Shown in pieces: positions 1 to 64,000 of a stretch of 64,000 nt of DNA. Each line of letters opens with the position of its first letter. The stretch's first letter is position 1. Where the stretch lies: positions 1,280,001 through 1,344,000 of the forward strand of contig OY729427.2 in assembly GCA_963422375.2 (NCBI GenBank), in the 5' to 3' direction. A program made the translations under genes and the position numbers. The notes beneath the pieces were generated by a model, which ran no database searches, had not been told where the DNA came from, and saw only the letters and a program-made list of their open reading frames with translations. The DNA comes from Bryobacterales bacterium. GTDB lineage: Bacteria; Acidobacteriota; Terriglobia; Bryobacterales; UBA6623.

Positions 1-46
1 CCGCCTCGGCCGGGGAGTGCGAGCGTCGGCATGCATGGGACAAACG

Positions 47-82
47 AAAAAGCGGGGGGGCGATTGAACTGCCCCCCCCGCT
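47..82 (-). terminator. Rho-independent terminator of the large lipoprotein gene
   Basis: GC stem AGCGGGGGGGC / GCCCCCCCCGCT (51-82) followed by a T tract on the minus strand (A run 47-51), 14 bp beyond the stop at 96. Confidence 0.8.
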
Positions 83-95
83 GCGCGGCGTGCGG

Positions 96-3000
96 CTACG
101 GAAGCTCCAAACCGAACGCGCCCTTGATAGTGCCCTTGCTGTTGCCGTTGGAGACGGCGGTGTGCTCCACTTTCAGCTCGAACCGTCCGATCAGACCTTG
201 CGGTCCTCGCCCGCCCGAGAGGTCCTGCCCGACGAACTGGCCCTTCACCGCGTAGCTGTGGGATCCGTCGGTCGTCGATGCGTCGGAGCCGGAGTAGATG
301 GGAAGCACGACCTCTGTCGAGCCGTCCTCCTTCGCGATCAGCAGGTGGGCGTCTAGCTTCACGCTCGACTTTTTGTAATCGACTTCTTGTTTGAATCCAA
401 CGAGGCCGTTCTTTTTGTCATGCGTAATGGGGATCTTCGTGAAGACGATCTTCTCCACCGGGTGGCCGATGTCCTTATCTACCTTGCCCGTCTTGGGGTC
501 GTGGAGAGGTTGCTTGTAGCGATGGACTTCGTCCCAGGAGCCCGCTGACGTGGTTTTCAGCAGTTTTCCGCCGTCGTTCTTGGCGTAGTCCTTGTAACCG
601 CCAACGCCCCAGCCGAACAGCTTGAGGGGGCCGAAGCCGTCGTTCTCGAGACCGCGCAGCTCTAGCCGCATTCTCGAGGAGTCGATCGCGTCGGCTTTCC
701 ACTCCACCTGCGCCCAGGCCGTGCCCTTGAGGAAGTTCCCGGCGATCTGCGCCACGGTCTCTCCTTCGTACGAGAGCGTCGCCCCTAGCGGGTAGCGCGA
801 GTCGTCGACGCCCTCGAACTCGGTCTGCGGCAGGGTGCTGTAGGCGAACACGTCATTCTTCCAAGACTGCTCGTAATAGGCTTCTGCTCTGGTGTCGATG
901 CCCCCTTCGCTCTGGTACGTCGCGTGGGGGCTCCAGCGCCAGCGCCAAGAGCCTAGGTAGGTGTAGTCGGTGTGCGCGACGGACAGCAGGACGCTGGTGC
1001 GCGGGGCGTCCCAGACAGACGCCAAGGGCTTGCCCGCCTTGGGATCGTAGATCTGCGTGGGGATGTCGCTGAAGACGCCCTGCGCCTCGAAGGCCTCCTC
1101 GAAGGCCTCCTCGTTCGCGAGCGCCGCCTGAACTCGCGCGACCAGGTCGATACTGTCGGCGATCTCCCTGTTCGTTGCGCCGAGCGCGAGCAAGCGGTCA
1201 GCGTCGTCAGCGTCGTCAGCGCCGGCCGGCCAGACGCCACTGTCGCTGATCGCTAGGGAGTGGGCTTGGAGCTCCCAAGTAGTCTTGCCCTCGCTGACCG
1301 TCTTCTTCCACCAGCCGAAGACGTGGTCGGACAGGGCGGCGTTGACCTTGTTGAGCTCCTTCTGGCGGACCTGCACCAGATCGACCCCGGCGGTGGAGGC
1401 GGAGATCCCCTGAAGGACCCTCAGGGCGTCGCTCACCTCCTCGTGGGCCGCCGCGATCTGCCTCTTGCCGGCGAAATGAAGGTCGGGCAGCATCTCGGGA
1501 AAGACGGTCCGCTCCGCCTCCGCCGTCAGTTCGTATTTGTCGTCCCCGGCCCCGAACATCTCCTTCAGGCTGAGTTTCTCGAGCTGGCTCCCGCCTTCGT
1601 CGACCGGCGCCTTCAGCTCCAGGTTGCCGGCGTTGAGCTTCCATTCCATCCCGGAAGGCGCCTGCGGGGCGATGCTCGCCCTGAACTTGCTGACGTCGTC
1701 GGAGCCGGCGGGGGTGGCGCCGGAGACCGGCAGGTCGCCGGGCTGGCGGACGGCGCCGAAGCCGCCGGCGATGTAGTCGGCGCTGTCGGTCTTGCTTAGG
1801 TTGCCGGCGGACCAGGTGCCGACGGCCTCGCTGCCGGCGGCGTCGCCGGTGCCGACGAGCTGGCCGGCGAACGAGCCCAGCGCGGCTCTGGCCGGTTGCC
1901 CGCTGCGCAGCGGGTCGAAGCTGAGGGTGACGCCGCCGTCGCGCGGGTCGCCGCTCTTCTTGGCCCGGGACCAGCTGGCGCGGCGCTGCAGCGCCGCCTC
2001 GGGCAGGGCCACCGACTGGACGGGCAAGCCTCTGTGGGCCCAGCTGTCGCCGGCGCCGATGCTGGCCAGCCCGCTCACCAGGCCGCTGACCTTCTCGTTT
2101 CCGGGGGTCAGGGTGACGGCGATCTCGACGGCGCCTTCGTAGAGGACGCCCTCGCCGTCGACGGCGAGGGTGCCGCCGCGGTAATGGGCGGCGCCGCTGG
2201 CGCTGACGTCCGTCCTGTAGCGCGTGGGGGCGGCGGTGGCGTAGGCGAAGCCGCCCAGCTCGCCCCGGCCGTCGTGCTCGTAGGCGGCCCCTTCGTCGGC
2301 GTGCCCGCGCCGCTTGACGGCCGCGGCGCCGTAGCGCGTGCTGCCGAGAGTGCGCAGGGCGGCCTCGCCCTCGAACTCCCTGGCATCGAAGATCTTGCGG
2401 GCCTGGGCGGGGGTGCGGGGGTCGATTTCGGCGAAGACCCCCAGGCTGTTCTTGGCGGTGGCCTCGACGAGCGCGTCGGCGCTGGAGAGGGCGTCGATGA
2501 CGTCCTGCAGGGCCCCGACGGCGCGCCGCGGAGTGGTGTCCGCCACGCCTTGTTCGACGAGCCCTTTCTTGCCGAAGACGCTCTTGATGACATCGTCGGC
2601 CTTGTTCCACTGGGTGGTGAGGGCGTTCGTCAGGTTCGTCCGGTCGTCGGCCCCGGTGAGATTCTCGACGAGCGCCTCCATGACCCCGCGGATGGCGACG
2701 AGGTCCTTGACGGCGTCCTCGACGAAGGTCGGGTCGGAGTCGCGCGGGTGCGTGTCGCTGCCGGCGCCGAGCAGCGCGCCGACGTCGAAGGAGGCGCCGC
2801 CGACGAGCAGCTCGGTGTTTTCCTCGTCGGCGGGGGTGTCGCCGTCGTCGGCGGAGAGCTCGAGGTCGGATTCGAGGTGGTCGGTTTTGAAGGCCGTCCT
2901 GCCTTCGATATCGAGGTCGTAGCGATCGGCGAGGAGGGAGCCGTCGTCGGTTTGGAGGACGCGGTAGAGGCTGCCCTGGATGTCGGCGTCGCCGGAGGCG

Positions 3001-4742
3001 GCGAGCTCGGCGGAGGCGCCGGAGGCGGGGTCGGAGAGGGTCCAGCCGGCGCCGCCCTCGAGGGTGCTGGCGGCGAGGGGGGCGCCGCGCACCTCGACGT
3101 CGGCGGGTTGGAAGGCGGCGGACCAGTTGCCGGCGTCGTCGAGGGAGAGGGCGTAGGCGTCGCCGGAGGCGGCGGGGTGGACGTGGCCGTGGGCGACGGG
3201 GTCGCCGCCGGGCTCGGGCGAGGCGGACCAGGAGCCGTCCTCGGCGCGGTAGAGCTGCAGGCTGCCGGCGAGGCCGACGGCGACGGCCTGGGAGCCGCTC
3301 TGGGAGTCGTCGCGGACGTAGGCGGCGGAGTATTCGCCGGTGGCGGGGTCGCGGGTGACGGCGTAGGCGTTGTCGTAGCCGGCGACCGGGACGGTGAGTT
3401 TGGCGGGGACGGGCTCGCCGGAGGCGAGGGTCCAGGAGCCGTCCTCGGCCTGCGCGAGGTCGAGGGTTCCGCCGTGCTGGCCGAGCATGACGGAGGCGGT
3501 GGCGGCCTGGTGGGCGGCGGCCCACTTGCCGTCGGCCAGGGACAGGGTCCACTTGAGGCCGAGGCTGTCGGCGTAGGCGGCGCCGTCGGCGACGGGGGAG
3601 CCGGCCGCGGACCAGGTTCCGTCCTCGGCCTGCGCGAGCTCGACGCTGCGGCCGGAGCCGCCGAGGGCTACGGGCTGGGTGGCGGGCACGTGCTGGCCGG
3701 CCCAGGAGCCGTCCTCGCCCTGGGCGAGCCGGTACTGCAGGCCGTTGGCGGGGCCGGCGACCTCGCGGCCGGCGGCGAGGGGCTCGCCGCCGAGCCAGGC
3801 GGAGCCGTCCTCGGCCACGTCGAGCGCGAGGGTGCCGCCGAGCGTGCCGAGGGCGGCGGAGGCGCTGCGGGGCACGTAGGCGCCGGCCCAGGCGCCGTCC
3901 TCGTTCTGGGCGAGGCGGTACTGGGGCCCGCCGGCGTCGCCGACGAGGGCGCCGTCGGCGGCCTCCCCGCCGGGCAGGGACCAGGTCTTGTCCTCGTTCT
4001 GGGAGAGCGCGAGGGTTCCGCCGAGCTGGCCGAGCATGACGGAGGCGGAGGCGGCCTGGTATTCGGCGCTCCATGCGCCGTCCTCGCCCAGGGCGAGCTT
4101 GTAGTGGAGGCCGTTGTCGCCGGGGACGGTGAGGTTCTCGGGCAGGGCCTCCCCGCCGGCGGACCAGGTCTTGTCCTCGTTCTGGGAGAGCGCGAGGGTT
4201 CCGCCGAGCTGGCCGAGCATGACGGAGGCGGAGGCGGCCTGGTATTCGGCGCTCCATGCGCCGTCCTCGCCCAGGGCGAGCTTGTAGTGGAGGCCGTTGT
4301 CGCCGGGGACGGTGAGGTTCTCGGGCAGGGCCTCCCCGCCGGCGGACCAGGTCTTGTCCTCGTTCTGGGAGAGCGCGAGGGTTCCGCCGAGCTGGCCGAG
4401 CATGACGGAGGCGGAGGCGGCCTGGTATTCGGCGGCCCACTTGCCGTCGGCCAGGGCGAGCTTGTAGGCGAGGCCGTTCTCCTCGCCGGTGACGGGGGCG
4501 CCGTCGGCGACGTCCTCGCCGTTGAGGGTGAAGCCGCCGCCCTCCTTGGTCATGAGGGTGAGCTTGCCGCCGTGCTGGCCGAGGGCGACCTCGACGGGCT
4601 GGGGCTGGAAGGGCGCGGGCTGGGGCGCGGGCGGCTGCACCACGGGGGCGGGCTCGTCCCCGCCGCAGGCGGCGAGGCCGAGGGCCAGGGCGGCGAGCAG
4701 GCCGGCGGTCGCTAGCGCGCGCGGGATGCTGCTGGGGGTCAT
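96..4742 (-). CDS. Large surface lipoprotein (1548 aa): N-terminal ~60-aa beta-rich repeats plus two TbpB/transferrin-binding-like lobes
   Basis: ATG at 4742 with AAGGAG upstream; signal peptide ending in lipobox LAAC; Pro-rich linker; repeats (GQLGGTLAL..EDG.WS); barrel-type motifs YRGGTLAV...GSFAGQLVG...GTW...AGGFGA and YEGETVA...GQFVG...GAFGLELP. The ORF-track extension to 5342 is unlikely to be translated. Confidence 0.8.
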   Translation of the reverse strand: MTPSSIPRALATAGLLAALALGLAACGGDEPAPVVQPPAPQPAPFQPQPVEVALGQHGGKLTLMTKEGGGFTLNGEDVADGAPVTGEENGLAYKLALADGKWAAEYQAASASVMLGQLGGTLALSQNEDKTWSAGGEALPENLTVPGDNGLHYKLALGEDGAWSAEYQAASASVMLGQLGGTLALSQNEDKTWSAGGEALPENLTVPGDNGLHYKLALGEDGAWSAEYQAASASVMLGQLGGTLALSQNEDKTWSLPGGEAADGALVGDAGGPQYRLAQNEDGAWAGAYVPRSASAALGTLGGTLALDVAEDGSAWLGGEPLAAGREVAGPANGLQYRLAQGEDGSWAGQHVPATQPVALGGSGRSVELAQAEDGTWSAAGSPVADGAAYADSLGLKWTLSLADGKWAAAHQAATASVMLGQHGGTLDLAQAEDGSWTLASGEPVPAKLTVPVAGYDNAYAVTRDPATGEYSAAYVRDDSQSGSQAVAVGLAGSLQLYRAEDGSWSASPEPGGDPVAHGHVHPAASGDAYALSLDDAGNWSAAFQPADVEVRGAPLAASTLEGGAGWTLSDPASGASAELAASGDADIQGSLYRVLQTDDGSLLADRYDLDIEGRTAFKTDHLESDLELSADDGDTPADEENTELLVGGASFDVGALLGAGSDTHPRDSDPTFVEDAVKDLVAIRGVMEALVENLTGADDRTNLTNALTTQWNKADDVIKSVFGKKGLVEQGVADTTPRRAVGALQDVIDALSSADALVEATAKNSLGVFAEIDPRTPAQARKIFDAREFEGEAALRTLGSTRYGAAAVKRRGHADEGAAYEHDGRGELGGFAYATAAPTRYRTDVSASGAAHYRGGTLAVDGEGVLYEGAVEIAVTLTPGNEKVSGLVSGLASIGAGDSWAHRGLPVQSVALPEAALQRRASWSRAKKSGDPRDGGVTLSFDPLRSGQPARAALGSFAGQLVGTGDAAGSEAVGTWSAGNLSKTDSADYIAGGFGAVRQPGDLPVSGATPAGSDDVSKFRASIAPQAPSGMEWKLNAGNLELKAPVDEGGSQLEKLSLKEMFGAGDDKYELTAEAERTVFPEMLPDLHFAGKRQIAAAHEEVSDALRVLQGISASTAGVDLVQVRQKELNKVNAALSDHVFGWWKKTVSEGKTTWELQAHSLAISDSGVWPAGADDADDADRLLALGATNREIADSIDLVARVQAALANEEAFEEAFEAQGVFSDIPTQIYDPKAGKPLASVWDAPRTSVLLSVAHTDYTYLGSWRWRWSPHATYQSEGGIDTRAEAYYEQSWKNDVFAYSTLPQTEFEGVDDSRYPLGATLSYEGETVAQIAGNFLKGTAWAQVEWKADAIDSSRMRLELRGLENDGFGPLKLFGWGVGGYKDYAKNDGGKLLKTTSAGSWDEVHRYKQPLHDPKTGKVDKDIGHPVEKIVFTKIPITHDKKNGLVGFKQEVDYKKSSVKLDAHLLIAKEDGSTEVVLPIYSGSDASTTDGSHSYAVKGQFVGQDLSGGRGPQGLIGRFELKVEHTAVSNGNSKGTIKGAFGLELP
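3978..4434. repeat. ~2.5 near-identical tandem copies of a 183-bp (61-aa) unit inside the lipoprotein gene
   Basis: GGACCAGGTCTTGTCC recurs at 3978, 4161 and 4344 (spacing 183) with identical intervening sequence. Confidence 0.95.
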
Positions 4743-4839
4743 GGGTGGTTCTCTTCTCCTTCTCTTTGCGGTCGGGCCCCGCGACGGGCAGGGCCCGCCT
4801 GAGGCCAGCGCGTGCAGGACTCCCCGCAGGCGCTTACTG

Positions 4840-4871
4840 ACAGCATCCCACAGGGAATCCCCGCATGTCAA
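4840..4871 (-). promoter_or_regulatory. Putative sigma70 promoter of the lipoprotein gene
   Basis: Minus strand TTGACA (4871-4866), 18 bp spacer, GATGCT. Confidence 0.4.
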
Positions 4872-5399
4872 GGGGCGTTTGACTGAAATTGAAGATTTCT
4901 TGGGCGGGCCGGAGATCTCCCGAAAGTGCATTCGGTCGGGTGCGGGTTCCCCCGCTGGAAGTCTTGCTGCTCCGTGGTAGCCGGCCCGTGGCCCGTTCCC
5001 TCCCCGGGGATTGCCTCCGAAGCGGCGGCACCGCATAGGCGACTCCCGCATTGACCGCATCGATTGCAACGCCTCCTTCGTTTCGACTCCGTCCAGCCGA
5101 GCGGCAGACAGCGCCAATGTCCACCTGTTGCCCGTCCTTCTCCGCGAGGCTCCCTTGCAATGCGAGCGGGAGGTGGCGGGAGGTCTTGTCGTTGTCAGGC
5201 CTAGGCAGCCACGATGGCCGTCGACCGGTCGAAGGACACTCCGGCATGCATTGCCCCTAGAATTCCAGACAGTGATTCCGCTAGGCAGCCCCGGGGTTCC
5301 CTCGAGGCGTAAGTCTCGGCACCATGGCAGGATTCGGCTCACTTGATCGGATCCGATCAGAGTCTGCGCCGGAAGCGGCCTCGCGGCCGCCTCTTGTCG

Positions 5400-6707
5400 T
5401 AAGGACGTTGTCGGGAATTAGATTTCCATGTTCTGAGTTTTGTGTTCTCATCATCCGATGAGACGCAATCTTGAACTCGAAGCGACAATTGTTGAGCAGT
5501 ACGCGGCGGTGGAAGCGTTTCTCGACGAGCGCGGGCGTCGGCTATGGGCGGCGACGGAGTCGCGTGCCATCGGGTATGGGGGAGATGCGCTGGTATCGGA
5601 CGCGACTGGGTTGTCGCGCGCGACCATCCGCGCCATCCGCGCGGGGCGTCGAGAGCTGGCATCCGGCAGTGTTGAACGCGGTCGGATACGCCGCCCGGGC
5701 GCCGGGCGGCCCGGCATCGAGCAGTCGCAGCCGGGCATCAAGCAAGCACTGGAGAAGCTGGTTGACCCGTTGACTCGCGGTGACCCGGAGTCGCCGTTGC
5801 GCTGGACATGCAAGAGTCGGGCGAAGCTCACCGCGGCGTTGTCGCAGGCGGGTTGGAAGGTGAGTTCGACGACGGCGAGCCGTTTACTGCATGAGCTTGG
5901 CTACAGCCTGCAATCGGTGCGCAAGAGTCTCGAAGGGACAACCCGCCCCGACCGGGACGCGCAGTTCGAGCACGTCAATACGAAGGCGGATGATTTTCTG
6001 CAACGTTGTCAGCCAGTGGTCTCGGTCGACACCAAGAAGAAGGAACTGGTGGATGAATTCAAGAACGGTGGGGGGGAATGGCAACCGAAGGGGAGCCCCG
6101 AGAAATCACTGGCGCATGATTTTCCCAAGGACTCGTCGGGCAAAGCGATTCCGTATGGCATCTATGACATGGGGCGCAACGAAGCATGGGTGCATGTTGG
6201 ACGTGATCACGACACGCCCGCGTTTGCCGTGGCCTCGCTGCGACGGTGGTGGAACGAGACGGGGAAGCGCCGCTACCCCGAGACTGGCGAGCTGTTCATC
6301 ACTGCCGATGCGGGCGGCAGCAACGGGTATCGCTCTCGAGCCTGGAAGCATCGACTGCAGAAGTTCGCTGACGAGACATGTCTTCGCATCCACGTCAGCC
6401 ACTTGCCGCCGGGGACCAGTAAATGGAATAAGATTGAGCACCGCCTGTTCTGCCACATCACGCAGAATTGGCGAGGCAAACCACTGCGTACATTTGAGAC
6501 CATTGTCGACTTGATCGGCGGTACGCGAACAGCCGCTGGCCTTCGGGTCGAAGCCAAACTTGACAATAGAAAGTACCCGACCGGTGAGGCAGTAACGAAG
6601 GCGGAGATGGACGCCCTGTCGCTCCATCGGAACGAGTTCCACGGTGATTGGAACTACGAACTACATCCACGATGAAGTTGGAAACTTAATATCGATCAAA
6701 GTCCTAA
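5400..6707 (+). mobile_element. ISAzo13-family insertion sequence
   Basis: Imperfect terminal IRs TAAGGACGTTGTCGGGAATTAGATTTCC / (rc) TTAGGACTTTGATCGATATTAAGTTTCC around a single transposase. Confidence 0.85.
5458..6675 (+). CDS. ISAzo13-family (Rhodopirellula-type) DDE transposase
   Basis: Motifs TRGDPESPLRWT, PDRDAQF, SVDTKKKEL, ADAGGSN, PPGTSKWNKIEHRLF, FHGDWNY. Confidence 0.92.
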   Translation: MRRNLELEATIVEQYAAVEAFLDERGRRLWAATESRAIGYGGDALVSDATGLSRATIRAIRAGRRELASGSVERGRIRRPGAGRPGIEQSQPGIKQALEKLVDPLTRGDPESPLRWTCKSRAKLTAALSQAGWKVSSTTASRLLHELGYSLQSVRKSLEGTTRPDRDAQFEHVNTKADDFLQRCQPVVSVDTKKKELVDEFKNGGGEWQPKGSPEKSLAHDFPKDSSGKAIPYGIYDMGRNEAWVHVGRDHDTPAFAVASLRRWWNETGKRRYPETGELFITADAGGSNGYRSRAWKHRLQKFADETCLRIHVSHLPPGTSKWNKIEHRLFCHITQNWRGKPLRTFETIVDLIGGTRTAAGLRVEAKLDNRKYPTGEAVTKAEMDALSLHRNEFHGDWNYELHPR

Positions 6708-7087
6708 GGTCACATCCCGGGCTTGGCCGGGACGAGCTCCTTCCGCGGCCGACCGGGCTTCAACGCCTCTGAGGGGCCTTCCTTCCGGCTCTCTTCAGGC
6801 ATGACCCAAATCCTCCACCGCCACGCGCGGCGGCCGCCTGCGTCACAAGGAGCTGGAACGTTGAAACCGCCGCCAATTTGGAGCGGCCACTGTTCCAGCC
6901 CTTCCAGCTAGCCGGCCGAGGCCACCGACGGCCCTCGAAGGCGCGCCCGCGGGCAGGTCAGTGCCCATGCGGTGGACTACGCCGTCGATCCGCCCGAACT
7001 AGGCACTGTTCCCCGGCGGGCATAGCCACGTCGAGGAGTGCAAGACTTTCCGGCCCTGAGGCTCTTACTGAAAGCATCAAAAGTAAT

Positions 7088-7873
7088 CCTGGCATCCGCT
7101 CCCGCAAGCTCTGGCAGTGCCATGCCTGCCACCGCCAGAGCTCCCTCGTCGCCGGCACGATCTTGGCCGCCAGCAAGCTGCCGCTGACCGTCTGGTTGCT
7201 GGCGCTCCACCTGCTGACGCAGGGCCAGCACGGCGTTTCGTCGCTGGAACTGGCGCGGCAGCTGGGCGTGAGCCGGAACACGGCTTGGAAGGTGAAGCAC
7301 AAGCTCCTGCCAGTGCTGAAGGAGCGCGACGAGCGCGTGCCCCTGCGCGGCATCGTGCAGGTGGACGATGCCTGCTGGGGCGGGCAGCGGACCGGCGGCA
7401 AGCGCGGGCGCGGCGGGCAAGACGCCGTTCGTCGCCGCCGTGCAGGTCACCGCCGCCGGCCAGCCGGCAAAGATGCGCCTGAGCAGCGTGGCGGGCTTGC
7501 GCAAGAAGACGCTGGCAGCGTGGGCCGGGCGGCACTTGCAGCCCGGCACGGAGGTGCATTCCGACGGCCCGGCCTGCTTGCGGGGCGTGGCCGGCGCCGG
7601 CTGCGAGCACGTCCCGACCGTCACCGGAGGCGGGCAGCGGAGCTGCGGGCATTCCCGCTTCGTCCGGGTCAACACGATGCTGGCGAACGTCAAGCAGTCC
7701 CTGGCGGGAACCTGTCATGCGCTCGACGGCAAGCACCTGCCGCGGTACCTCGCCGAGTTCTGCTACCGCTACGACCTGGAGGCGCTGGTCCCCCGCCTGC
7801 TCCACGCCTCCGTGCGCACTCCGCCCATACCTTACCGCCTCTTAACCTTGGCAGAGTCTTGTGGGTAATCAGG
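7088..7873 (+). mobile_element. IS1595-family element A, copy 1 (internally deleted, frameshifted)
   Basis: 8-bp TSD AAAGTAAT at 7080-7087 and 7874-7881; only CCTG of the left IR remains; right IR GGTAATCAGG; motifs QVDD, HSDG, YLAEF. Confidence 0.9.
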
Positions 7874-7904
7874 AAAGTAATTGTCACACCCTGCCCCCAT
7901 CTAG

Positions 7905-9370
7905 CCCGCATTATTCACGAATGCGGCGCAGGCTCATGGGTCCAGTTTTTGGGCCCCCGATGGCCGCCGAATCTGCTTCCGAAACGCCTGCGGGCGGGGC
8001 TTGCGGGGCGTCTCGCGAGCGGCCTGCGGGCCGCGGACACCTCCTCGGCGGCACCCGCCCGGGGGGCAGGCACGGTTTCCCCCGGCAGCGCCCGGCGCCT
8101 GCCGACACTCTCCGGATTGACCCGGCCCGGCGTCATATCGGCACGGCCCCCAAGCCCCGCGCCGCCACCGCCCAGGCGTCCCGGAACGGTGCCATCCGCG
8201 GCACTCGCAGCACGCTCCGCTGCGCCGTGGCCGCGACCCGCGCCCCCGGCTTCGGCAGGCCGAGGCGCAACCCGTCCACCCGGCGCTTCCGCAGCGGCGT
8301 GTCCCGTGCCTGCCAGCGCAGTTCCTGCATGATCACGCAGGCCGCCGCCGCGAGCGGCGCGCGGAACCGGTTCGCCGCGAAGCTCGAGCAGCTGGCGCGG
8401 TCCATCCGCATCCCGTGCTCGAGCTCCTTGACGCGGTTCTCCACGTCCCCCCGCAGGCAGTGGATCCGCTCGTAGAGGCGCTGCGGGCTGCCGCCCGCGT
8501 TGGTCACCACGTAGCGCGGGTTCCACTGCGGGGCGCGCCCGGGAAACTCGCTCACGTCCGCCTTGACGATCACCCGCCGCGCCCGCGCCCGGCGGCCCGC
8601 CCGGTAGACGAACTGCCCGTGCAGCGGGCCCGGGTTCTTGCCCGCGTCCTCCGCGCCCGGCCGGCCCCCCTGCGTGCCGGCTCCCAGCCGCGCGTACTTC
8701 GCCCGCAACTGCTCCGGCCGGGACGGCGGGTCCCCCGCGGCCGCCGCTGCCCCGCCGGGGTCCGTGCCCGGGGTGCCGCCGGGCGCACGCCGGGCCTCGA
8801 CGGCCGCCCGCAACGGGGCCGCGCGCCGCTCCGGCACCGCGTTCTTCTGCAGGCACGCCACGTACTCCAGGCCCTCGCGCTCGCCATAGGCCAGCAGCTC
8901 GTCCCCTTGGAAGCCCGCGTCCAAGCGCAGGCGCAGCGTCGCCCGCGGGAAGCATTCCCGCAGCAGCGGCAGCAAGCGCTCCAGCAGCGGCAGCAAGCCC
9001 TCCGCGGCCGCGGCCGTGCCCGAGCGCAGCAGCGCCGCCACGAGATGCCGCTCGCGCTCGTCGTCGAAGCGCACCACGCCCACCAGCGGCAAGTAGCAAT
9101 GCGTGTCGTAGAAGCCGTTGAACAGCGCCAGCTGCCGGCCCCCGTGCCGCGGCTCGCAGGCCGGGTCGAAGTCCAGCTCGACGATGCTCGTCTCGGGGCG
9201 CCGCTCGTGCCGGCGCCGCACGACGCAGCGGGCCGGCACCGCGGACGCGCGCTCGGCGCGTCCGCGGTGACGGCGTTCTCGAAGCGCGACAGGGTAGGCC
9301 GGGACGGCAGGTCGCGACCCTGCCAGGGGTCGCGCCCGAGCAGCAGCTTGAACACGGGGTCGCCGCCGAG
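7905..9370 (-). mobile_element. IS1380-family element, copy 1 (5'-truncated transposase pseudogene, stop at 8133)
   Basis: Starts at CCCGCATTATTCACG after CTAG; LDFD, HGGRQLALFNGFYD..CYLPL, RLDAGF, RGDVENRVKE; near-identical to 44410-47892. Confidence 0.88.
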
Positions 9371-9519
9371 CAAGAAAGAAGATTTGGAGATTGTTGCTTG
9401 AAACATGCAAAGATGAATTTGAAGATCAAGCGTTCTTGTTGCGGACTGCTGAGGCAGAACTACTCCGTTGCGACAGCAATTCACTCAATAAATTCTCTAC
9501 TGAGAGGCGCAAAAGTCTT

Positions 9520-10547
9520 CCTGATTACCCACAAGACTCAGCCAAGGTTAGGAGGCGGTAAGGCATGGGCGGGGTGCGCACGGAGGCGAGGAGCAGGCGG
9601 GGGACCAGCGCCTCCAGATCGTAGCGGTGGTTGAAGCGGTAGCGGAACTCGGCGAGGTACCGCGGCAGGTGCTTGCCGTCGAGCGCATGGCAGGTTCCCG
9701 CCAGGGACTGCTTGACGTTCGCCAGCATCGTGTTGACCCGGACGAAGCGGGAATGCCCGCAGCTCCGCTGCCCGCCTCCGGTGACGGTCGGGACGTGCTC
9801 GCAGCCGGCGCCGGCCACGCCCCGCAAGCAGGCCGGGCCGTCGGAATGCACCTCCGTGCCGGGCTGCAAGTGCCGCCCGGCCCACGCTGCCAGCGTCTTC
9901 TTGCGCAAGCCCGCCACGCTGCTCAGGCGCATCCTTGCCGGCTGGCCGGCGGCGGTGACCTGCACGGCGGCGACGAACGGCGTCTTGCCCGCCGCGCCCG
10001 CGCTTGCCGCCGGTCCGCTGCCCGCCCCAGCAGGCATCGTCCACCTGCACGATGCCGCGCAGGGGCACGCGCTCGTCGCGCTCCTTCAGCACTGGCAGGA
10101 GCTTGTGCTTCACCTTCCAAGCCGTGTTCCGGCTCACGCCCAGCTGCCGCGCCAGTTCCAGCGACGAAACGCCGTGCTGGCCCTGCGTCAGCAGGTGGAG
10201 CGCCAGCAACCAGACGGTCAGCGGCAGCTTGCTGGCGGCCAAGATCGTGCCGGCGACGAGGGAGCTCTGGCGGTGGCAGGCATGGCACTGCCAGAGCTTG
10301 CGGGAGCGGATGCGGCAGTGCCGTCGGGAGCCGCACTCCGGGCAGCGGAAGCCGTCCGGCCAGCGGGCCTTGAAGACGGCGTGCTCGCATGGCCCCTCGC
10401 TGCCGTAGCGCTGCAGGAACTTGCCCAGGCTGAGTCCCTTCTGGAATTGCACGCGATTGCCTTTCAGCTGTTATCCCCTTTCCTATCAGAGATTTCCAAC
10501 CTCCTGCAGTATAGCATATCCTCGGCTGACGTTCGTTGGTAATCAGG
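9520..10547 (-). mobile_element. IS1595-family element A, copy 2 (full length 1028 bp, transposase frameshifted, ATG changed to CTG)
   Basis: IRs CCTGATTACC/GGTAATCAGG; 8-bp TSD AAAGTCTT at 9512-9519 and 10548-10555; Zn ribbon CPEC..C..C, YLAEF.YRFN.R. Confidence 0.95.
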
Positions 10548-11014
10548 AAAGTCTTTTCCTAAGATACGGGCCATACTCAGTCGACTTCCGATTCAATCTG
10601 TCATCATAGCAGCCCAGATATTGAGTCTTGAATTCTCGAACTTAGGCCTGCATATTGTGATATACCGTAACTATCTACACAGTATATTTCGTACTCGAAT
10701 TTGGAGGGCCTCCTTCTTAGCAGACTGCTTGGGAACCCAGTTGCCAGTACATTCTGGCCTGGCCGATCCGAAAAGACTTTTATGCCCCTCAGTACTACTC
10801 GCCGTTCGTTTCTTGGAGAGATTGCCGAAGTAGTCTTGCGGAATAAACCTCCTCCAGTATGGATCTAAGTCTCCATTTGCGATAGTCAGTTCTGGACAAT
10901 TGCACCCGTAAAGCTCATCACAGAGTCGCCGAAATACAGGATTCTACTGCTCTGGCAACTTGCCGGATCCCGACGCCTAAGCGAATTGACATAGCGCTTT
11001 GAGATGCGTACGTA

Positions 11015-11269
11015 GTGCCTGTGACAAAACTCGTATTCCCTTGACAACAAGGACGTTAGGTCCAATCTCTCAAGGCGAAGATTTCACTGGAATGCTAGGA
11101 CTAGTCCGAAATCCTGCCAATTCTGGGTAGAGCGCGGAAATCTTCGCGATTGGCGGCCGAGCAACTTCCGACCTTGGGCCCTATATATTGTGTTTGAAGA
11201 TCCATCCGACCTCAGGATGTAGTATGAAATGCTGATCGGGCCAGAATTCAGGGGTTTTGTCACAAGCAC
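11015..11269. mobile_element. 255-bp MITE, copy 1
   Basis: Terminal IRs GTGCCTGTGACAAAAC / GTTTTGTCACAAGCAC; flanking direct repeat TACGTA; second copy at 51347-51601. Confidence 0.9.
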
Positions 11270-12491
11270 TACGTACTTCGGTCAACCGGTTGCACGCTCG
11301 TACAGCCGCTTTCCGGTGCCAGATGTCTCTCTGACGCTTGGCGAGCCTAGCTTCCTCCTTGTAGGCAGCAAGTGCGTGATCAGGAATGCGCCCTCATCCC
11401 CACGGCTTCGTGAACGTCTCGCCGAGTCTTCCCTCGGGGAACTGATCCGAGAAATACTCGGCCGACAGAGAACGATGCTTTCGAGGGACGTTGTAGATTC
11501 TCATGTGCGATGAACCCGCAAGCTCGATTCCCCATGATGGTGCAGACCAAATCGCCAAGCTTCGAAGCAATTCATACTTGGTTAAATTTTCGCCGAAGTG
11601 TGTGTCTCAATCCAAGTGCAAATATGTCGTTATTATAGTGGACATTGCTGTACTTTTGCAATTATCCTAGACTTTATGCATTCGAAACGCGGACGAATCC
11701 AAGACATATGACGTATTTATTGTCTTTGAAGAGTTCTAGTCAATCCGCCTGTAAAAGCAAGATTCTACCTGTGGATGATCGCCGATGGAGAACCTCCAGT
11801 CGCTTCACATTTCCATCAGAGGAGCGGTCTTCGCAAAACAGAACTCGCACGTGACAACCTACTCTTGTGGAACAGACGGCAAGCTGATCTTCCCTGATCC
11901 TAGCTCCAAGGCAATCCGATACTGCGGCAATAATGAACCCAATAGATGGAACTCATATCAGAACATTGCGAATGCATAATCGAGAAATCCATGTCGAAAC
12001 AGGCTCAGTGGACAATCGCAATGACCCGCAGAGTGGCACCGCGTCAACGTGTATTACCAGCTTTGACTCGCCGTGCTCTGTCCATTCGTGAACGTGAATC
12101 CACTCAGGCCGAACTCCGGTGATTCGAGCGTTGGCGAGTCTCGAGTTCTGCACGCTGTGAGTGTACGCCCAGCCGCGGCGAAGCGATCCGCGCCCTTCCG
12201 TCTAGTACGCTGCGGGATCTGCCGGTAGCACCACATCGGCACCGCGTGCAGGAGCGCTTCCGGGATCGATCTCCCGCACCGGCAGGGCGCCCCCTCTGTC
12301 CCAGAACGATGTCCTGCTATCCGGCGTCCCCTGACCAGCGTATCGCCTGCTGGGAAGTGGCAGGAATCTAGCCCGGCGCATGGACTTCGATGAAGAAGGC
12401 AACGTCGCTCCCGACATGGCGCAGCAAGTCGTAGCTCGCAGTATGCCGAGCACCAGACCTGTCTTGCACGGAAGCACTCTTGCGATACGCA

Positions 12492-13514
12492 TCACGCTGC
12501 TTTGTCGGCGACAGAGTAGTCGTGGTCCAGCAAGACCTCCCTGTAGCGGCAGGCCTCCGCGAAGTCGCCGCCGTCCTGCCGGGGCGGGGCGCCCCGGTCC
12601 AGCCACTTCCGGTAACGCTTTTCCACGCCGGTCGAGACGCACTCGGACCGCAGTCTCGCATAGCGGTCGATGTCCTCTTTCGTCAGGCGGCTCCACTCGC
12701 GCCTCTCGACGACCAGGCGCAACCCGAAGAGATCGGTCTCCTCCCAGTCCCTCAGCACTCTCGCGCGCCACCGCCTCCAAGCGCCCCGCAGGCGCGGGAA
12801 CTGCCCCGGGCTGTCGGCCAGGACCGCCCAGCAACACGCGATCCCCCTGCAATGCAATGCCGCCGCCAGCGGCTCGTGCCGAGCCAAGTGCAAGTTCAGC
12901 CCGCGCTCGCTCTCCCCCGAGTGCGCGTAGCAGAACTCGGCCGCCGGATGGTCGCCGGACGCTGCCTTGATCGGTAGCAGATCCGGAAACCGCCTGGACT
13001 TGCCCGCCTTGGTCCGAGCCGAAGCCGGAAAGGCGTCGGAGGGAACGCCAAGAGATTCGAAGTGCGCCGCCTTGGTCGGCTGGTCCAGCAGCCACCGGCC
13101 GGCGCTCTCGGACTCGAGAACGTAGTCCAATGCGAGCAGCCGCCGCTTGATGCCGCGTCGCGCCGCCCCGCGGCGCGAGAGGGAGTCCTCGCATCCGACA
13201 GACCGGCACAGGTCGGCGCCGGTCACCCGGTAGAGAGACTTCCCCGCGACAGGGACTGCATGGCCGTGCGCCTCTGCACGCCGCAGCAGTCGAACCTCCG
13301 CGCCTCCGGGTGCGTACCCGGCGTAGGACCGGAACTGCCGCCGCACGAAATACCCGCCGAGCAGCGCGGCGGCGGCCAGGAATTCGGCTTCGGCCGACCG
13401 GTACCCGAAGTCCGCCAATCCGGCCGCGCGCTCGCGAAGTTCCCCGCGGATCCCGTCGGACGCGCACTCTGAATTCCCTGCCCTCGCGGCGGTGCCGCCC
13501 TCGTCGCTCGTCAT
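12492..13514 (-). CDS. Hypothetical T4SS-associated protein with possible N-terminal winged helix (340 aa)
   Basis: ATG overlaps the upstream stop (ATGA); last gene of the operon; host-like codon usage. Confidence 0.7.
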   Translation of the reverse strand: MTSDEGGTAARAGNSECASDGIRGELRERAAGLADFGYRSAEAEFLAAAALLGGYFVRRQFRSYAGYAPGGAEVRLLRRAEAHGHAVPVAGKSLYRVTGADLCRSVGCEDSLSRRGAARRGIKRRLLALDYVLESESAGRWLLDQPTKAAHFESLGVPSDAFPASARTKAGKSRRFPDLLPIKAASGDHPAAEFCYAHSGESERGLNLHLARHEPLAAALHCRGIACCWAVLADSPGQFPRLRGAWRRWRARVLRDWEETDLFGLRLVVERREWSRLTKEDIDRYARLRSECVSTGVEKRYRKWLDRGAPPRQDGGDFAEACRYREVLLDHDYSVADKAA

Positions 13515-14470
13515 CTGGCGGGCGCCGCCTCGAGCGAGGGTGTCTCCGGATGGACCTGCCCGTCGGCATCCATCGCATAGAGCTGGAAGCCCGCGTCCGA
13601 CTTGGCCCGCAGGGCGGAATCCCGATAGTGCGACGTGGTGACCTCCACGTCGATCGATCCGCGGCCGCCGGAACCGGCCGAGGGCGACGTCTCGTACTCG
13701 ATGCGTGCGTCGGGAAAGGCCAGCTTGCCGACGACGACGGCCAGATCCAGTTCGGCGGCCGCCTGCGCGCGCGCTTCCGCCGCGGGGGCTCCGTCGCGCT
13801 TGGCCCGGTCCGCGATCCGCTTCGCAATCCTCTGCAGTTCCTCGTCGGTGCGGACGCGCAAGACACGGCCGCCGCTCGCCCTGATGGCCCCGGCTTCCTT
13901 GCGCCCCGCCCGGTACACCGCGATGTCGTGCAGCACCTGCGCGCTCCGCGCCGGCCCGGCATGGTAGGCCTGCGCGTCCCCGTCGCCCGGCTCGCGCGGA
14001 TCCACCGAGCGCTCCATGAGCCGCTTGCCGCTCTGCGTGAGCGTCGCGACCTCCAAGGAGAGGCGGCCCCTCCGGAACCGTTCCGTGCGCAGCAGGCCGG
14101 CCCGCTCGAGCTCGGCCACGGCCCGGCGGGCGCGCCGGCCGGACTCGAACACCCCGTTCAGGTCGCCAGCCTCCACCGCGCCGTAGATTCCGACCGCGCG
14201 GAGCGCCTCGACGCTGTCGGCGGCGAGCCGGTGACGGCCCCACCGGGCAACTCCGCGACCGGCCCGCTCCACGCGGTCCGCCCGCGGCTCCCAGAGCGTC
14301 TCCAGCTCCGGGGAGCGCCCGGAGCGCGGGATTGGCGGAACAGCGCGAGGTCTCGTCGTCTCTGGGCGGCGGTCCCGCTCGGGGGACTTGCCCTGAGCGG
14401 GAGAGCGAGCGAGGCCGACGGTCGGGCCGCCCCCCTCCTCCTGCGTCCGCGGATCGAGCGCCCGCCTCAC
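13511..14470 (-). CDS. Replic_Relax / MOBC-like putative relaxase (wHTH + PD-(D/E)XK-like domain)
   Basis: GTG overlaps the upstream TGA; wHTH-like segment RRAVAELERAGLLRT..LTQSG; LHDIAV; FPDARIEY...IDVEV. Confidence 0.6.
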   Translation of the reverse strand: MRRALDPRTQEEGGGPTVGLARSPAQGKSPERDRRPETTRPRAVPPIPRSGRSPELETLWEPRADRVERAGRGVARWGRHRLAADSVEALRAVGIYGAVEAGDLNGVFESGRRARRAVAELERAGLLRTERFRRGRLSLEVATLTQSGKRLMERSVDPREPGDGDAQAYHAGPARSAQVLHDIAVYRAGRKEAGAIRASGGRVLRVRTDEELQRIAKRIADRAKRDGAPAAEARAQAAAELDLAVVVGKLAFPDARIEYETSPSAGSGGRGSIDVEVTTSHYRDSALRAKSDAGFQLYAMDADGQVHPETPSLEAAPAR

Positions 14471-14775
14471 GCCTGCCCCTCCTTTTGCTCGCGGAGCCGT
14501 CTGGCCAGCTCGCTGTCGAACGTGGACCCCTGGCGGATCTCGCCTTCCAGGCGCCGCAGCTTCCGGCCCGCGTCGCCGAGGCCAAGACGCCGCGCCAGCC
14601 AGTATAGGAACGCGAACAGGTCGAACGCCAGAGCGCAGGCGTAGGCCGCGACTACGGGCCCGTGCCGCACCGCCAGCTCGTCGCGATACGGTGCCAGGTA
14701 TTCGAACTCGTCCAGCGCCAGCCAGACGGCGACGCCGCCGATCGAGATCGTCAGCCCGAACGCGATGCGCGCCAT
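14467..14775 (-). CDS. Small membrane protein (2 TM) in the T4SS operon
   Basis: 102-aa ORF tightly packed between virB8 and the relaxase-like gene; two hydrophobic stretches. Confidence 0.7.
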   Translation of the reverse strand: MARIAFGLTISIGGVAVWLALDEFEYLAPYRDELAVRHGPVVAAYACALAFDLFAFLYWLARRLGLGDAGRKLRRLEGEIRQGSTFDSELARRLREQKEGQA

Positions 14776-14778
14776 GGC

Positions 14779-15429
14779 TCAGTCCGCGATCCGGTCGCTG
14801 CGGAAGTAGGTGATCGCGAGCCCCAGCGGGTTGACCGCCAGCAGCTCGCGGGGCGGGTTCGGCAGGAAGCGAAACTCGAATTCCGACGTCCAGCGCCTGC
14901 GGCCGACCGTCCGGCCGGTCGGGTCGCGCAGCGTCTCGGTGAAGTCCACGCGCGCCCGGTAGGGCTCCTCGCGCGAGGGCTGGACCTGCACGGCGTTGAT
15001 CTCGAGCTCGGTCTCGGTGCCGTCGCCGCCCATGAACCCCACCAGTTCCCCGCTGGCCTCCTGCTCGTCCAGCAGGCGCCGCGCCAGCGGCCGGTCCAAG
15101 AACAGCAGGGAGTCCTTCCACGCGTCCAGGGCGAGACCGCGCCGCCGCTCCCGGTTCATCACCAAGAACCGCCGCAGGAAGTACTTCACTTCCGGCTTGG
15201 CCACGTCGGGCCGGTAGGCCGCCGCCTTGTAATCGACAGCCTCCGCCCGGCCGACCTCGTCGATGCGCACCACCAGCGGAGACAGGTGCTCGAAGCGGTC
15301 GAACGTGCGCCAGCAAAGCAGCAGCAGGCCCGCGCAGACCAGCGATAGAGCCCCGAGGGCGATCTTCAGGTAGCGGTTGGTGGACAGCACCTCCGCCCAG
15401 ATTTCGGCGTACGCCTCTTGCGCTTGCAT
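14779..15429 (-). CDS. virB8: VirB8/TrbF family T4SS protein
   Basis: ATG with GGAGG RBS; one TM followed by PLVVRIDEVG; C-terminal NPLGLAITYF. Confidence 0.88.
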   Translation of the reverse strand: MQAQEAYAEIWAEVLSTNRYLKIALGALSLVCAGLLLLCWRTFDRFEHLSPLVVRIDEVGRAEAVDYKAAAYRPDVAKPEVKYFLRRFLVMNRERRRGLALDAWKDSLLFLDRPLARRLLDEQEASGELVGFMGGDGTETELEINAVQVQPSREEPYRARVDFTETLRDPTGRTVGRRRWTSEFEFRFLPNPPRELLAVNPLGLAITYFRSDRIAD

Positions 15430-15440
15430 GGATTGCCTCC

Positions 15441-16328
15441 TTACGTGACGGCCCGCCGGGCGATCGACGAGGCGAACGAGCCCGCCCCGGTGACGAAGCT
15501 GCCGCCTCCGTGGAAGATCGAGCTGGTCAGCGAATGCACCTTGAACATCGCCAGCAGCGCCACCAGCAGAACCACCGACGAGTAGAAGAACCAGGTGACC
15601 TGGCCGCTCAGGCCGGACGGCACGGAGGCCCACAGCCCGTCGAGCATGAACGTGCAGAGGGCCAGGAAGGTCCAGCCCACCGCCGTGTAGAAGGAGAACT
15701 GCAGGTAGGACCGCAGCCAGCCCCAGAAGAGGAAGTCCATCCGCGGCACGAACAGCCACGGAATGAACAGCGGCCCGAGGACGGCGCAGGCCCCGGCCGC
15801 GACGCGCCCCGCCGCGATGGATGCGATCAGCAGCGCCGCGCAGGCGGTGTTGAACAGCAGGATCACGAAGGTCCAGATCAGCGAGCCCGCTCCCATGAAG
15901 AAGTCGAAGAAGCTCCACGACGTCAGGTCCCGCCAGGCCTCGTGGAACGACACCGCGAAGTTCCACGTGATGAAGCCGTCGATCTGGCGCGAGTAGAAGT
16001 CCGCGGCGCGGATCGGCAGTGTCCCGAAGGGCAGGCCCAGCCCCGGCACGTCCTGGACGTAGAAGCGGATCATGGCGAGGCTGAACGACATCGAGAGCAC
16101 CATCGGCAGGAAGCGCGACCAGGGAATGCCCTGGCCGGCGAAGGCCGTTTGGATCCCGACCCACGCGATGGTCAGCGCGGCGAGCGCCCGGAAGAGCATC
16201 AGGCCCTCGGGGACGAAGAGCGGGGCGAGGTTCTGGATCGCCTGGTCGATCGACGCGAACGCCCACAGCAGCGGGAACTCGGTCGGATCGGTCGGCGGAA
16301 CCGGCGGGGGAGTCGGCAGGAGTTGCAC
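15441..16328 (-). CDS. virB6: VirB6/TrbL family polytopic membrane protein
   Basis: Multiple TMs; LGPLFIPWLFVPRMDFLFWGWL motif; position in operon. Confidence 0.85.
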   Translation of the reverse strand: MQLLPTPPPVPPTDPTEFPLLWAFASIDQAIQNLAPLFVPEGLMLFRALAALTIAWVGIQTAFAGQGIPWSRFLPMVLSMSFSLAMIRFYVQDVPGLGLPFGTLPIRAADFYSRQIDGFITWNFAVSFHEAWRDLTSWSFFDFFMGAGSLIWTFVILLFNTACAALLIASIAAGRVAAGACAVLGPLFIPWLFVPRMDFLFWGWLRSYLQFSFYTAVGWTFLALCTFMLDGLWASVPSGLSGQVTWFFYSSVVLLVALLAMFKVHSLTSSIFHGGGSFVTGAGSFASSIARRAVT

Positions 16329-16352
16329 GGAAGGATCACCCCGGGTGGGTCG

Positions 16353-17207
16353 TCAGGGCATCCGCCAGCGCGGCCGCGGCTGGGACGCGGCCAGCGCGCT
16401 GTACTGGGCGGCCGTGTCCATCGCTCGCGCCAGGCGGTCCCGCTCGCGCTTGAGCCCGGCCAGCTCGGCTTCCAGCAGGGCGTCCAGCAGCTGGTTGGTC
16501 TGCTCCGTGCCGTGGATCTGGCGCACCTGCCCCACCGAGACCTTCCCGAGCAAGGCCGGCAGGGCCTGCGAGCCGTTGCTCGGATCGAGCGCCGCGCGCT
16601 CGAGGGCGCTGTGGGCGCGCCGACGCTCGGGGGCCAGCCTCCGGATCGATCCGAGCACCGCCATCGAGCGAACCGCGGCCGCGTCCGCCAGCTCGATGGT
16701 GGAGTGCTCGCGCCGGACCTTGGCCCGCACGTGCCCGGGCAGCGCGCGCAGCGCATCGCTCCAGTCCGGAACGGGCGCCGCCGCCCGGCCGTAGACGGAG
16801 ACGGCGCTCTGCGAGGCTCCGTTAATCACCCGCGTCCATCCGCCGCTCGTGCCGTAGCGGTTGGCCGAGGCGCTGCGCAGCCAGCGGGTGGCAGAGGCCT
16901 GGAAGCGCGAGAGCGAGCCGAGATCGCGCAGCGTGCCGGCCACGCCGGCGTAATGGTCCAAGGTGTTCGAGGCGACGGTGCCGAGGTTCTTGAGCTCGAC
17001 GAGTCGGTCCCGGGCTGCCTCGACCACGGGCCGGGCCTCCTTGATGGTCACCGGCATCAGGCCCGCGGCGCCGAGGCCGCCGCCGCCGAGGCCGAAGGCC
17101 TTGCCCACGGCCTTGCCGATGCCGCCGAAGAAGGCGCCCCAGAACGGCAGCGCGGGCGTCGCCAGCGCCAAGGCCAGCGCGGCGAGAAGGATGAGTCTCT
17201 TGGTCAT
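16353..17207 (-). CDS. VirB5/TrbJ-like secreted T4SS protein
   Basis: AAGGAG RBS, signal peptide, helical C-terminus (QTNQLLDALLE); immediately upstream of virB6. Confidence 0.6.
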   Translation of the reverse strand: MTKRLILLAALALALATPALPFWGAFFGGIGKAVGKAFGLGGGGLGAAGLMPVTIKEARPVVEAARDRLVELKNLGTVASNTLDHYAGVAGTLRDLGSLSRFQASATRWLRSASANRYGTSGGWTRVINGASQSAVSVYGRAAAPVPDWSDALRALPGHVRAKVRREHSTIELADAAAVRSMAVLGSIRRLAPERRRAHSALERAALDPSNGSQALPALLGKVSVGQVRQIHGTEQTNQLLDALLEAELAGLKRERDRLARAMDTAAQYSALAASQPRPRWRMP

Positions 17208-18424
17208 GATTTGTCTCCTTGGGTTCGGTCCCGCCCGTAGGCGGGGAGGGCCAGGTCCTCGGTCAGGTAGATGCGGATCCGGTGGCCTTCCCGGACCGTG
17301 ACCGTTGGCAGCCGGTTGAGGTACCGGTCGAGCACCCGCTCGGCCGAGCGGGCCATGCCGGCGCCCGTCGACAGGCGCGCGGCGCCGAGTCGCGTCGAGA
17401 AGGCCTCCTGCGGGCTGACGGCCTGCGTCAGACCCGCCAGGGCTCCCACCGCCCCCGCCGCGGCGAACGTGGACAGGTAGTGCCGGTCGACGCGGTCCCG
17501 CAGGCCCGTCTCGCCGATCTGGTTCAGGCCGGCGGCCTTGCCGAGGGAGACCGCGGCGCCGTCCGGCAGGATCAGGCGGTGGAAGACCACGGCCAGGCGG
17601 ATCTGGCCCCATTCCTCCACGCGGCTCGCCGCTCCGAGAGCGCGCGTGCCGCGCGGCACCAGCACGCGCTGCCGCGAGCGGTCGAAGACGTCGGCCGACA
17701 CGACGGCGTTCACCGGGCCGGCGAAGTCGCCGACAAGTCGGTTGGCCAGCACGGCCTCGAGAAACTCGCCCTCGCGCAGGACGTAGGCGCCGGTAGCCGG
17801 GACTCGGTAGGAGTCCCGGCCGGAGTCCTCCGGGACCATGCCGGCGGGAGGCGCGACCGCCGCGTCCCGCGGCGCTTCGGTCGGAATCGAGTCAGGCGGC
17901 TCGCGCGGGGGAGGATCCGCCCCGGGCGCGGCCGGGGACGAGCCCCGGGCCTGGTCCGACCGGTCGCTCTGCACCAGCGGCGGAGTGCGGAGCGAGCGGT
18001 AGCGCCGCAGGCGCTCCTCCCGCTCGATCTGCTCTTCCGGGGTCAGTTCTCGGGCGTACCCGGCTCCCGCCCCGTGGGCAGCCGCCTCGGGAGGAGCCAC
18101 GGGAGCCGGCGGGTGCGGCAGGCCGTCCGGACGCGGCGCGGGCAGGCCGAGATCCCTTTGCAGGCGCCGCTCGGCGTCGCGCTCGACTTCCTCGCGCATG
18201 CGGCGGGCGGCGCTCTCGACCGACGTCACTCCGACGCCGGACGAGGCGGAGGGTGCGGCCGCTCCGCCCTCCGGTGCCTCCGCCGCGCGCGGGTCGTCGG
18301 CCTGGCCGGGAAACGTAACCAAGGTGATCGCGATCGCGGCGGTCAGGCTCACGAGCAGCCAGGCCTGCGCGCGGGCCGGGATCGCGCCGGGCGGGCGCGG
18401 GACCTTGTCGAGAATCTTCTTCAC
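17204..18424 (-). CDS. virB10: VirB10/TrbI family protein
   Basis: TM, Pro-rich linker, EAVLANRLVGDFAGPV, GLNQIGETGLRDRVDRHY, PTVTVREGHRIRIY. Confidence 0.92.
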   Translation of the reverse strand: MKKILDKVPRPPGAIPARAQAWLLVSLTAAIAITLVTFPGQADDPRAAEAPEGGAAAPSASSGVGVTSVESAARRMREEVERDAERRLQRDLGLPAPRPDGLPHPPAPVAPPEAAAHGAGAGYARELTPEEQIEREERLRRYRSLRTPPLVQSDRSDQARGSSPAAPGADPPPREPPDSIPTEAPRDAAVAPPAGMVPEDSGRDSYRVPATGAYVLREGEFLEAVLANRLVGDFAGPVNAVVSADVFDRSRQRVLVPRGTRALGAASRVEEWGQIRLAVVFHRLILPDGAAVSLGKAAGLNQIGETGLRDRVDRHYLSTFAAAGAVGALAGLTQAVSPQEAFSTRLGAARLSTGAGMARSAERVLDRYLNRLPTVTVREGHRIRIYLTEDLALPAYGRDRTQGDKS

Positions 18425-19260
18425 GGCAGCGCCTCCTTCAGATCCCGTGCCGCCCAGATCCCGTGCCGCCGGAAGCGCAGCTTGCGCTTCCCGATCTGCA
18501 GCCAGCCGTCGGCCAGGATCCGCCGCGTCACGTACAGCCCGTCGGCGAAGTCGTACGGCACCAGCGACGGCTTGCCGTCGCGCTGCTCGTACAGCACCGG
18601 CACCTCCTCCGGGTCGGCCCGGATGTAGGTGAAGCGCTCGTCGCGCCACATCGCCCGTACCTTGAACGGAGCGGCGCGGGCCGTCCGCTCCAGCGAGTAG
18701 TCGAACCGCAGGGATCCCGGATATTCCGAGCGGAAGCGCTCGATCCCGCTCGCGATCTCGCGGTCGGCCCGCTCCTCGGCGGCCAGCGCCCTCTGCCGGG
18801 CCGCGTCGGCCTCCCGCTCGAGGCGGGCCGCCGCGTCGCGCGCCTCGAAGCGCACAGGCTCCAGCCCCCGCCGCTCCGGATCGTCCGACCCGCGCGGGCG
18901 CAGGAACAGCTTCAGGTCGGGCTCGCCCGGCTCGTCGCCGAGCTCGCGGAAGAGCAGGGTGTAGACGTTGCCCAGGTCGGTCACCAGGGTCACGTTCGTG
19001 CGGATCCCCTTCGCGGTGGGCTTGACGAAGGCGAGGTTGGCGGTGCCTTGCACGCTCCAGTAGTCGGCGTCCCCGCAGATCCAGTCGAGGATGCGCTCGT
19101 CGGGGGGCAGCACGACGGCGGTGGCGAATCTGAGCCGCGCCCGGACTTCGATCACGTCCTCGGGCCCTGCCTCGGCGTCGCGGGCCCCGGCCGGCGCCGT
19201 CCAGACCAAGGCGCAGGCCAGGGCCGGCGGGAGCAGGGATTGCAGCTTGCGGTAGTTCAT
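18421..19260 (-). CDS. virB9: VirB9/TrbG family protein
   Basis: Signal peptide; FVKPT..TNVTLVT..G.VY; PF..RAMWRD.RFTYI; LVPY. Confidence 0.9.
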   Translation of the reverse strand: MNYRKLQSLLPPALACALVWTAPAGARDAEAGPEDVIEVRARLRFATAVVLPPDERILDWICGDADYWSVQGTANLAFVKPTAKGIRTNVTLVTDLGNVYTLLFRELGDEPGEPDLKLFLRPRGSDDPERRGLEPVRFEARDAAARLEREADAARQRALAAEERADREIASGIERFRSEYPGSLRFDYSLERTARAAPFKVRAMWRDERFTYIRADPEEVPVLYEQRDGKPSLVPYDFADGLYVTRRILADGWLQIGKRKLRFRRHGIWAARDLKEALP

Positions 19261-19264
19261 CGGT

Positions 19265-21676
19265 TCACTCCTTGAGCAGGGAGTCGAGGCCGCGCTCGAA
19301 ACCGAGCTCGCGGATCGCGTCCCGGCGGCGGGCGGCCTCGACAGGGTTGGTGGTGTAGAGCCAGTAGCTGCGCTCGTCCACGCTGAGCTCCAGCACCTGG
19401 GCCGCGCCGGGCCGGTGCAGCAGCATCTGGCGCTTGGGCACGAGCGCCCGGACGGCCTCCGCCTCGGCGGGGCGGAGGCCGAAGGCCTCGACGTACTCCG
19501 AGGGATCGAGCTCGGGGTTGGCGAGGAAGATCTTGGTCAGGCAGCTCTCCGCCACGGTCCGGCAGAGGCTCCCGCTGCCTGCCGCGTCCCCGGGCGACTG
19601 CGTCGCCAGGACCACGCCGGCATTGCACTTGCGCCACGTCTTGAGGCCCTCGGCAAGATAGGCCCCGATCTGCGGGTCGGCCAGGAAGCGCCAGGCCTCG
19701 TCGACCACCAGCAGCTTCCAGCGCGTCAGCTCCTCGGGGTTCTCGATCGCCGCGGAGAGCCGGTGCAGGAGGTAGTACAGGAGCGCCCGAGCCAGCTCGG
19801 GCTTGCCGGCCGCGCTGGCCATGTCGAGCACCTGCCAGTCGGAAAGGGTGAGGGTGTCGTCGGGGTTGTCGAAGACCGCGCCCCACGCCCCGCCCTCGGT
19901 CCACGGGCCCAGGGCGGAGCGCAGCCCGCTAGGCAGCAGGCCGCGCAGGGAGGACAGCGTGCGCGAGTCGGGCTCGAGATCGCACACGGCACGGATCTGC
20001 GCCCGCAGCTCGGCACGCTCGCGGGCGTCGCAGGCCTTGCCCTCGATGTCCAGCAGCATCCGCACGAACGACTCCAGAAACAGGAGGTTGTCCGGCGTCG
20101 GCTCCAGGGCGCGGAACGGATTGAGGCGGCAGGGCAGGCCGTCGTCGGTCAGGCGCAGCTGCAGGTAGGCGCCGCCCACCAGCTCGGTCAAGTGGCGGTA
20201 GGAGCCCCCGAGGTCGAGGATGCAGACGCGCGGCGCGTACTTGCGCGCCTGAGCCAGCAGGAAGTTGAGCAGGAAGCTCTTGCCCGAGCCGGTCGCGCCG
20301 ATCACCAGCGCGTGCGAGATGTCGCCGGCGTGCGCGGAGAAGTAGTACGGCGTCCGCCTGGCCGTCTCGAAGACGGCCAGGTGCTCGTCGCCGAGGTGCC
20401 GGTCGCGCGGGCTGCCCTCCGAGACCGCCCACAGCGGCGCGAGATCGGCCGCCGCAGCCGCCGAGAGGTAGTTCCGGCGCAGCTGGCGCTCGTGGTTCCC
20501 GGGAGCCATCGCGAACCACGCGTTCAGGCCGTTGTAGGTCTCGCGATGGAAGCGGGCGTCCGCCGCCGCGGCGATGCGCAGCAGCTCCGGGCGGGCCGCC
20601 TCGACCCGCGCGTCGTCCGCTCCGCGCAGGACGACGCTCAGCGAGTGCTCCCCGAAGGGCAGCCCGTCGACCTCGAGCTCGCGCAAGGCCTCGCCCAGCT
20701 GGGCCGCCTCGGCCTCGGCCGCCTTGTCCTCGAGCGCCCCGCGGGCCTGCGGAGCCGTCTCGCCCCCCGAGGCGTGCGCCAGCATGCTGTAGCGCTTCTG
20801 GTGGTAGTGCCGTCGGGCGCCGCGAATCCGGCGGCTGGAGCGCGCCCCGTCGTCCCGCTGCCACTCGGCCGCGAGGTCGAGCTCGGCCGCGATGTCGAGG
20901 ATCCCTCCGAAGAGGTGCGCCCGGGTGACGGCCGGCGGGTCCAGCAGGGCGTAGGTCTCGACCCGCTCCGAGTCCAGGAGCAGGTGGTCGCGGTACGCTT
21001 CCACGTCGCTCAGGGCGAGCTGCCGGTCCAGCCCGTGCGGCGAAACGGCGCGGCCGGACAGGGCGGCCTGTCTCGAGTTGGCCGTGCAGGCTAGATCCCG
21101 GAACAGGTCCTCCCCGGACAGCGGCTCGAGCGGCGTGATGTCCGCCACCAGACCGCGGAAGGCCGCGACCGCTCCCTCGAAGCGCTCGCAGGCAGCGGCC
21201 AGCTGCGCGGCCAGGACGAACTTCGTCCCGTCCTGCGACAGCCAGCGCCGGAGGCGGCCCAGCAGGGCCCGGCCCCGCCCGGGCGCATCCGGGTCCGGCG
21301 CGGGCGACAGGCGGGGATCCCACAGCCAGTACACGCTCGCCTCGATCGAGTACAGGCCTCTGGCCAGCAGGTGGGCCTTGCGGGCGTCCCGGGCCCGCTC
21401 GGCGACCGCGTCGCCCGTGTCCCTCTGGGGCAGGTCCGCCAAGCGCCGCTTGCGGGCCTGCCAGCGGACGCGCCAGCCCGGATCGAGCGTCTTGAGAGCG
21501 CGGCTCCAGCGCAGGGCGGCCAGGGACAGGTCCGTCGCCGTGCGGCACTCCAGCGGCGCGCCGTGCAGACGCGCCCCGGCCAGCAGCTCGCCCCGCTTGG
21601 TGAGCACGACGCGCTCGCCGACGAAGCCGAGCCACGGAAGCTGGACGTGCAGCGAGGCGGCCTCGGAGCGCTTCAC
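19265..21676 (-). CDS. virB4: VirB4/TrbE ATPase
   Basis: Walker A GATGSGKS, Walker B LLVVDEAW, LKTWRK, ATQS. Confidence 0.95.
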   Translation of the reverse strand: MKRSEAASLHVQLPWLGFVGERVVLTKRGELLAGARLHGAPLECRTATDLSLAALRWSRALKTLDPGWRVRWQARKRRLADLPQRDTGDAVAERARDARKAHLLARGLYSIEASVYWLWDPRLSPAPDPDAPGRGRALLGRLRRWLSQDGTKFVLAAQLAAACERFEGAVAAFRGLVADITPLEPLSGEDLFRDLACTANSRQAALSGRAVSPHGLDRQLALSDVEAYRDHLLLDSERVETYALLDPPAVTRAHLFGGILDIAAELDLAAEWQRDDGARSSRRIRGARRHYHQKRYSMLAHASGGETAPQARGALEDKAAEAEAAQLGEALRELEVDGLPFGEHSLSVVLRGADDARVEAARPELLRIAAAADARFHRETYNGLNAWFAMAPGNHERQLRRNYLSAAAAADLAPLWAVSEGSPRDRHLGDEHLAVFETARRTPYYFSAHAGDISHALVIGATGSGKSFLLNFLLAQARKYAPRVCILDLGGSYRHLTELVGGAYLQLRLTDDGLPCRLNPFRALEPTPDNLLFLESFVRMLLDIEGKACDARERAELRAQIRAVCDLEPDSRTLSSLRGLLPSGLRSALGPWTEGGAWGAVFDNPDDTLTLSDWQVLDMASAAGKPELARALLYYLLHRLSAAIENPEELTRWKLLVVDEAWRFLADPQIGAYLAEGLKTWRKCNAGVVLATQSPGDAAGSGSLCRTVAESCLTKIFLANPELDPSEYVEAFGLRPAEAEAVRALVPKRQMLLHRPGAAQVLELSVDERSYWLYTTNPVEAARRRDAIRELGFERGLDSLLKE

Positions 21677-21993
21677 GGGGACACCTCCCGCGCGATCGCC
21701 AGGGGCGGCGGGCCGTCCGCTCGCAGCGCCGGGTCGTAGCGGCGGCTGCAAGCGGCCGACCGCAGCAGCACCGCCGGCAGGCAGGGGTCGTGCCGGGTCG
21801 CGAGCAGCCCGGCCCCGTATCCGCAGCCGAACAGCACGAGTCCCGCCAGCGGCGCGTTGAACGACGAGAAGGCCGCCGCGCCGACGCAGGCGGCGCCGAG
21901 GAACAGGCGCCGCTCGCAGCCCAGCAGCGTCAGCGGGCGGCTGAGCGCTGGGTAGGCCCGGTGCAGGGCCGGGCGGTCCGTCGCGTCGCTCAC
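21673..21993 (-). CDS. virB3: VirB3/TrbD family protein
   Basis: LSRPLTLLGCERRLF motif, 2 TMs, DP motif; GTGA overlaps at both ends. Confidence 0.85.
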   Translation of the reverse strand: MSDATDRPALHRAYPALSRPLTLLGCERRLFLGAACVGAAAFSSFNAPLAGLVLFGCGYGAGLLATRHDPCLPAVLLRSAACSRRYDPALRADGPPPLAIAREVSP

Positions 21994-22289
21994 GGGAACA
22001 GCCAGTTCATGAAGTTGACGGCGCCGATCGCCATGCCGACGCCGAAGATCAGGCCGGCCAGGGCCCGCTTGCTGCCGCCCTCGCCGAAGGCGAACATCAG
22101 CCCGCCGATGACGATGGCGACCAGGCTGAGGCCCCGCGCGATCGGGCCCGTGAACGCCGTCTGCAGCACCGTGACGGCCTGCAGCCACGGGCTGACGCTC
22201 TGGGCGAGGAGCGCCTGCGGCAGGGCCGCGGGCGCGAGCAGCAGCCAGGCGAGGCGCGGCGAGATGCGGAATCTGGGTCGCATGGGCAT
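21990..22289 (-). CDS. virB2: VirB2/TrbC pilin
   Basis: Signal peptide then SPW..AV..L..AFTGPIARGLSLVAIVIGGLMFAFGE, two hydrophobic helices. Confidence 0.9.
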   Translation of the reverse strand: MPMRPRFRISPRLAWLLLAPAALPQALLAQSVSPWLQAVTVLQTAFTGPIARGLSLVAIVIGGLMFAFGEGGSKRALAGLIFGVGMAIGAVNFMNWLFP

Positions 22290-22413
22290 GGGGTTGCATC
22301 CTTTGTGCGGAATCTGGGAGAGGAGTCCCGCGGGGCCGGCCTCGGAGCCGATCGGAGCCGATTCGTCGATGGTTGGAGCTTCGCGCCCGTCTAGCCGAGC
22401 CACCGGGGAACTC

Positions 22414-22453
22414 ATCTATTGATAGCTTACTGTATCTATCGATACATTGTCAA
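22414..22453 (-). promoter_or_regulatory. Putative promoter/operator of the virB operon
   Basis: Minus strand TTGACA-N18-TAAGCT with palindrome TGTATC-gata-GATACA in the spacer; AT-rich island. Confidence 0.6.
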
Positions 22454-22541
22454 GGGAATGGCTATAAATATTCGTTTTTTATTCCATTTTCTTCGCGGCG
22501 AGGCGAGATCGCCGCTTGCGCCTCCGGCCGGCGGGCCGGTC

Positions 22542-24485
22542 TCAGAGCTTGCTCGCGGCCACGGCCTCGAAGTAGCCCGTCTCGACCGGCAGGTACCACG
22601 GCTTCAGGTAGCAGTACGTCGGCGGCAGGGGATTGCGGCCGTCGTAGGCGGCCACGATCGCCTGCGCGTTGCGCAGTTCCGCGAAAGCCGCCGGCGGGAA
22701 GACCGGCTCCCGGCGGGGCGCGTACGACTTGGTCACGCCGAAGGTGCCCTTGCCGCCTCCGGCGCGCCCGCTCAGAAGGCCCACCCCGGCACGGGAGGAC
22801 TCGGAGATCGAGTACTGCTCCTTCAGCCGCTCGGCCTGGCCGCACGCCTCCGAGGCCTGCTTGCAGGACGCCTCGTCCGCCAGCGTCAGGAAGATGCGCG
22901 TGCGGAACGTCTGCAGCAGCGTCCGCCACGACTCCCCGGGCAGCGCCGACCGCAGCGAGCTGATTGACTGGGTCGCCACCAAGGCGACCAGCTGGGCCTG
23001 CCGCGACAGGCTGAAGAACTTCTCGTCCCCGCCCGGGTCGCTCTCCCCGACGGTCGCGAAGTTCTGGTACTCGTCGCAGACGAACGCCACGTCCCGCCAG
23101 GCCCGGCCCGGCTCGGCCGCCATGCGCGGGATGCGGGCCAGCACGGCCCGCTGAAAGTCTTGCTTGAGCATTACGCCGATCGCGCGCCCCAGGGCCGGGT
23201 TCGCCCCGATCGGCATGTTCAGCGCCAGAACCTTGCCCTCCTCCAGCGCCTCCGCGACCGGGGGCAGCGCCCAGCGCCCGCGGTACGGGCGGCCGTCGCG
23301 GTAGGCCTCCCGCGGCGGGCAGAACACGTCGGCCACGTCCGGCTGGTCGAACAGCGACAGGAAGACGCTGACGCCCTCCGCGATCGAGCTGCGCAGGCGG
23401 CTGTCGAGCTTGCTCCAGTCGTGGGCGTGCCACCGGATCACCGTCTGCAGCTCCCGCTGCTCCGGGCTGGCCGCATCGGGCTCGGCGAGCCTGTAAGTCG
23501 CGCCCTGTTCGTCGAGCGCCGCGATCAGCTCCGGGTCCGCGGTGACGAACATCTCCCCGGCGCCCTCGTCGTAGTCCCAGTCGCGCCGCGGCAGGGTCGC
23601 GGCGACCCGGCCGTACTCCTGAACAGCCGCACGCGCCTCGGACCGGAATCCCAGCGCCTCGCGCGCCCCGCCGATCCTAGCCTCGAGCCGGCTTTCGTCC
23701 AAGACCGTGAGGTACACGTCCCGCAGGGTGACGTAGCCGTCCGCGACGCGGTGCAGCAGGATCACGAATTTCACGAGGTTGGTGTAGGCCTGCTGCCAGA
23801 ACGGCTCCTTGCCCTTGCCGAAGAGCTGGTTGAGCAGCGACGCGATCTGGTAGGCCAGCGAGTACGGATCGAGGTCGGACTCGAGCGGGTTGTAGCACCA
23901 GTCCCCTTCGAGGCCCAGCTCGACGTAGTCGCTCGCGCGGCCGCAGTCGGCCAGCATCCGCCGCACCTGATGGCAGAAGTCGCCCTTGACTTCCAGCACC
24001 AGGCCGCCCGCGCGCAGGTCGGACCGCCCGGCGTGCCAGCCCAGCACCTGCCTGGCGAACGGGTACATGCAGCACGAGGTCTTGCCCGAGCCGACCGCTC
24101 CGAACACCGCCGTGCCCGCGTAGAGGCCCCGTCGCGGCACGGCCAGCCAGCCGGGCCGCGCGCTGGGTCCCGGCTGCGTGCGCCGGTGCGTCTCGCCGAT
24201 CACGAGCAGGGGCTGGTCGGAACGCGGCCAAGGGGGCAGACCGCAGGGCGAGGCCTCGCGCTCGCGGCGCTCGACGATGAGGCCCGCGACCGTAGCGGCC
24301 ATCAGAACCAGACAGGCGGGCGTCGCCGTCCAGCAGATCGCGTAGCCTAGCCGGAGCAGGTCGTGCGCGAAAGGCGAGCGTAGCGCGATCAAGACAAGGA
24401 CCGGATCCTCGCCGCTCCACGGCGCGAGCCAGCGCCACGCGGCAGTGCCGGCGAGCGCGGCGGCCAGCGCGAGCGCCCGCGTCAC
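22542..24485 (-). CDS. virD4: VirD4/TraD-like type IV coupling protein
   Basis: Two N-terminal TMs, Walker A FGAVGSGKT, LVLEVKGD, YNPL, EPFW, Walker B FVCDEYQ, ATQS. Confidence 0.9.
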   Translation of the reverse strand: MTRALALAAALAGTAAWRWLAPWSGEDPVLVLIALRSPFAHDLLRLGYAICWTATPACLVLMAATVAGLIVERREREASPCGLPPWPRSDQPLLVIGETHRRTQPGPSARPGWLAVPRRGLYAGTAVFGAVGSGKTSCCMYPFARQVLGWHAGRSDLRAGGLVLEVKGDFCHQVRRMLADCGRASDYVELGLEGDWCYNPLESDLDPYSLAYQIASLLNQLFGKGKEPFWQQAYTNLVKFVILLHRVADGYVTLRDVYLTVLDESRLEARIGGAREALGFRSEARAAVQEYGRVAATLPRRDWDYDEGAGEMFVTADPELIAALDEQGATYRLAEPDAASPEQRELQTVIRWHAHDWSKLDSRLRSSIAEGVSVFLSLFDQPDVADVFCPPREAYRDGRPYRGRWALPPVAEALEEGKVLALNMPIGANPALGRAIGVMLKQDFQRAVLARIPRMAAEPGRAWRDVAFVCDEYQNFATVGESDPGGDEKFFSLSRQAQLVALVATQSISSLRSALPGESWRTLLQTFRTRIFLTLADEASCKQASEACGQAERLKEQYSISESSRAGVGLLSGRAGGGKGTFGVTKSYAPRREPVFPPAAFAELRNAQAIVAAYDGRNPLPPTYCYLKPWYLPVETGYFEAVAASKL

Positions 24486-24560
24486 GCGGCCGGCTCCACG
24501 GTTGCTGCGGCGGGAGGCGTTACCGGCCCGGCCGACCGGCACCAAGGACGGGATGAACGA

Positions 24561-24598
24561 AACATATAGACATTATTATCTATCTATAGACCTGTCGC
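24561..24598 (-). promoter_or_regulatory. Putative promoter/operator of virD4
   Basis: AT-rich island GCGACAGGTCTATAGATAGATAATAATGTCTATATG resembling the virB promoter. Confidence 0.45.
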
Positions 24599-24650
24599 GG
24601 CGGCGGACCGGGCTGCGGTCACCTCCGCCGGGCGGCGGACGGCGCGGGAT

Positions 24651-26117
24651 TCAGCGCGACTCGATCCGCCCGTAGGGCTCCTCGAAATACTTCTCGAAGA
24701 TCCAGTCGGGCTGCCAGCGGTCGCGGGTCCGCTTCCGCCCGGTCAGGTCGATTTCCCCGGACGCAGGGCTGTCGACCTCCAGCGGATGGTCGTCGCCGAC
24801 CCTCGCCTGCCACTCCCGCATGAGGGCCGTCAGCCGCTCGATGCGAGCGGCCTGGGCGGGGTCGCCAGCAAGGTCCCGCGTCTCGTGCGGATCCGTCTCC
24901 AGATCGAACAGCTGCTCGCGGCCGATCTCGGGATAGCGGATGAGCTTCCAGCGCTCGTCCCGCACCGCCTTCATCAGGTCGCGGAACGAGGTGAAGACGG
25001 AGTCGCGCACCGATGCCGCCTCGCCGCGCCAGACTGGGGAGAGGTCGCGCCCGTCGAGGCCTGCGGGCGGGGCTACCCCGAGCATCGCGCACAGCGTCGG
25101 GAAAACGTCCAGCAGGTAGGAGAAGGCGCCAGACTCCCGGCCCCGCGGGACCCCCGGACCCGCGAAGACCAGCGGCGCGCCCATCGAGTGCTCGTACAGG
25201 TTCTGCTTGCCGAGCAGGCCGTGGCTGCCCACCGCGAGGCCGTGGTCGGCCGTGTAGACGACGATAGTGTTTCCCGCATGCGGCCCGGACTCGAGCTCCC
25301 GCAGGATGCGCCCGACCTGGCGGTCCAAGTGGGTGATCAGCCCGTAGTATTCGGATAGCTGGTCCTGCACCACGGCCTCGGTGCGCGGCCAAGGGCCCAG
25401 GCTCTCGTCCCGGCCTGTCATGTGACCGTTGTCGAAGGGATGCCGCGGCGCGAAGTTCGGCGGTAGCGGCGGCGGGTCGCGGTAGTACATGCGCCGGTAC
25501 TTCGGCGGCGGGTTGCGCGGGTCGTGGGGCGCGGTGAAGGCCACGTAGGCGAAGAAGGGCCGCTCGTCCCTGTAGTTGCGCAGGAACTCGATTGCGGCGT
25601 CCGCGAAGAGCGTGCTCGAGAACCGCGTGCCCTCGCGCTCGCGGAAGAGGCTCCCGTCAGGCCCGAGATCCTCCAGCGGCACCTTGACGTGATTCGACAT
25701 GCCGCCGAACATGATGCTGCGACCCTCTTTGAAGCTCTTCAGCCAAGACGGCCTGCGGTTGTGCCACTTGCCGGTCGCGAAGGTCGCGTAGCCGTTTCGC
25801 CCGAGCAGCTGCCCCAACGTGGTCTCCCCATCCATGTCCATCGGGATTCGGAAGTAGCTCCTGCCCGTGTTGAGCATCGCCCTGCTCGGCACGCAGACCG
25901 CGCCGCCTTGGGACCCGAGGCAGTAGGCCCGCCGAAAGCTGAAGCCCCGCGCCACGAGCCGGTCGAGGCTCGGCGTGCGGATGTAGGGATTGCCGTGCGC
26001 CCCGATGGTGTCCGGGCGCTGGTCGTCGGCGAGCAGCAGGAGCACGTTGGGCTGCGCCGCCTGCAGCGCGCAGGCGAGCAGCAGGAGAGGGACGAGTTTC
26101 GCGATTCGCGGGAACAA
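24651..26117 (-). CDS. Sulfatase (Cys-type, choline-sulfatase-like)
   Basis: PNVLLLLADDQ, CVPSR, GKWH, PHDP, ADHG, GKQNLYE. Confidence 0.93.
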   Translation of the reverse strand: MFPRIAKLVPLLLLACALQAAQPNVLLLLADDQRPDTIGAHGNPYIRTPSLDRLVARGFSFRRAYCLGSQGGAVCVPSRAMLNTGRSYFRIPMDMDGETTLGQLLGRNGYATFATGKWHNRRPSWLKSFKEGRSIMFGGMSNHVKVPLEDLGPDGSLFREREGTRFSSTLFADAAIEFLRNYRDERPFFAYVAFTAPHDPRNPPPKYRRMYYRDPPPLPPNFAPRHPFDNGHMTGRDESLGPWPRTEAVVQDQLSEYYGLITHLDRQVGRILRELESGPHAGNTIVVYTADHGLAVGSHGLLGKQNLYEHSMGAPLVFAGPGVPRGRESGAFSYLLDVFPTLCAMLGVAPPAGLDGRDLSPVWRGEAASVRDSVFTSFRDLMKAVRDERWKLIRYPEIGREQLFDLETDPHETRDLAGDPAQAARIERLTALMREWQARVGDDHPLEVDSPASGEIDLTGRKRTRDRWQPDWIFEKYFEEPYGRIESR

Positions 26118-26144
26118 GGCGCGAACAGTATACTCGTATCCCTC

Positions 26145-27659
26145 ATGCGACCAGCGACCGCGGTTCTGACTCTATGCGCGGCAGCGGCGGCCTGCCTCGG
26201 CGCGGACCGCCCCAACGTTCTCTTCCTGATGTCGGACGACCACGCGGCGCACGCCTTGGGCGCCTACGGCGGGCGGCTCGCCTCGCTCGACCCGACCCCG
26301 TTCCTCGACGAGCTCGCCTCCGAGGGGATGCTCTTCGAGAACGCGTTCTGCACCAACTCGATATGCACTCCCAGCCGCGCCACGCTCCTCACGGGCCAGT
26401 ACAGCCATGCCAATCGCGTGACCACGCTGAGCGGCCATCTCGAGAGGGACCGCCAGCACGTGCCCAACCTCGTCCGAGCCGCCGGCTACCAGACGGCGAT
26501 GGTCGGCAAGTGGCACCTCAAGCGGGAGCCGGCCTTCGACTACTACTGCGTCCTGCCCGGCCAGGGGTCGTACTTCAACCCCGTCATGCGCGAGTCCGGC
26601 GGCCCGTGGCCGTTCAACGTGCGGCGCTTCGCGGGGTACGACTCGACGCACTCGACCGACGCCATCGTGAACGCTTCCGTCGAGTGGCTGAAGCGGCGCG
26701 ACAGGGAGAGCCCCTTCTTCCTGATGACCCACTTCAAGGCGCCGCACGACAACTTCGAGAACGCCGAGCGGTACGACTTCCTGTACGAGGAAACGGCGAT
26801 CCCCGAGCCCGAGAGCCTGTGGAAGACTCCGAACCACGGCTCCGAGTCCACGCGCGGGGCGGGCACCTCGATCGGCAAGCGCAACGCGCGCCGCAACATG
26901 GGGCACCATATGTTCGTGGACCCGTCGCTCGCCGCGGAGGCCTACAAGCGGACCGCCTACCAGCGCTACCTGAAGAAGTACCTTCGCACGGTGCGGGGAG
27001 TCGACGACGGCGTGCAGCGGCTGCTGGCGCACCTCGAGCAGGAGGGGGAGCTGGACAGGACAATCATCGTCTACACGTCCGACCAAGGCTTCATGCTCGG
27101 CGAGCACGACTACATCGACAAGCGCTGGATGTACGAGGAGTCCATGCGGATTCCCCTGATCGTGCGCTATCCGGGCACGGTCGCAGCCGGCTCCCGCAGC
27201 GACGCCATCGTGAACAACACGGATCTGGCACCGACGCTGCTGGCTCTGGCCGGTGCCGAGGCGCCGGATTTCATGCAGGGTCGCAGCCTGCTCCCGCTGC
27301 TAACGGGAGCGACACCGCCGGACTGGCGCGCAGCGACCTACTACCGGTACTGGATGAACTACGCCCATCACGACGTGCCGGCGCATTACGGCATCCGGAC
27401 GAAGGATTTCAAGCTGATCTTCTTCTACGGGCTCCCGCTGGACGCCCCGGGGGCGAGACAAGCCGAGACGAGACCAGGCTGGGAGCTGTACGACCTGCGG
27501 AACGATCCCGCCGAGGCGCGGAACGTGTACGGCGAGGCCGCCTACGCAGGCATCGCGGAGGAGTTGAAGGCGGAGCTGCTGCGCATCAAGACAGAAGTCG
27601 GCGACACCGACGACAAGTATCCCGAGCTGTTGGAGATACGCGAGCGACATTGGCGCTGA
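26145..27659 (+). CDS. Sulfatase (Cys-type; N-acetylglucosamine-6-sulfatase-like)
   Basis: PNVLFLMSDDH, CTPSR, GKWHL, KAPH, SDQGF.LGEH..DKRWMYEES. Confidence 0.93.
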   Translation: MRPATAVLTLCAAAAACLGADRPNVLFLMSDDHAAHALGAYGGRLASLDPTPFLDELASEGMLFENAFCTNSICTPSRATLLTGQYSHANRVTTLSGHLERDRQHVPNLVRAAGYQTAMVGKWHLKREPAFDYYCVLPGQGSYFNPVMRESGGPWPFNVRRFAGYDSTHSTDAIVNASVEWLKRRDRESPFFLMTHFKAPHDNFENAERYDFLYEETAIPEPESLWKTPNHGSESTRGAGTSIGKRNARRNMGHHMFVDPSLAAEAYKRTAYQRYLKKYLRTVRGVDDGVQRLLAHLEQEGELDRTIIVYTSDQGFMLGEHDYIDKRWMYEESMRIPLIVRYPGTVAAGSRSDAIVNNTDLAPTLLALAGAEAPDFMQGRSLLPLLTGATPPDWRAATYYRYWMNYAHHDVPAHYGIRTKDFKLIFFYGLPLDAPGARQAETRPGWELYDLRNDPAEARNVYGEAAYAGIAEELKAELLRIKTEVGDTDDKYPELLEIRERHWR

Positions 27660-27859
27660 ACGCGTCCCCGGCTCGGCGAGGGGCGTGAGCCGGCCCGGCC
27701 CCCGGTTCGAGTCAGGGCCGACTGCCCCTGATCGGCACCGACGAGCGCCCCGTGTTCGACGCGCTGCCCGAGGTCGGGGCGAGGCCCGGGGCGGCGCACG
27801 CTGCGCCACGGAGGATTCGCGGGTGGCATCCAACAACGTCGCGGGAGGGCTGCGCGGCA

Positions 27860-28041
27860 ACGCCGAGTCGACCCGGGCCCACCTCGAGGCGCTACGGCGG
27901 GAAATCTCGACGCTGCGGTGGATGATGGGTCTCGGCTTCACGGCCCTCGGCATCGAGATGACGCTGCAGGCCATGCTGCTGAAGCAGACCGGGGCGGTCC
28001 CGAAGGGGCATTGCCGTCGCGAGTCCCGTCTCCCGCTCTAG
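27860..28041 (+). pseudogene. Possible remnant of a coiled-coil plus C-terminal TM protein
   Basis: LEALRREISTLRWMMGLGFTALG resembles the stalk-anchor end of DUF1640/CCDC90-like proteins; no clear start. Confidence 0.25.
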
Positions 28042-28369
28042 ATCGGGTCGGCGTGCCCGATACCGGGTCCGGCGGGAGAGTGGCCCGACCCCCAGCGGTA
28101 GTGCCCGATTCGAGGCCGCTCCCGCAACGGGAGCGGTGCGTCCGGCCGCCGGTCATCAGCGACCGGATTGATTCTGCCCATCCCGCCCCAGTGGCGCGGG
28201 CCCGGGAAGGTATCTCCCCGAGGTTCAGCTCCCACCGCGCCACCCAATTCGTGTCGCTATGGCCACGAGTGTCGACCGGGGCGCAGAGTCGTCGGCGAGA
28301 CCTTGCCGCCATGAGCGGCACACCGGGCCGGGCCCGGCTGCGGGGCAATGCCTATCGGCGACTCCGAAT

Positions 28370-28760
28370 TGAACGAGCTGCTGGCGTCAACGCCTGCGCT
28401 GATCGATTCGAGGGCCGACATGTCGCCGGTGCGCCTGATGGTGATCACGCGTCGCGCCTAGCCAAACAGCGCCGCGCTTCGGATCGAGCGGAGGCGGTTG
28501 GTCACCTTGCGTAGGACCGCGGTCGGGCGCGGAGTCCGGTCCGTCACGAACAGCAGCACCTGATCACTGGTATTGCAGAAACGCTTGCGCAAGTGGACCC
28601 CGTCCGCTTGCACCGGCTCCAGCTGCAGCAGGGTCTCCGGTTGCCGCTTCAGGGCCGTCGGTAGCGCTGCGACGTGCTGTCCTGGAGCCGCTCGTGTCGC
28701 CCGACGATGGCGATGGCCTCAGGAGCCTCCCTTGTTCATGTGACTCGTAACGCGCACAGC
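28370..28760 (-). pseudogene. IS66-family transposase C-terminal remnant
   Basis: Manual minus-strand translation: LQLEPVQADGVHLRKRF..DQVLLFVTD..RPTAVLRKVTNRLRS..A.LF*ARRVIT, with stops and frameshifts. Confidence 0.6.
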
Positions 28761-28875
28761 CTCGAGACGCGACCGCCCCATTTATCACCGGCGATTTATC
28801 CCCGCTCTCTTGATGCGCGTCACTGAGATTGGTCGTAGACTAGATCGGATCAAGCGTCGACACGAGGGGAGCCGC

Positions 28876-29229
28876 ATGAGAAATCCGCGGATGAGACCGG
28901 GTGGGAAGTACTACCCGGAGTGCGTCGCCGCGATCATCGTTGCTACGGCCCTGCCAATGGTCGCGGGATGGGTGCCGCCGAACCCCTACTACGGATTCCG
29001 CATCCCGAGAACGCTGGCGTCTACCGCCGAATGGTATTGCGCCAACAGTCTCATGGGATGGCACATGATCGCCTCGCAAGCGATGGCAGTCATGTCGATG
29101 GACGCCCTGTGCCGAGCGATGGAGGGGGGCTTCGGCAAGGACCGGGTGACATGGGGGGTGCTGTGGTCATGCGCGACTGCGCTGGTCGGCATCGGAACCG
29201 GCTTGCTTCACTATGCCCTGAGAGTTTGA
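28876..29229 (+). CDS. SdpI/YfhL family membrane protein
   Basis: VPPNPYYGFRIPRTLAS..EW..AN motif, 3 TMs, GAGGGGAG upstream. Confidence 0.8.
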   Translation: MRNPRMRPGGKYYPECVAAIIVATALPMVAGWVPPNPYYGFRIPRTLASTAEWYCANSLMGWHMIASQAMAVMSMDALCRAMEGGFGKDRVTWGVLWSCATALVGIGTGLLHYALRV

Positions 29230-29971
29230 GGCGCCTGATTCCATCCAACGGTCGTCGAACTCCGTGCTGCAGTGACCGCCCCTCCCCGGCGCGGGATCCT
29301 ATCCGGCCGCCGTTCCCGGTGAGTCCCTCTCGAACCGGCGCAGCCTTGGATCGAGCGTGTGCCGTGCCCCCGTGATGTGGACGCCCGCGAGGACTGAGAG
29401 CTGCGCCCGTCCGACCAGCGAGGGATGCTGGCCGGGCCGGAGATTGCCGCAGGCTTAGTAGGAATTAGGATTCTTCTCGATCAAGGCTTCCGCCACCGTC
29501 AGCCGTCGGAGTAACGCCTCCCGCATCGGCTTCTCTGCCACTCGTGCCAAGTGACAGCCGGTCCGCAGCTCTGCGAGCCGACGCTTCCTTGCGACCGAAT
29601 CTCGGACCCACTGCATCGCCCGGGATGCGAGGACGATTCAGTCTCGCCAGTGCGCAGGTGCAGATTGCGCGCCCAGCTAGTGACGCTGCTCTCGACGGGG
29701 ACCGGCGTTCCGACGACGAAGGCAATGAGGTTGGGATGCTCGACCAGCGAATTGGACGCTAGAGCCTCGATCTGCTCTTCTCGAAAGGCGACCTGCATGC
29801 TTGGCTCTTCACCGGCATACGGTTCCGATGTCAGCCCGTGCAGCGACCTCATGGCGCTCTCCGAGGCAGCTGTCGAGCCGGCAATCTCGTTCTGGAGCCA
29901 TGAGAGATCTGCAAGCGGGTGGATGTCCGAGCTGTGGCGATGCCGCCGCCGAGCAGTAAAGAAGGCTCGCC

Positions 29972-31192
29972 TCAGTCCCTGCGAAGGGCCTCCGCCGGGG
30001 CCAGGCTCGCGGCACGCTCCGCCGGCACGAGGCCGGACGCCACGCCAGTGCCGACAGCCGCCACGGTCGCGAGAACGACCCATTCGCCTGGAATGGTCAC
30101 AGGTAGATCCGGCACGGCCCATGCCGTCAGCCAAGGCAGCGCCGTGCCGAGCGCCAGGCCGCAGGCCCCGCCGAGCGCCGCGAGCGCGGTCGATTCCGCC
30201 AGGAATTGCAGGCGGATGTCGCGCCGCGTCGCTCCGACCGCCTTCCTCGTGCCGATTTCGGCGGTCCGCTCCGATACCGCGACCAGCATGATGTTGGCTA
30301 TGAAAACGCCGCTGGCCGCGAGCGTGGTGGAGGCGACAAGGACCATTGCCAGGCTGAGAGCGCCGAGAACCCGCCGGGCGGTAGCGAGCACGCCGGCCAG
30401 CGTGTCCACCCTGTACGAGGATCCGGGGCGATGGCGCGATTCCAGGGTAGCCCTCACAAGGCGCGCGGTCTCCTCGACAAGTGCCTGCGACCGCACGGAA
30501 ACGTACAGCGGATCCACTCGCTCGAAGGGCTGGAAGTAGCGCGAGACCGTATACGGCACCAGCACCGAGTTGTCAGACACCTCCGACTGGCCGAACGTCT
30601 CCACCCGCTCGGAGAACACACCGACCACCAGAAACTCCAAGCCGTGCGCCTTGAGGCTGCGGCCGACAGCCCTGGCGGCCGAGCCGAACAGCTTCGCCGC
30701 CAGCTGCGGCGTGACCAAGCAGACCTTCGCCCGCGACGCGACGTCGCTGCGCTCGAGGAACCGCCCGGCGTGGATTCGCAGCTTGCGCGCGCCGCGGTAC
30801 TCCTCCGTCGATCCGAGGATGCGGATCTGCAAGGGCGCTCCGTCGACCGTGATCGAGTCCCACGACGACGTCACTCCGGCCACCGCGCTGGCGAGCGGAC
30901 CGAGGCGCTCGCGAACCGCATCGACGTCAGCCAAGTCGATGAAATCGGACTCGCCGGGCGAGACGTTGCCCCCCGCCTCGTAGTAGGCGTAGACAAGATT
31001 GGACCCGATCCCCTCGATCTGGGCGAGGACGTAGCCGCTGCCGGTAGCGGCTACGCTCGACACCAGAACGACCGCGGCGACCGCGGCGGCCATGCTCGCT
31101 GCGGTCAGCGCCGACCGCAGCCGACGTGCCCGGAGCGCCTCGAGCGCGACGCCGACTGCGTCGGCAACCGTCGCTCCGTGCCGACTCCTCAC
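29972..31192 (-). CDS. MacB/FtsX-like ABC transporter permease
   Basis: RLRSALT, periplasmic domain, IANIMLVAVSERTAEIGTRKAVGA, QFLAES, PAERAASLAPAEALR. Confidence 0.93.
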   Translation of the reverse strand: MRSRHGATVADAVGVALEALRARRLRSALTAASMAAAVAAVVLVSSVAATGSGYVLAQIEGIGSNLVYAYYEAGGNVSPGESDFIDLADVDAVRERLGPLASAVAGVTSSWDSITVDGAPLQIRILGSTEEYRGARKLRIHAGRFLERSDVASRAKVCLVTPQLAAKLFGSAARAVGRSLKAHGLEFLVVGVFSERVETFGQSEVSDNSVLVPYTVSRYFQPFERVDPLYVSVRSQALVEETARLVRATLESRHRPGSSYRVDTLAGVLATARRVLGALSLAMVLVASTTLAASGVFIANIMLVAVSERTAEIGTRKAVGATRRDIRLQFLAESTALAALGGACGLALGTALPWLTAWAVPDLPVTIPGEWVVLATVAAVGTGVASGLVPAERAASLAPAEALRRD

Positions 31193-31974
31193 AGCCGGTC
31201 GAGCAGCTTGCGGACCGCTGACGGCGGATCCGAATTCGGCTTGCGGTCCGGACTGGCCAAATAGCGCTCGAGGAGTTCCCTCGCCTGCGCGTACCTCGAC
31301 CGGCGCTTCTCTCCGGCCCACGCCCTGCCCGCCGCCAGCCACGCGTCCGGATTGCCGGGATCCCGCTCGAGGGCGCCGTCGAACAGCTTGTCGCTTTCGG
31401 CATGCCGCCCGCGTCGCGCCAGGAAGCCCGCATGGCCGAGCAGGTAGCCGATGTCTTCGGGGGCGAGCTCTCGCGCCCGCGCGAACCTCTCCCCCGCTAG
31501 GGCCAAGTCCCCTTCGGCCTCGAAGTACAGCGCCCACGCCGCCGCGCCGCGCGCCGGGTCGATCGCCTCGATGCGGCCCGCGATCACCGCAGCCTCGTCC
31601 CGGTCACCGCCGACCACGCCGGGCGCCTCCAAGTGGAATCCCTGCAGCGCCTCCAGCGCGTCAAGGTTGGATCCGTCCAAGTCGACCGCCCGCTCGAAGT
31701 GCCGTCGAACTCTCCTCGCCAGCGGCAGCGCCGCCAAGCGACGCAGGCCGCTCATGCGCTCGGCACGCCGCCCGATCGCCAGGCCCAGCCAGAATTCGTA
31801 GGTCGAGCGGTCGGAGTCGCGGACCAAGGCCTGCTCGAACGCCTCCTGCGCCGCGCGGTATTCCTCGGCCTCGTACAGCCGCACGCCCCGCTCCCAGTCC
31901 GCGGCTCCGGGCCGGTCGGCGGCCGCCGCCGGCGCGCACGCCAGCGCGAGCACCGCGACGATCCTAACCCCCAT
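31189..31974 (-). CDS. Secreted TPR protein
   Basis: Signal peptide; TPR helices (FERAVDLD, FARARELAP, ALERDP); APGVVGGD. Confidence 0.85.
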   Translation of the reverse strand: MGVRIVAVLALACAPAAAADRPGAADWERGVRLYEAEEYRAAQEAFEQALVRDSDRSTYEFWLGLAIGRRAERMSGLRRLAALPLARRVRRHFERAVDLDGSNLDALEALQGFHLEAPGVVGGDRDEAAVIAGRIEAIDPARGAAAWALYFEAEGDLALAGERFARARELAPEDIGYLLGHAGFLARRGRHAESDKLFDGALERDPGNPDAWLAAGRAWAGEKRRSRYAQARELLERYLASPDRKPNSDPPSAVRKLLDRL

Positions 31975-33181
31975 GCCCGGCTCCCGGCAGCATGGCTCTG
32001 ACCCTGCGCCCCTCCCGCAGCGGTTCGTCCCGCGGGACCAGGACGGTCTCCGTAGAGTCCAGCCCCGAGCGCACCTCGATATAAGCGGGGCCTTCCACGC
32101 CCGTCACGATCTCGCGGCGCGAAGCCGCCCCGTCACGGACCGTCCAGACATAGGCTTGGCCACCGCTGCGCCCGACCGCGTGCCGCGGCACGCTGAGCGC
32201 CTCGGGCGCCCTGTCGGTGACGATGCGCACGCCGACGGCGAGGTTGGGCAGCAGGAGGCCGTCCGGGTTAGCCAAGCCGCATTCGAGCTCCCCTACCCTC
32301 CGAGCGCCCGTCGCGACGATCTCGGTCGCCAGCCGGTCAACCTCGCAGCCCCATTCCCTTCCCGGGTAGGCGTCCGCCGCCAGGATCGCGCGAGACCCCT
32401 TCGCGACGCGCCCGAGATCGGGCTCGTCAACGAAGATCCGGACGCGCACGGCGTCCAGCGTCCCGATCCGCGCGGCTAGGCCCCCTGCCTGCAGGTAGTC
32501 CCCCTCGGACACCGCCAGCGAGTACGCTACCCCGGCCACGGGAGACCGGACGCGCAGTGCGTCGCAGGACGCCTCGGCCTGAGCCAGCTCCGACTCGGCC
32601 CTCGCCACCTCGGCTGCGAGCTCCTCGCGCCGCTCCTTCGCGAGCGTCGGCGCGAGTTGCCTGTCGAGAGACTCGATCTCCAGCGCATCATCCTCAAGGG
32701 CCCGCTCCTGCGCCTCCAGTTCGCCGCGCGGGGCGGCGTTCCGCGCCGCCAGCCGCTTCAGGCGCTCGAGGTCCGCCGACGCCCGTTCCATGGCTGCCGA
32801 CACCGTTGCGCGCCGGGCTAGGAGCTCCGTCCGGCGCGAGGGGCTCGGGCCCGCCTCCAGTACCGCCAGCCGGGCCTTGGCGGCGTCAAGGCGGGCTTGC
32901 GCCTGTACCCGCGACTCCGCCTGGCCCGAGTCCGCCAGCCGCAGCAATTCCTGCCCGCGCGCGACCCGGTCGCCGCGACGGGCCAGCACGCTCTCCACGC
33001 GGCCCGCGAGCGCAGCTCGCGCGGCCGCGCCGCCGCTGGCTTCGATCCGGCCGTTCGTCGTCAGCGCCCTCTCGATATCCCGGAACGCCGGTCTCGCGCC
33101 CTCGACCTCGATCACGGGACCGAAGCAGGCCAGCGACTCCAAGGCTAGAGACGCCAGCGGCGCGAGCGCAGCCCTCGGCAT
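31964..33181 (-). CDS. Efflux periplasmic adaptor (HlyD/MacA-like)
   Basis: Lipoyl half-motifs GRVESV..RGDRV.RGQ.L and VRSPVAGV..L.VSEGD; coiled coil; VDEPDLGRV. Confidence 0.9.
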   Translation of the reverse strand: MPRAALAPLASLALESLACFGPVIEVEGARPAFRDIERALTTNGRIEASGGAAARAALAGRVESVLARRGDRVARGQELLRLADSGQAESRVQAQARLDAAKARLAVLEAGPSPSRRTELLARRATVSAAMERASADLERLKRLAARNAAPRGELEAQERALEDDALEIESLDRQLAPTLAKERREELAAEVARAESELAQAEASCDALRVRSPVAGVAYSLAVSEGDYLQAGGLAARIGTLDAVRVRIFVDEPDLGRVAKGSRAILAADAYPGREWGCEVDRLATEIVATGARRVGELECGLANPDGLLLPNLAVGVRIVTDRAPEALSVPRHAVGRSGGQAYVWTVRDGAASRREIVTGVEGPAYIEVRSGLDSTETVLVPRDEPLREGRRVRAMLPGAGHGG

Positions 33182-33190
33182 GCGGCTCCG

Positions 33191-33994
33191 CTAGCGGGTC
33201 CCCGGCGACGCGACAGGCCTGTGCGAGAAGTCCCACGCCCGCAGGTCCGACTCGCCGGGCGTGTACTCGACGAGCGCGTACTCGCCGGCTTCCAAGGGAT
33301 CCACCGGCCACACCTTGTAGACCAGCGGCGCCAGCTGCTGCCGGAAAACGTCGACCTCCTCCTGGGCCTCGGCCTGCTCCTCGGACTTCGGCACGGTGTA
33401 GATCTGCTGCACGATCCGGCGCTTCCTCTTCGGTTCCGGCTTGATCCGCGAGATGCCGAACCGCGAGAAGCGGTTCAGGCGCATGTAGAAGGCCGGCCGG
33501 TCGTCGGCGGTCACCAGCTTCGACTCCGTGCCCGTGATCGAAAGAGTCCGCTTCCCGGCCATCACCGGCATCGGCGCGAGGACGTTCAGCACGGTGCGCC
33601 CCTTGCTCTTGCCGAGATGCAAGGTGGCCTGCTCGAGGGGCACGAACTCCTCGCCCCGGATGTAGTAGACCCCGTCGTCCAGCGGGACGGTATGCAGCTC
33701 GGTGCGGGCGCGACGCTCCGCGATCCGCTCGCGACGCTCCTCGGCGGCGCGGGCCTCCGCGACGGCACGCTCGCGGGCGTTGTAGGCGTCGGTCCGGTCC
33801 CAGTCGACGATCTCGGCAGGCACAAGCTCCCACTGCCCGCGCTCGAGACTGTAGTAGCGGACGCGGTCGCCTTCCGCAGCGTACTCGCGCACCCCGATGC
33901 GCGTGCCGTCCGTCAGGAACAGCGCCGCTCGCTGGGCGGGCAGCAGCCCGGCGGCGAGCAGGACCGGAACGGCGAGTCGGGCGAGGATGCGCAC
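33191..33994 (-). CDS. Secreted hypothetical protein
   Basis: Signal peptide; LFLTDG..VREY..EGDRVRYYS.ER.QWE; TAGAAT -10-like box at 34021-34026. Confidence 0.75.
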   Translation of the reverse strand: MRILARLAVPVLLAAGLLPAQRAALFLTDGTRIGVREYAAEGDRVRYYSLERGQWELVPAEIVDWDRTDAYNARERAVAEARAAEERRERIAERRARTELHTVPLDDGVYYIRGEEFVPLEQATLHLGKSKGRTVLNVLAPMPVMAGKRTLSITGTESKLVTADDRPAFYMRLNRFSRFGISRIKPEPKRKRRIVQQIYTVPKSEEQAEAQEEVDVFRQQLAPLVYKVWPVDPLEAGEYALVEYTPGESDLRAWDFSHRPVASPGTR

Positions 33995-34043
33995 GGCTTC
34001 GGAGGGCAGCCCTCCCCCGCATTCTAGCGCCGGCACCCCGCGT

Positions 34044-36389
34044 TCAGAACCGCACCCGCAGCTGCACGGTGGCCTGGCGGCCCGGCGCCAGCGCCGTGCC
34101 GGAGAACAGCCCGCTGAAATTGATGACGTTCAGGCGGTCTGTCGCGTTGCGCAGGTCGAACTGCAAGGTCACCGACCGACCGCCACTAACCCAGACGCGC
34201 GAGCCGACCGACAAGTCGAGACTCAGATTCGGGCGCACGCGCCCGCGCTCGTAGTCAAACTCGCGCAAGACCTCCGGCGGAATGACCTGCCCGTCCGAGC
34301 CGCCCTCGCCGTCATCGTCTTCGTCCTCGAGCTCAACCGGCAGGCCGCTGCCGTAGCGAACGCCGAAGGACGCCCAAGCCCGCCGGTGAATCCGGAAGCG
34401 CGCGGTCAGCGCGACGGTGTTGCGCTGGTCCTGGCTGATTGGGAACTCCTCCACCGCGTCGCGTAGCTCCTCGGCCTCGCCGCCCTCGACGAACAGGCCG
34501 CCCGTCACCGGCGACCTGGCCCGCCCCAACATGTTCGAGTAGCTCGCGACCGCCGAGACCCTCTTCCACGACGGCAGCTCGAGCCGCGCCTCCGTGCCCT
34601 CGACCTCCGCCGAGTCGAAGGTGATCGGGAAGGACAGCCCGGTATTGAAGAACACGTCGTCGTCGATCGCGTTGCGGAATCTGCGCCAGTAGTGGTTCAG
34701 CTCGAGGCGCATCGCCGAGCCGAACGGCTTGCGAGCGCCGATCTCGACGAAGTGCGCCCGGCTCGCCGGGACCGGCAACGCGCCCTCGATGTCATCCAGC
34801 CCCAGTCCGGCGCCAGCGCTGCTCAGCAGCAGGTTCTCGCTCGGGGGAGGCTGGAAGACGCGGTCGTACGAGGCGTACACCTGTAGCGCCGCGCCGGGAA
34901 TGGAGTAGCTCGCGGCGAGACGGGGGCTCAGGGCCTGGTCCGAGATCAGCAGCCGGTAGTGATCGAAACGCAGGCCCAGGCTCGCGGCGAAGTTCCCCGC
35001 GCGGAACAGGTCCTGCAGGAAGAAGCTCGACTCCGAGCTTCTGCGCCCGGCCCGGAAGTCGAGCCGGAATTCGGGAAGCTCTTCCGGAGCCGCCATCAGG
35101 AAGCGTTCCCGCACCGCGGCGCTGCGGAGGTCCCCGCCGACTTTCACCGTATGGCGCTCTCTCTCGAGAGTGAGATCGACGAGCAGGGCCGTCTCTTGCA
35201 AGCCGCGGTCCTGGAGGACGTAGACCGGCGCGGACAGCCTGTTGCTCCACAGCTCGCTCGTCAGATCCCGCACCATGCCGCGCACCGAGAGCAGTGCCCG
35301 CGGTGACAGCGTCGCCTGGTAATGGGCCTGCCCCGCCGATTCCGCCGCTCGGCGGTCCTGGCGCTGGCCGGCGGCCTGCTGGACCAGGTCGTTGGGCACG
35401 AGAAACGACGTGCGGCTCGAGCGGGCGTAGAGGGTTAGCCTGTGCGCGGCTCGCAGGTCGCGGGCGAAGCGCAGGCTAGCTCCGCCGGAGCTGGCCGCGT
35501 TGGTGAAATTGTCGCGCGAGGGCGGATCTAGGTACCTGTCCGTCAGGCCGCCCTGGACGCCGAGAGTCAGCTCGGTGCGGTTCCGCGCGTGCTGCTGCGA
35601 GAACGCCCCCGTCCCCGTGCCGTAGCTGCCGCGCTGGAAATGCAGCTGGGAGCGATGCCCGGCCGCCGGCGCGCGCCGCGTGTCGAGCGCGATGACCCCG
35701 CCCAGCCGCCGCCCGTATTCCGCCGGCAGGCCCGCGGTCAGCACCGTGACAGCCTCGAACTCGCCGCTTTCGAGAGCCGGCGCGAACGCCAGCGACCGGT
35801 TGTCGTAGAGCGGCATCCCGTCGATCACGTACTGCGTGTCGTACTCGGAGCCCCGTGGGTGGAGCACGGCATTGGCCTCGAGCAGCCAGCCCGGCGTGGT
35901 GGTCACCGCGTCGACGGCGCTGCGGCCGAGGGCGGTTCCCAGCGCCTGCCGGAGGGCGTCCCGCCCGAGCCGCACGGCCCGCAGCGGCTGCGACGGCTCG
36001 AACAGCGGCGGGGCCGACCGCACCGTGACTTGCTCGCGGACGGTCGCCAGCCCCAGCACGACCCGCACCGCCTGCGGAACGGCGGACCTGACCTCGACCT
36101 GTCGTACCGCGGCGTCGAATCCGGGGTGCCTCGCGGTCAGCAGGTAGGTGCCCGGAGGCACTCGCCGCAGCACGGCGCTGCCTGCCTGGTCGGCGCGGGC
36201 CGTGCCCACGAAGCCCCGAGCCCGCGACGCGAGCTCTACAGCGGCGGGCACTCCCCGGCCGCTCGCGTCGGCGACTATCACGTCCACGCGCCCGTCCATC
36301 ACCTGAGCGAGGCCGGAAGGGACGAGAAGGGCGAGGGCCGCCAGCCCTCCGAGGGCGAGGGCGGATCGGGACGAGGACCGGCGAGGCAT
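34044..36389 (-). CDS. TonB-dependent receptor with N-terminal carboxypeptidase-regulatory-like domain
   Basis: Signal peptide; PGTY.L.A.HPGF; plug LHPRG..YVIDGMP, AEYG; GLRFD; C-terminal PGR...VRF. Confidence 0.9.
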   Translation of the reverse strand: MPRRSSSRSALALGGLAALALLVPSGLAQVMDGRVDVIVADASGRGVPAAVELASRARGFVGTARADQAGSAVLRRVPPGTYLLTARHPGFDAAVRQVEVRSAVPQAVRVVLGLATVREQVTVRSAPPLFEPSQPLRAVRLGRDALRQALGTALGRSAVDAVTTTPGWLLEANAVLHPRGSEYDTQYVIDGMPLYDNRSLAFAPALESGEFEAVTVLTAGLPAEYGRRLGGVIALDTRRAPAAGHRSQLHFQRGSYGTGTGAFSQQHARNRTELTLGVQGGLTDRYLDPPSRDNFTNAASSGGASLRFARDLRAAHRLTLYARSSRTSFLVPNDLVQQAAGQRQDRRAAESAGQAHYQATLSPRALLSVRGMVRDLTSELWSNRLSAPVYVLQDRGLQETALLVDLTLERERHTVKVGGDLRSAAVRERFLMAAPEELPEFRLDFRAGRRSSESSFFLQDLFRAGNFAASLGLRFDHYRLLISDQALSPRLAASYSIPGAALQVYASYDRVFQPPPSENLLLSSAGAGLGLDDIEGALPVPASRAHFVEIGARKPFGSAMRLELNHYWRRFRNAIDDDVFFNTGLSFPITFDSAEVEGTEARLELPSWKRVSAVASYSNMLGRARSPVTGGLFVEGGEAEELRDAVEEFPISQDQRNTVALTARFRIHRRAWASFGVRYGSGLPVELEDEDDDGEGGSDGQVIPPEVLREFDYERGRVRPNLSLDLSVGSRVWVSGGRSVTLQFDLRNATDRLNVINFSGLFSGTALAPGRQATVQLRVRF

Positions 36390-36481
36390 GGGCTACACTC
36401 GTTCATTCCGTTCCGGGGCGATCCGTTCAGTATTTTCTTCCGGCGGGCGAGAATTACCGGGGCGCTCAGGGACCGCGACGC

Positions 36482-37084
36482 ATGCAGGCCAGGGGAGCGT
36501 GGACCGTTCCGGGCCGGGCCGGCGGCGCGGCGGTCGCCGGGCCGCTGGCCGCTGCAGCGGATCCCAAGGCCCCTGCCGTCGATGCCGGAGCGGTCCAGCG
36601 CGAGGTGACCGCGCTCTTCGACGCACACCGCCGACCGGTCCTGCGCTACCTCCTCTCAATCGGCCTTGCGATCGCCGACGCCGAGGACGTAGCCCAGGAG
36701 ACCTTCCTAGCCCTGTTCAACCACCTGCGGCGCGGGCGACCCCGCACGAATCTCCCCGGCTGGGTGTTTCGCACCGCCCACAACTTGGGACTCAAGAAGC
36801 GCCGCCTCGTCGGCCGCGCCCGGGCCGCTTCCGGACTCTTCGGCGATCCGCGCCAAGCGGCCGACACGAGTCTCGATCCGGAAGCGCGGCTGGCCGTGGC
36901 CCAGCGCTACGAGAGGATGTGCGCCGCCCTCCGGGCTCTCCCCGAACGCGACCGCTTCTGCCTCAGCCTTCGCGCGGAGGGGCTGCGCTACAGGGAAATC
37001 GCCAAGACGCTCGGCATCTCGCTCGGGAGCGTGTCGAACTCCATGCGCCGCGCGGCGGCGCGCCTGCAGGAGGCGGACCGCTGA
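36482..37084 (+). CDS. ECF sigma-70 factor
   Basis: DAEDVAQETFL, WVFRTAHN, LRALPERDR..L.LRAEGL.YREIA..LGISLGSV; start codon uncertain. Confidence 0.92.
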   Translation: MQARGAWTVPGRAGGAAVAGPLAAAADPKAPAVDAGAVQREVTALFDAHRRPVLRYLLSIGLAIADAEDVAQETFLALFNHLRRGRPRTNLPGWVFRTAHNLGLKKRRLVGRARAASGLFGDPRQAADTSLDPEARLAVAQRYERMCAALRALPERDRFCLSLRAEGLRYREIAKTLGISLGSVSNSMRRAAARLQEADR

Positions 37085-37093
37085 GTCCGGGCC

Positions 37094-37921
37094 ATGCTTC
37101 GGAAGCGACGCCACGTACGGGACGGCGACCTGCTGCTGCTCGCGAGCCGCGACCTGCCGGAGGCGCGCGCCCTTGCAGCGCACGAGCACCTGGCTCGCTG
37201 CGCGGCCTGCCGGACGCGTTTGACGCGGCTGGAATCGTTGATCACGACGTACTCGGAGGCCCGCCAGTCAGCCCTCGATCCGCTGCTGCCCCCGTCCGAA
37301 CCGGCGCGAGCGCACCTGCGGGACGCCGTGGCCGCCGCGAGTTCGGAGCGTCCCGGCCGGGTCCCCGGGTGGACCCTCCCCGTGGTGCTCGCATGCGCGG
37401 CGCTGGCCGTTTTCGCCGCCACCATCGCCATCGCACGGCACTCCCGTCCCGGCGGGCGGCCGCCCGTCGCGTCCGCGAACCGGCGGGACGTGCCCGACCC
37501 GAGCCTGACGCCGGGCCTCGCCGACTCGCGCACCCGGCAGGATCTGTGCCCTCCGGCTGCCGGCTCCGGCCCCGCCAGGGTCAGCCGACAGATGGCGCTC
37601 GCGGTCTTCCGGGCTCACGGAATCCCCGCTCCAAGGCCGCGAGCCTACGAGCTCGACCATCTCGTGCCGCCCGAGCTCGGGGGCGCGACCGCCCGGGAAA
37701 ACCTCTGGCCGCAGCCCTACAAGGGCCTCGTGTGGAACGCCGGCGCCAAGGACGCGCTCGAGGATCGGCTCCTCGACGCGATGTGCTCCGGGGAAGTCTC
37801 GCTCTCTGCAGCCCAGCGGGCGCTCGCAGCCGACTGGGTCGCCGCCTACAGGAAGTACTTCGGCGCGAACGAGCCGCTGGTGGAACATCTGGCCTTCCTC
37901 AAGGACGAGCCCTGGCAGTGA
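37094..37921 (+). CDS. Zinc anti-sigma factor (zf-HC2) with TM and C-terminal HNH-like domain
   Basis: HLARCAAC (HxxxCxxC), central TM, then PDPSLTPG...YELDHLVPPELGG...NLWPQPY...KDALE. Confidence 0.8.
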   Translation: MLRKRRHVRDGDLLLLASRDLPEARALAAHEHLARCAACRTRLTRLESLITTYSEARQSALDPLLPPSEPARAHLRDAVAAASSERPGRVPGWTLPVVLACAALAVFAATIAIARHSRPGGRPPVASANRRDVPDPSLTPGLADSRTRQDLCPPAAGSGPARVSRQMALAVFRAHGIPAPRPRAYELDHLVPPELGGATARENLWPQPYKGLVWNAGAKDALEDRLLDAMCSGEVSLSAAQRALAADWVAAYRKYFGANEPLVEHLAFLKDEPWQ

Positions 37922-38032
37922 CCGTGCGGCAGGCTCCCGCCCACGAATCCGGCCGGCCGTAACGCCCGCCGCCTCGAGGTCCCTGGGTTCCCTGTGGTAT
38001 CGTCAACGGGAATTGGATTAGGAGAGAAATCA

Positions 38033-39844
38033 ATGCGCTCCCTGCACTGCCGGCGGCTCGCCGCCCCGGTCGCGCTGGCGCTCCTCGCGACGCTCGCCGC
38101 GGGCTGCAGCTCGGCACCGGACAACCGGCCCAACATCATCCTCGTCATCACCGACGACCAAGGCTTCGGCGACGTGGGCGCTCACGGAAACGCCACCATC
38201 CGCACTCCCAACCTGGACAGACTGCATTCCCAGAGCGTGCGCCTGACCGACTTCCACGTCGATCCGACCTGCTCGCCGACGCGCTCCGCGCTGGTGACTG
38301 GACGCTACTCTTCCCGCACCGGTGTCTGGCACACGATCATGGGGCGGTCCATCGTGCATCGCGACGAGACGACCTTCGCGGACGTCCTCGCGGGGGCCGG
38401 CTACGACACGGCCTTCTTCGGCAAGTGGCACCTCGGCGACTCGGCTCCCTACCGGCCGATCGACCGGGGCTTCCAAGAGGCGGTGTACCACGGCGGCGGA
38501 GGGGTCGGGCAGACCCCCGACTACTGGGGCAACGACTACTTCGACGACACCTACTGGCACAACGGCGCGCCCGTCGCCTACGAAGGCTACTGCACGGACG
38601 TGTTCTTCGACAACGCCCTGCGCTTCATCGACAAACGGGTCGCGGCCGACTCCGGACCGTTCTTCATCTACCTGTCCACCAACGCCCCCCACGGCCCGTT
38701 CCTGGTCGACGAGAAGTACTCGCAGCCGTACGCGGACATAGGCGTGCCGAGCCCGATGGACAAGTTCTACGGGATGATCGAGAACATCGACGAGAACATG
38801 GGACGCCTCGCCGCGCGGCTCGACGAGCGCGGCATCGCCGACAGCACGCTCCTGGTCTTCATGACGGACAACGGCACCGCCGCGGGCGTGACCAACACGC
38901 ATCCGACCCAGCGGGTAGGCTCGACGAACGCCGCGCTGCTGGCGCGCGCCGAGAAGGAGCGCGAGGACGGGCTCTGGCAGGGCTTCAACGCCGGAATGCG
39001 GGGGAGGAAGGGCTCCGAGTACGACGGGGGGCACCGCGTGCCCTTCTTCGTCCGATGGCCGGGCGGCGGAATCGGCGAGCCGCGCGACGTCGCGAACCTA
39101 GCCGCCCACATAGACGTCCTGCCGACCTTCGCCGACATTGCCGGCGCGGTCCACCGTCCCGACCTGGACTGGGACGGCAGCAGCCTCCTCCCCTTGCTGC
39201 GCGGCGAGGAATGGGCCGACCGCACGCTTGCGGTGCATTCGCAGCGGATCCGCTTCCCGGAGCGCTGGCGCAAGAGCGCCGTGATGACGGAGCAGTACCG
39301 GCTGGTTAACGGCACCGAGCTCTACGACATCGAGACCGATCCGGGCCAGCTCGAGGACGTCTCGGCCAGCCGCCCGGAGGTGGTCGCGGCTCTGCGCGAG
39401 GCGTACGGCCAATGGTGGGACAGCATCGACGACCGCTTCGAGCAGCACGTCTACCTGGACATCGGGTCCGACCTCGAGAATCCAGCCCGCATCACGGCCC
39501 ACGACTGGCTGCCCCCGGAGGACTCGATGCAAGTCCCCTGGAATCAAGGGCACGTCCGGAGAGCCCCGGCGGTCAACGGCACCTGGAACATCCAAGTCAC
39601 CCAAGCGGGTAGGTACGAATTCGAACTCTTCCAGCGCGACAGGCCGGCGAACCATCCCATCGAGGCATCCGAGGCGACCCTTCGGGTAGGCGATGCCGAG
39701 GCCAGCGCTCCCGTCGAGGAGGGGGCTTCCAGCGTGCGGCTCATGCTGGACCTGCCTGCCGGGAAGACAACCCTGCATACGCGCTTCGCAACGGCGGACG
39801 GAACCGAGCGCGGGGCCTTCTACGTCTACGCGACGCGCCTGTAA
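38033..39844 (+). CDS. Arylsulfatase (Cys-type), probable lipoprotein
   Basis: AGGAG RBS; lipobox-like LAAGC; PNIILVITDDQG, CSPTR, GKWHLG, TDNG, KGSEYDGGHRVP. Confidence 0.94.
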   Translation: MRSLHCRRLAAPVALALLATLAAGCSSAPDNRPNIILVITDDQGFGDVGAHGNATIRTPNLDRLHSQSVRLTDFHVDPTCSPTRSALVTGRYSSRTGVWHTIMGRSIVHRDETTFADVLAGAGYDTAFFGKWHLGDSAPYRPIDRGFQEAVYHGGGGVGQTPDYWGNDYFDDTYWHNGAPVAYEGYCTDVFFDNALRFIDKRVAADSGPFFIYLSTNAPHGPFLVDEKYSQPYADIGVPSPMDKFYGMIENIDENMGRLAARLDERGIADSTLLVFMTDNGTAAGVTNTHPTQRVGSTNAALLARAEKEREDGLWQGFNAGMRGRKGSEYDGGHRVPFFVRWPGGGIGEPRDVANLAAHIDVLPTFADIAGAVHRPDLDWDGSSLLPLLRGEEWADRTLAVHSQRIRFPERWRKSAVMTEQYRLVNGTELYDIETDPGQLEDVSASRPEVVAALREAYGQWWDSIDDRFEQHVYLDIGSDLENPARITAHDWLPPEDSMQVPWNQGHVRRAPAVNGTWNIQVTQAGRYEFELFQRDRPANHPIEASEATLRVGDAEASAPVEEGASSVRLMLDLPAGKTTLHTRFATADGTERGAFYVYATRL

Positions 39845-39981
39845 GGCCCTTTCCGCACCGCCGAACTACCGACGCGAGCGGGTCCCCGACCCGTGCGGTT
39901 GACGGGCGGATTCACGCCCACTGGCAACGCCCGCAGGCCTTCCGCCGTCATGTCCCGGGTGCTCGACGGAGGCGTGCTAGC

Positions 39982-41595
39982 ATGAGGCCCGTGCTTGAAG
40001 ACACCCTCTCCAGAAGGGACTGGATCCGCCACTGCGCCCAGACATCGACAGGGGCCGCCCTTGCCGCCAAGGCGAACCCAGCTGCTGGCCAAGCCCGCCC
40101 GCCGAGCGAGTACAGCAACTACTTCGGCGACCTGCACAACCACAACCAAGTCGGCTACGCGCAGGGCACTCTGGAGCGCAGCTTCGAGGTGGCGCGGAAC
40201 CACCTGGACTTCTACGCCTTCACGCCGCACTCGTACTGGCCCGATGTCGGCCAGTACGACGGCAAGATCGAATACAAGTGGCGCAACGGCTTCGCCGTGG
40301 CCAAGGCGCGCTGGCCCGACGTCGTGAAGCTGGCCAGGGAATTCGACGATCCCGGCCGGTTCACCACCATCCTGGGCTATGAGCGCCACGGGACCATGGA
40401 GGGGGATTACCACATCCTCTTCCCGGATCTCGAGGGCGACTACGAACTGATCGAGTCGCTGCCGGAGTTGCAGGCTTTCGCCAAGCAGCGCGGCTGCATC
40501 CTAGTGCCGCATCATCCGTCCAATCGCCTGGGCCATCGCGGCACGGCCTCGTCGAGCATTGACCCAGAGGTCTCGCCGGTCCTAGAGATCCATTCCGAGT
40601 GGGGCTGCGCTGAGCACGACCGCGCCCCGCACCCCTACAAGCGGCACACCGAGGGGGGACGCTGGACCCGGCATACGCTGCAGCACTACCTGCGCGAGGG
40701 TCATCGCCTCGGCGTGGTAGCCAGCACGGACGACCATCTCGGCTATCCCGGCGGCTACCGCGAGGGTCTGGCCGTCGTCAAAGCCCGCGAGCTGACCCGC
40801 GACGCCATTTTCGACGCGCTGCGAACCCGACGGACCTACGCGGTTACGGGCGACCGGATCGAACTGGATTTCTGGGTCAACGGGGCGATGATGGGCCGCG
40901 ATATCGGCTATTCCAAGGAGCGCAAGATTCGCGCCAGCGTCCGCGGATGGGATCAGATCGACCGGGTCGAGATCGTGAAGAACGGTCGCGTGATCCACCG
41001 CGACTTTCCGGTTGATCGCGAGCCCGGGGCGAACCGCTGGGACGCCCCAGTGGTCGTGCGGTTCGAGTACGGCTGGGGTCCGTGGCCCGCCCTGGGCTGG
41101 GGCGGAACGGCCGACTGGGACTTCACGCTCGAGGTCGAAGGAGGACGCATCGAGGGATTCCATCCGTGCTTCACGTCGGGGCCGCTGGACGAGTTCCGGC
41201 GGGACAGGATCGTGAAGAGCGACTCCAAGTCGGTACGCGTGCAGTCGTACACCGCGCTGAAGCAGCAGCTCGACGACTACTCCCAGAAGGCCTTGGTGCT
41301 GCGCGTGCGAGGCGATGAGCGGACAAAGGTCACCGTGCGCTGCACCAAGCCGACCAAGTGCTCCCTGACCCAAACGCTCGCGGACCTGTCCCATTCGAAC
41401 GAGATGCTGTTCACACGGCCATTCCCGTGGGAGTCGGCGATGCTGCATCGCATCGTCTTCGGCGCTCAATGGGAGACGTCCTTCGAAACGGAGGACGAGG
41501 GGGACGGCTCCGCGACCGACTGGTATTACGCCCGCGTCTTCGAGTCCAACGGGGAACTCGCGTGGTCCAGCCCGGTCTGGGTGGGTTCGGCGTAG
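39982..41595 (+). CDS. PHP-fold metallohydrolase (DUF3604-like) with twin-arginine-like signal
   Basis: SRRDW; FGDLHNH, PHH, EIHSEWG, STDDHLGYPG. Confidence 0.75.
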   Translation: MRPVLEDTLSRRDWIRHCAQTSTGAALAAKANPAAGQARPPSEYSNYFGDLHNHNQVGYAQGTLERSFEVARNHLDFYAFTPHSYWPDVGQYDGKIEYKWRNGFAVAKARWPDVVKLAREFDDPGRFTTILGYERHGTMEGDYHILFPDLEGDYELIESLPELQAFAKQRGCILVPHHPSNRLGHRGTASSSIDPEVSPVLEIHSEWGCAEHDRAPHPYKRHTEGGRWTRHTLQHYLREGHRLGVVASTDDHLGYPGGYREGLAVVKARELTRDAIFDALRTRRTYAVTGDRIELDFWVNGAMMGRDIGYSKERKIRASVRGWDQIDRVEIVKNGRVIHRDFPVDREPGANRWDAPVVVRFEYGWGPWPALGWGGTADWDFTLEVEGGRIEGFHPCFTSGPLDEFRRDRIVKSDSKSVRVQSYTALKQQLDDYSQKALVLRVRGDERTKVTVRCTKPTKCSLTQTLADLSHSNEMLFTRPFPWESAMLHRIVFGAQWETSFETEDEGDGSATDWYYARVFESNGELAWSSPVWVGSA

Positions 41596-41946
41596 CGCAG
41601 CGGCGCACAGGTACTTCCGGCACAGGGCGCCTATTCGCAACTGCCTGACGGAAGGCTCGGAGGAGCGACGTAGACCTGTGGGCAGCCGGGGTGGCGGTCT
41701 GCCTGCTTGCGGCCCCAGCTGCGGGTACCGGCACGGGGCGACTGCGACGCCAGCGTTCGCAGCGGCAGTAGGGATGCTTGGCTTGCTAATCCATGTCGTC
41801 CACCTAGCCGAGCTAGCCGAGACAGTTGGCTCGGTACGAACCGGAGGCCACTCCCCAAGCTCCTGCCAGGACACTTGGCCCTCTCGGACACTCCGGCCTA
41901 ATTCTCAACGGATGAATCGTGACGCGAATCACGAAGGGAATAGAAT

Positions 41947-41985
41947 GGGAATTACATATCTGAGTGCCGACAACGCCATGTCCGA
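41947..41985. mobile_element. Orphan terminal IR of IS1595-family element B
   Basis: GGGAATTACATATCTGAGTGCCGACAACGCCATG nearly identical to 44490-44523. Confidence 0.85.
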
Positions 41986-43159
41986 ACCAACTCCATCACG
42001 CAGGGTGAGCAGGTCGCGCAGATATGGCCGGCGCTGTTCGGGCGCTGCAAGCTGGAGATCGCCTTCGCGCATCGGACCTTCGCATGGGGTTCGGACGCGC
42101 GCGGGAAGGCGCATGTGCATGTCGTCATTCTCGGCCTCGACCGGCGCAAGGCCGCGCGAGCCGAGAAGCGGTTGTTCAGCTATCCCGATATCAACGGCGA
42201 CCCGGAAGAGAGCAGCCATGGCGCGCTGTCGCCGTACCTGTTCGATGCAGGCGGGCTGTCCGACCCGCATCTGGTGGTGCGGGAGGAAAACGCGCCGATC
42301 AACGGCATGGGCCGATTGATTATCGGCTCCAAGCCCATCGACGGAGGCAACTTCATCTTCGACACGGCGGGACGCGATGCGTTTCTGGAAGCCGAACCGG
42401 AGGCCGTGCCGTGGCTCCGACCGTTCATCGGGGCACGGGAATACTTGCAGGGAGGCGAGCGCTGGATTCTGGCGCTGCACGATGCACCGCCTGAAGTTCT
42501 TGCGCGGCTACCGGGAGTGCGGGAGCGAATCGCCGCCGTCCGCGCCTACCGCGATGCCAGCAAGAGCGCGCCGACGCGGAAGCTCGCGGCGACGCCGACG
42601 CTCTACCACGTCAACGTTATCCCGACCACACCATTTCTGGTGATTCCGAAGGTCAGTTCGGAGCGGCGCGAATACGTGCCGGTGGGTTGGCTGGAGCCGC
42701 CGACCGTCCCCAGCGATCTGGTGTTCGTCCTTCAGGACGCTTCGCTGGTCGATTTCGCCCTCCTGACCTCGGCCATGCACATGGCGTGGCTGCGCCACGT
42801 CGGCGGGCGGCTGAAGAGCGACTACCGCTATTCCATCGGCCTCGTCTACAACACCTTCCCGACACCGCCCGAAGGCGCGGACCTGTCGAAGCTGGCACCG
42901 CTCGCCCAAGCCGTGCTCGACGCCCGCCGACCTCTACGCCCCCGACCTCATGCCGCCCACCCTGCGCCGCGCCCACCAAGCCCTCGACCGCGCCGTGGAC
43001 CGCCTCTATCGGCGCGTTGGATTCGCTTCCGAGCGCGAGCGAGTGGAGCATCTGTTCGGTCTGCATGAGAAGATGATGTCTCCGCTGGAAGCGGAGACGA
43101 AAACACGTTCGAGACGCCGGACAAAGATCAAGCGAATGGAGCAAGGGACAACCTCATGA
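41986..43159 (+). pseudogene. C-terminal fragment of an MmeI-like (Type IIL/YeeA) restriction-modification enzyme
   Basis: TNSITQGEQV..W, FAHRTF.W, VHVVI.G, VSSERREYVP.G, GRLKSDYRYS..VYNTFP, LRRAH..LDRAVD; 5' end cut at the IS IR; frameshift near 42925. Confidence 0.88.
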
Positions 43160-43174
43160 CGGGACATGATGCTT

Positions 43175-44274
43175 CCCGATTACCAACGAACGTCAGCCGA
43201 GGATATGCAATACTGGAGGAGGTCGGAAATCTCTGACAGAAAAGGGGATAGCAGATGAAACGCAATCGCGTGCAATTCCAGAAGGGACTCAGTCCGGGCA
43301 AGTTCCTGCAGCGCTACGGCAGCGAGGGGCCATGCGAGCACGCCGTCTGCAACGCCCGCTGGCCGGACGGCTTCCGCTGCCCGGAGTGCCCGGAGAGTGC
43401 GGCTCCCGACGGCACTGCCGCATCCGCTCCCGCAAGCTCTGGCAGTGCCATGCCTGCCACCGCCGGACCTCCCTCGTCGCCGGCACGATCTGCGCCGCCA
43501 CCCAGCTGCCGCTGACCGTCCGGTGCCTGGCGATCCACCTGCTGACGCAGGGCCAGCACGGCGTTGCGTCGCTGGCACTGGCGCGGCAGCTGGGTGTGAG
43601 CCAGAACACGGCTGGGAAGGCTTGGAAGGTGCAGCACAAGCTCCTGCCAGTGATGAAGGAGCGCGACGAGCGCGTGCCGCTGGGCGGCATCGTGCAGGTG
43701 GACGACGCCTACTGGGGCGGGGAGCGGACCGGCGGCCAGCGCGGGCGCGGCGGGCAAGACGCCGTTCGTCGCCGCCGTGCAGGTCACCGTGCAGGTCACC
43801 GTGCAGGTCACCGCCGCCGGCCAGCCGGCAAGGATGCGCAGGAGCAGCGTGGCGGGCTGCCGCAAGCAGACGCTGGCAGCGTGGGCCGGGCGGCACTTAC
43901 AGCCCGGCACGGAGGTGCCTGCCGACGGCCTGGCCTGCTTCCGGGGCGGGGCCGACGCCGGCTGCGAGCACGTGCCGACCGTCACCGGAGGCGGGCAGCG
44001 GAGCTGCGGGGATTCCCGCTTCGTCTGGGTTCGTCCGGGTCCACACGATGCTGGCGAACGGCAAGCAGTCCCTGGCGGGAACCTGCCATGCGCTCGACGG
44101 CAAGCACGGCAAGCACCTGCCGCGGTACCTCGCCGAGTGCTGCTACCGCTTCAACCGCCTCAACCGCCGCTACGATCTGCAGGCGCTGGTCCCCCGCCTG
44201 CTCCACGCCTCCGGGCGCACCCCGCCCATGCCTTACCGCCTCCTAACCTTGGCTCAGTCTTGTGGGTAATCAGG
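43175..44274 (+). mobile_element. IS1595-family element A, copy 3 (heavily degraded)
   Basis: IRs CCCGATTACC/GGTAATCAGG; homologous to 9520-10547; many micro-duplications; flanks do not match. Confidence 0.92.
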
Positions 44275-44489
44275 AATCTGATTCTCAAGCTTCGTGGCCA
44301 GTGTCAGCAATTCAATTCCACAACACAGAGTATCCTTGTCGTTCTTGACCTGCTTCCAACCGTGTCCCTTGCAAAGTTCAATCCAAAGCGATCATGGTAT
44401 GTGTCCTAGCCCGCATTATTCACGAATGCGGCGCAGGCCCATGGATCCAGTGTCTGGGCCCTCGATGGCCGCCCAATCTGCTTCCGAAA

Positions 44490-46055
44490 GGGAATTATAT
44501 ATCTGAGTGCCGACAACGCCATGCCCGACGAGAACTGCTCTGAGCAGGGAGGTCGGCGTCTGACTCGGGTCATTCGAATGCGGCCGCGGTAGGCACAGCA
44601 AGGTGGGATCGTATCTGAATCGAACCTGCCAGCGGAATGGACGAGGCACGGATAAGAGAGGCCCCCTCGCATGCCCCGGTGGAATCCGGTTGGCGGTGGA
44701 GGGCACCCCTTGCAAGCCGCTTGCATGCCCTCCGAGGGCCGAAGACAGCGGATTCCCGGCGCTCGACGGCCTGCATGAACGGTGCGGGCCGGACGCGGGT
44801 CGCGCCGGGGGATTCCAGATCCGGCGCGCCCCTCGCACCGAGCGTGAAGCGCACCGAGCGTGAAGAGTGCGTCGGCAGCGGGCTGCGGCGCTCGGCTCGG
44901 AGGGCGCCGCTCAGGCCGCGACTGCGGCCTTGCCGGTCAGCTGCCGGCAGGTCAGCGTCCGGCCGACCAGGCCCCGCGCCATGCGCCGCATCCGTTCCGC
45001 CGTGTCGCAGTCGCGGTCGTTCCGCCGTGTCGCAGTCGCGGTCGTTCCGCCGTGTCGCAGTCGCGGTCGTTGCGCCGTCCCGCGAACTCCGTGAGGTAGC
45101 GGCCGAGATGACGGACGCTCATCCGGTGATAGGTTCCGTACAGGCCGCGCTTGAACAGGGACCGGAACGATTCGATGCCGTTCGCATGCGCTGCCCCGCG
45201 CACGTACTCGCCGCCGGAGTGCCTGACGGCTTCGTGCGGGAACTCCTCCATGCCGGCGCAGGCCGCCGCCTCGTCGGAGCGGACCTGCGCGCCCGGCGCG
45301 ACCCGGCCGCGCGCGAAGCCCTGCAGGTCGCCCTTGGCGGTGCCCGGCAGCGGCCGCGCGGCCACTGCGTTCGTGGCGCGGTCCCGCGCCCCCGCCACCG
45401 GGGTCTTGCCGACGGGCCCGCGCCCGGCGCGGGCCTTCTTCCTCTCGCGCTTGTTGCGCTCCTTGCCGCCGACGTAGGTCTCGTCCACCTCCACCGGGCC
45501 GGCGAACAGGCCCCGATGCCGCTCCCGGCACGCGCGGATGCGGTGCGCCAGGTGCCAGGCCGACTTCCGGCTGATGCCCGGGTCGCGGTGCAGCTTCATA
45601 CTCGAGACGCCCTTGATGCCGGTAGTCAGCAGGAACAGGGCGACGGCCCGGGTGCGGTAGCCGAGCTTGGTGTCGGCCATCACGCTGCCGGTGCGCACGG
45701 AAAAGCGCCTGCCGCAGCCGCGGCAACGGTACGGCATCGAAGGGTGGGCCGTGCCGGACTGCACGCTGGAGCCGCGCCAGCGGGGGCATGCCGGACCGTC
45801 CGGCCAGCGCATGGAGGCGAACCACTTTTCCGCGGATTCGTCATCGCGGAACATGGCGATCACTTCAATCAGAGTGATGCCTTTACGAAACCACTTCCCG
45901 GGACCTTTCTGCTTCATAGACGACCTCATATATTGGAACTATTCTATCAAAATAATTCACCGACTGTCAACAGATCTCCGGAAGAAATATGAAATTAATT
46001 TATGGACTGATAATTTGCAAAATCGCTTGCCTCGGCACTCAGATATATAATTCCC
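44490..46055 (-). mobile_element. IS1595-family element B (ISPna2-like) nested in the IS1380; transposase 44911-45917, frameshifted
   Basis: 24-bp perfect IRs GGGAATTATATATCTGAGTGCCGA; 8-bp TSD TTCCGAAA; VEVDETYVGG, HS.GEYVRG..H.NGIESF, YL.EF..R.N. Confidence 0.95.
44993..45067. repeat. 25-bp perfect tandem triplication
   Basis: CGTTCCGCCGTGTCGCAGTCGCGGT x3, frameshifting the transposase C-terminus. Confidence 0.95.
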
Positions 46056-48322
46056 TTCCGAAACGCCTGCGGGCGGGGAATGCGGGGCTTGCGGGCCGCG
46101 GACACCTCCTCGGCGGCACCCGCCCGGAGGGCAGGCACGGTTTCCCCCGGCGCCTGCCGACACTCTCCGGATGGACCCGGCCCGGCGTCATATCGGCACG
46201 GCCCCCAAGCCCCGCGCCACCACACACCCAGGCGTCCCGGAACGGTGCCGTCCGCGGCACTCGCAGCACGATCCGCTTCGCCGTGGCCGCGACCCGCGCC
46301 CCCGGCTTCGGCAGGCCGAGGCGCAACCCGTCCACCCGGCGCTTCCGCAGCGGCGTGTCCCGCGCCTGCCAGCGCAGTTCCTGCATGATCACGCAGGCCG
46401 CCGCCGCGAGCGGCACGCGGAACTGGCTCGCCGCGAAGCTCGAGCAGCTGGCGCGGTCCATCCGCATCCCGTGCTCGAGCTCCTTGACGCGGTTCTCCAC
46501 GTCCCCGCGCAGGCAGTGGATCCGCTCGCAGAGGCGCTGCGGGCTGCCGCCCGCGTTGGTCACCACGTAGCGCGGGTTCCACTGCGGGGCGCGCCCGGGA
46601 AACTCGCTCGCGTCCGCCTTGACGATCACCCGCCGCGCCCGCGACCGGCGGCCCGCCCGCTAGACGAACTGTCCGTACAGCGGGCCCGGGTTCTTGCCCG
46701 CGTCCTCCGCGCCCGGCCGGCCCCCCTGCGTGCCGGCTCCCAGCCGCGCGTACTTCGCCCGCAACTGCTCCAGCCGGGACGGCGGGTCCCCCGCGGCCGC
46801 CGCTGCCCCGCCGGGGTCCGTGCCCGGCGTGCCGCCGGGCGCGCGCCGGGCCTCGACGGCCGCCCGCAACGGGGCCGCGCGCCGCTCCGGCACCGCGTTC
46901 TTCTGCATGCACGCCACGCACTCCAGGCCCTCGCGCTCGCCATAGGCCGGCAGCTCGTCCCCTTGGAAGCCCGCGTCCAGGCGCAGGCGCAGCGTCGCCC
47001 GCGGGAAGAATTCCCGCAGCAGCGGCAGCAAGCCCTCCGCGGCGGCGGCCGTGCCCGAGCGCAGCAGCGCCGCCACGAGATGCCGCTCGCGCTCGTCGTC
47101 GCAGCGCACCACGCCCACCAGCGGCAAGTAGCAAGGCAAGTAGCAAGGCGTGTCGCAGAAGCCGTTGCACAGCGCCAGCTGCCGGCCCCCGTGCGTCGGG
47201 TCGCAGGTCGGGTCGAAGTCCAGCTCGACGATGCTCGACGATCCTGGTCTCGGGGCGCCGCTCGTGCTGGCGCCGCACGACGCAGCGGGCCAGTACCGCG
47301 GACAGCGCGCTCGGCGCGTCCGCGGTGACGGCGTTCTCGAAGCGCGACAAGGTGGGCCGGGACGGCAGGTCGCGACCCTGCCAGGGTCGCGCCCGAGCGG
47401 CAGCTTGAACACGGGGTCGCCGCCGAGGCGCCCGGCGTCGTTGCAGTCCTCGTAGCCGCAGGCGAGGCCGTAGATGCGCTGGCGGAGCCTGTCCGCGCGG
47501 GAGTGCAGCACCTCGGAGGGCTGGCGCCGGTCGCGCAGGCAGTCGGCGAACGCCGCGGTGAGGCCGGGAGCGCGGTCGGCGGCCTCGACCGGGACAGCGC
47601 CGCCGTCGGAGCTGCTGCGCTCGTGATCGAAGCGGACGGCGACGGGGCGACGGCGCGGATTGCGGAATAGAACGCCTTGGGAGCCTGCGGCTGCGACCAT
47701 GTATTCATTATAACCTACCGGATGAAAACCACTTCAATATATAAAGTTGGATCTCAATCGGACCGGGCCGGGGCTGCCGCCGGGGATCGCAGGGCACTCC
47801 CAGGAGTGAGGATCGCGCTGGACCGGGGGCCCTCACGGCCCGGGCGGAGGGACCGGACTATGGCCCTCCGGGCTACTCATGAATTATCCGGGCTAGGAGC
47901 CGGGACCGTGATCGCTCTTGGCCGGAACATTCACCCGGATGCCACGAGTGCGAGACCCTGCGCTGCCTCTGCGTCGCCGGTCTCTCCGTTGCCGGGACCG
48001 CGACCATGCTCGGCCACGCGCCAGCAGGATCTGCAGTTGGGTCCGTGCGTCGAGGGGATCGGCCCGGCTGCGAGCCTTGCCCTAGCGGCGAATGCGTTCG
48101 GGGCACCTGAGCAACCTGTCTGGGTTCAACGCACCTTAGTCAGGTCACGAGTTGGGTGTTCCAAGCCGATTCGGGTCTCGGGGAGGGTGCTCAGCGCCGA
48201 AACGGATCAGGTCATGACGGTCATGTATGATAAGATCATTAGGAATCGGACACTGGGGCGGGGCCGAACTGGATCGAGATCCGATGTTCCGGTCGAGTCC
48301 TGCAGCGAGAAGGGAGGCAGCA

Positions 48323-48580
48323 ATGAGCGTCATGGTGGCGGAGGTCTACAGGGCCTTGCTGAGCGCGGGCGCGGACGAGGAGCTGGCGCGGGAGGCGGCC
48401 TTGGCAGTGCCTGGCACTGGCGACTTGGCAACGAAAGCCGACTTGAAGGATCTGGAGCTGCGCTTGGGGGCTGACATCAAGAAGCTTGAGCTGCGGTTTG
48501 GGCGGGACATGGCGGTCTTGAAATTCGCCTACGGACCAGTAATCATTGCGCTGCTGGTCAAGCTGGCGTTCTTCCCCTGA
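48323..48580 (+). CDS. DUF1640/CCDC90-like membrane-anchored coiled-coil protein, 85 aa (2 hendecads)
   Basis: GGAGG RBS; head VYRALL.AGA.EE.A, neck LATKADL, stalk, C-terminal TM. Confidence 0.85.
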   Translation: MSVMVAEVYRALLSAGADEELAREAALAVPGTGDLATKADLKDLELRLGADIKKLELRFGRDMAVLKFAYGPVIIALLVKLAFFP

Positions 48581-49555
48581 GTTCGCGGTCTAGCTCTCCA
48601 CGCACTAGCATGCGGCCTCTAGTGCCCTAAGCGGAATGGGCTATGTGAGGGACAGCCGTCGGCACGCGCGCTGTCGGCTGACCGCCCTTCTCACCAATTC
48701 CAAGGGTTCCTAGGCCCAGTCTCCGTGGCCGCTGTTCACTGTCTGGGGGTAGCTGCCGAAACGCAAGTCTTGGTGTAAGTGCTTCCTGGGAGGGTTGCGG
48801 TCCCAACTCATCGGGGCTCCTGTGGAACACTCCCTCCGAGAAATGAGGAGTTGAGTGCTCCAAGCCGAGTCGAGTCAGGCCAAGACCGTCACATGAGATG
48901 AGATCAACGGGAATCGAGGACTGGCTCCGGCCCCCGGGGCGAGCTGGATCGGGAATCGGCGTTCCGCCCGGAGGCTGCCGAGAGCAAGTGCTTGCGTGGA
49001 GACAGCAATGAGCGTCGTGGTGGCGGGGGTCTACAGGGCCTAGCCGAACGCGGTCGCAAACGAGAATTTGGCGTGGGAAGCCTATCCTAGTCTCCCGTTG
49101 AGCTTGGATGAAACGCGGCTGTTCAATTACATTTCTCCCGAGTTGAGGCAAGAAGTCAAACGCGCATCTCACTGTTCAATCTTAGGATGAAAAGGAGAGA
49201 TTGTGACTTCCGGAAAACGGCGATTTATCCCGTCACATATTCCAACCATCTGGTTATGAACTTAGCTCTAGCATGCTCAAATTCTACCCTGCTCCCGGAG
49301 GTTTCAGGCGATGGGAAGCAATTCTAAGGGAGTGCCGAGGTTCAAGAACGCGCCTCGAGATCGCCCAGCATAGGGCGTTACACCATCTTGCGACCTAAAT
49401 CACGACTTCTGGTGGCTGCTGGAGCCAAGTGCATAGCTAGAATGAGGACATCTGATTCTCTAGCTTCGTGTTCAGCGTCAGAACTTCAATTCCACAACAC
49501 CGAGTATCCTTGTCGTTCTTGATCTGCTTCCATCCGTGCCCCTTGCATAGTTCAA

Positions 49556-49894
49556 CCTGATTACCAACGAACGTCAGCCGAGGATATGCTATACTGAAGC
49601 AGGTCGGAAATCTCTGACAGGAAAGGGGATAGCAGATGAAACGCAATCGCGTGCAATTGCAGAAGCGACTCAGCCTGGGCAAGTTCCTGCAGCGCTACGG
49701 CAGCGAGGAGCCATGCGAGCACGCCGTCTTCAACGCTCGCTGGCCGGACGGCTTCCGCTGCCCGGAGTGCGGCTCCCGACGGCACTGCCGCATCCGCTCC
49801 CGCAAGCTCTGGCAGTGCCATGCCGCAATGCCTGCCACCGCCAGACCACCCTCGTCGCCGGCACGATCTTGGTCGCCACCCAGCTGCCGCTGAC
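49556..49894 (+). mobile_element. IS1595-family element A, copy 4 (left part only)
   Basis: IR CCTGATTACC and MKRNRVQ N-terminus; empty site present in repeat unit 3 (51717-51730). Confidence 0.9.
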
Positions 49895-50239
49895 TCAAGC
49901 CAAGGCGATCGTGGTGAGTGTCCTAGGAGCTGGGACTGTGTTCGCTTTCGATCGGAACACTCACCCGGATGCCGCGAGTGCGAGACCCTGCCCTGCCGGC
50001 GAACGCGTTCGGCGCACCTGAGCAACCTGTCTGGGTTCAACGCGCCTTGGTCAGGGCACGAGTTGGATGCTCCAAGCCGCTTCGGGTGGCGGGTAGGGTG
50101 CTCAGGGCCGAAACGGATCAGGCCATGACGGCCATGTGTGATAAGATCATGAGGAGTCGCGGACAGACTCCGGGGCGGGGCCGAACTGGATTGGGATCCG
50201 GTGTTCCGGTCGGGGCTTGCAGCGAGAAGGGAGGCAGCA

Positions 50240-50596
50240 ATGAGCGTCATGGTGGCGGAAGTCTACAGGGCCTTGCTGAACGCGGGCGCGGACGAGGAGC
50301 TGGCGCGGGAGGCGGCCTTGGCAGTGCCTGGCACTGGCGACTTGGCAACAAGAGCCGACCTGAAGGATCTGGATCTGCGCTTGCGCGCCGAGATCAAGGA
50401 TCTGGAGCTGCGCTTGGGTGCCGAGATCAAGGATCTGGAGCTGCGCTTGGGTGCCGAGATCAAGAAGCTTGAGACGCGCTTGGGCGCTGAAATCAAGAAG
50501 CTTGAGCTGCGGATTGGGCGGGACATGTCGGTCTTGAAATTCGCCTACGGACCAGTGATCATTGCACTGCTGGTCAAGCTGGCGTTCTTCCCCTGA
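50240..50596 (+). CDS. DUF1640/CCDC90-like coiled-coil protein, 118 aa (5 hendecads)
   Basis: Paralog with additional 33-bp repeats (EIKDLELRLGA). Confidence 0.85.
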   Translation: MSVMVAEVYRALLNAGADEELAREAALAVPGTGDLATRADLKDLDLRLRAEIKDLELRLGAEIKDLELRLGAEIKKLETRLGAEIKKLELRIGRDMSVLKFAYGPVIIALLVKLAFFP

Positions 50597-51346
50597 GTCT
50601 GCGGTCTTGCTCTCCACGCACTAGCATGCGGCATACGGCGCCCTAAGTGGAATAGGCTATGCGAGCCACAGCAGTCGGCACGCGTGAGCTGTCGGCTGAC
50701 CGCCCTTCTCACCAATTCCAAGGGTTACTAGGCCCAGTCTTCGTAGCCGCTGTTCGATGGCCGGGCGGAGCTGTCGAAACGCAAGTCTTGGTGCAAATGC
50801 TTCCTGGGAGGGTCGCGGTCCCAACTCATCGGGACTCCTGTGGAACACTCCCTCCGAGAAATGAGGAGTTGAGTGCTCCAAGCCGAGTCGAGTCAGGCCA
50901 AGACCGTCACATGAGATGAGATCAACGGGAATCGAGGACTGGCTCGGGCCCCCGGGGCGAGCTGGATCGGGAATCGGCGTTCCGCCCGGAGGCTGCCGAG
51001 AGCAAGTGCTTGCATGGAGGCAGCAATGAGCGATTACATTTCTCCCGAGTTGAGGCAAGAAGTCAAGCGCGCATCTCACTGTTCAATCTTAGGATGAAAA
51101 AGAGAGATTGTGACTTCCGGAAAACGGCGATTTATCCCGTCACATATTCCAACCATCTGGTTATGAACTTAGCTCTAGCATGCTCAAATCCTGCCCTGCT
51201 CCCGGAGATTTCAGGCGATGGGAAGCAATTCTAAGGGAGTGCCGAGGTTCAAGAACGCGCCTCGAGGTCGCCCAGCATAGGACGTTACACCATTTTGCGA
51301 CCTAAATCACGACTTCTGGTGGCTGCTGGAGCCAAGTGCATAGCTA

Positions 51347-51601
51347 GTGCCTGTGACAAAACTCGTATCCCCTTGACAACAAAGGCGTTAGGCCCAATCT
51401 CTCAAGGCGAAGATTTCACTGGAATGCTACGACTAGTCCGAAATCCTGCCAATTCTGTGTAGAGCGCGGAAATCTTCGCGATTGGCGTCTGAGCAACTTC
51501 CGACCTTGGGCCCTATATGTTGTGCTTGGAGAGCCATCCGACCTCAGGATGTAGTATGAAATGCTGATCGGGCCAGAATTCAGGGGTTTTGTCACAAGCA
51601 C
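51347..51601. mobile_element. 255-bp MITE, copy 2
   Basis: Same IRs as copy 1; flanking direct repeat TAGCTA; empty site at 49434-49439. Confidence 0.92.
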
Positions 51602-52064
51602 TAGCTAGAATGAGAAAATCTGATTCTCTAGCTTCGTGTTCAGCGTCAGCACTTCAATTCCACAACACCGAGTATCCTTGTCGTTCTTGATCTGCTTCCA
51701 TCCGTGCCCCTTGCATAGTTCAAGCCAAGGCGATCGTGGTGAGTGTCCTAGGAGCTGGGACTGTGTTCGCTTTCGATCGGAACACTCACCCGGATGCCGC
51801 GAGTGCGAGACCCTGCCCTGCCGGCGAACGCGTTCGGCGCACCTGAGCAACCTGTCTGGGTTCAACGCGCCTTGGTCAGGGCACGAGTTGGATGCTCCAA
51901 GCCGCTTCGGGTGGCGGGTAGGGTGCTCAGGGCCGAAACGGATCAGGCCATGACGGCCATGTGTGATAAGATCATGAGGAGTCGCGGACAGACTCCGGGG
52001 CGGGGCCGAACTGGATTGGGATCCGGTGTTCCGGTCGGGGCTTGCAGCGAGAAGGGAGGCAGCA

Positions 52065-52355
52065 ATGAGCGTCATGGTGGCGGAAGTCTACAGGGCCTTG
52101 CTGAACGCGGGCGCGGACGAGGAGCTGGCGCGGGAGGCGGCCTTGGCAGTGCCTGGCACTGGCGACTTGGCAACAAGAGCCGACCTGAAGGATCTGGAGC
52201 TGCGCTTGGGTGCCGAGATTAAGAAGCTTGAGACGCGCTTGGGCGCTGAAATCAAGAAGCTTGAGCTGCGGATTGGGCGGGACATGTCGGTCTTGAAATT
52301 CGCCTACGGACCAGTGATCATTGCACTGCTGGTCAAGCTGGCGTTCTTCCCCTGA
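52065..52355 (+). CDS. DUF1640/CCDC90-like coiled-coil protein, 96 aa (3 hendecads)
   Basis: Third paralog, same RBS, head, neck and TM. Confidence 0.85.
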   Translation: MSVMVAEVYRALLNAGADEELAREAALAVPGTGDLATRADLKDLELRLGAEIKKLETRLGAEIKKLELRIGRDMSVLKFAYGPVIIALLVKLAFFP

Positions 52356-53102
52356 GTCTGCGGTCTTGCTCTCTACGCATTAGCATGCGGCATACGGCGC
52401 CCTAAGTGGAATGGGCTATGCGAGCCACAGAAGTCGGCACGCGTGCGCTGTCGGCTGACCGCCCTTCTCACCAATTCCAAGGGTTACTAGGCCCAGTCTT
52501 CGTAGCCGCTGTTCGATGGCCCGGCGGAGCTTCAGAAACGAAAGTCTTGGTGCAAGTGCTTCCTGGGAGGGTCGCGGTCCCAACTCATCGGGGCTCCTGT
52601 GGAACACTCCCTCCGAGAAATGAGGAGTTGAGTGCTTCAAGCCGAGTCGGGTTAGGCCAAGACGGTCACATGAGTTGAGATCAACGGGAATCGGGGACTG
52701 GCTCCGGCGACGGGGCCGAGATGGATTGGGAATCGGCGTTCTGCCCGGAGGGCTGCCGTGAGCAAGTGCTTGAATGGAGGCAGCAATGAACGTCGTGGTG
52801 GCGGCGGTCTACAGGACGTTGCCGGTCGCGGTCTCAGACGAGAATCTGGCGCGGAAAACCTATCCTAGTCCCCCGTTGAGCCTAGATGAAACGCAGCTTT
52901 TCAATGACATTTCGCCTGAGTTGGGGCAAGAGCTCAAGCGTGCATATCACCTTTCAATCTTAGGCTGAAAGGGAAAAATCATGACTCCTGACCAACGGCG
53001 ACCTATCTCGCCATTTATTCCAATTATCTGGTTATGCCCTTAGCTCTAGCATGCTCAAATCCTGCCCTGCTGTCGGAGGTTTCGGGCGATGGAAAGCGAT
53101 TC

Positions 53103-53922
53103 CGAGGCGTGGACGACCGCGCGCGGCACTATGTTCCGCGAGGCGCGCCGACGGCGGACCTCCCCGACGACCGGCACCGTCCTGCGCAAGTCGTGCCTGC
53201 CGCTCCGCGGCTGGTGCCTCGCGATGCGCCTAGCCTGCACGCGGAAGACCGGGCTGAGCCCGGCGGGCTTGCAGCGCGAGCTCGGGCCGGACAGTCACCG
53301 CACGGCTTGGCTCTTGCCACGGAGGCTTCGCTCGGCGATGGTGAGGCTGGGCCGCGAACGCATGCAAGGGGTGATCAAAGTTGACGAGGCGTGTGCTCGA
53401 GGCGCGGACAAGGGCATGTAGGGGCGGGAACCGGCCGAAGGGTGCTCGGTTGCGGTTTTCGCGTAGCTGGAGGGACATGTTGCGGGGCGAATCCGCATCC
53501 GGCACGTGCCGGATGCCTTGCGGACGAGCCTGGCCGGTCTCATAGCGGGCTGCGTCGAGCCGGGCAGCCTCGTGCATACGGACGGGTGGAACGGCTACAG
53601 TAGCCTCGAGCGACGCGGGACCCGGCACCGGGTGACCGTCACGCACGGCAGCGGGGAGGTTGCGGGCACGGCGTTTCGGCATGTCCACTGGGGCATGTCG
53701 CTGCTGCAGCGCTGGCTGCTGGCCACACTTGAGGGCAAGGTCGGCGCGAAGCACTTGCAACTCTATCTCGACGAGTACGCGTCCCGCTTCAACCGTCGTC
53801 GGTCGCGGCACGTGGGCAAGTTCTCTTGCCGGCTCTTGGAGCAACTGGTCTTGCAGCAAGCGGCTACGTACAGAGAGCTAATCGACAGACCGGAGCATCC
53901 CAACTACAACGAAATGCATAAC
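53103..53922 (+). pseudogene. Degraded IS1595-family transposase (third lineage)
   Basis: GLQRELG..S.RTAW...RLRSAMVR.GRE..G.I.VDE; VHTDGW.GY; KHLQ.YLDE...RFNRR; in-frame stops. Confidence 0.85.
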
Positions 53923-53932
53923 CAAATTCCAA

Positions 53933-54600
53933 CGCCCATTCAACTCCGAAGTGCGACACGCGCCGAGCCACAAGATGGCAGGGAGGGGAGAGGGGGGACA
54001 GCGACCGGTGGTGTCGCGGCAGTAGGCTGGTAGGTGCTGGAAGGAGCAGGGAGGCGGATGCCGAAGAGCTACACGCACGTGACGAAGGAAGAGCGCTGCC
54101 GGAGCGAGACGCTGCGGGCCGCGGGCTGGGGAGCGGACAGGATCTCCGGGCAGCTGGGCCGCAACCGGGCCACGAGTTAGCCGGCGCACGGCGCAGCTGG
54201 TCGGGGCGGCGATGACGGCCATGCTCGCAGGGAGCGGGGCCGTGACGCACACGCTCACGGCCGACAACGGCAAGGAGTTCGCGGCAAGGAGTTCGCGGGG
54301 CACCGGGAGGTGGCGCAGCGGCTGGGGGCGGGCTTCTACTTCGCGCGGCCCTGCCACTCCTGCGAGCGCGGGCTGAACGAGCATGCCAACGGGCTGCCGC
54401 GGCAGTACTTCCCGCAGGGGACGGACCTGCGGCGGGTGGACCCGGCCCGGGTGCGGGAGGCGCGGGACCGCCTGAACCGGCGTCCGCGGAAGGTGCTGGG
54501 CGGGCGCACGCCGGAGGCAGTCTTCCTGGCGGAGCGGGAGCGGGTGCCGCGGGGACAGGGGCGCGGGGGAGCTGCGCCCGGACAGGCGCGGATTCGACTC
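53933..54600 (+). pseudogene. IS30-family remnant with internal deletion
   Basis: YTHVT.EER HTH start; TLTADNGKEFA; YFARP.HS.ERGLNE..NGL.RQYFP.GTD; LN.RPRKVLG.RTP; IR-like ATTCAACTCCGAAGTGCGAC. Confidence 0.85.
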
Positions 54601-54641
54601 TCCGGCCTCCGATCCGTCGATTTCAGGCGCTACCGTAGGGC

Positions 54642-55736
54642 ATGGATCCGTTCGCGCTCTTCCTGATCCTCCTCGTTGCGATTCTTCTTGCTCTGAACAT
54701 CGCAGCGCACGTGCGCTCGAGAGCGAAGGCAAGCAAGAGCGAAGGGCTGATCCGGCAGTCGCTAGTTCGCCTCGACGCCCGTCTCGACGAGCAGGGCCGC
54801 AGGCAGAGCGAGGAAGCCAGCGCGTTGCGGTCGGGAATCGACGGTCACCTGTCGCGCGGCTTCGAGCACGCCGAGCGGACCCGCGGCGACATCGTCACCC
54901 GGCTCGCCCTGATTGATCGTGCGCGGGAGAAGATCGCCGAGCTGACCTCGGAGGTCGTCTCCCTGCGCGAAATCCTAGCCGACCGGTCGGCTCGCGGGGC
55001 CTTCGGCGAAGTGCAGCTGCGCGCGCTCGTGGCCAACGTGCTACCGCCAAGCGGCTTCAGGATGCAACACGTCCTGTCTAACCGGCGGCGCGCCGACTGC
55101 ATGCTCTTCCTGCCCCCTCCGACGGGCAGCATCGCGATCGACTCCAAGTTCCCTCTGAGCAACTACAAGCGCAGGCTCGACACCGCCCTGCCGCAGTCGG
55201 AGCGCGAGCGCGCCGGCAAGGATTTCGCCCGGGACGTGCGCAAGCACGTCGACGCCGTCGCAAGCAAGTACATCGTGCCCGGCGAGACGTGCGACTCCGC
55301 CGTGCTGTTCATTCCCGCCGAGTCCGTCTTCGCGGAGATCCATGCCGCTCACCCCGAACTGGTCGAATACGCGCAGCGGAAAAACGTTTGGCTGACCTCG
55401 CCCACCACGCTGTGGGCCGTGCTCACGACCGCGCGTTCCGTGCTGAAGGACGCGGCCGCCCGGCGCGAGGCGCATGCCATCCAAGGGCACCTGCGCTCGC
55501 TCGGCCGAGACTTCCAGCAGTTCGAGGAACACATGGGGAAGCTGGCCAGGCACGTCCGGCTGGCCGCCGAGGACGTGCAGCGAGCGCAGGCGGCGGCCCG
55601 CGACATCACCGGGCGCTTCCGCGAGATCGACCAGCTCGACCTAGGGCCTGCCTCCGAACTCCCGGAAGCCTGCGGGGACGAGCAGGAGACGCGCTCCGCG
55701 AGCGACGGGCCGCGCCAGCCTCAGCCGCCGACGTAG
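54642..55736 (+). CDS. rmuC: DNA recombination protein RmuC
   Basis: N-terminal TM, coiled coil, RGAFGEVQL, IDSKFP, KYI.PGET.D.A.LFIPAE.VFAEI, SPTTL.A.L. Confidence 0.95.
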   Translation: MDPFALFLILLVAILLALNIAAHVRSRAKASKSEGLIRQSLVRLDARLDEQGRRQSEEASALRSGIDGHLSRGFEHAERTRGDIVTRLALIDRAREKIAELTSEVVSLREILADRSARGAFGEVQLRALVANVLPPSGFRMQHVLSNRRRADCMLFLPPPTGSIAIDSKFPLSNYKRRLDTALPQSERERAGKDFARDVRKHVDAVASKYIVPGETCDSAVLFIPAESVFAEIHAAHPELVEYAQRKNVWLTSPTTLWAVLTTARSVLKDAAARREAHAIQGHLRSLGRDFQQFEEHMGKLARHVRLAAEDVQRAQAAARDITGRFREIDQLDLGPASELPEACGDEQETRSASDGPRQPQPPT

Positions 55737-56737
55737 CGTGCGTGCAGGCTCCGCGCAAGGCCCACGTCCTGGGTGCCCTTCACGATGGACCGGCCGTCCG
55801 CGAATACCGTGAGCTCGTGCGGAGGAACCAGGAACCGCACCGCGTGCTCGGATGCCCGCACTTCGCCAAGCGACGCGAGCGACGCGGCCAGCACGGCCAA
55901 GTCGATCGCCTTGCCGCGGCCCGGCACCTGCACCGCGTCCCGCCCGCAAAGCCGGGCCGACCGGGGCGGCGCGGCATCCAGATGCGGGAACTCACGCCGA
56001 CCGCATGTCGGGCAGGCGGGATCCGGCTTGCCGGAGCGCACCGACGAGCGCACCCCGCTCCAGACATCGTGCGAGACCAAGCGGGCATGCACCGCTTCAG
56101 CCCGCCCGGCCAGGATCTTGAGGGCCTCGGCCGCCTGCAGCGAGCCGACAAGCGAGGTAACCGCGTTGAGCACTCCGGCCGTCTCGCACGTCGGCTGGGG
56201 GGATGCGGGCGCGGACGGGAACATGCACGAGAGGCAGCTAGTCCGCCCGGGCAGCACCGGCATGACGCAGCCCGCCGTGCCCACCGCGGCCCCGTATACC
56301 CACGGTATCGAGCGCTTCACTGCAAGATCATTGACGAGATAGCGCGCCTCGAAATTGTCGGTGCCGTCGAGAATTACGTCAGCATGCGCCAGCAGACGCT
56401 CCGCGTTACCGGCGGTGAGGTCCGCCATGATCGGGACCACCCTCACGCTGGAATTGGCCCTGCGCAAGTGCCGGGCGGCCGCCACGGCCTTGGGCGTGCC
56501 CACCTCCGCGTCGCGCTCCTCGAACAGGACCTGCCGCTGGAGATTACTCTCCTCGACATAATCCCGGTCGATCAGCACGGTCTCGCCCACGCCCGCTCGC
56601 ACCAAGAGCGCGGCCTGGACCGTACCCAAGGCCCCGCAACCCACGACGGCCGCGCGCGAATCCGCGAGCCGGCGCTGGCCGCGATCGCCGATCCAGGGGA
56701 GCCGCCTCTGCCGCGAGTACCGGTCGGGAACGTCCAT
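55721..56737 (-). CDS. ThiF/MoeB family adenylyltransferase
   Basis: RYSRQ, VVGCGALG, DRDYVEESNLQRQ, DGTDNF, CxxC pairs, LCGRDAVQ. Confidence 0.93.
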   Translation of the reverse strand: MDVPDRYSRQRRLPWIGDRGQRRLADSRAAVVGCGALGTVQAALLVRAGVGETVLIDRDYVEESNLQRQVLFEERDAEVGTPKAVAAARHLRRANSSVRVVPIMADLTAGNAERLLAHADVILDGTDNFEARYLVNDLAVKRSIPWVYGAAVGTAGCVMPVLPGRTSCLSCMFPSAPASPQPTCETAGVLNAVTSLVGSLQAAEALKILAGRAEAVHARLVSHDVWSGVRSSVRSGKPDPACPTCGRREFPHLDAAPPRSARLCGRDAVQVPGRGKAIDLAVLAASLASLGEVRASEHAVRFLVPPHELTVFADGRSIVKGTQDVGLARSLHARYVGG

Positions 56738-56857
56738 TCCGGGGCAGGGCCTATCCTGCGGGCCGCGCCGGCACCCGACCGGCGGAGCCTGCATTTCCGA
56801 CGCGCTCGCAAGCCGGCGGCGACCCGCCGGACACGATAATCTAATTCTATTCGTTCG

Positions 56858-59824
56858 TTGCATCGCCTCCGGCCGACCGTCCTGTCCCTCGGAATCCTCG
56901 CTGCGGTCCCGTGCCTCGGCTTGGATTTCTCGGAAACGCCCGTCGCGGAGATTCGCTTCGACCCGCCCCTGCCGCCCGGCGTCCGGAGCGCGGCGGAACG
57001 GGCCCTGCGGGTCAAGGTCGGCCAGCCGTTCGAGGCCGCCACGGTGCGCGACTCGATCCGCGCGCTGTTCCGCACCGGTCGATTCGAGGATGTCCAGGCG
57101 GACGCCGCAGCGACCGAGGGCGGCGTGCGCTTGGCGTTCCTGACCAAGCCCGCTTGGTTCGTCGGCAACGTCCGCGTACTTGGCGTGCCCCGCCCGCCGT
57201 CCGAGGGCCAGCTCGCCAACGCGTCGAAGCTGCGCCTAGGGGAGCTGCTGACCGAAGAAAGGCTCGGGCAGGCCGTTCGCTCCGTGCGGGCCCTGCTTGC
57301 CGAGCACGGCTACCGGCAGCCAACTATCACACGCGCCGTCCAGCGGGACCCCGCGACCCAAGTGGCCCACGTCGAGCTCAGGGTATCCAGCGGGCCCCGC
57401 GCGCGAATCGGAGCGCTGCTGATCACGGGAGACGAGCATCTGCTGAGCGAGCAAGAAGCCCGCGACATCGCGGCCTGGCCGCGCGGCGCGGCGTTCCGGA
57501 GAGACCGCATCCAGCGCGGCATCAGCCGCCTGCGACAGCACTTTCGCGACCGGGACTACCTGCGGGCCTTGGTACGGGTCGAAGTCGCGGAATTCCGGCC
57601 GCGAGCCAGCGAGCTGACTCTCGTGGCCGATATCCGGCGCGGCCCTAAGACCCTCGTTCGCGTCGAGGGCGCGCAGGGGCCCATTCACGGGCTGCAAGGC
57701 GTCCTGCCGATCCTCGCCCGAGGACGCATCGACGAGGACCTGCTGTCCGCCGGCGACGAGAACCTAAGGAGCTACTTCCAAGCGCGCGGCTATTTCGGCG
57801 CGACGGTCGGCCACGAAGTGGAGCGCGAGTCCGCAGGCGAAATCTCGATCGTGTACCGGGTCCAGCTCGGCCCGCACCAGTACTTGCGGGCGATCGAGGT
57901 GCATGGCAACCGCTTCTTCGACCAAGGCACCATCCGCGAGCGACTGCAGATGAGAGCGAGCGGACCGGGCTCGAAGCACGGCCGCTACAGCGAGGAGCTG
58001 CTGGCCCGGGACCTCGCGGCCATCCGCCAGCTCTACTCCTCGAACGGGTTTCGCGCCGCTCGGGTCACCGGCCAGCTGCTGGAAGACTACGGCGGCAGCC
58101 CGCGGGAGATCGCCGTTCGGATCAGTATCGACGAAGGCACGGCGACCATCGTCGGAGGCCTCGTGACCGAGGGATTCTCGCGCTTCCCAGCTGACGAGGC
58201 CACCTTCGAGTTCGCGTCGGCCCCCGGCCAGCCGTTCAGCGAGGCCCATATCGCGACGGACCGCCGGCGGGTCCTTGCGCGGTACTTCACCGAGGGCTTC
58301 CGGGACGTGCGCTTCGACTGGCAGGCCGAGGAGGGGCCTGTGCCTGGCGCGGTGGTCCTGCACTACCGGATCGAGCACGGCGACCCGGTGCGCACCGGGG
58401 AGGTCTTCGTCTCCGGATCGCGCAGAACCAAGGAGGACGTGCTCGCGCGACGGCTAGCGGTGGCCGGCGGCGAGCCCCTCTCGCAGGCGGACATGTTCGC
58501 CACCCAGCGCAACCTCTACGATCTGGGCGTCTTCTCCAAGGTGGAGGTGGCCGTCCAGAACCCGGCCGGATCCGAGGGCGCCAAGAACGTCCTGGTGCAG
58601 CTGGAGGAAGCGCGCCGCTGGGCGCTCGACGTAGGCGGCGGGGCCGAGTTCGCCCGCCTCGGCCGCAACACGGCCGAGCTCACCAATCCGGCGGGCGATG
58701 CGACGCTTAGCCCGCGCGTGACGCTCGAGATGACGCGCCTGAACGTCCGCGGCAAGGCCCACAGCATGAACTTCCGCACCCGGATGTCCCTGCTGCAGCA
58801 GCGCGGCCTGTTCACCTACGAGGCGCCGCGCTTCTTCGACTCGGACCGCTGGCGCATGATGATCAGCGGGCTGTACGACACCTTCCGCAACGTCAACACA
58901 TTTCGCGGCCGCAGGCTCGAGGGCGCGTTCCAGCTCTCGCAGCAACTCACGCCCCGGACGACGGTCCTGTACCGCTACGCCTACCGGAGGACCTCGGTCG
59001 ACCAAGCTACCCTCAACATCGAGCCCCTTCTGGTGCCGCTGATCTCCCAGCCCGTGCGCGCCGGCCTGCTGTCCGGAACGTACATCTCGGACCGCCGCGA
59101 CGACCCCACGGACACCACGAAGGGCGTCTACAACACCGTCAACATCGCGCTGGCGTCCAAGTTCTGGGGCTCGCAGCCCAACTTCGCCCGCCTGCTCGCG
59201 CAAAACAGCACCTACCACCGCCTCAAGGCGCGAGTGGTCCTAGCCCGCACGGTGCAGGTCGGTGTCAGCGTGCCGTGGGCCGGTCACGGCGTGGCCGGTG
59301 CCGCCCGGGCCCAGTTCGTCGGACGGCCCGACCCGCGCATCCCCATCTCCGAGCGCTACTTCGGCGGCGGGGCGAACTCGCATCGGGGATTCGCCTACAA
59401 TCAAGCGGGGCCGCGCGACCCCGCGACCGGGTTCCCGCTGGGCGGCGGCTCCCAGTTCCTGAACAGCTTCGAGCTACGCTTCCCCTTGATCGGCAGCGAC
59501 ATCTCCGGCGTGGTCTTCCACGACGCAGGCAACGTCTACTCCCGGCCCAGCCGGATCAGCTTCCGCTCCAAGCAGCAGTTGCGCGTCGGCGCCGACGGCG
59601 CGACCGACTTCGATTTCGACTACATGGTGCACGCGCTGGGTCTGGGCATCCGCTACCGCACCCCCGTCGGGCCCGTCCGCTTCGACCTAGCCTACGCCGC
59701 CAATCCTCCGCGCTTCGTGGGCTTCGACGGCACCCGCGCGCAGCTGCTGAACGGCACGGGCACGTTCCGCGACCAGCGAATCCCCTCGCTGCAGTTCCAC
59801 TTCTCGCTCGGGCAGACGTTCTAG
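56858..59824 (+). CDS. Omp85 family (TamA/BamA-like) outer membrane protein with multiple POTRA domains
   Basis: POTRA repeats; ERYFGGGANSHRGF; ELRFP; FHDAGNV; GIRYRTPVGPVRFD; C-terminal FSLGQTF. Confidence 0.93.
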   Translation: MHRLRPTVLSLGILAAVPCLGLDFSETPVAEIRFDPPLPPGVRSAAERALRVKVGQPFEAATVRDSIRALFRTGRFEDVQADAAATEGGVRLAFLTKPAWFVGNVRVLGVPRPPSEGQLANASKLRLGELLTEERLGQAVRSVRALLAEHGYRQPTITRAVQRDPATQVAHVELRVSSGPRARIGALLITGDEHLLSEQEARDIAAWPRGAAFRRDRIQRGISRLRQHFRDRDYLRALVRVEVAEFRPRASELTLVADIRRGPKTLVRVEGAQGPIHGLQGVLPILARGRIDEDLLSAGDENLRSYFQARGYFGATVGHEVERESAGEISIVYRVQLGPHQYLRAIEVHGNRFFDQGTIRERLQMRASGPGSKHGRYSEELLARDLAAIRQLYSSNGFRAARVTGQLLEDYGGSPREIAVRISIDEGTATIVGGLVTEGFSRFPADEATFEFASAPGQPFSEAHIATDRRRVLARYFTEGFRDVRFDWQAEEGPVPGAVVLHYRIEHGDPVRTGEVFVSGSRRTKEDVLARRLAVAGGEPLSQADMFATQRNLYDLGVFSKVEVAVQNPAGSEGAKNVLVQLEEARRWALDVGGGAEFARLGRNTAELTNPAGDATLSPRVTLEMTRLNVRGKAHSMNFRTRMSLLQQRGLFTYEAPRFFDSDRWRMMISGLYDTFRNVNTFRGRRLEGAFQLSQQLTPRTTVLYRYAYRRTSVDQATLNIEPLLVPLISQPVRAGLLSGTYISDRRDDPTDTTKGVYNTVNIALASKFWGSQPNFARLLAQNSTYHRLKARVVLARTVQVGVSVPWAGHGVAGAARAQFVGRPDPRIPISERYFGGGANSHRGFAYNQAGPRDPATGFPLGGGSQFLNSFELRFPLIGSDISGVVFHDAGNVYSRPSRISFRSKQQLRVGADGATDFDFDYMVHALGLGIRYRTPVGPVRFDLAYAANPPRFVGFDGTRAQLLNGTGTFRDQRIPSLQFHFSLGQTF

Positions 59825-59826
59825 GC

Positions 59827-60510
59827 GTGCGCGTCCCGGCGGTCACCGCTTGCCCGGTCGTCGCGATGGCACTGGCGCACTTGCTGGCCGCCCCCGGCCC
59901 GCGGGCCGAGGTCGTGGATCGCGTGGCTGCCGTGGTCGGCCGCGACGCTGTGGCGCTCTCGGAGATCGACTTGCAGCTGCGGCTCGAAGCCATGCTGAAC
60001 ATGGCCGAGTACGCGGGGCTGGAACGCGGAGCCCGGGACGCGCTACAGCGGCTGATCGACAGGAGGCTGATTCTCCAAGACATAGCGCCGGCGCCGTTCC
60101 TGATGCCGGACGCGGACGAAGTCAGCCGCCACCTCCGCCAGATCGCGCAGCAGCGCTACCTAGGCGGGCGGGACTTCAGCGCCGCCTTGGAGCACTACGA
60201 CTTGGCGGAATCCGATCTGAGATCCTTCCTGCGGGACCGCCTGGCGCTCGAGCGGTACGTTTCGTTCCGCTTCAAGACGGGGCTGGATGCCGCGCCGCAG
60301 GACATCGAGGCGTATTATCGTGAAGAGTACGCCCGTCGGCAGCGCGCACGGGGTGAGGCCGTCGCTCCCTTGGAGGCGGTATCGGGCGCGATCAGCCGGA
60401 TGCTGGTCGAGCGCCGTGCGGACGAGCTGCTCGAGAATCGCCTGAAGGAGCTCAGGGCGGTCGTCCGGATCGAGACCAGACTGCCGGACGGGTGGGAGCG
60501 CGATCCGTGA
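59827..60510 (+). CDS. SurA N-terminal domain-like chaperone
   Basis: EVVDRVAAVVG...I; LQRLIDRRLILQ; EAYY; no rotamase domain. Confidence 0.75.
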   Translation: MRVPAVTACPVVAMALAHLLAAPGPRAEVVDRVAAVVGRDAVALSEIDLQLRLEAMLNMAEYAGLERGARDALQRLIDRRLILQDIAPAPFLMPDADEVSRHLRQIAQQRYLGGRDFSAALEHYDLAESDLRSFLRDRLALERYVSFRFKTGLDAAPQDIEAYYREEYARRQRARGEAVAPLEAVSGAISRMLVERRADELLENRLKELRAVVRIETRLPDGWERDP

Positions 60511-63500
60511 CAAACAGGCTTCCGGGCGCGAGGCGAGCGCGTCTCGCCTTGGTCCTGCTCGCTCTAGCCGGGCTGGGCTGGGGCGGCTTCGAGGCCTTGC
60601 TTCACACCGACTGGCTCCTCGAACGCGTGCGGGCGGCCTTGGTGCGGGAGCTCTCGCTGGCCACGGGCGGCAGCGTGTGCCTCGCCGCGCTGCAATTCGG
60701 GGACAGCCGGCTCTCGATCGAGATCGAGGGGCTTCAGATCGAGGGCCTCGGCCCGGCCGGGTCGCCCCCGCTGCTCACCGTCCCGCGGGCTACGGCCATT
60801 GTCGGGTGGCGAACCCTCCTAGGGGGCGGAGCGTACTTGGAAGAGCTGCGGATCCACGGTCCCGTCGTCCGAGCGGCTTTCGGCGAGGCCGGCGACTCGA
60901 ACCTGCCGAGACCGTCCGGGCCGGGACAGCCCGGCGTGATCGCGATTCGGCGGCTCGAGGTCCTCGGCGGACAGGTCGTCTGGAACGGTCGGCCCTACGG
61001 CATGGCGCTCAGCGGATCCGGACTCGAGATCGTCGCGACGCTGGACGAGAGCGCTCGCGCCTACCGGGTCGACGCGAGGATCTCGGACGCCCAGTGGAGC
61101 GGCGAAGGCCTGCGGCCGCTGCAGGGGGCGACAGGCTCGCTCCGGGCGGTCGCGGACAGCCAAGGCGTCGAGATCCAAGAGGCCAGCTTGCGGGGCAGCG
61201 AATTCTCGCTGGAGGCCTCGGGAAGGCTGCGCAACCTGCAATCACCCCGATTCGAGGGCCGCTGGAGGGCCGCTGCAGTGCTCCCCGCCCTAGCCGCGCT
61301 GTGGCACCTCGAAGCCCCCGGCCTGGCCGGGCTTGCCCGCTTGGAGGGCGACCTGGAATGGGATCTAACGGCCGGACAGGCCAGCTACCGGGCCAAGGCC
61401 GCGGCCACCGGGATCGAGGTCGCGGGACTGGACTTGCAGGCCGATCTCGAAGCGGACCTGACGGGCGACTCGGAGGGCGTCGAGCTGACCGGCATCAGCG
61501 GAAGCGCCTTGGGCGGCTTGGTCGCGGGCCGGGCGCGGCTCCGCGGGCCCTGGGACGCCCCCTCGCTCGAAGCGACGGCAACCTCGACCGGCGTTTCGTT
61601 GCGCGACCTGGCACACCTGGCAGGCATCGAGGCGATCCCCTGGGGAGGGACCCTCGACACCCGGGCCGAAGTCGCCGGCTCGCTCTCGCAGGGCCTGGCG
61701 GTCGACCTCGGCTTCTCCATCCATCCGGCGGCTGCGCCTGCGCGACTGCCCTTGGCGGGCGGCGGCTCCCTGAGATTCCTGACGCACGACGGCAGCGTGT
61801 CCGTCTCCGGCGTGAAGCTGACCGCTCGCGACGCGTCGCTCGCCGTGGCCGGCACCGTCGACGCCGAGCTGCGGGCGCACCTCGAGGTCGTGGCCTCGAT
61901 GGATTCGAGACAAGCCGTCGAGACGATCCTCGGCAGCGTCCGGCCCACGGCCGCGCTGCCGGTCGCACTACCCGACGCACGGTATTCGTTCCGCGGCACG
62001 CTGCGCGGCGGGCTCTCAGGCGCAACGGACGCCGTGCTGGAGGGCGACGTATCCGCAGAGGACATCCTGCTCGGCGGCGAGAGCTGGGAGCGGTTCTCGA
62101 TGCGGGGCTCGCTGTCGCCCGCGGGGCTCGAAATCCTCGACGGGCGGCTGACAGACAGCGGCGGCTGGATCAGCGTGCGGGGCACGCTCCCCTTCGACAC
62201 CGACCGCGAGATGGACCTCGCCGTCTCGGCTCGGAGCGTCGAGTCCGCCAAGCTCGCACGATCGGCCGGCTTCGATCTCCCGGTCTCCGGCGCGTCCGCC
62301 ATCGAGGCCCAGATGTCGGGCTCCCTTGCCCGTCCAGTCGCCGCGGCCACGATCTCCGTGGAAGCCCCTCGCGTGCTCGGCGAGAGCCTGGACATGCTCG
62401 AAGCGGAGCTGCAATACGCCGCGGGCAAGCTGCAGCTGGCCCAAGCGGCTTTCCGGCGCGGCGAGTCCGTGCTGCGGGCGACGGGCTCGATCGCGCGCGA
62501 GAGCAGGGAGTTCGAGCTCGACATCGCCAGCAACTTCTGGACTCTCGACAAGTTCGCCTGGCCGGGAAGCCGCGTGCCGGGCGTCGCGGGGAACCTGCAG
62601 TTCGAGGTTGCTGCCGCCGGGCAGCTGGGCAGCGGGAACAGGCTGGACTCGCTCGAGATCGACGGCAGCTGGGAACTCTCGGAACTGCGACGGGGCGACC
62701 TGTCCCTAGGCCATTGGTCAGGCGTCGCGCGGTCCATGCGGGACCGTCCGAACGTCGACTTCGAGTGGAGCGCGAACACGCTCGGCGGCGTTGTCCGGGG
62801 AGATGCCTCCGTCTGGCCGGGCGAGCCGTCCGCCTACCGGGGCAAGCTGGACTTCTCGGACATCAGCATCCCCCGGGCGGCCGCGCTGGCGGACCTGCCC
62901 GTCTTCAAGAGCGAGGGCGTGCTGACGGGGAGGGCGGACTTCAGCGGCGAGGCCGGAGACATCGCCACGTTCGAGATGGACGGGATCATCGAGCGCGCCG
63001 AGCTGCGCCTGGCGGCGGCGGAGGGACCCGCGGTCCGGATCACCAACATCTTCCCCATGCACTGGGGCGTCAAGGAGGGAGCGCTGCGCTTCGACTCGAT
63101 GAACCTCGCCGGCCCGGACACGGACTTCGCGATCGACGGCTCGGTGGAATTCGGAGGGCAGCGGAATCTGGACGTGGGACTGGACGGAACGCTCAACCTA
63201 GCGCTGCTGAACGGATTCCTGCAGGGGGTAGCGGCCGACGGCGCCGCGCGCGTCCGCTTGCGGATGCTGGGGACGCTGGACAATCCCTCCCTGGAAGGTT
63301 CTGTGGCCTTCGTCGACGCCTCCGCCCGCGGGCTCGGCCTCCCGCTCCGGCTGACCGCAATCAACGGAAGCGTCAGCTTCGCGGACGGCCAGGGCCGGAT
63401 CGAGAGGCTGACCGCAGCGTCCGGAGGGGGCACTTTCCGGGTGGACGGGGTGGTCGCGTTGCGGGGCTCGCGCCTCGAGTACCGCTTCGACGCGACTGCC

Positions 63501-64000
63501 GAGGACATGCGCGTCGACTATCCGAAGAGCGTCAGCAGCGTGGTCGACGGCCGCTTCACGCTGGCGGGTGTCGGCTCGACGAGCATTCTGAACGGCGACC
63601 TGCTGATCTCGCGGCTTTCGCTGGCGGAGAACCTGTCGTTCGCGGACCTGTTCGCGGACTTGCAGCAGCCGGAAGGCGTTCCGGTCGCCGCCTCGATGCT
63701 GCAGGGGATGCAGGTTAACGTGCGTATCGGAGCGGTCTCGCAGCTTCCCGTGGAGACCGAGCTGGCGCGCAACGTCGCGGCGGACCTCGACCTCAACGTC
63801 ATGGGCACCATGGCCGCCCCCTCGATTCTCGGCGAGATCGGCATCGCGCAGGGAGAGCTGAACATGCTCGGCACGCGCTACCGCATCAATCGCGGGGACA
63901 TCCGCTTCGTCAACCCGCTCAAGCCCGAGCCCGTGCTGAACGTCGAACTCGAGGCGCGCATCCGCGATGTCGATCTGGCGCTCGTGCTGTCAGGGCCCGC
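60507..64000 (+). CDS. tamB: TamB/AsmA-like translocation and assembly module protein (runs off the window end)
   Basis: GTG overlaps the upstream TGA; N-terminal TM; long beta-strand repeats; end of window reads GT..P.ILGEI..GDIRF.NP..P.LNV, typical of DUF490; absent from the ORF track because no stop is reached. Confidence 0.85.
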   Translation, partial: MTNRLPGARRARLALVLLALAGLGWGGFEALLHTDWLLERVRAALVRELSLATGGSVCLAALQFGDSRLSIEIEGLQIEGLGPAGSPPLLTVPRATAIVGWRTLLGGGAYLEELRIHGPVVRAAFGEAGDSNLPRPSGPGQPGVIAIRRLEVLGGQVVWNGRPYGMALSGSGLEIVATLDESARAYRVDARISDAQWSGEGLRPLQGATGSLRAVADSQGVEIQEASLRGSEFSLEASGRLRNLQSPRFEGRWRAAAVLPALAALWHLEAPGLAGLARLEGDLEWDLTAGQASYRAKAAATGIEVAGLDLQADLEADLTGDSEGVELTGISGSALGGLVAGRARLRGPWDAPSLEATATSTGVSLRDLAHLAGIEAIPWGGTLDTRAEVAGSLSQGLAVDLGFSIHPAAAPARLPLAGGGSLRFLTHDGSVSVSGVKLTARDASLAVAGTVDAELRAHLEVVASMDSRQAVETILGSVRPTAALPVALPDARYSFRGTLRGGLSGATDAVLEGDVSAEDILLGGESWERFSMRGSLSPAGLEILDGRLTDSGGWISVRGTLPFDTDREMDLAVSARSVESAKLARSAGFDLPVSGASAIEAQMSGSLARPVAAATISVEAPRVLGESLDMLEAELQYAAGKLQLAQAAFRRGESVLRATGSIARESREFELDIASNFWTLDKFAWPGSRVPGVAGNLQFEVAAAGQLGSGNRLDSLEIDGSWELSELRRGDLSLGHWSGVARSMRDRPNVDFEWSANTLGGVVRGDASVWPGEPSAYRGKLDFSDISIPRAAALADLPVFKSEGVLTGRADFSGEAGDIATFEMDGIIERAELRLAAAEGPAVRITNIFPMHWGVKEGALRFDSMNLAGPDTDFAIDGSVEFGGQRNLDVGLDGTLNLALLNGFLQGVAADGAARVRLRMLGTLDNPSLEGSVAFVDASARGLGLPLRLTAINGSVSFADGQGRIERLTAASGGGTFRVDGVVALRGSRLEYRFDATAEDMRVDYPKSVSSVVDGRFTLAGVGSTSILNGDLLISRLSLAENLSFADLFADLQQPEGVPVAASMLQGMQVNVRIGAVSQLPVETELARNVAADLDLNVMGTMAAPSILGEIGIAQGELNMLGTRYRINRGDIRFVNPLKPEPVLNVELEARIRDVDLALVLSGP

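Follow-up and report, generated by a model that had tools for sequence, protein, structure and literature searches.

A putative host-fixed conjugation system with a MOB_C-like relaxase candidate, dispersed over the chromosomes of a Bryobacterales genus

Introduction

MPF_T (VirB/Trb, P-type) systems with a MOB_C relaxase, such as TraX of pAD1 and MobC of CloDF13, have the core VirB set and a coupling protein in common with the system described in this work. In the available portions of the sources, MOB_C relaxases are reported to combine a winged helix with a restriction-endonuclease-like architecture, to which OrfB, analysed below, may tentatively be likened (PMC12857230, PMC6736028). The present system differs in being neither plasmid- nor ICE-borne, and in an OrfB that scores under the family cut-off.

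Movement of chromosomal DNA among relatives, the outcome proposed here, is described for Hfr strains, the gonococcal genetic island (GGI), mycoplasma chromosomal transfer (MCT), Streptomyces TraB and mycobacterial DCT. However, the GGI, MCT and TraB reside on discrete islands, ICEs or plasmids, DCT uses ESX, and for none of them does the accessible part of PMC12857230 describe a VirB/D4 system that is genus-wide, fragmented and co-regulated and has a relaxase of its own. A literature search, covering main texts and few subscription journals, retrieved no published account of the system.

Gene transfer agents are well known as domesticated phages that move host DNA, and the Rickettsiales rvh T4SS is a protein secretor. 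Like the system reported here, rvh is vertically inherited, despite its rearrangement into islets, and the main text of its description, as available, does not contain the word relaxase (PMC2653234). Unlike rvh, the genus system has retained a relaxase-like gene, ArdC and a gene at the VirB5 position. More in general, the available literature, including parts of PMC3548315, usually describes domesticated conjugation systems as relaxase-less and turned to protein secretion or DNA uptake.

Here we analyse a 64,000-nt window, that is, the whole stretch of DNA under study, from a 96% complete genome (G000), together with a set of 31 genomes of this Bryobacterales genus.

Results

The cluster, arranged as virD4 + virB2-3-4-9-10-(5)-6-8-orfA-orfB-orfC, is real and chromosomal. 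All 12 reading frames are open and Pfam matches extend across the core set (Table 1), in agreement with an earlier note, which had described an intact virD4 and virB operon. The whole cluster and the adjacent sulfatase gene lie on single short-read contigs in three runs (spanning 11246-26516 in two and 11418-26516 in the third); there are 0 differences, and depth is that of the chromosome. Translational coupling, also put forward in that note, is borne out by 4-nt overlaps at six of the ten operon junctions, the others having gaps of 3-24 nt. The same can be said of the base composition, close to that of the genome both for GC (0.68-0.77 versus 0.67-0.68) and for GC3 (0.85-0.95 versus genome quartiles of 0.86/0.89/0.91).

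Table 1. Features of the cluster and of its control regions (positions of the window; start codons refined for virB2, 22289, virD4, 24485, and virB8, 15429)
Feature	Positions	Strand	Description
virD4, type IV coupling protein	22542..24485	-	647 aa; TraG-D_C and TrwB_AAD_bind above Pfam cut-off
virB2/trbC pilin	21990..22289	-	Pfam TrbC, E 2e-14; RBS and ATG conserved
virB3/trbD	21673..21993	-	Pfam VirB3, E 1e-4
virB4/trbE ATPase	19265..21676	-	803 aa; Pfam P-loop_TraG/CagE
virB9/trbG	18421..19260	-	CagX, E 4e-27
virB10/trbI	17204..18424	-	TrbI, E 9e-40
virB5/trbJ-position secreted-type protein	16353..17207	-	putative assignment, from position, N-terminal hydrophobic segment and weak DUF4141 lead
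virB6/trbL	15441..16328	-	Pfam TrbL
virB8/trbF	14779..15429	-	VirB8, E 1e-14
orfA	14467..14775	-	102 aa; two hydrophobic segments; no family
orfB, relaxase-like	13511..14470	-	Replic_Relax-related
orfC	12492..13514	-	340 aa; conserved; no known family
operator-like palindrome, virD4 promoter region	24578..24591	.	PWM 13.1 bits
virB2 promoter	22414..22453	-	conserved TTGACA (22453-22448), then operator-like palindromes at 22434-22447 (9.2 bits) and 22414-22427 (15.7 bits)
structured leader	22323..22417	-	conserved; 10-bp closing stem with compensatory changes

Some of these matches lie close to or under the respective thresholds: VirB3 scores 22.9 bits, just under the Pfam cut-off of 23.9, and VirB4 matches TIGR00929 with an E value of 5e-99, under the curated cut-off. 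The Walker A and B motifs of virD4 are intact in 30 of 30 orthologues, and those of virB4 at 36 of 37 loci, the remaining locus not being covered. The virB5 label holds as far as position and the N-terminal hydrophobic segment are concerned, but the protein has no Pfam or NCBIfam match and its DUF4141 atlas lead rests on 16% of one cluster. The VirB1 lytic transglycosylase is often dispensable. None was found in the locus, as noted before, and the genome has eight SLT matches outside it that could supply the function in trans. Since the mobile relatives lack virB1 as well, its absence is not a mark of domestication. The IS copies nearby are indeed frameshifted, but their families are high-copy ones, with about 90 and 17 copies close to full length.

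The window holds no tRNA, and no att-like repeat was found bounding the cluster or matching a tRNA-Leu about 70 kb to the left; a large ICE starting at that tRNA was thus discarded. The nearest tyrosine recombinase matches are about 50 and 63 kb from the cluster, and at the right end the sulfatase stop codon lies 165 nt before the virD4 start. On the missing tRNA, att site and integrase and on the sulfatase stop, the initial description was accurate.

The same note had reported that the system lacks an HUH relaxase (MOB_P, MOB_F). This is correct for the HUH families PF03432 and PF08751, which gave 0 matches in G000 (as a control, the same searches were positive in 2 and 1 of 14 genomes); orfB, in turn, is a MOB_C-like candidate. 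OrfB consists of a winged helix (residues ~72-160) and an alpha/beta domain, with H181, P253, D254, E258, E276, Y282 and K290 nearly invariant. The putative catalytic residues are conserved at 98-100% across 116 sequences, mobile relatives included (99-100% for H181, P253, D254, E276, Y282 and K290), and their order matches the H..PD..ExD..K..Y pattern of the members of PF13814, which we take to be MOB_C. OrfB reaches 16 bits against this profile, below the cut-off of 25.3, through a match that spans residues 74-185 only and leaves the catalytic half outside; among 60 homologues, five match at E<=0.01 and one passes the cut-off. When OrfB was compared by HHalign with 13 members above the PF13814 cut-off, a probability of 93.5% (E 2e-7) was obtained, while 10 column shuffles gave at most 0.6%. 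As to structure, the AlphaFold model resembles MarR-type folds (Z up to 11.1, rmsd 3.5, 85 aligned); winged-helix proteins filled the PDB matches, and a BFVD search returned three unannotated phage proteins over about 220-270 columns; among the matches listed there was no PD-(D/E)XK structure, from which no exclusion follows. Homologues amount to 1,141 representatives at E<=0.001, and the C-terminal 249 residues of OrfB have no match in 72,556 plasmid records. We conclude that OrfB is probably a divergent Replic_Relax (MOB_C-like, non-HUH) relaxase-like protein; being under the PF13814 cut-off, it is filed as MOB_C-like and not as a family member.

Conservation of orfA extends from the domesticated class to many of the mobile relatives. 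OrfC, coupled to orfB at nearly all loci, may be a relaxosome accessory protein or a regulator. It has no Pfam or PDB family, among its atlas neighbours none is named, DUF5697 at 0.87 being no more than a lead, and its single-sequence AlphaFold model is unusable (pLDDT 36). The possibility that orfC is a paralogue of orfB was rejected (HHalign 0.1%, and 1.0% to Replic_Relax members).

According to the earlier note, the system works without VirB11. On the contrary, a genome-wide search identified a VirB11/TrbB-type ATPase on another contig (G000:C2:21080-22075; T2SSE, E 1e-48), beside ardC and, from contig geometry, at least about 0.5 Mb from the cluster. A close orthologue is present in 31 of 31 genomes of the genus, with Walker A, Asp-box, Walker B and His-box intact. 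Its position varies: virB11 directly follows orfC or virD4 in some genomes and is hundreds of kb away in others, and in G023, G043 and G045 it is contiguous with the operon. At the level of sequence, the VirB11-less reading is already refuted. At 29 of 30 loci, ardC and virB11 are no more than 1.5 kb apart. A 73-aa ORF follows virB11.

Three modules can be told apart, namely the mating-pair operon, virD4 and virB11-orf-ardC. Their dispersal is observed directly: in 13 of 21 well-assembled genomes its parts lie over 50 kb from each other or on different contigs; nine of these have them 87 kb to 4.3 Mb apart on one contig, and the other four on separate contigs. Taken together, the parts comprise the VirB4 ATPase, VirB2, B3, B6, B8, B9 and B10, VirB11 in trans and the coupling protein, as in MPF_T systems; the 15 best plasmid matches listed for VirB4 are 27-34% identical.

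An operator-like palindrome with the consensus ATCTAT-N2-ATAGAT is shared by virB2, virD4 and virB11. All 21 exact palindromes in the 31 genomes precede one of these three genes, and, with a PWM trained on relatives with G000 held out, the virD4 site is one of six above 11 bits in 6 Mb. At a threshold of 8 bits, a palindrome precedes 32 of 36 virB2 genes of the genus-wide class and 10 of 12 detached virD4 genes, versus 0 of 18 orfC-coupled virD4, 0 of 22 mobile-class virB2 and 0 of 21 mobile-class virD4; since the PWM derives from these same upstream regions, only G000 being held out, scores at the training sites are inflated. Detached modules nearly always bear the same promoter palindrome, so that the scattered modules likely still constitute one regulon. 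A consensus sigma-70 scan did not call the virB2 promoter on the minus strand. A genome-wide competence or SOS regulon was also considered for the operator and found no support, as the three remaining PWM sites of G000 lie ahead of genes without a connection to it, or of no gene at all. Among the runs listed as containing the sequence none is of RNA, which speaks neither for nor against expression.

The structured leader may act as an RNA leader or as an oriT-like hairpin. It has no Rfam match, and its stem was not found in the RepA-bearing relatives. Multiple oriT-like copies were looked for, and only one was found in G000.

In the genus, the presence of the system is nearly universal. A VirB4 with 65-84% identity was found in all of the 31 genomes but one, an 800-contig MAG of 87% completeness, and full virD4 and orfB occur in 30 of 31 each. 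Co-divergence with the host was observed directly, by comparison with the RpoB/C+GyrB tree: of 27 splits, 16 are found again for the operon (r 0.906), 16 for virD4 (r 0.908), 18 for virB11 (r 0.919) and 12 for orfB (r 0.872), with 18 of 27 (r 0.892) for the control comparison of RpoB/C with GyrB and at most 2-4 shared splits in 500 label shuffles. VirB4-host patristic correlation is 0.906 for 37 genus-class copies and -0.055 for 21 mobile-class copies. The orthologues thus track the host tree (r ~0.91), but exact congruence is rejected: in an AU test the operon does not fit the two-marker species topology (p 4e-83), and 5 or 6 of the 17 strong species splits are missing from its tree. Purifying selection is evident in all 13 genes tested, in up to 12 species pairs, with median dN/dS of 0.05-0.26, the lowest being that of virB6 (0.05). 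System-gene dS is mostly close to that of rpoB and gyrB; between G009 and G024, operon dS is 0.4-0.9 versus 0.20 for rpoB.

The position of the locus varies between species. Of 110 flank orthologues, 1 lies near the locus in G000, versus 200 of 228 around gyrB, and in G007 and G017 the operon sits within blocks contiguous in G000. Most genomes have one copy, with duplicates in G001, G011, G017, G019 and G043. Patchy occurrence at varying sites had been set against domestication; the sites do vary, but the distribution is not patchy. Near-universality, co-divergence, dN/dS well below 1, loss of repA and likely co-regulated modules all agree with a domesticated system under selection, as previously suggested. 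In addition, and at variance with an ICE, no integrase and att repeats bound the system, its transfer genes are not one contiguous unit, and it is not patchy and host-incongruent, local conflicts notwithstanding.

Mobile relatives with a VirB4 about 40% identical occur in the same genus and in other taxa. In most copies they share the order virB2-3-4-9-10-x-6-(8-orfA)-orfB-orfC-virD4-virB11, with no virB1 and no extra conserved gene seen, and the same gene order is found in records titled Rhodospirillaceae, Alphaproteobacteria, Luteitalea and Acidobacteriota. Unlike the genus system, these elements have repA and in many cases parA, a tyrosine recombinase and a resolvase; they are patchily distributed, occur in several copies and do not follow the host tree (r -0.06), and neither the operator nor the leader stem is found in them. 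By clustering, RepA_C occupies the position upstream of virB2 at 17 of the 22 mobile-class loci; this gene, considered as a candidate integrase, proved to be RepA_C. It is absent from G000 and was not found in 12 of the 31 genomes that keep the system.

Discussion

We favour, as somewhat probable, the view that this is a host-fixed conjugation system, captured from RepA-bearing integrated elements, dispersed, and most likely moving chromosomal DNA among kin. A more specific version, in which a complete VirB/D4 system with a new MOB_C-like relaxase family and an ArdC working in the recipient belongs to the core genome, lies scattered over the chromosome, answers to one operator and supports Hfr-like kin exchange, is proposed tentatively, as a possibility short of probable. 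Such a mating apparatus would be to conjugation what a gene transfer agent is to phages.

That the system is still a selfish, host-restricted conjugative element without integrase, its kin-only spread and homologous or IS-mediated re-integration mimicking co-divergence, appears unlikely. It would explain why location differs between species and even between the close sisters G001 and G042, why G043 has, within unrelated flanks, a second copy of the unit that runs exactly from the promoter to ardC, 95.5% identical to the first, and why the operons G001a and G011a are 98% identical versus 95.9% for rpoB; moreover, tyrosine recombinases adjoin 6 of 37 loci. Yet the distant essential parts of the 13 split genomes are intact, each with its own operator, presence reaches 30-31 of 31 genomes with mostly one copy, and the contigs of four runs show flat depth and no excision joint, although contigs drop rare variants. 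Exaptation for protein secretion, rvh-like, with effectors delivered to a host or to competitors and OrfB as a palindrome regulator or nuclease substrate, seems rather improbable to us. Vertical inheritance with dispersal into islets is the rvh pattern in the available text of PMC2653234, many chromosomal integrase-less T4SS are exaptations according to the available part of PMC3548315, and OrfB, which evolves faster than the rest of the system, shows a clear winged helix. The conservation of its putative catalytic residues in mobile relatives too, the linkage of virB11 to ArdC, an ssDNA-binding anti-restriction protein, the neutral or acidic C-termini of OrfA-C, and gene neighbourhoods in which no conserved effector-like gene accompanies the modules argue against such a role.

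We give still less credit to another substrate or direction, be it a trans helper for small integrated elements, gonococcal-island-like DNA release, or uptake. Genomes rich in IS, MITEs and integrated RepA elements and a recipient-side ArdC, suited to DNA entry, fit this idea, and T4SS for DNA release and uptake are described in the literature (including the accessible parts of PMC12857230 and PMC3548315). On the other hand, the leader hairpin is single-copy in G000, mobile RepA elements have full machinery of their own, and the retained VirD4, VirB11 and pilin point to contact-dependent export; ComB lacks both VirD4 and VirB11. Finally, a minimal system working without VirB11 and without any relaxase, as the window with neither virB11 nor an HUH relaxase had suggested, has next to no probability, given a virB11 that is intact genus-wide, co-diverges with the host and shares the operator.

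Under the favoured account of a host-fixed conjugation system, the genus ancestor would have acquired, from one family of integrated conjugative elements with RepA, a cluster ordered virB2-3-4-9-10-5-6-8-orfA-orfB-orfC-virD4-virB11, with ardC further on. The repA gene and any integrase, and with them replication and integration functions, would then have been lost, while the coupling protein, the relaxase-like protein and ArdC were presumably retained; inheritance would since have been mostly vertical, the cluster breaking into modules that now lie apart and move around the chromosome. Upon release of the operator, VirB2-B11 would assemble a P-type pore. The MOB_C-like OrfB, perhaps with OrfC, may nick a site akin to an oriT, which could be the conserved hairpin ahead of virB2; VirD4 would drive chromosomal DNA, as a single strand, into an adjacent cell, in the manner of Hfr. 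In PMC7213743 ArdC is described as acting in the recipient, where the chromosomal copy could protect the entering strand against restriction. Occasional module transfer and re-integration would account for the duplicates and changing locations.

Throughout an uncultured genus, DNA-transfer machinery of the plasmid type appears to have become a lasting part of the chromosome, which would point to an inbuilt route for DNA exchange among kin. A genus-wide vertical system that keeps relaxase-like, coupling and anti-restriction proteins, each scattered piece having a dedicated operator, would test whether host selection can maintain conjugative sex; the relaxase family is a new candidate, and the operator and the structured leader are new. 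Because of the split layout, window-based annotation would miscall the system as incomplete or relaxase-less. Broken parts are occasionally encountered, specifically virB4 in G046, G014 and one G001 copy, orfB in G023 and ardC in G008.

The VirB/D4 cluster and its chromosomal context

The window spans positions 1280001-1344000 of contig C1 in G000, a genome of 6.0 Mb on three contigs that is 96% complete. Pfam identifies virD4, virB2, virB3, virB4, virB9, virB10, virB6 and virB8 in the cluster, together with a weak Replic_Relax match in orfB (E 0.013), and no family for the virB5-position gene, orfA and orfC. The gene junctions are 4-nt overlaps in 6 of 10 cases and gaps of 3-24 nt in the remainder. 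Three of four runs yielded a single contig spanning the entire cluster and the adjacent sulfatase gene, with 0 differences and at a depth matching the chromosome around it, and the fourth covered the cluster piecewise; as the best-matching run may itself come from the source sample, this is an assembly check, not independent support. The intact frames and host-like composition (here GC3) claimed in the earlier note were confirmed, as was the lack of a visible att site, tRNA or integrase: a repeat search found no repeat bounding the cluster, no tRNA lies within the 64-kb window, and the closest tyrosine recombinase matches are 50-63 kb off.

Features of G000 and of two relatives (G014, G046). 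Bare coordinates are positions in the window; C, contig; L, fetched locus.
Feature	Location	Remarks
virD4-virB cluster	24485 down to 12492	minus strand; 12 open frames
Low-GC single-copy segment	11300-12450	directly after orfC; no Pfam match for short ORFs tested
MITE-like element, 269 bp	11008-11276	23-bp terminal inverted repeats; ~63 near-full genome copies
IS1380-like (DDE_Tnp_1_4) and IS1595-like elements	8133-10452	frameshifted; ~17 and ~90 near-full copies, respectively
Paralogous 1,500-aa lipoprotein-like ORFs	96-4742; G000:C1:1265698-1270209	window copy without Pfam family
Three short paralogous ORFs	48323-52355	internal heptad-like repeats; another at C1:1274548; the one tested without Pfam family
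MmeI target-recognition domain fragment	42115-43068	amid IS remnants
virB11	G000:C2:21080-22075	VirB11/TrbB-type ATPase
73-aa acidic ORF	G000:C2:20847-21068 (L001:10847-11068)	virB11-ardC interval
Slam-like lipoprotein-assembly gene and TonB-dependent receptor	G000:C2:14822-19064	after ardC
Operator-like palindrome (13 bits)	G000:C3:409707	upstream of a 990-aa ORF whose start presumably resembles DNA methylases of the DUF1156 type
Broken virB4, G046	G046:C1:4391607-4396604 (L108)	domesticated gene interrupted by an 814-aa ORF
Broken virB4, G014	G014:C167 (L100)	domesticated gene beside a RepA-bearing mobile element

A detached virB11 module and a relaxase-like protein

The locus had been described as a system without VirB11. 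A T2SSE-family search of the whole genome detected this ATPase on contig C2, and virB11 is found in 31 of 31 genomes, so that a VirB11-less system now deserves next to no credence. The C2 gene lies in the order virB11, 73-aa ORF, ardC; in front of virB11 is a piece of the virD4 5' end, an old remnant (66% DNA identity, 132 nt). Because its orthologue directly follows virD4 or orfC in three relatives (G023, G043, G045), we assign the C2 ATPase to the system.

The 73-aa ORF occurs in 27 of 30 virB11 loci and was seen in none of the fetched mobile-class loci. It gave a weak DUF7391 match (E 0.015) and is a candidate DNA mimic or antirepressor. After ardC, the Slam gene is also present in G004 and G022, and the TonB-dependent receptor in G022. 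ArdC matches, mobile copies included, were obtained in 28 of 28 genus genomes versus 20 of 44 others in the family.

As to the supposed absence of a relaxase, a search of the genome detected neither MOB_P nor MOB_F relaxase domains, but orfB encodes a candidate. Specifically, the OrfB model (pLDDT 79) combines a winged helix with an alpha/beta domain, residues H181, P253, D254, E276, Y282 and K290 are 99-100% conserved among 116 homologues, and an OrfB profile compared with 13 Replic_Relax members gave a 93.5% match over residues 74-185. Parts of two published accounts describe MOB_C relaxases as non-HUH and restriction-endonuclease-like, TraX having an N-terminal winged helix (PMC12857230, PMC6736028). 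Since the OrfB score is under the Pfam cut-off, we call the protein MOB_C-like.

Two classes of the system in the genus

Besides the window, 36 close-class, 22 distant-class and 2 still more distant loci were compared. By record titles, the close relatives of the locus are Bryobacterales or Terriglobia MAGs in 30 of 35 loci at ≥71% identity. Close-class VirB4 (65-84% identity) is present in 30 of 31 genomes; the distant class (about 40%) is patchy, in up to several copies, and a VirB4 match appeared in 2 of 16 genomes of other genera in the order, at 39% and 27%. Most distant-class loci have the gene order of the close class, but with RepA_C encoded ahead of virB2 (in 17 of 22 loci by clustering and in another two by Pfam coordinates) and often also ParA, a tyrosine recombinase and a resolvase. 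Close-class loci have no adjacent repA except in G014, where a distant-class element lies next to the broken virB4. RepA_C gave no match in G000 and 11 other genomes; in G021 there are broken matches, 14 kb away from virB11 and 49 kb away from the operon.

Inheritance and selection

The host tree was built from RpoB/RpoC and GyrB of 31 genomes (G012 without GyrB; one of two rpoB copies for G007 and G017), and one hand-chosen system copy per genome was used. Splits in common with it numbered 16 of 27 for the operon (patristic r 0.906; 18 with the other G001 copy), 16 for virD4 (0.908), 18 for virB11 (0.919) and 12 for orfB (0.872), as compared with 18 between housekeeping markers (r 0.892) and at most 2-4 in shuffles. 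Distant-class VirB4 gave r -0.055 against the host, and 0.11 and 0.32 inside two subclades. Agreement with the species tree held in overall distances but not in exact topology: the AU test rejects the species topology, and 5-6 of 17 strong species splits are absent, those affected lying within one shallow clade and near long branches.

By the Nei-Gojobori method, applied to up to 12 pairs of which the distant ones approach saturation, median dN/dS was 0.05-0.26. The ATPase motifs are intact throughout. Together with the occurrence and the host-tree agreement of the close class, these results support the view of a domesticated system under selection. The system is not essential, since a few genomes have broken parts (virB4 in G046 and G014, orfB in G023, ardC in G008).

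Changing locations and a common operator-like palindrome

Conservation of the flanks did not hold: of 110 flank orthologues, just 1 is close to the locus in G000, versus 200 of 228 around gyrB, although the stability of the gyrB region may be exceptional. Flank genes that neighbour each other are co-located in 38 of 58 pairs. The operon of G007, and likewise that of G017, splits a block contiguous in G000, and flanks are in common only among sister species. Of the patchy occurrence at varying sites that had been set against domestication, the varying sites are real, but the distribution is not patchy.

A duplicate in G043 shows 95.5% identity over exactly promoter to ardC; further ones occur in G017, G001 (three) and G011, and that of G019 (99.5% identity, flank in common) is probably an assembly duplicate. 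Strain chimerism within MAGs may explain some of the duplicates. Of 37 loci, 6 have an adjoining tyrosine recombinase, and most of these belong to the clade in which the trees conflict.

The genes are kept wherever located (virB11 31/31, full-length virD4 30/31, orfB 30/31). In 13 of the 21 tabulated genomes of at most 10 contigs, virB11, virD4 or orfB is on a different contig from virB4 or separated from it by over 50 kb; in nine of these the contig is shared and the separation is 87 kb to 4.3 Mb. The upstream regions have in common the motif TTGACA-N3-4-ATCTAT-N2-ATAGAT. With a matrix trained on these same regions, the palindrome scores at least 8 bits upstream of virB2 in 32 of 36 cases, of detached virD4 in 10 of 12, of orfC-coupled virD4 in 0 of 18, and before none of the distant-class genes. 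For virB11 this score was reached in 22 of 30 upstream regions (330 nt each) and, when whole loci were scanned together with 1.5 kb on either side, in 27 of 30 (control, 2 of 30 gyrB loci of similar size). With G000 held out, the matrix gave six sites in 6 Mb that exceed 11 bits; virB2, virD4 and the C2 module account for three. All 21 exact palindromes in the 31 genomes lie at virB2, virD4 or virB11 promoters; the reversed control had no exact match.

The single-copy virB2 leader, without an Rfam match, contains a stem of 10 bp that is 97.8% paired and in which both partners have changed at 5 pairs; its covariation score, which relatedness can inflate, was reached by 0 of 500 shuffles, and slid controls pair at most 51%.

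Proposed function and alternatives

All together, the VirB/D4 set, which includes a putative virB5, is complete except for virB1 and virB7, with a relaxase-like gene and ArdC, and the system is fixed in the genus, selected and scattered, with an operator-like palindrome in common. From these genes we infer DNA export. A little better than evenly probable, in our judgement, is a host-fixed conjugation system that would export chromosomal DNA, ArdC acting in the kin recipient. A nick at a resident oriT would send out only chromosome, because there is neither replicon nor integrase; and, as part of one report describes ArdC as required in the recipient cell (PMC7213743), a chromosomal ardC copy would be useful to a cell receiving kin DNA.

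A kin-restricted selfish element, unlikely but to be taken seriously, would account for the changing flanks, duplicates and adjacent recombinases, which are the main evidence for residual mobility. Protein secretion, to which we give rather little weight, would as a sole function sit poorly with the retained coupling protein, putative catalytic residues and ssDNA-binding anti-restriction protein, which lead us to expect DNA transfer; a helper role, DNA release or DNA uptake seems distinctly doubtful. On the conjugative reading, the system would resemble in its workings MPF_T conjugation that uses a relaxase of the MOB_C type. The system differs from an ICE in the tests on integrase and bounding repeats, on contiguity, and on distribution and phylogeny, and resembles the Rickettsiales rvh system in its scattered, vertically inherited layout, as far as part of that report describes it (PMC2653234). 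Exapted T4SS are described, in portions of two papers, as losing the relaxase (PMC3548315, PMC8987985), and chromosome-transfer systems covered by part of one review belong to islands, ICEs or plasmids, or rely on different machinery (PMC12857230). A literature search outside subscription journals and supplements returned nothing on this system.

Other observations

In one clade of the genus (G001, G008, G009, G010, G011, G016, G018, G019, G020, G024, G041, G042, G045, G046), the rpoB frame stays open for ~2,900-3,150 codons, versus ~1,450-1,700 in the majority of the other genomes; the frame of G006, near a contig end, has 1,997 codons. The longer frame is compatible with a fusion of rpoB and rpoC (G000 RpoB 1469 plus RpoC 1435 aa). 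Two copies of rpoB are present in G007, separated by 23 kb, and in G017, separated by 11 kb, reflecting either real merodiploidy or an assembly chimera; one G017 copy also has the long frame, and the second G017 copy is strongly divergent. Finally, the C1 and C3 ends of G000 have ~7-kb repeats in common, and identical SLT matches adjoin tRNA-Arg(CCT) calls on all three contigs, which suggests that a repeated element broke the assembly at the contig ends.
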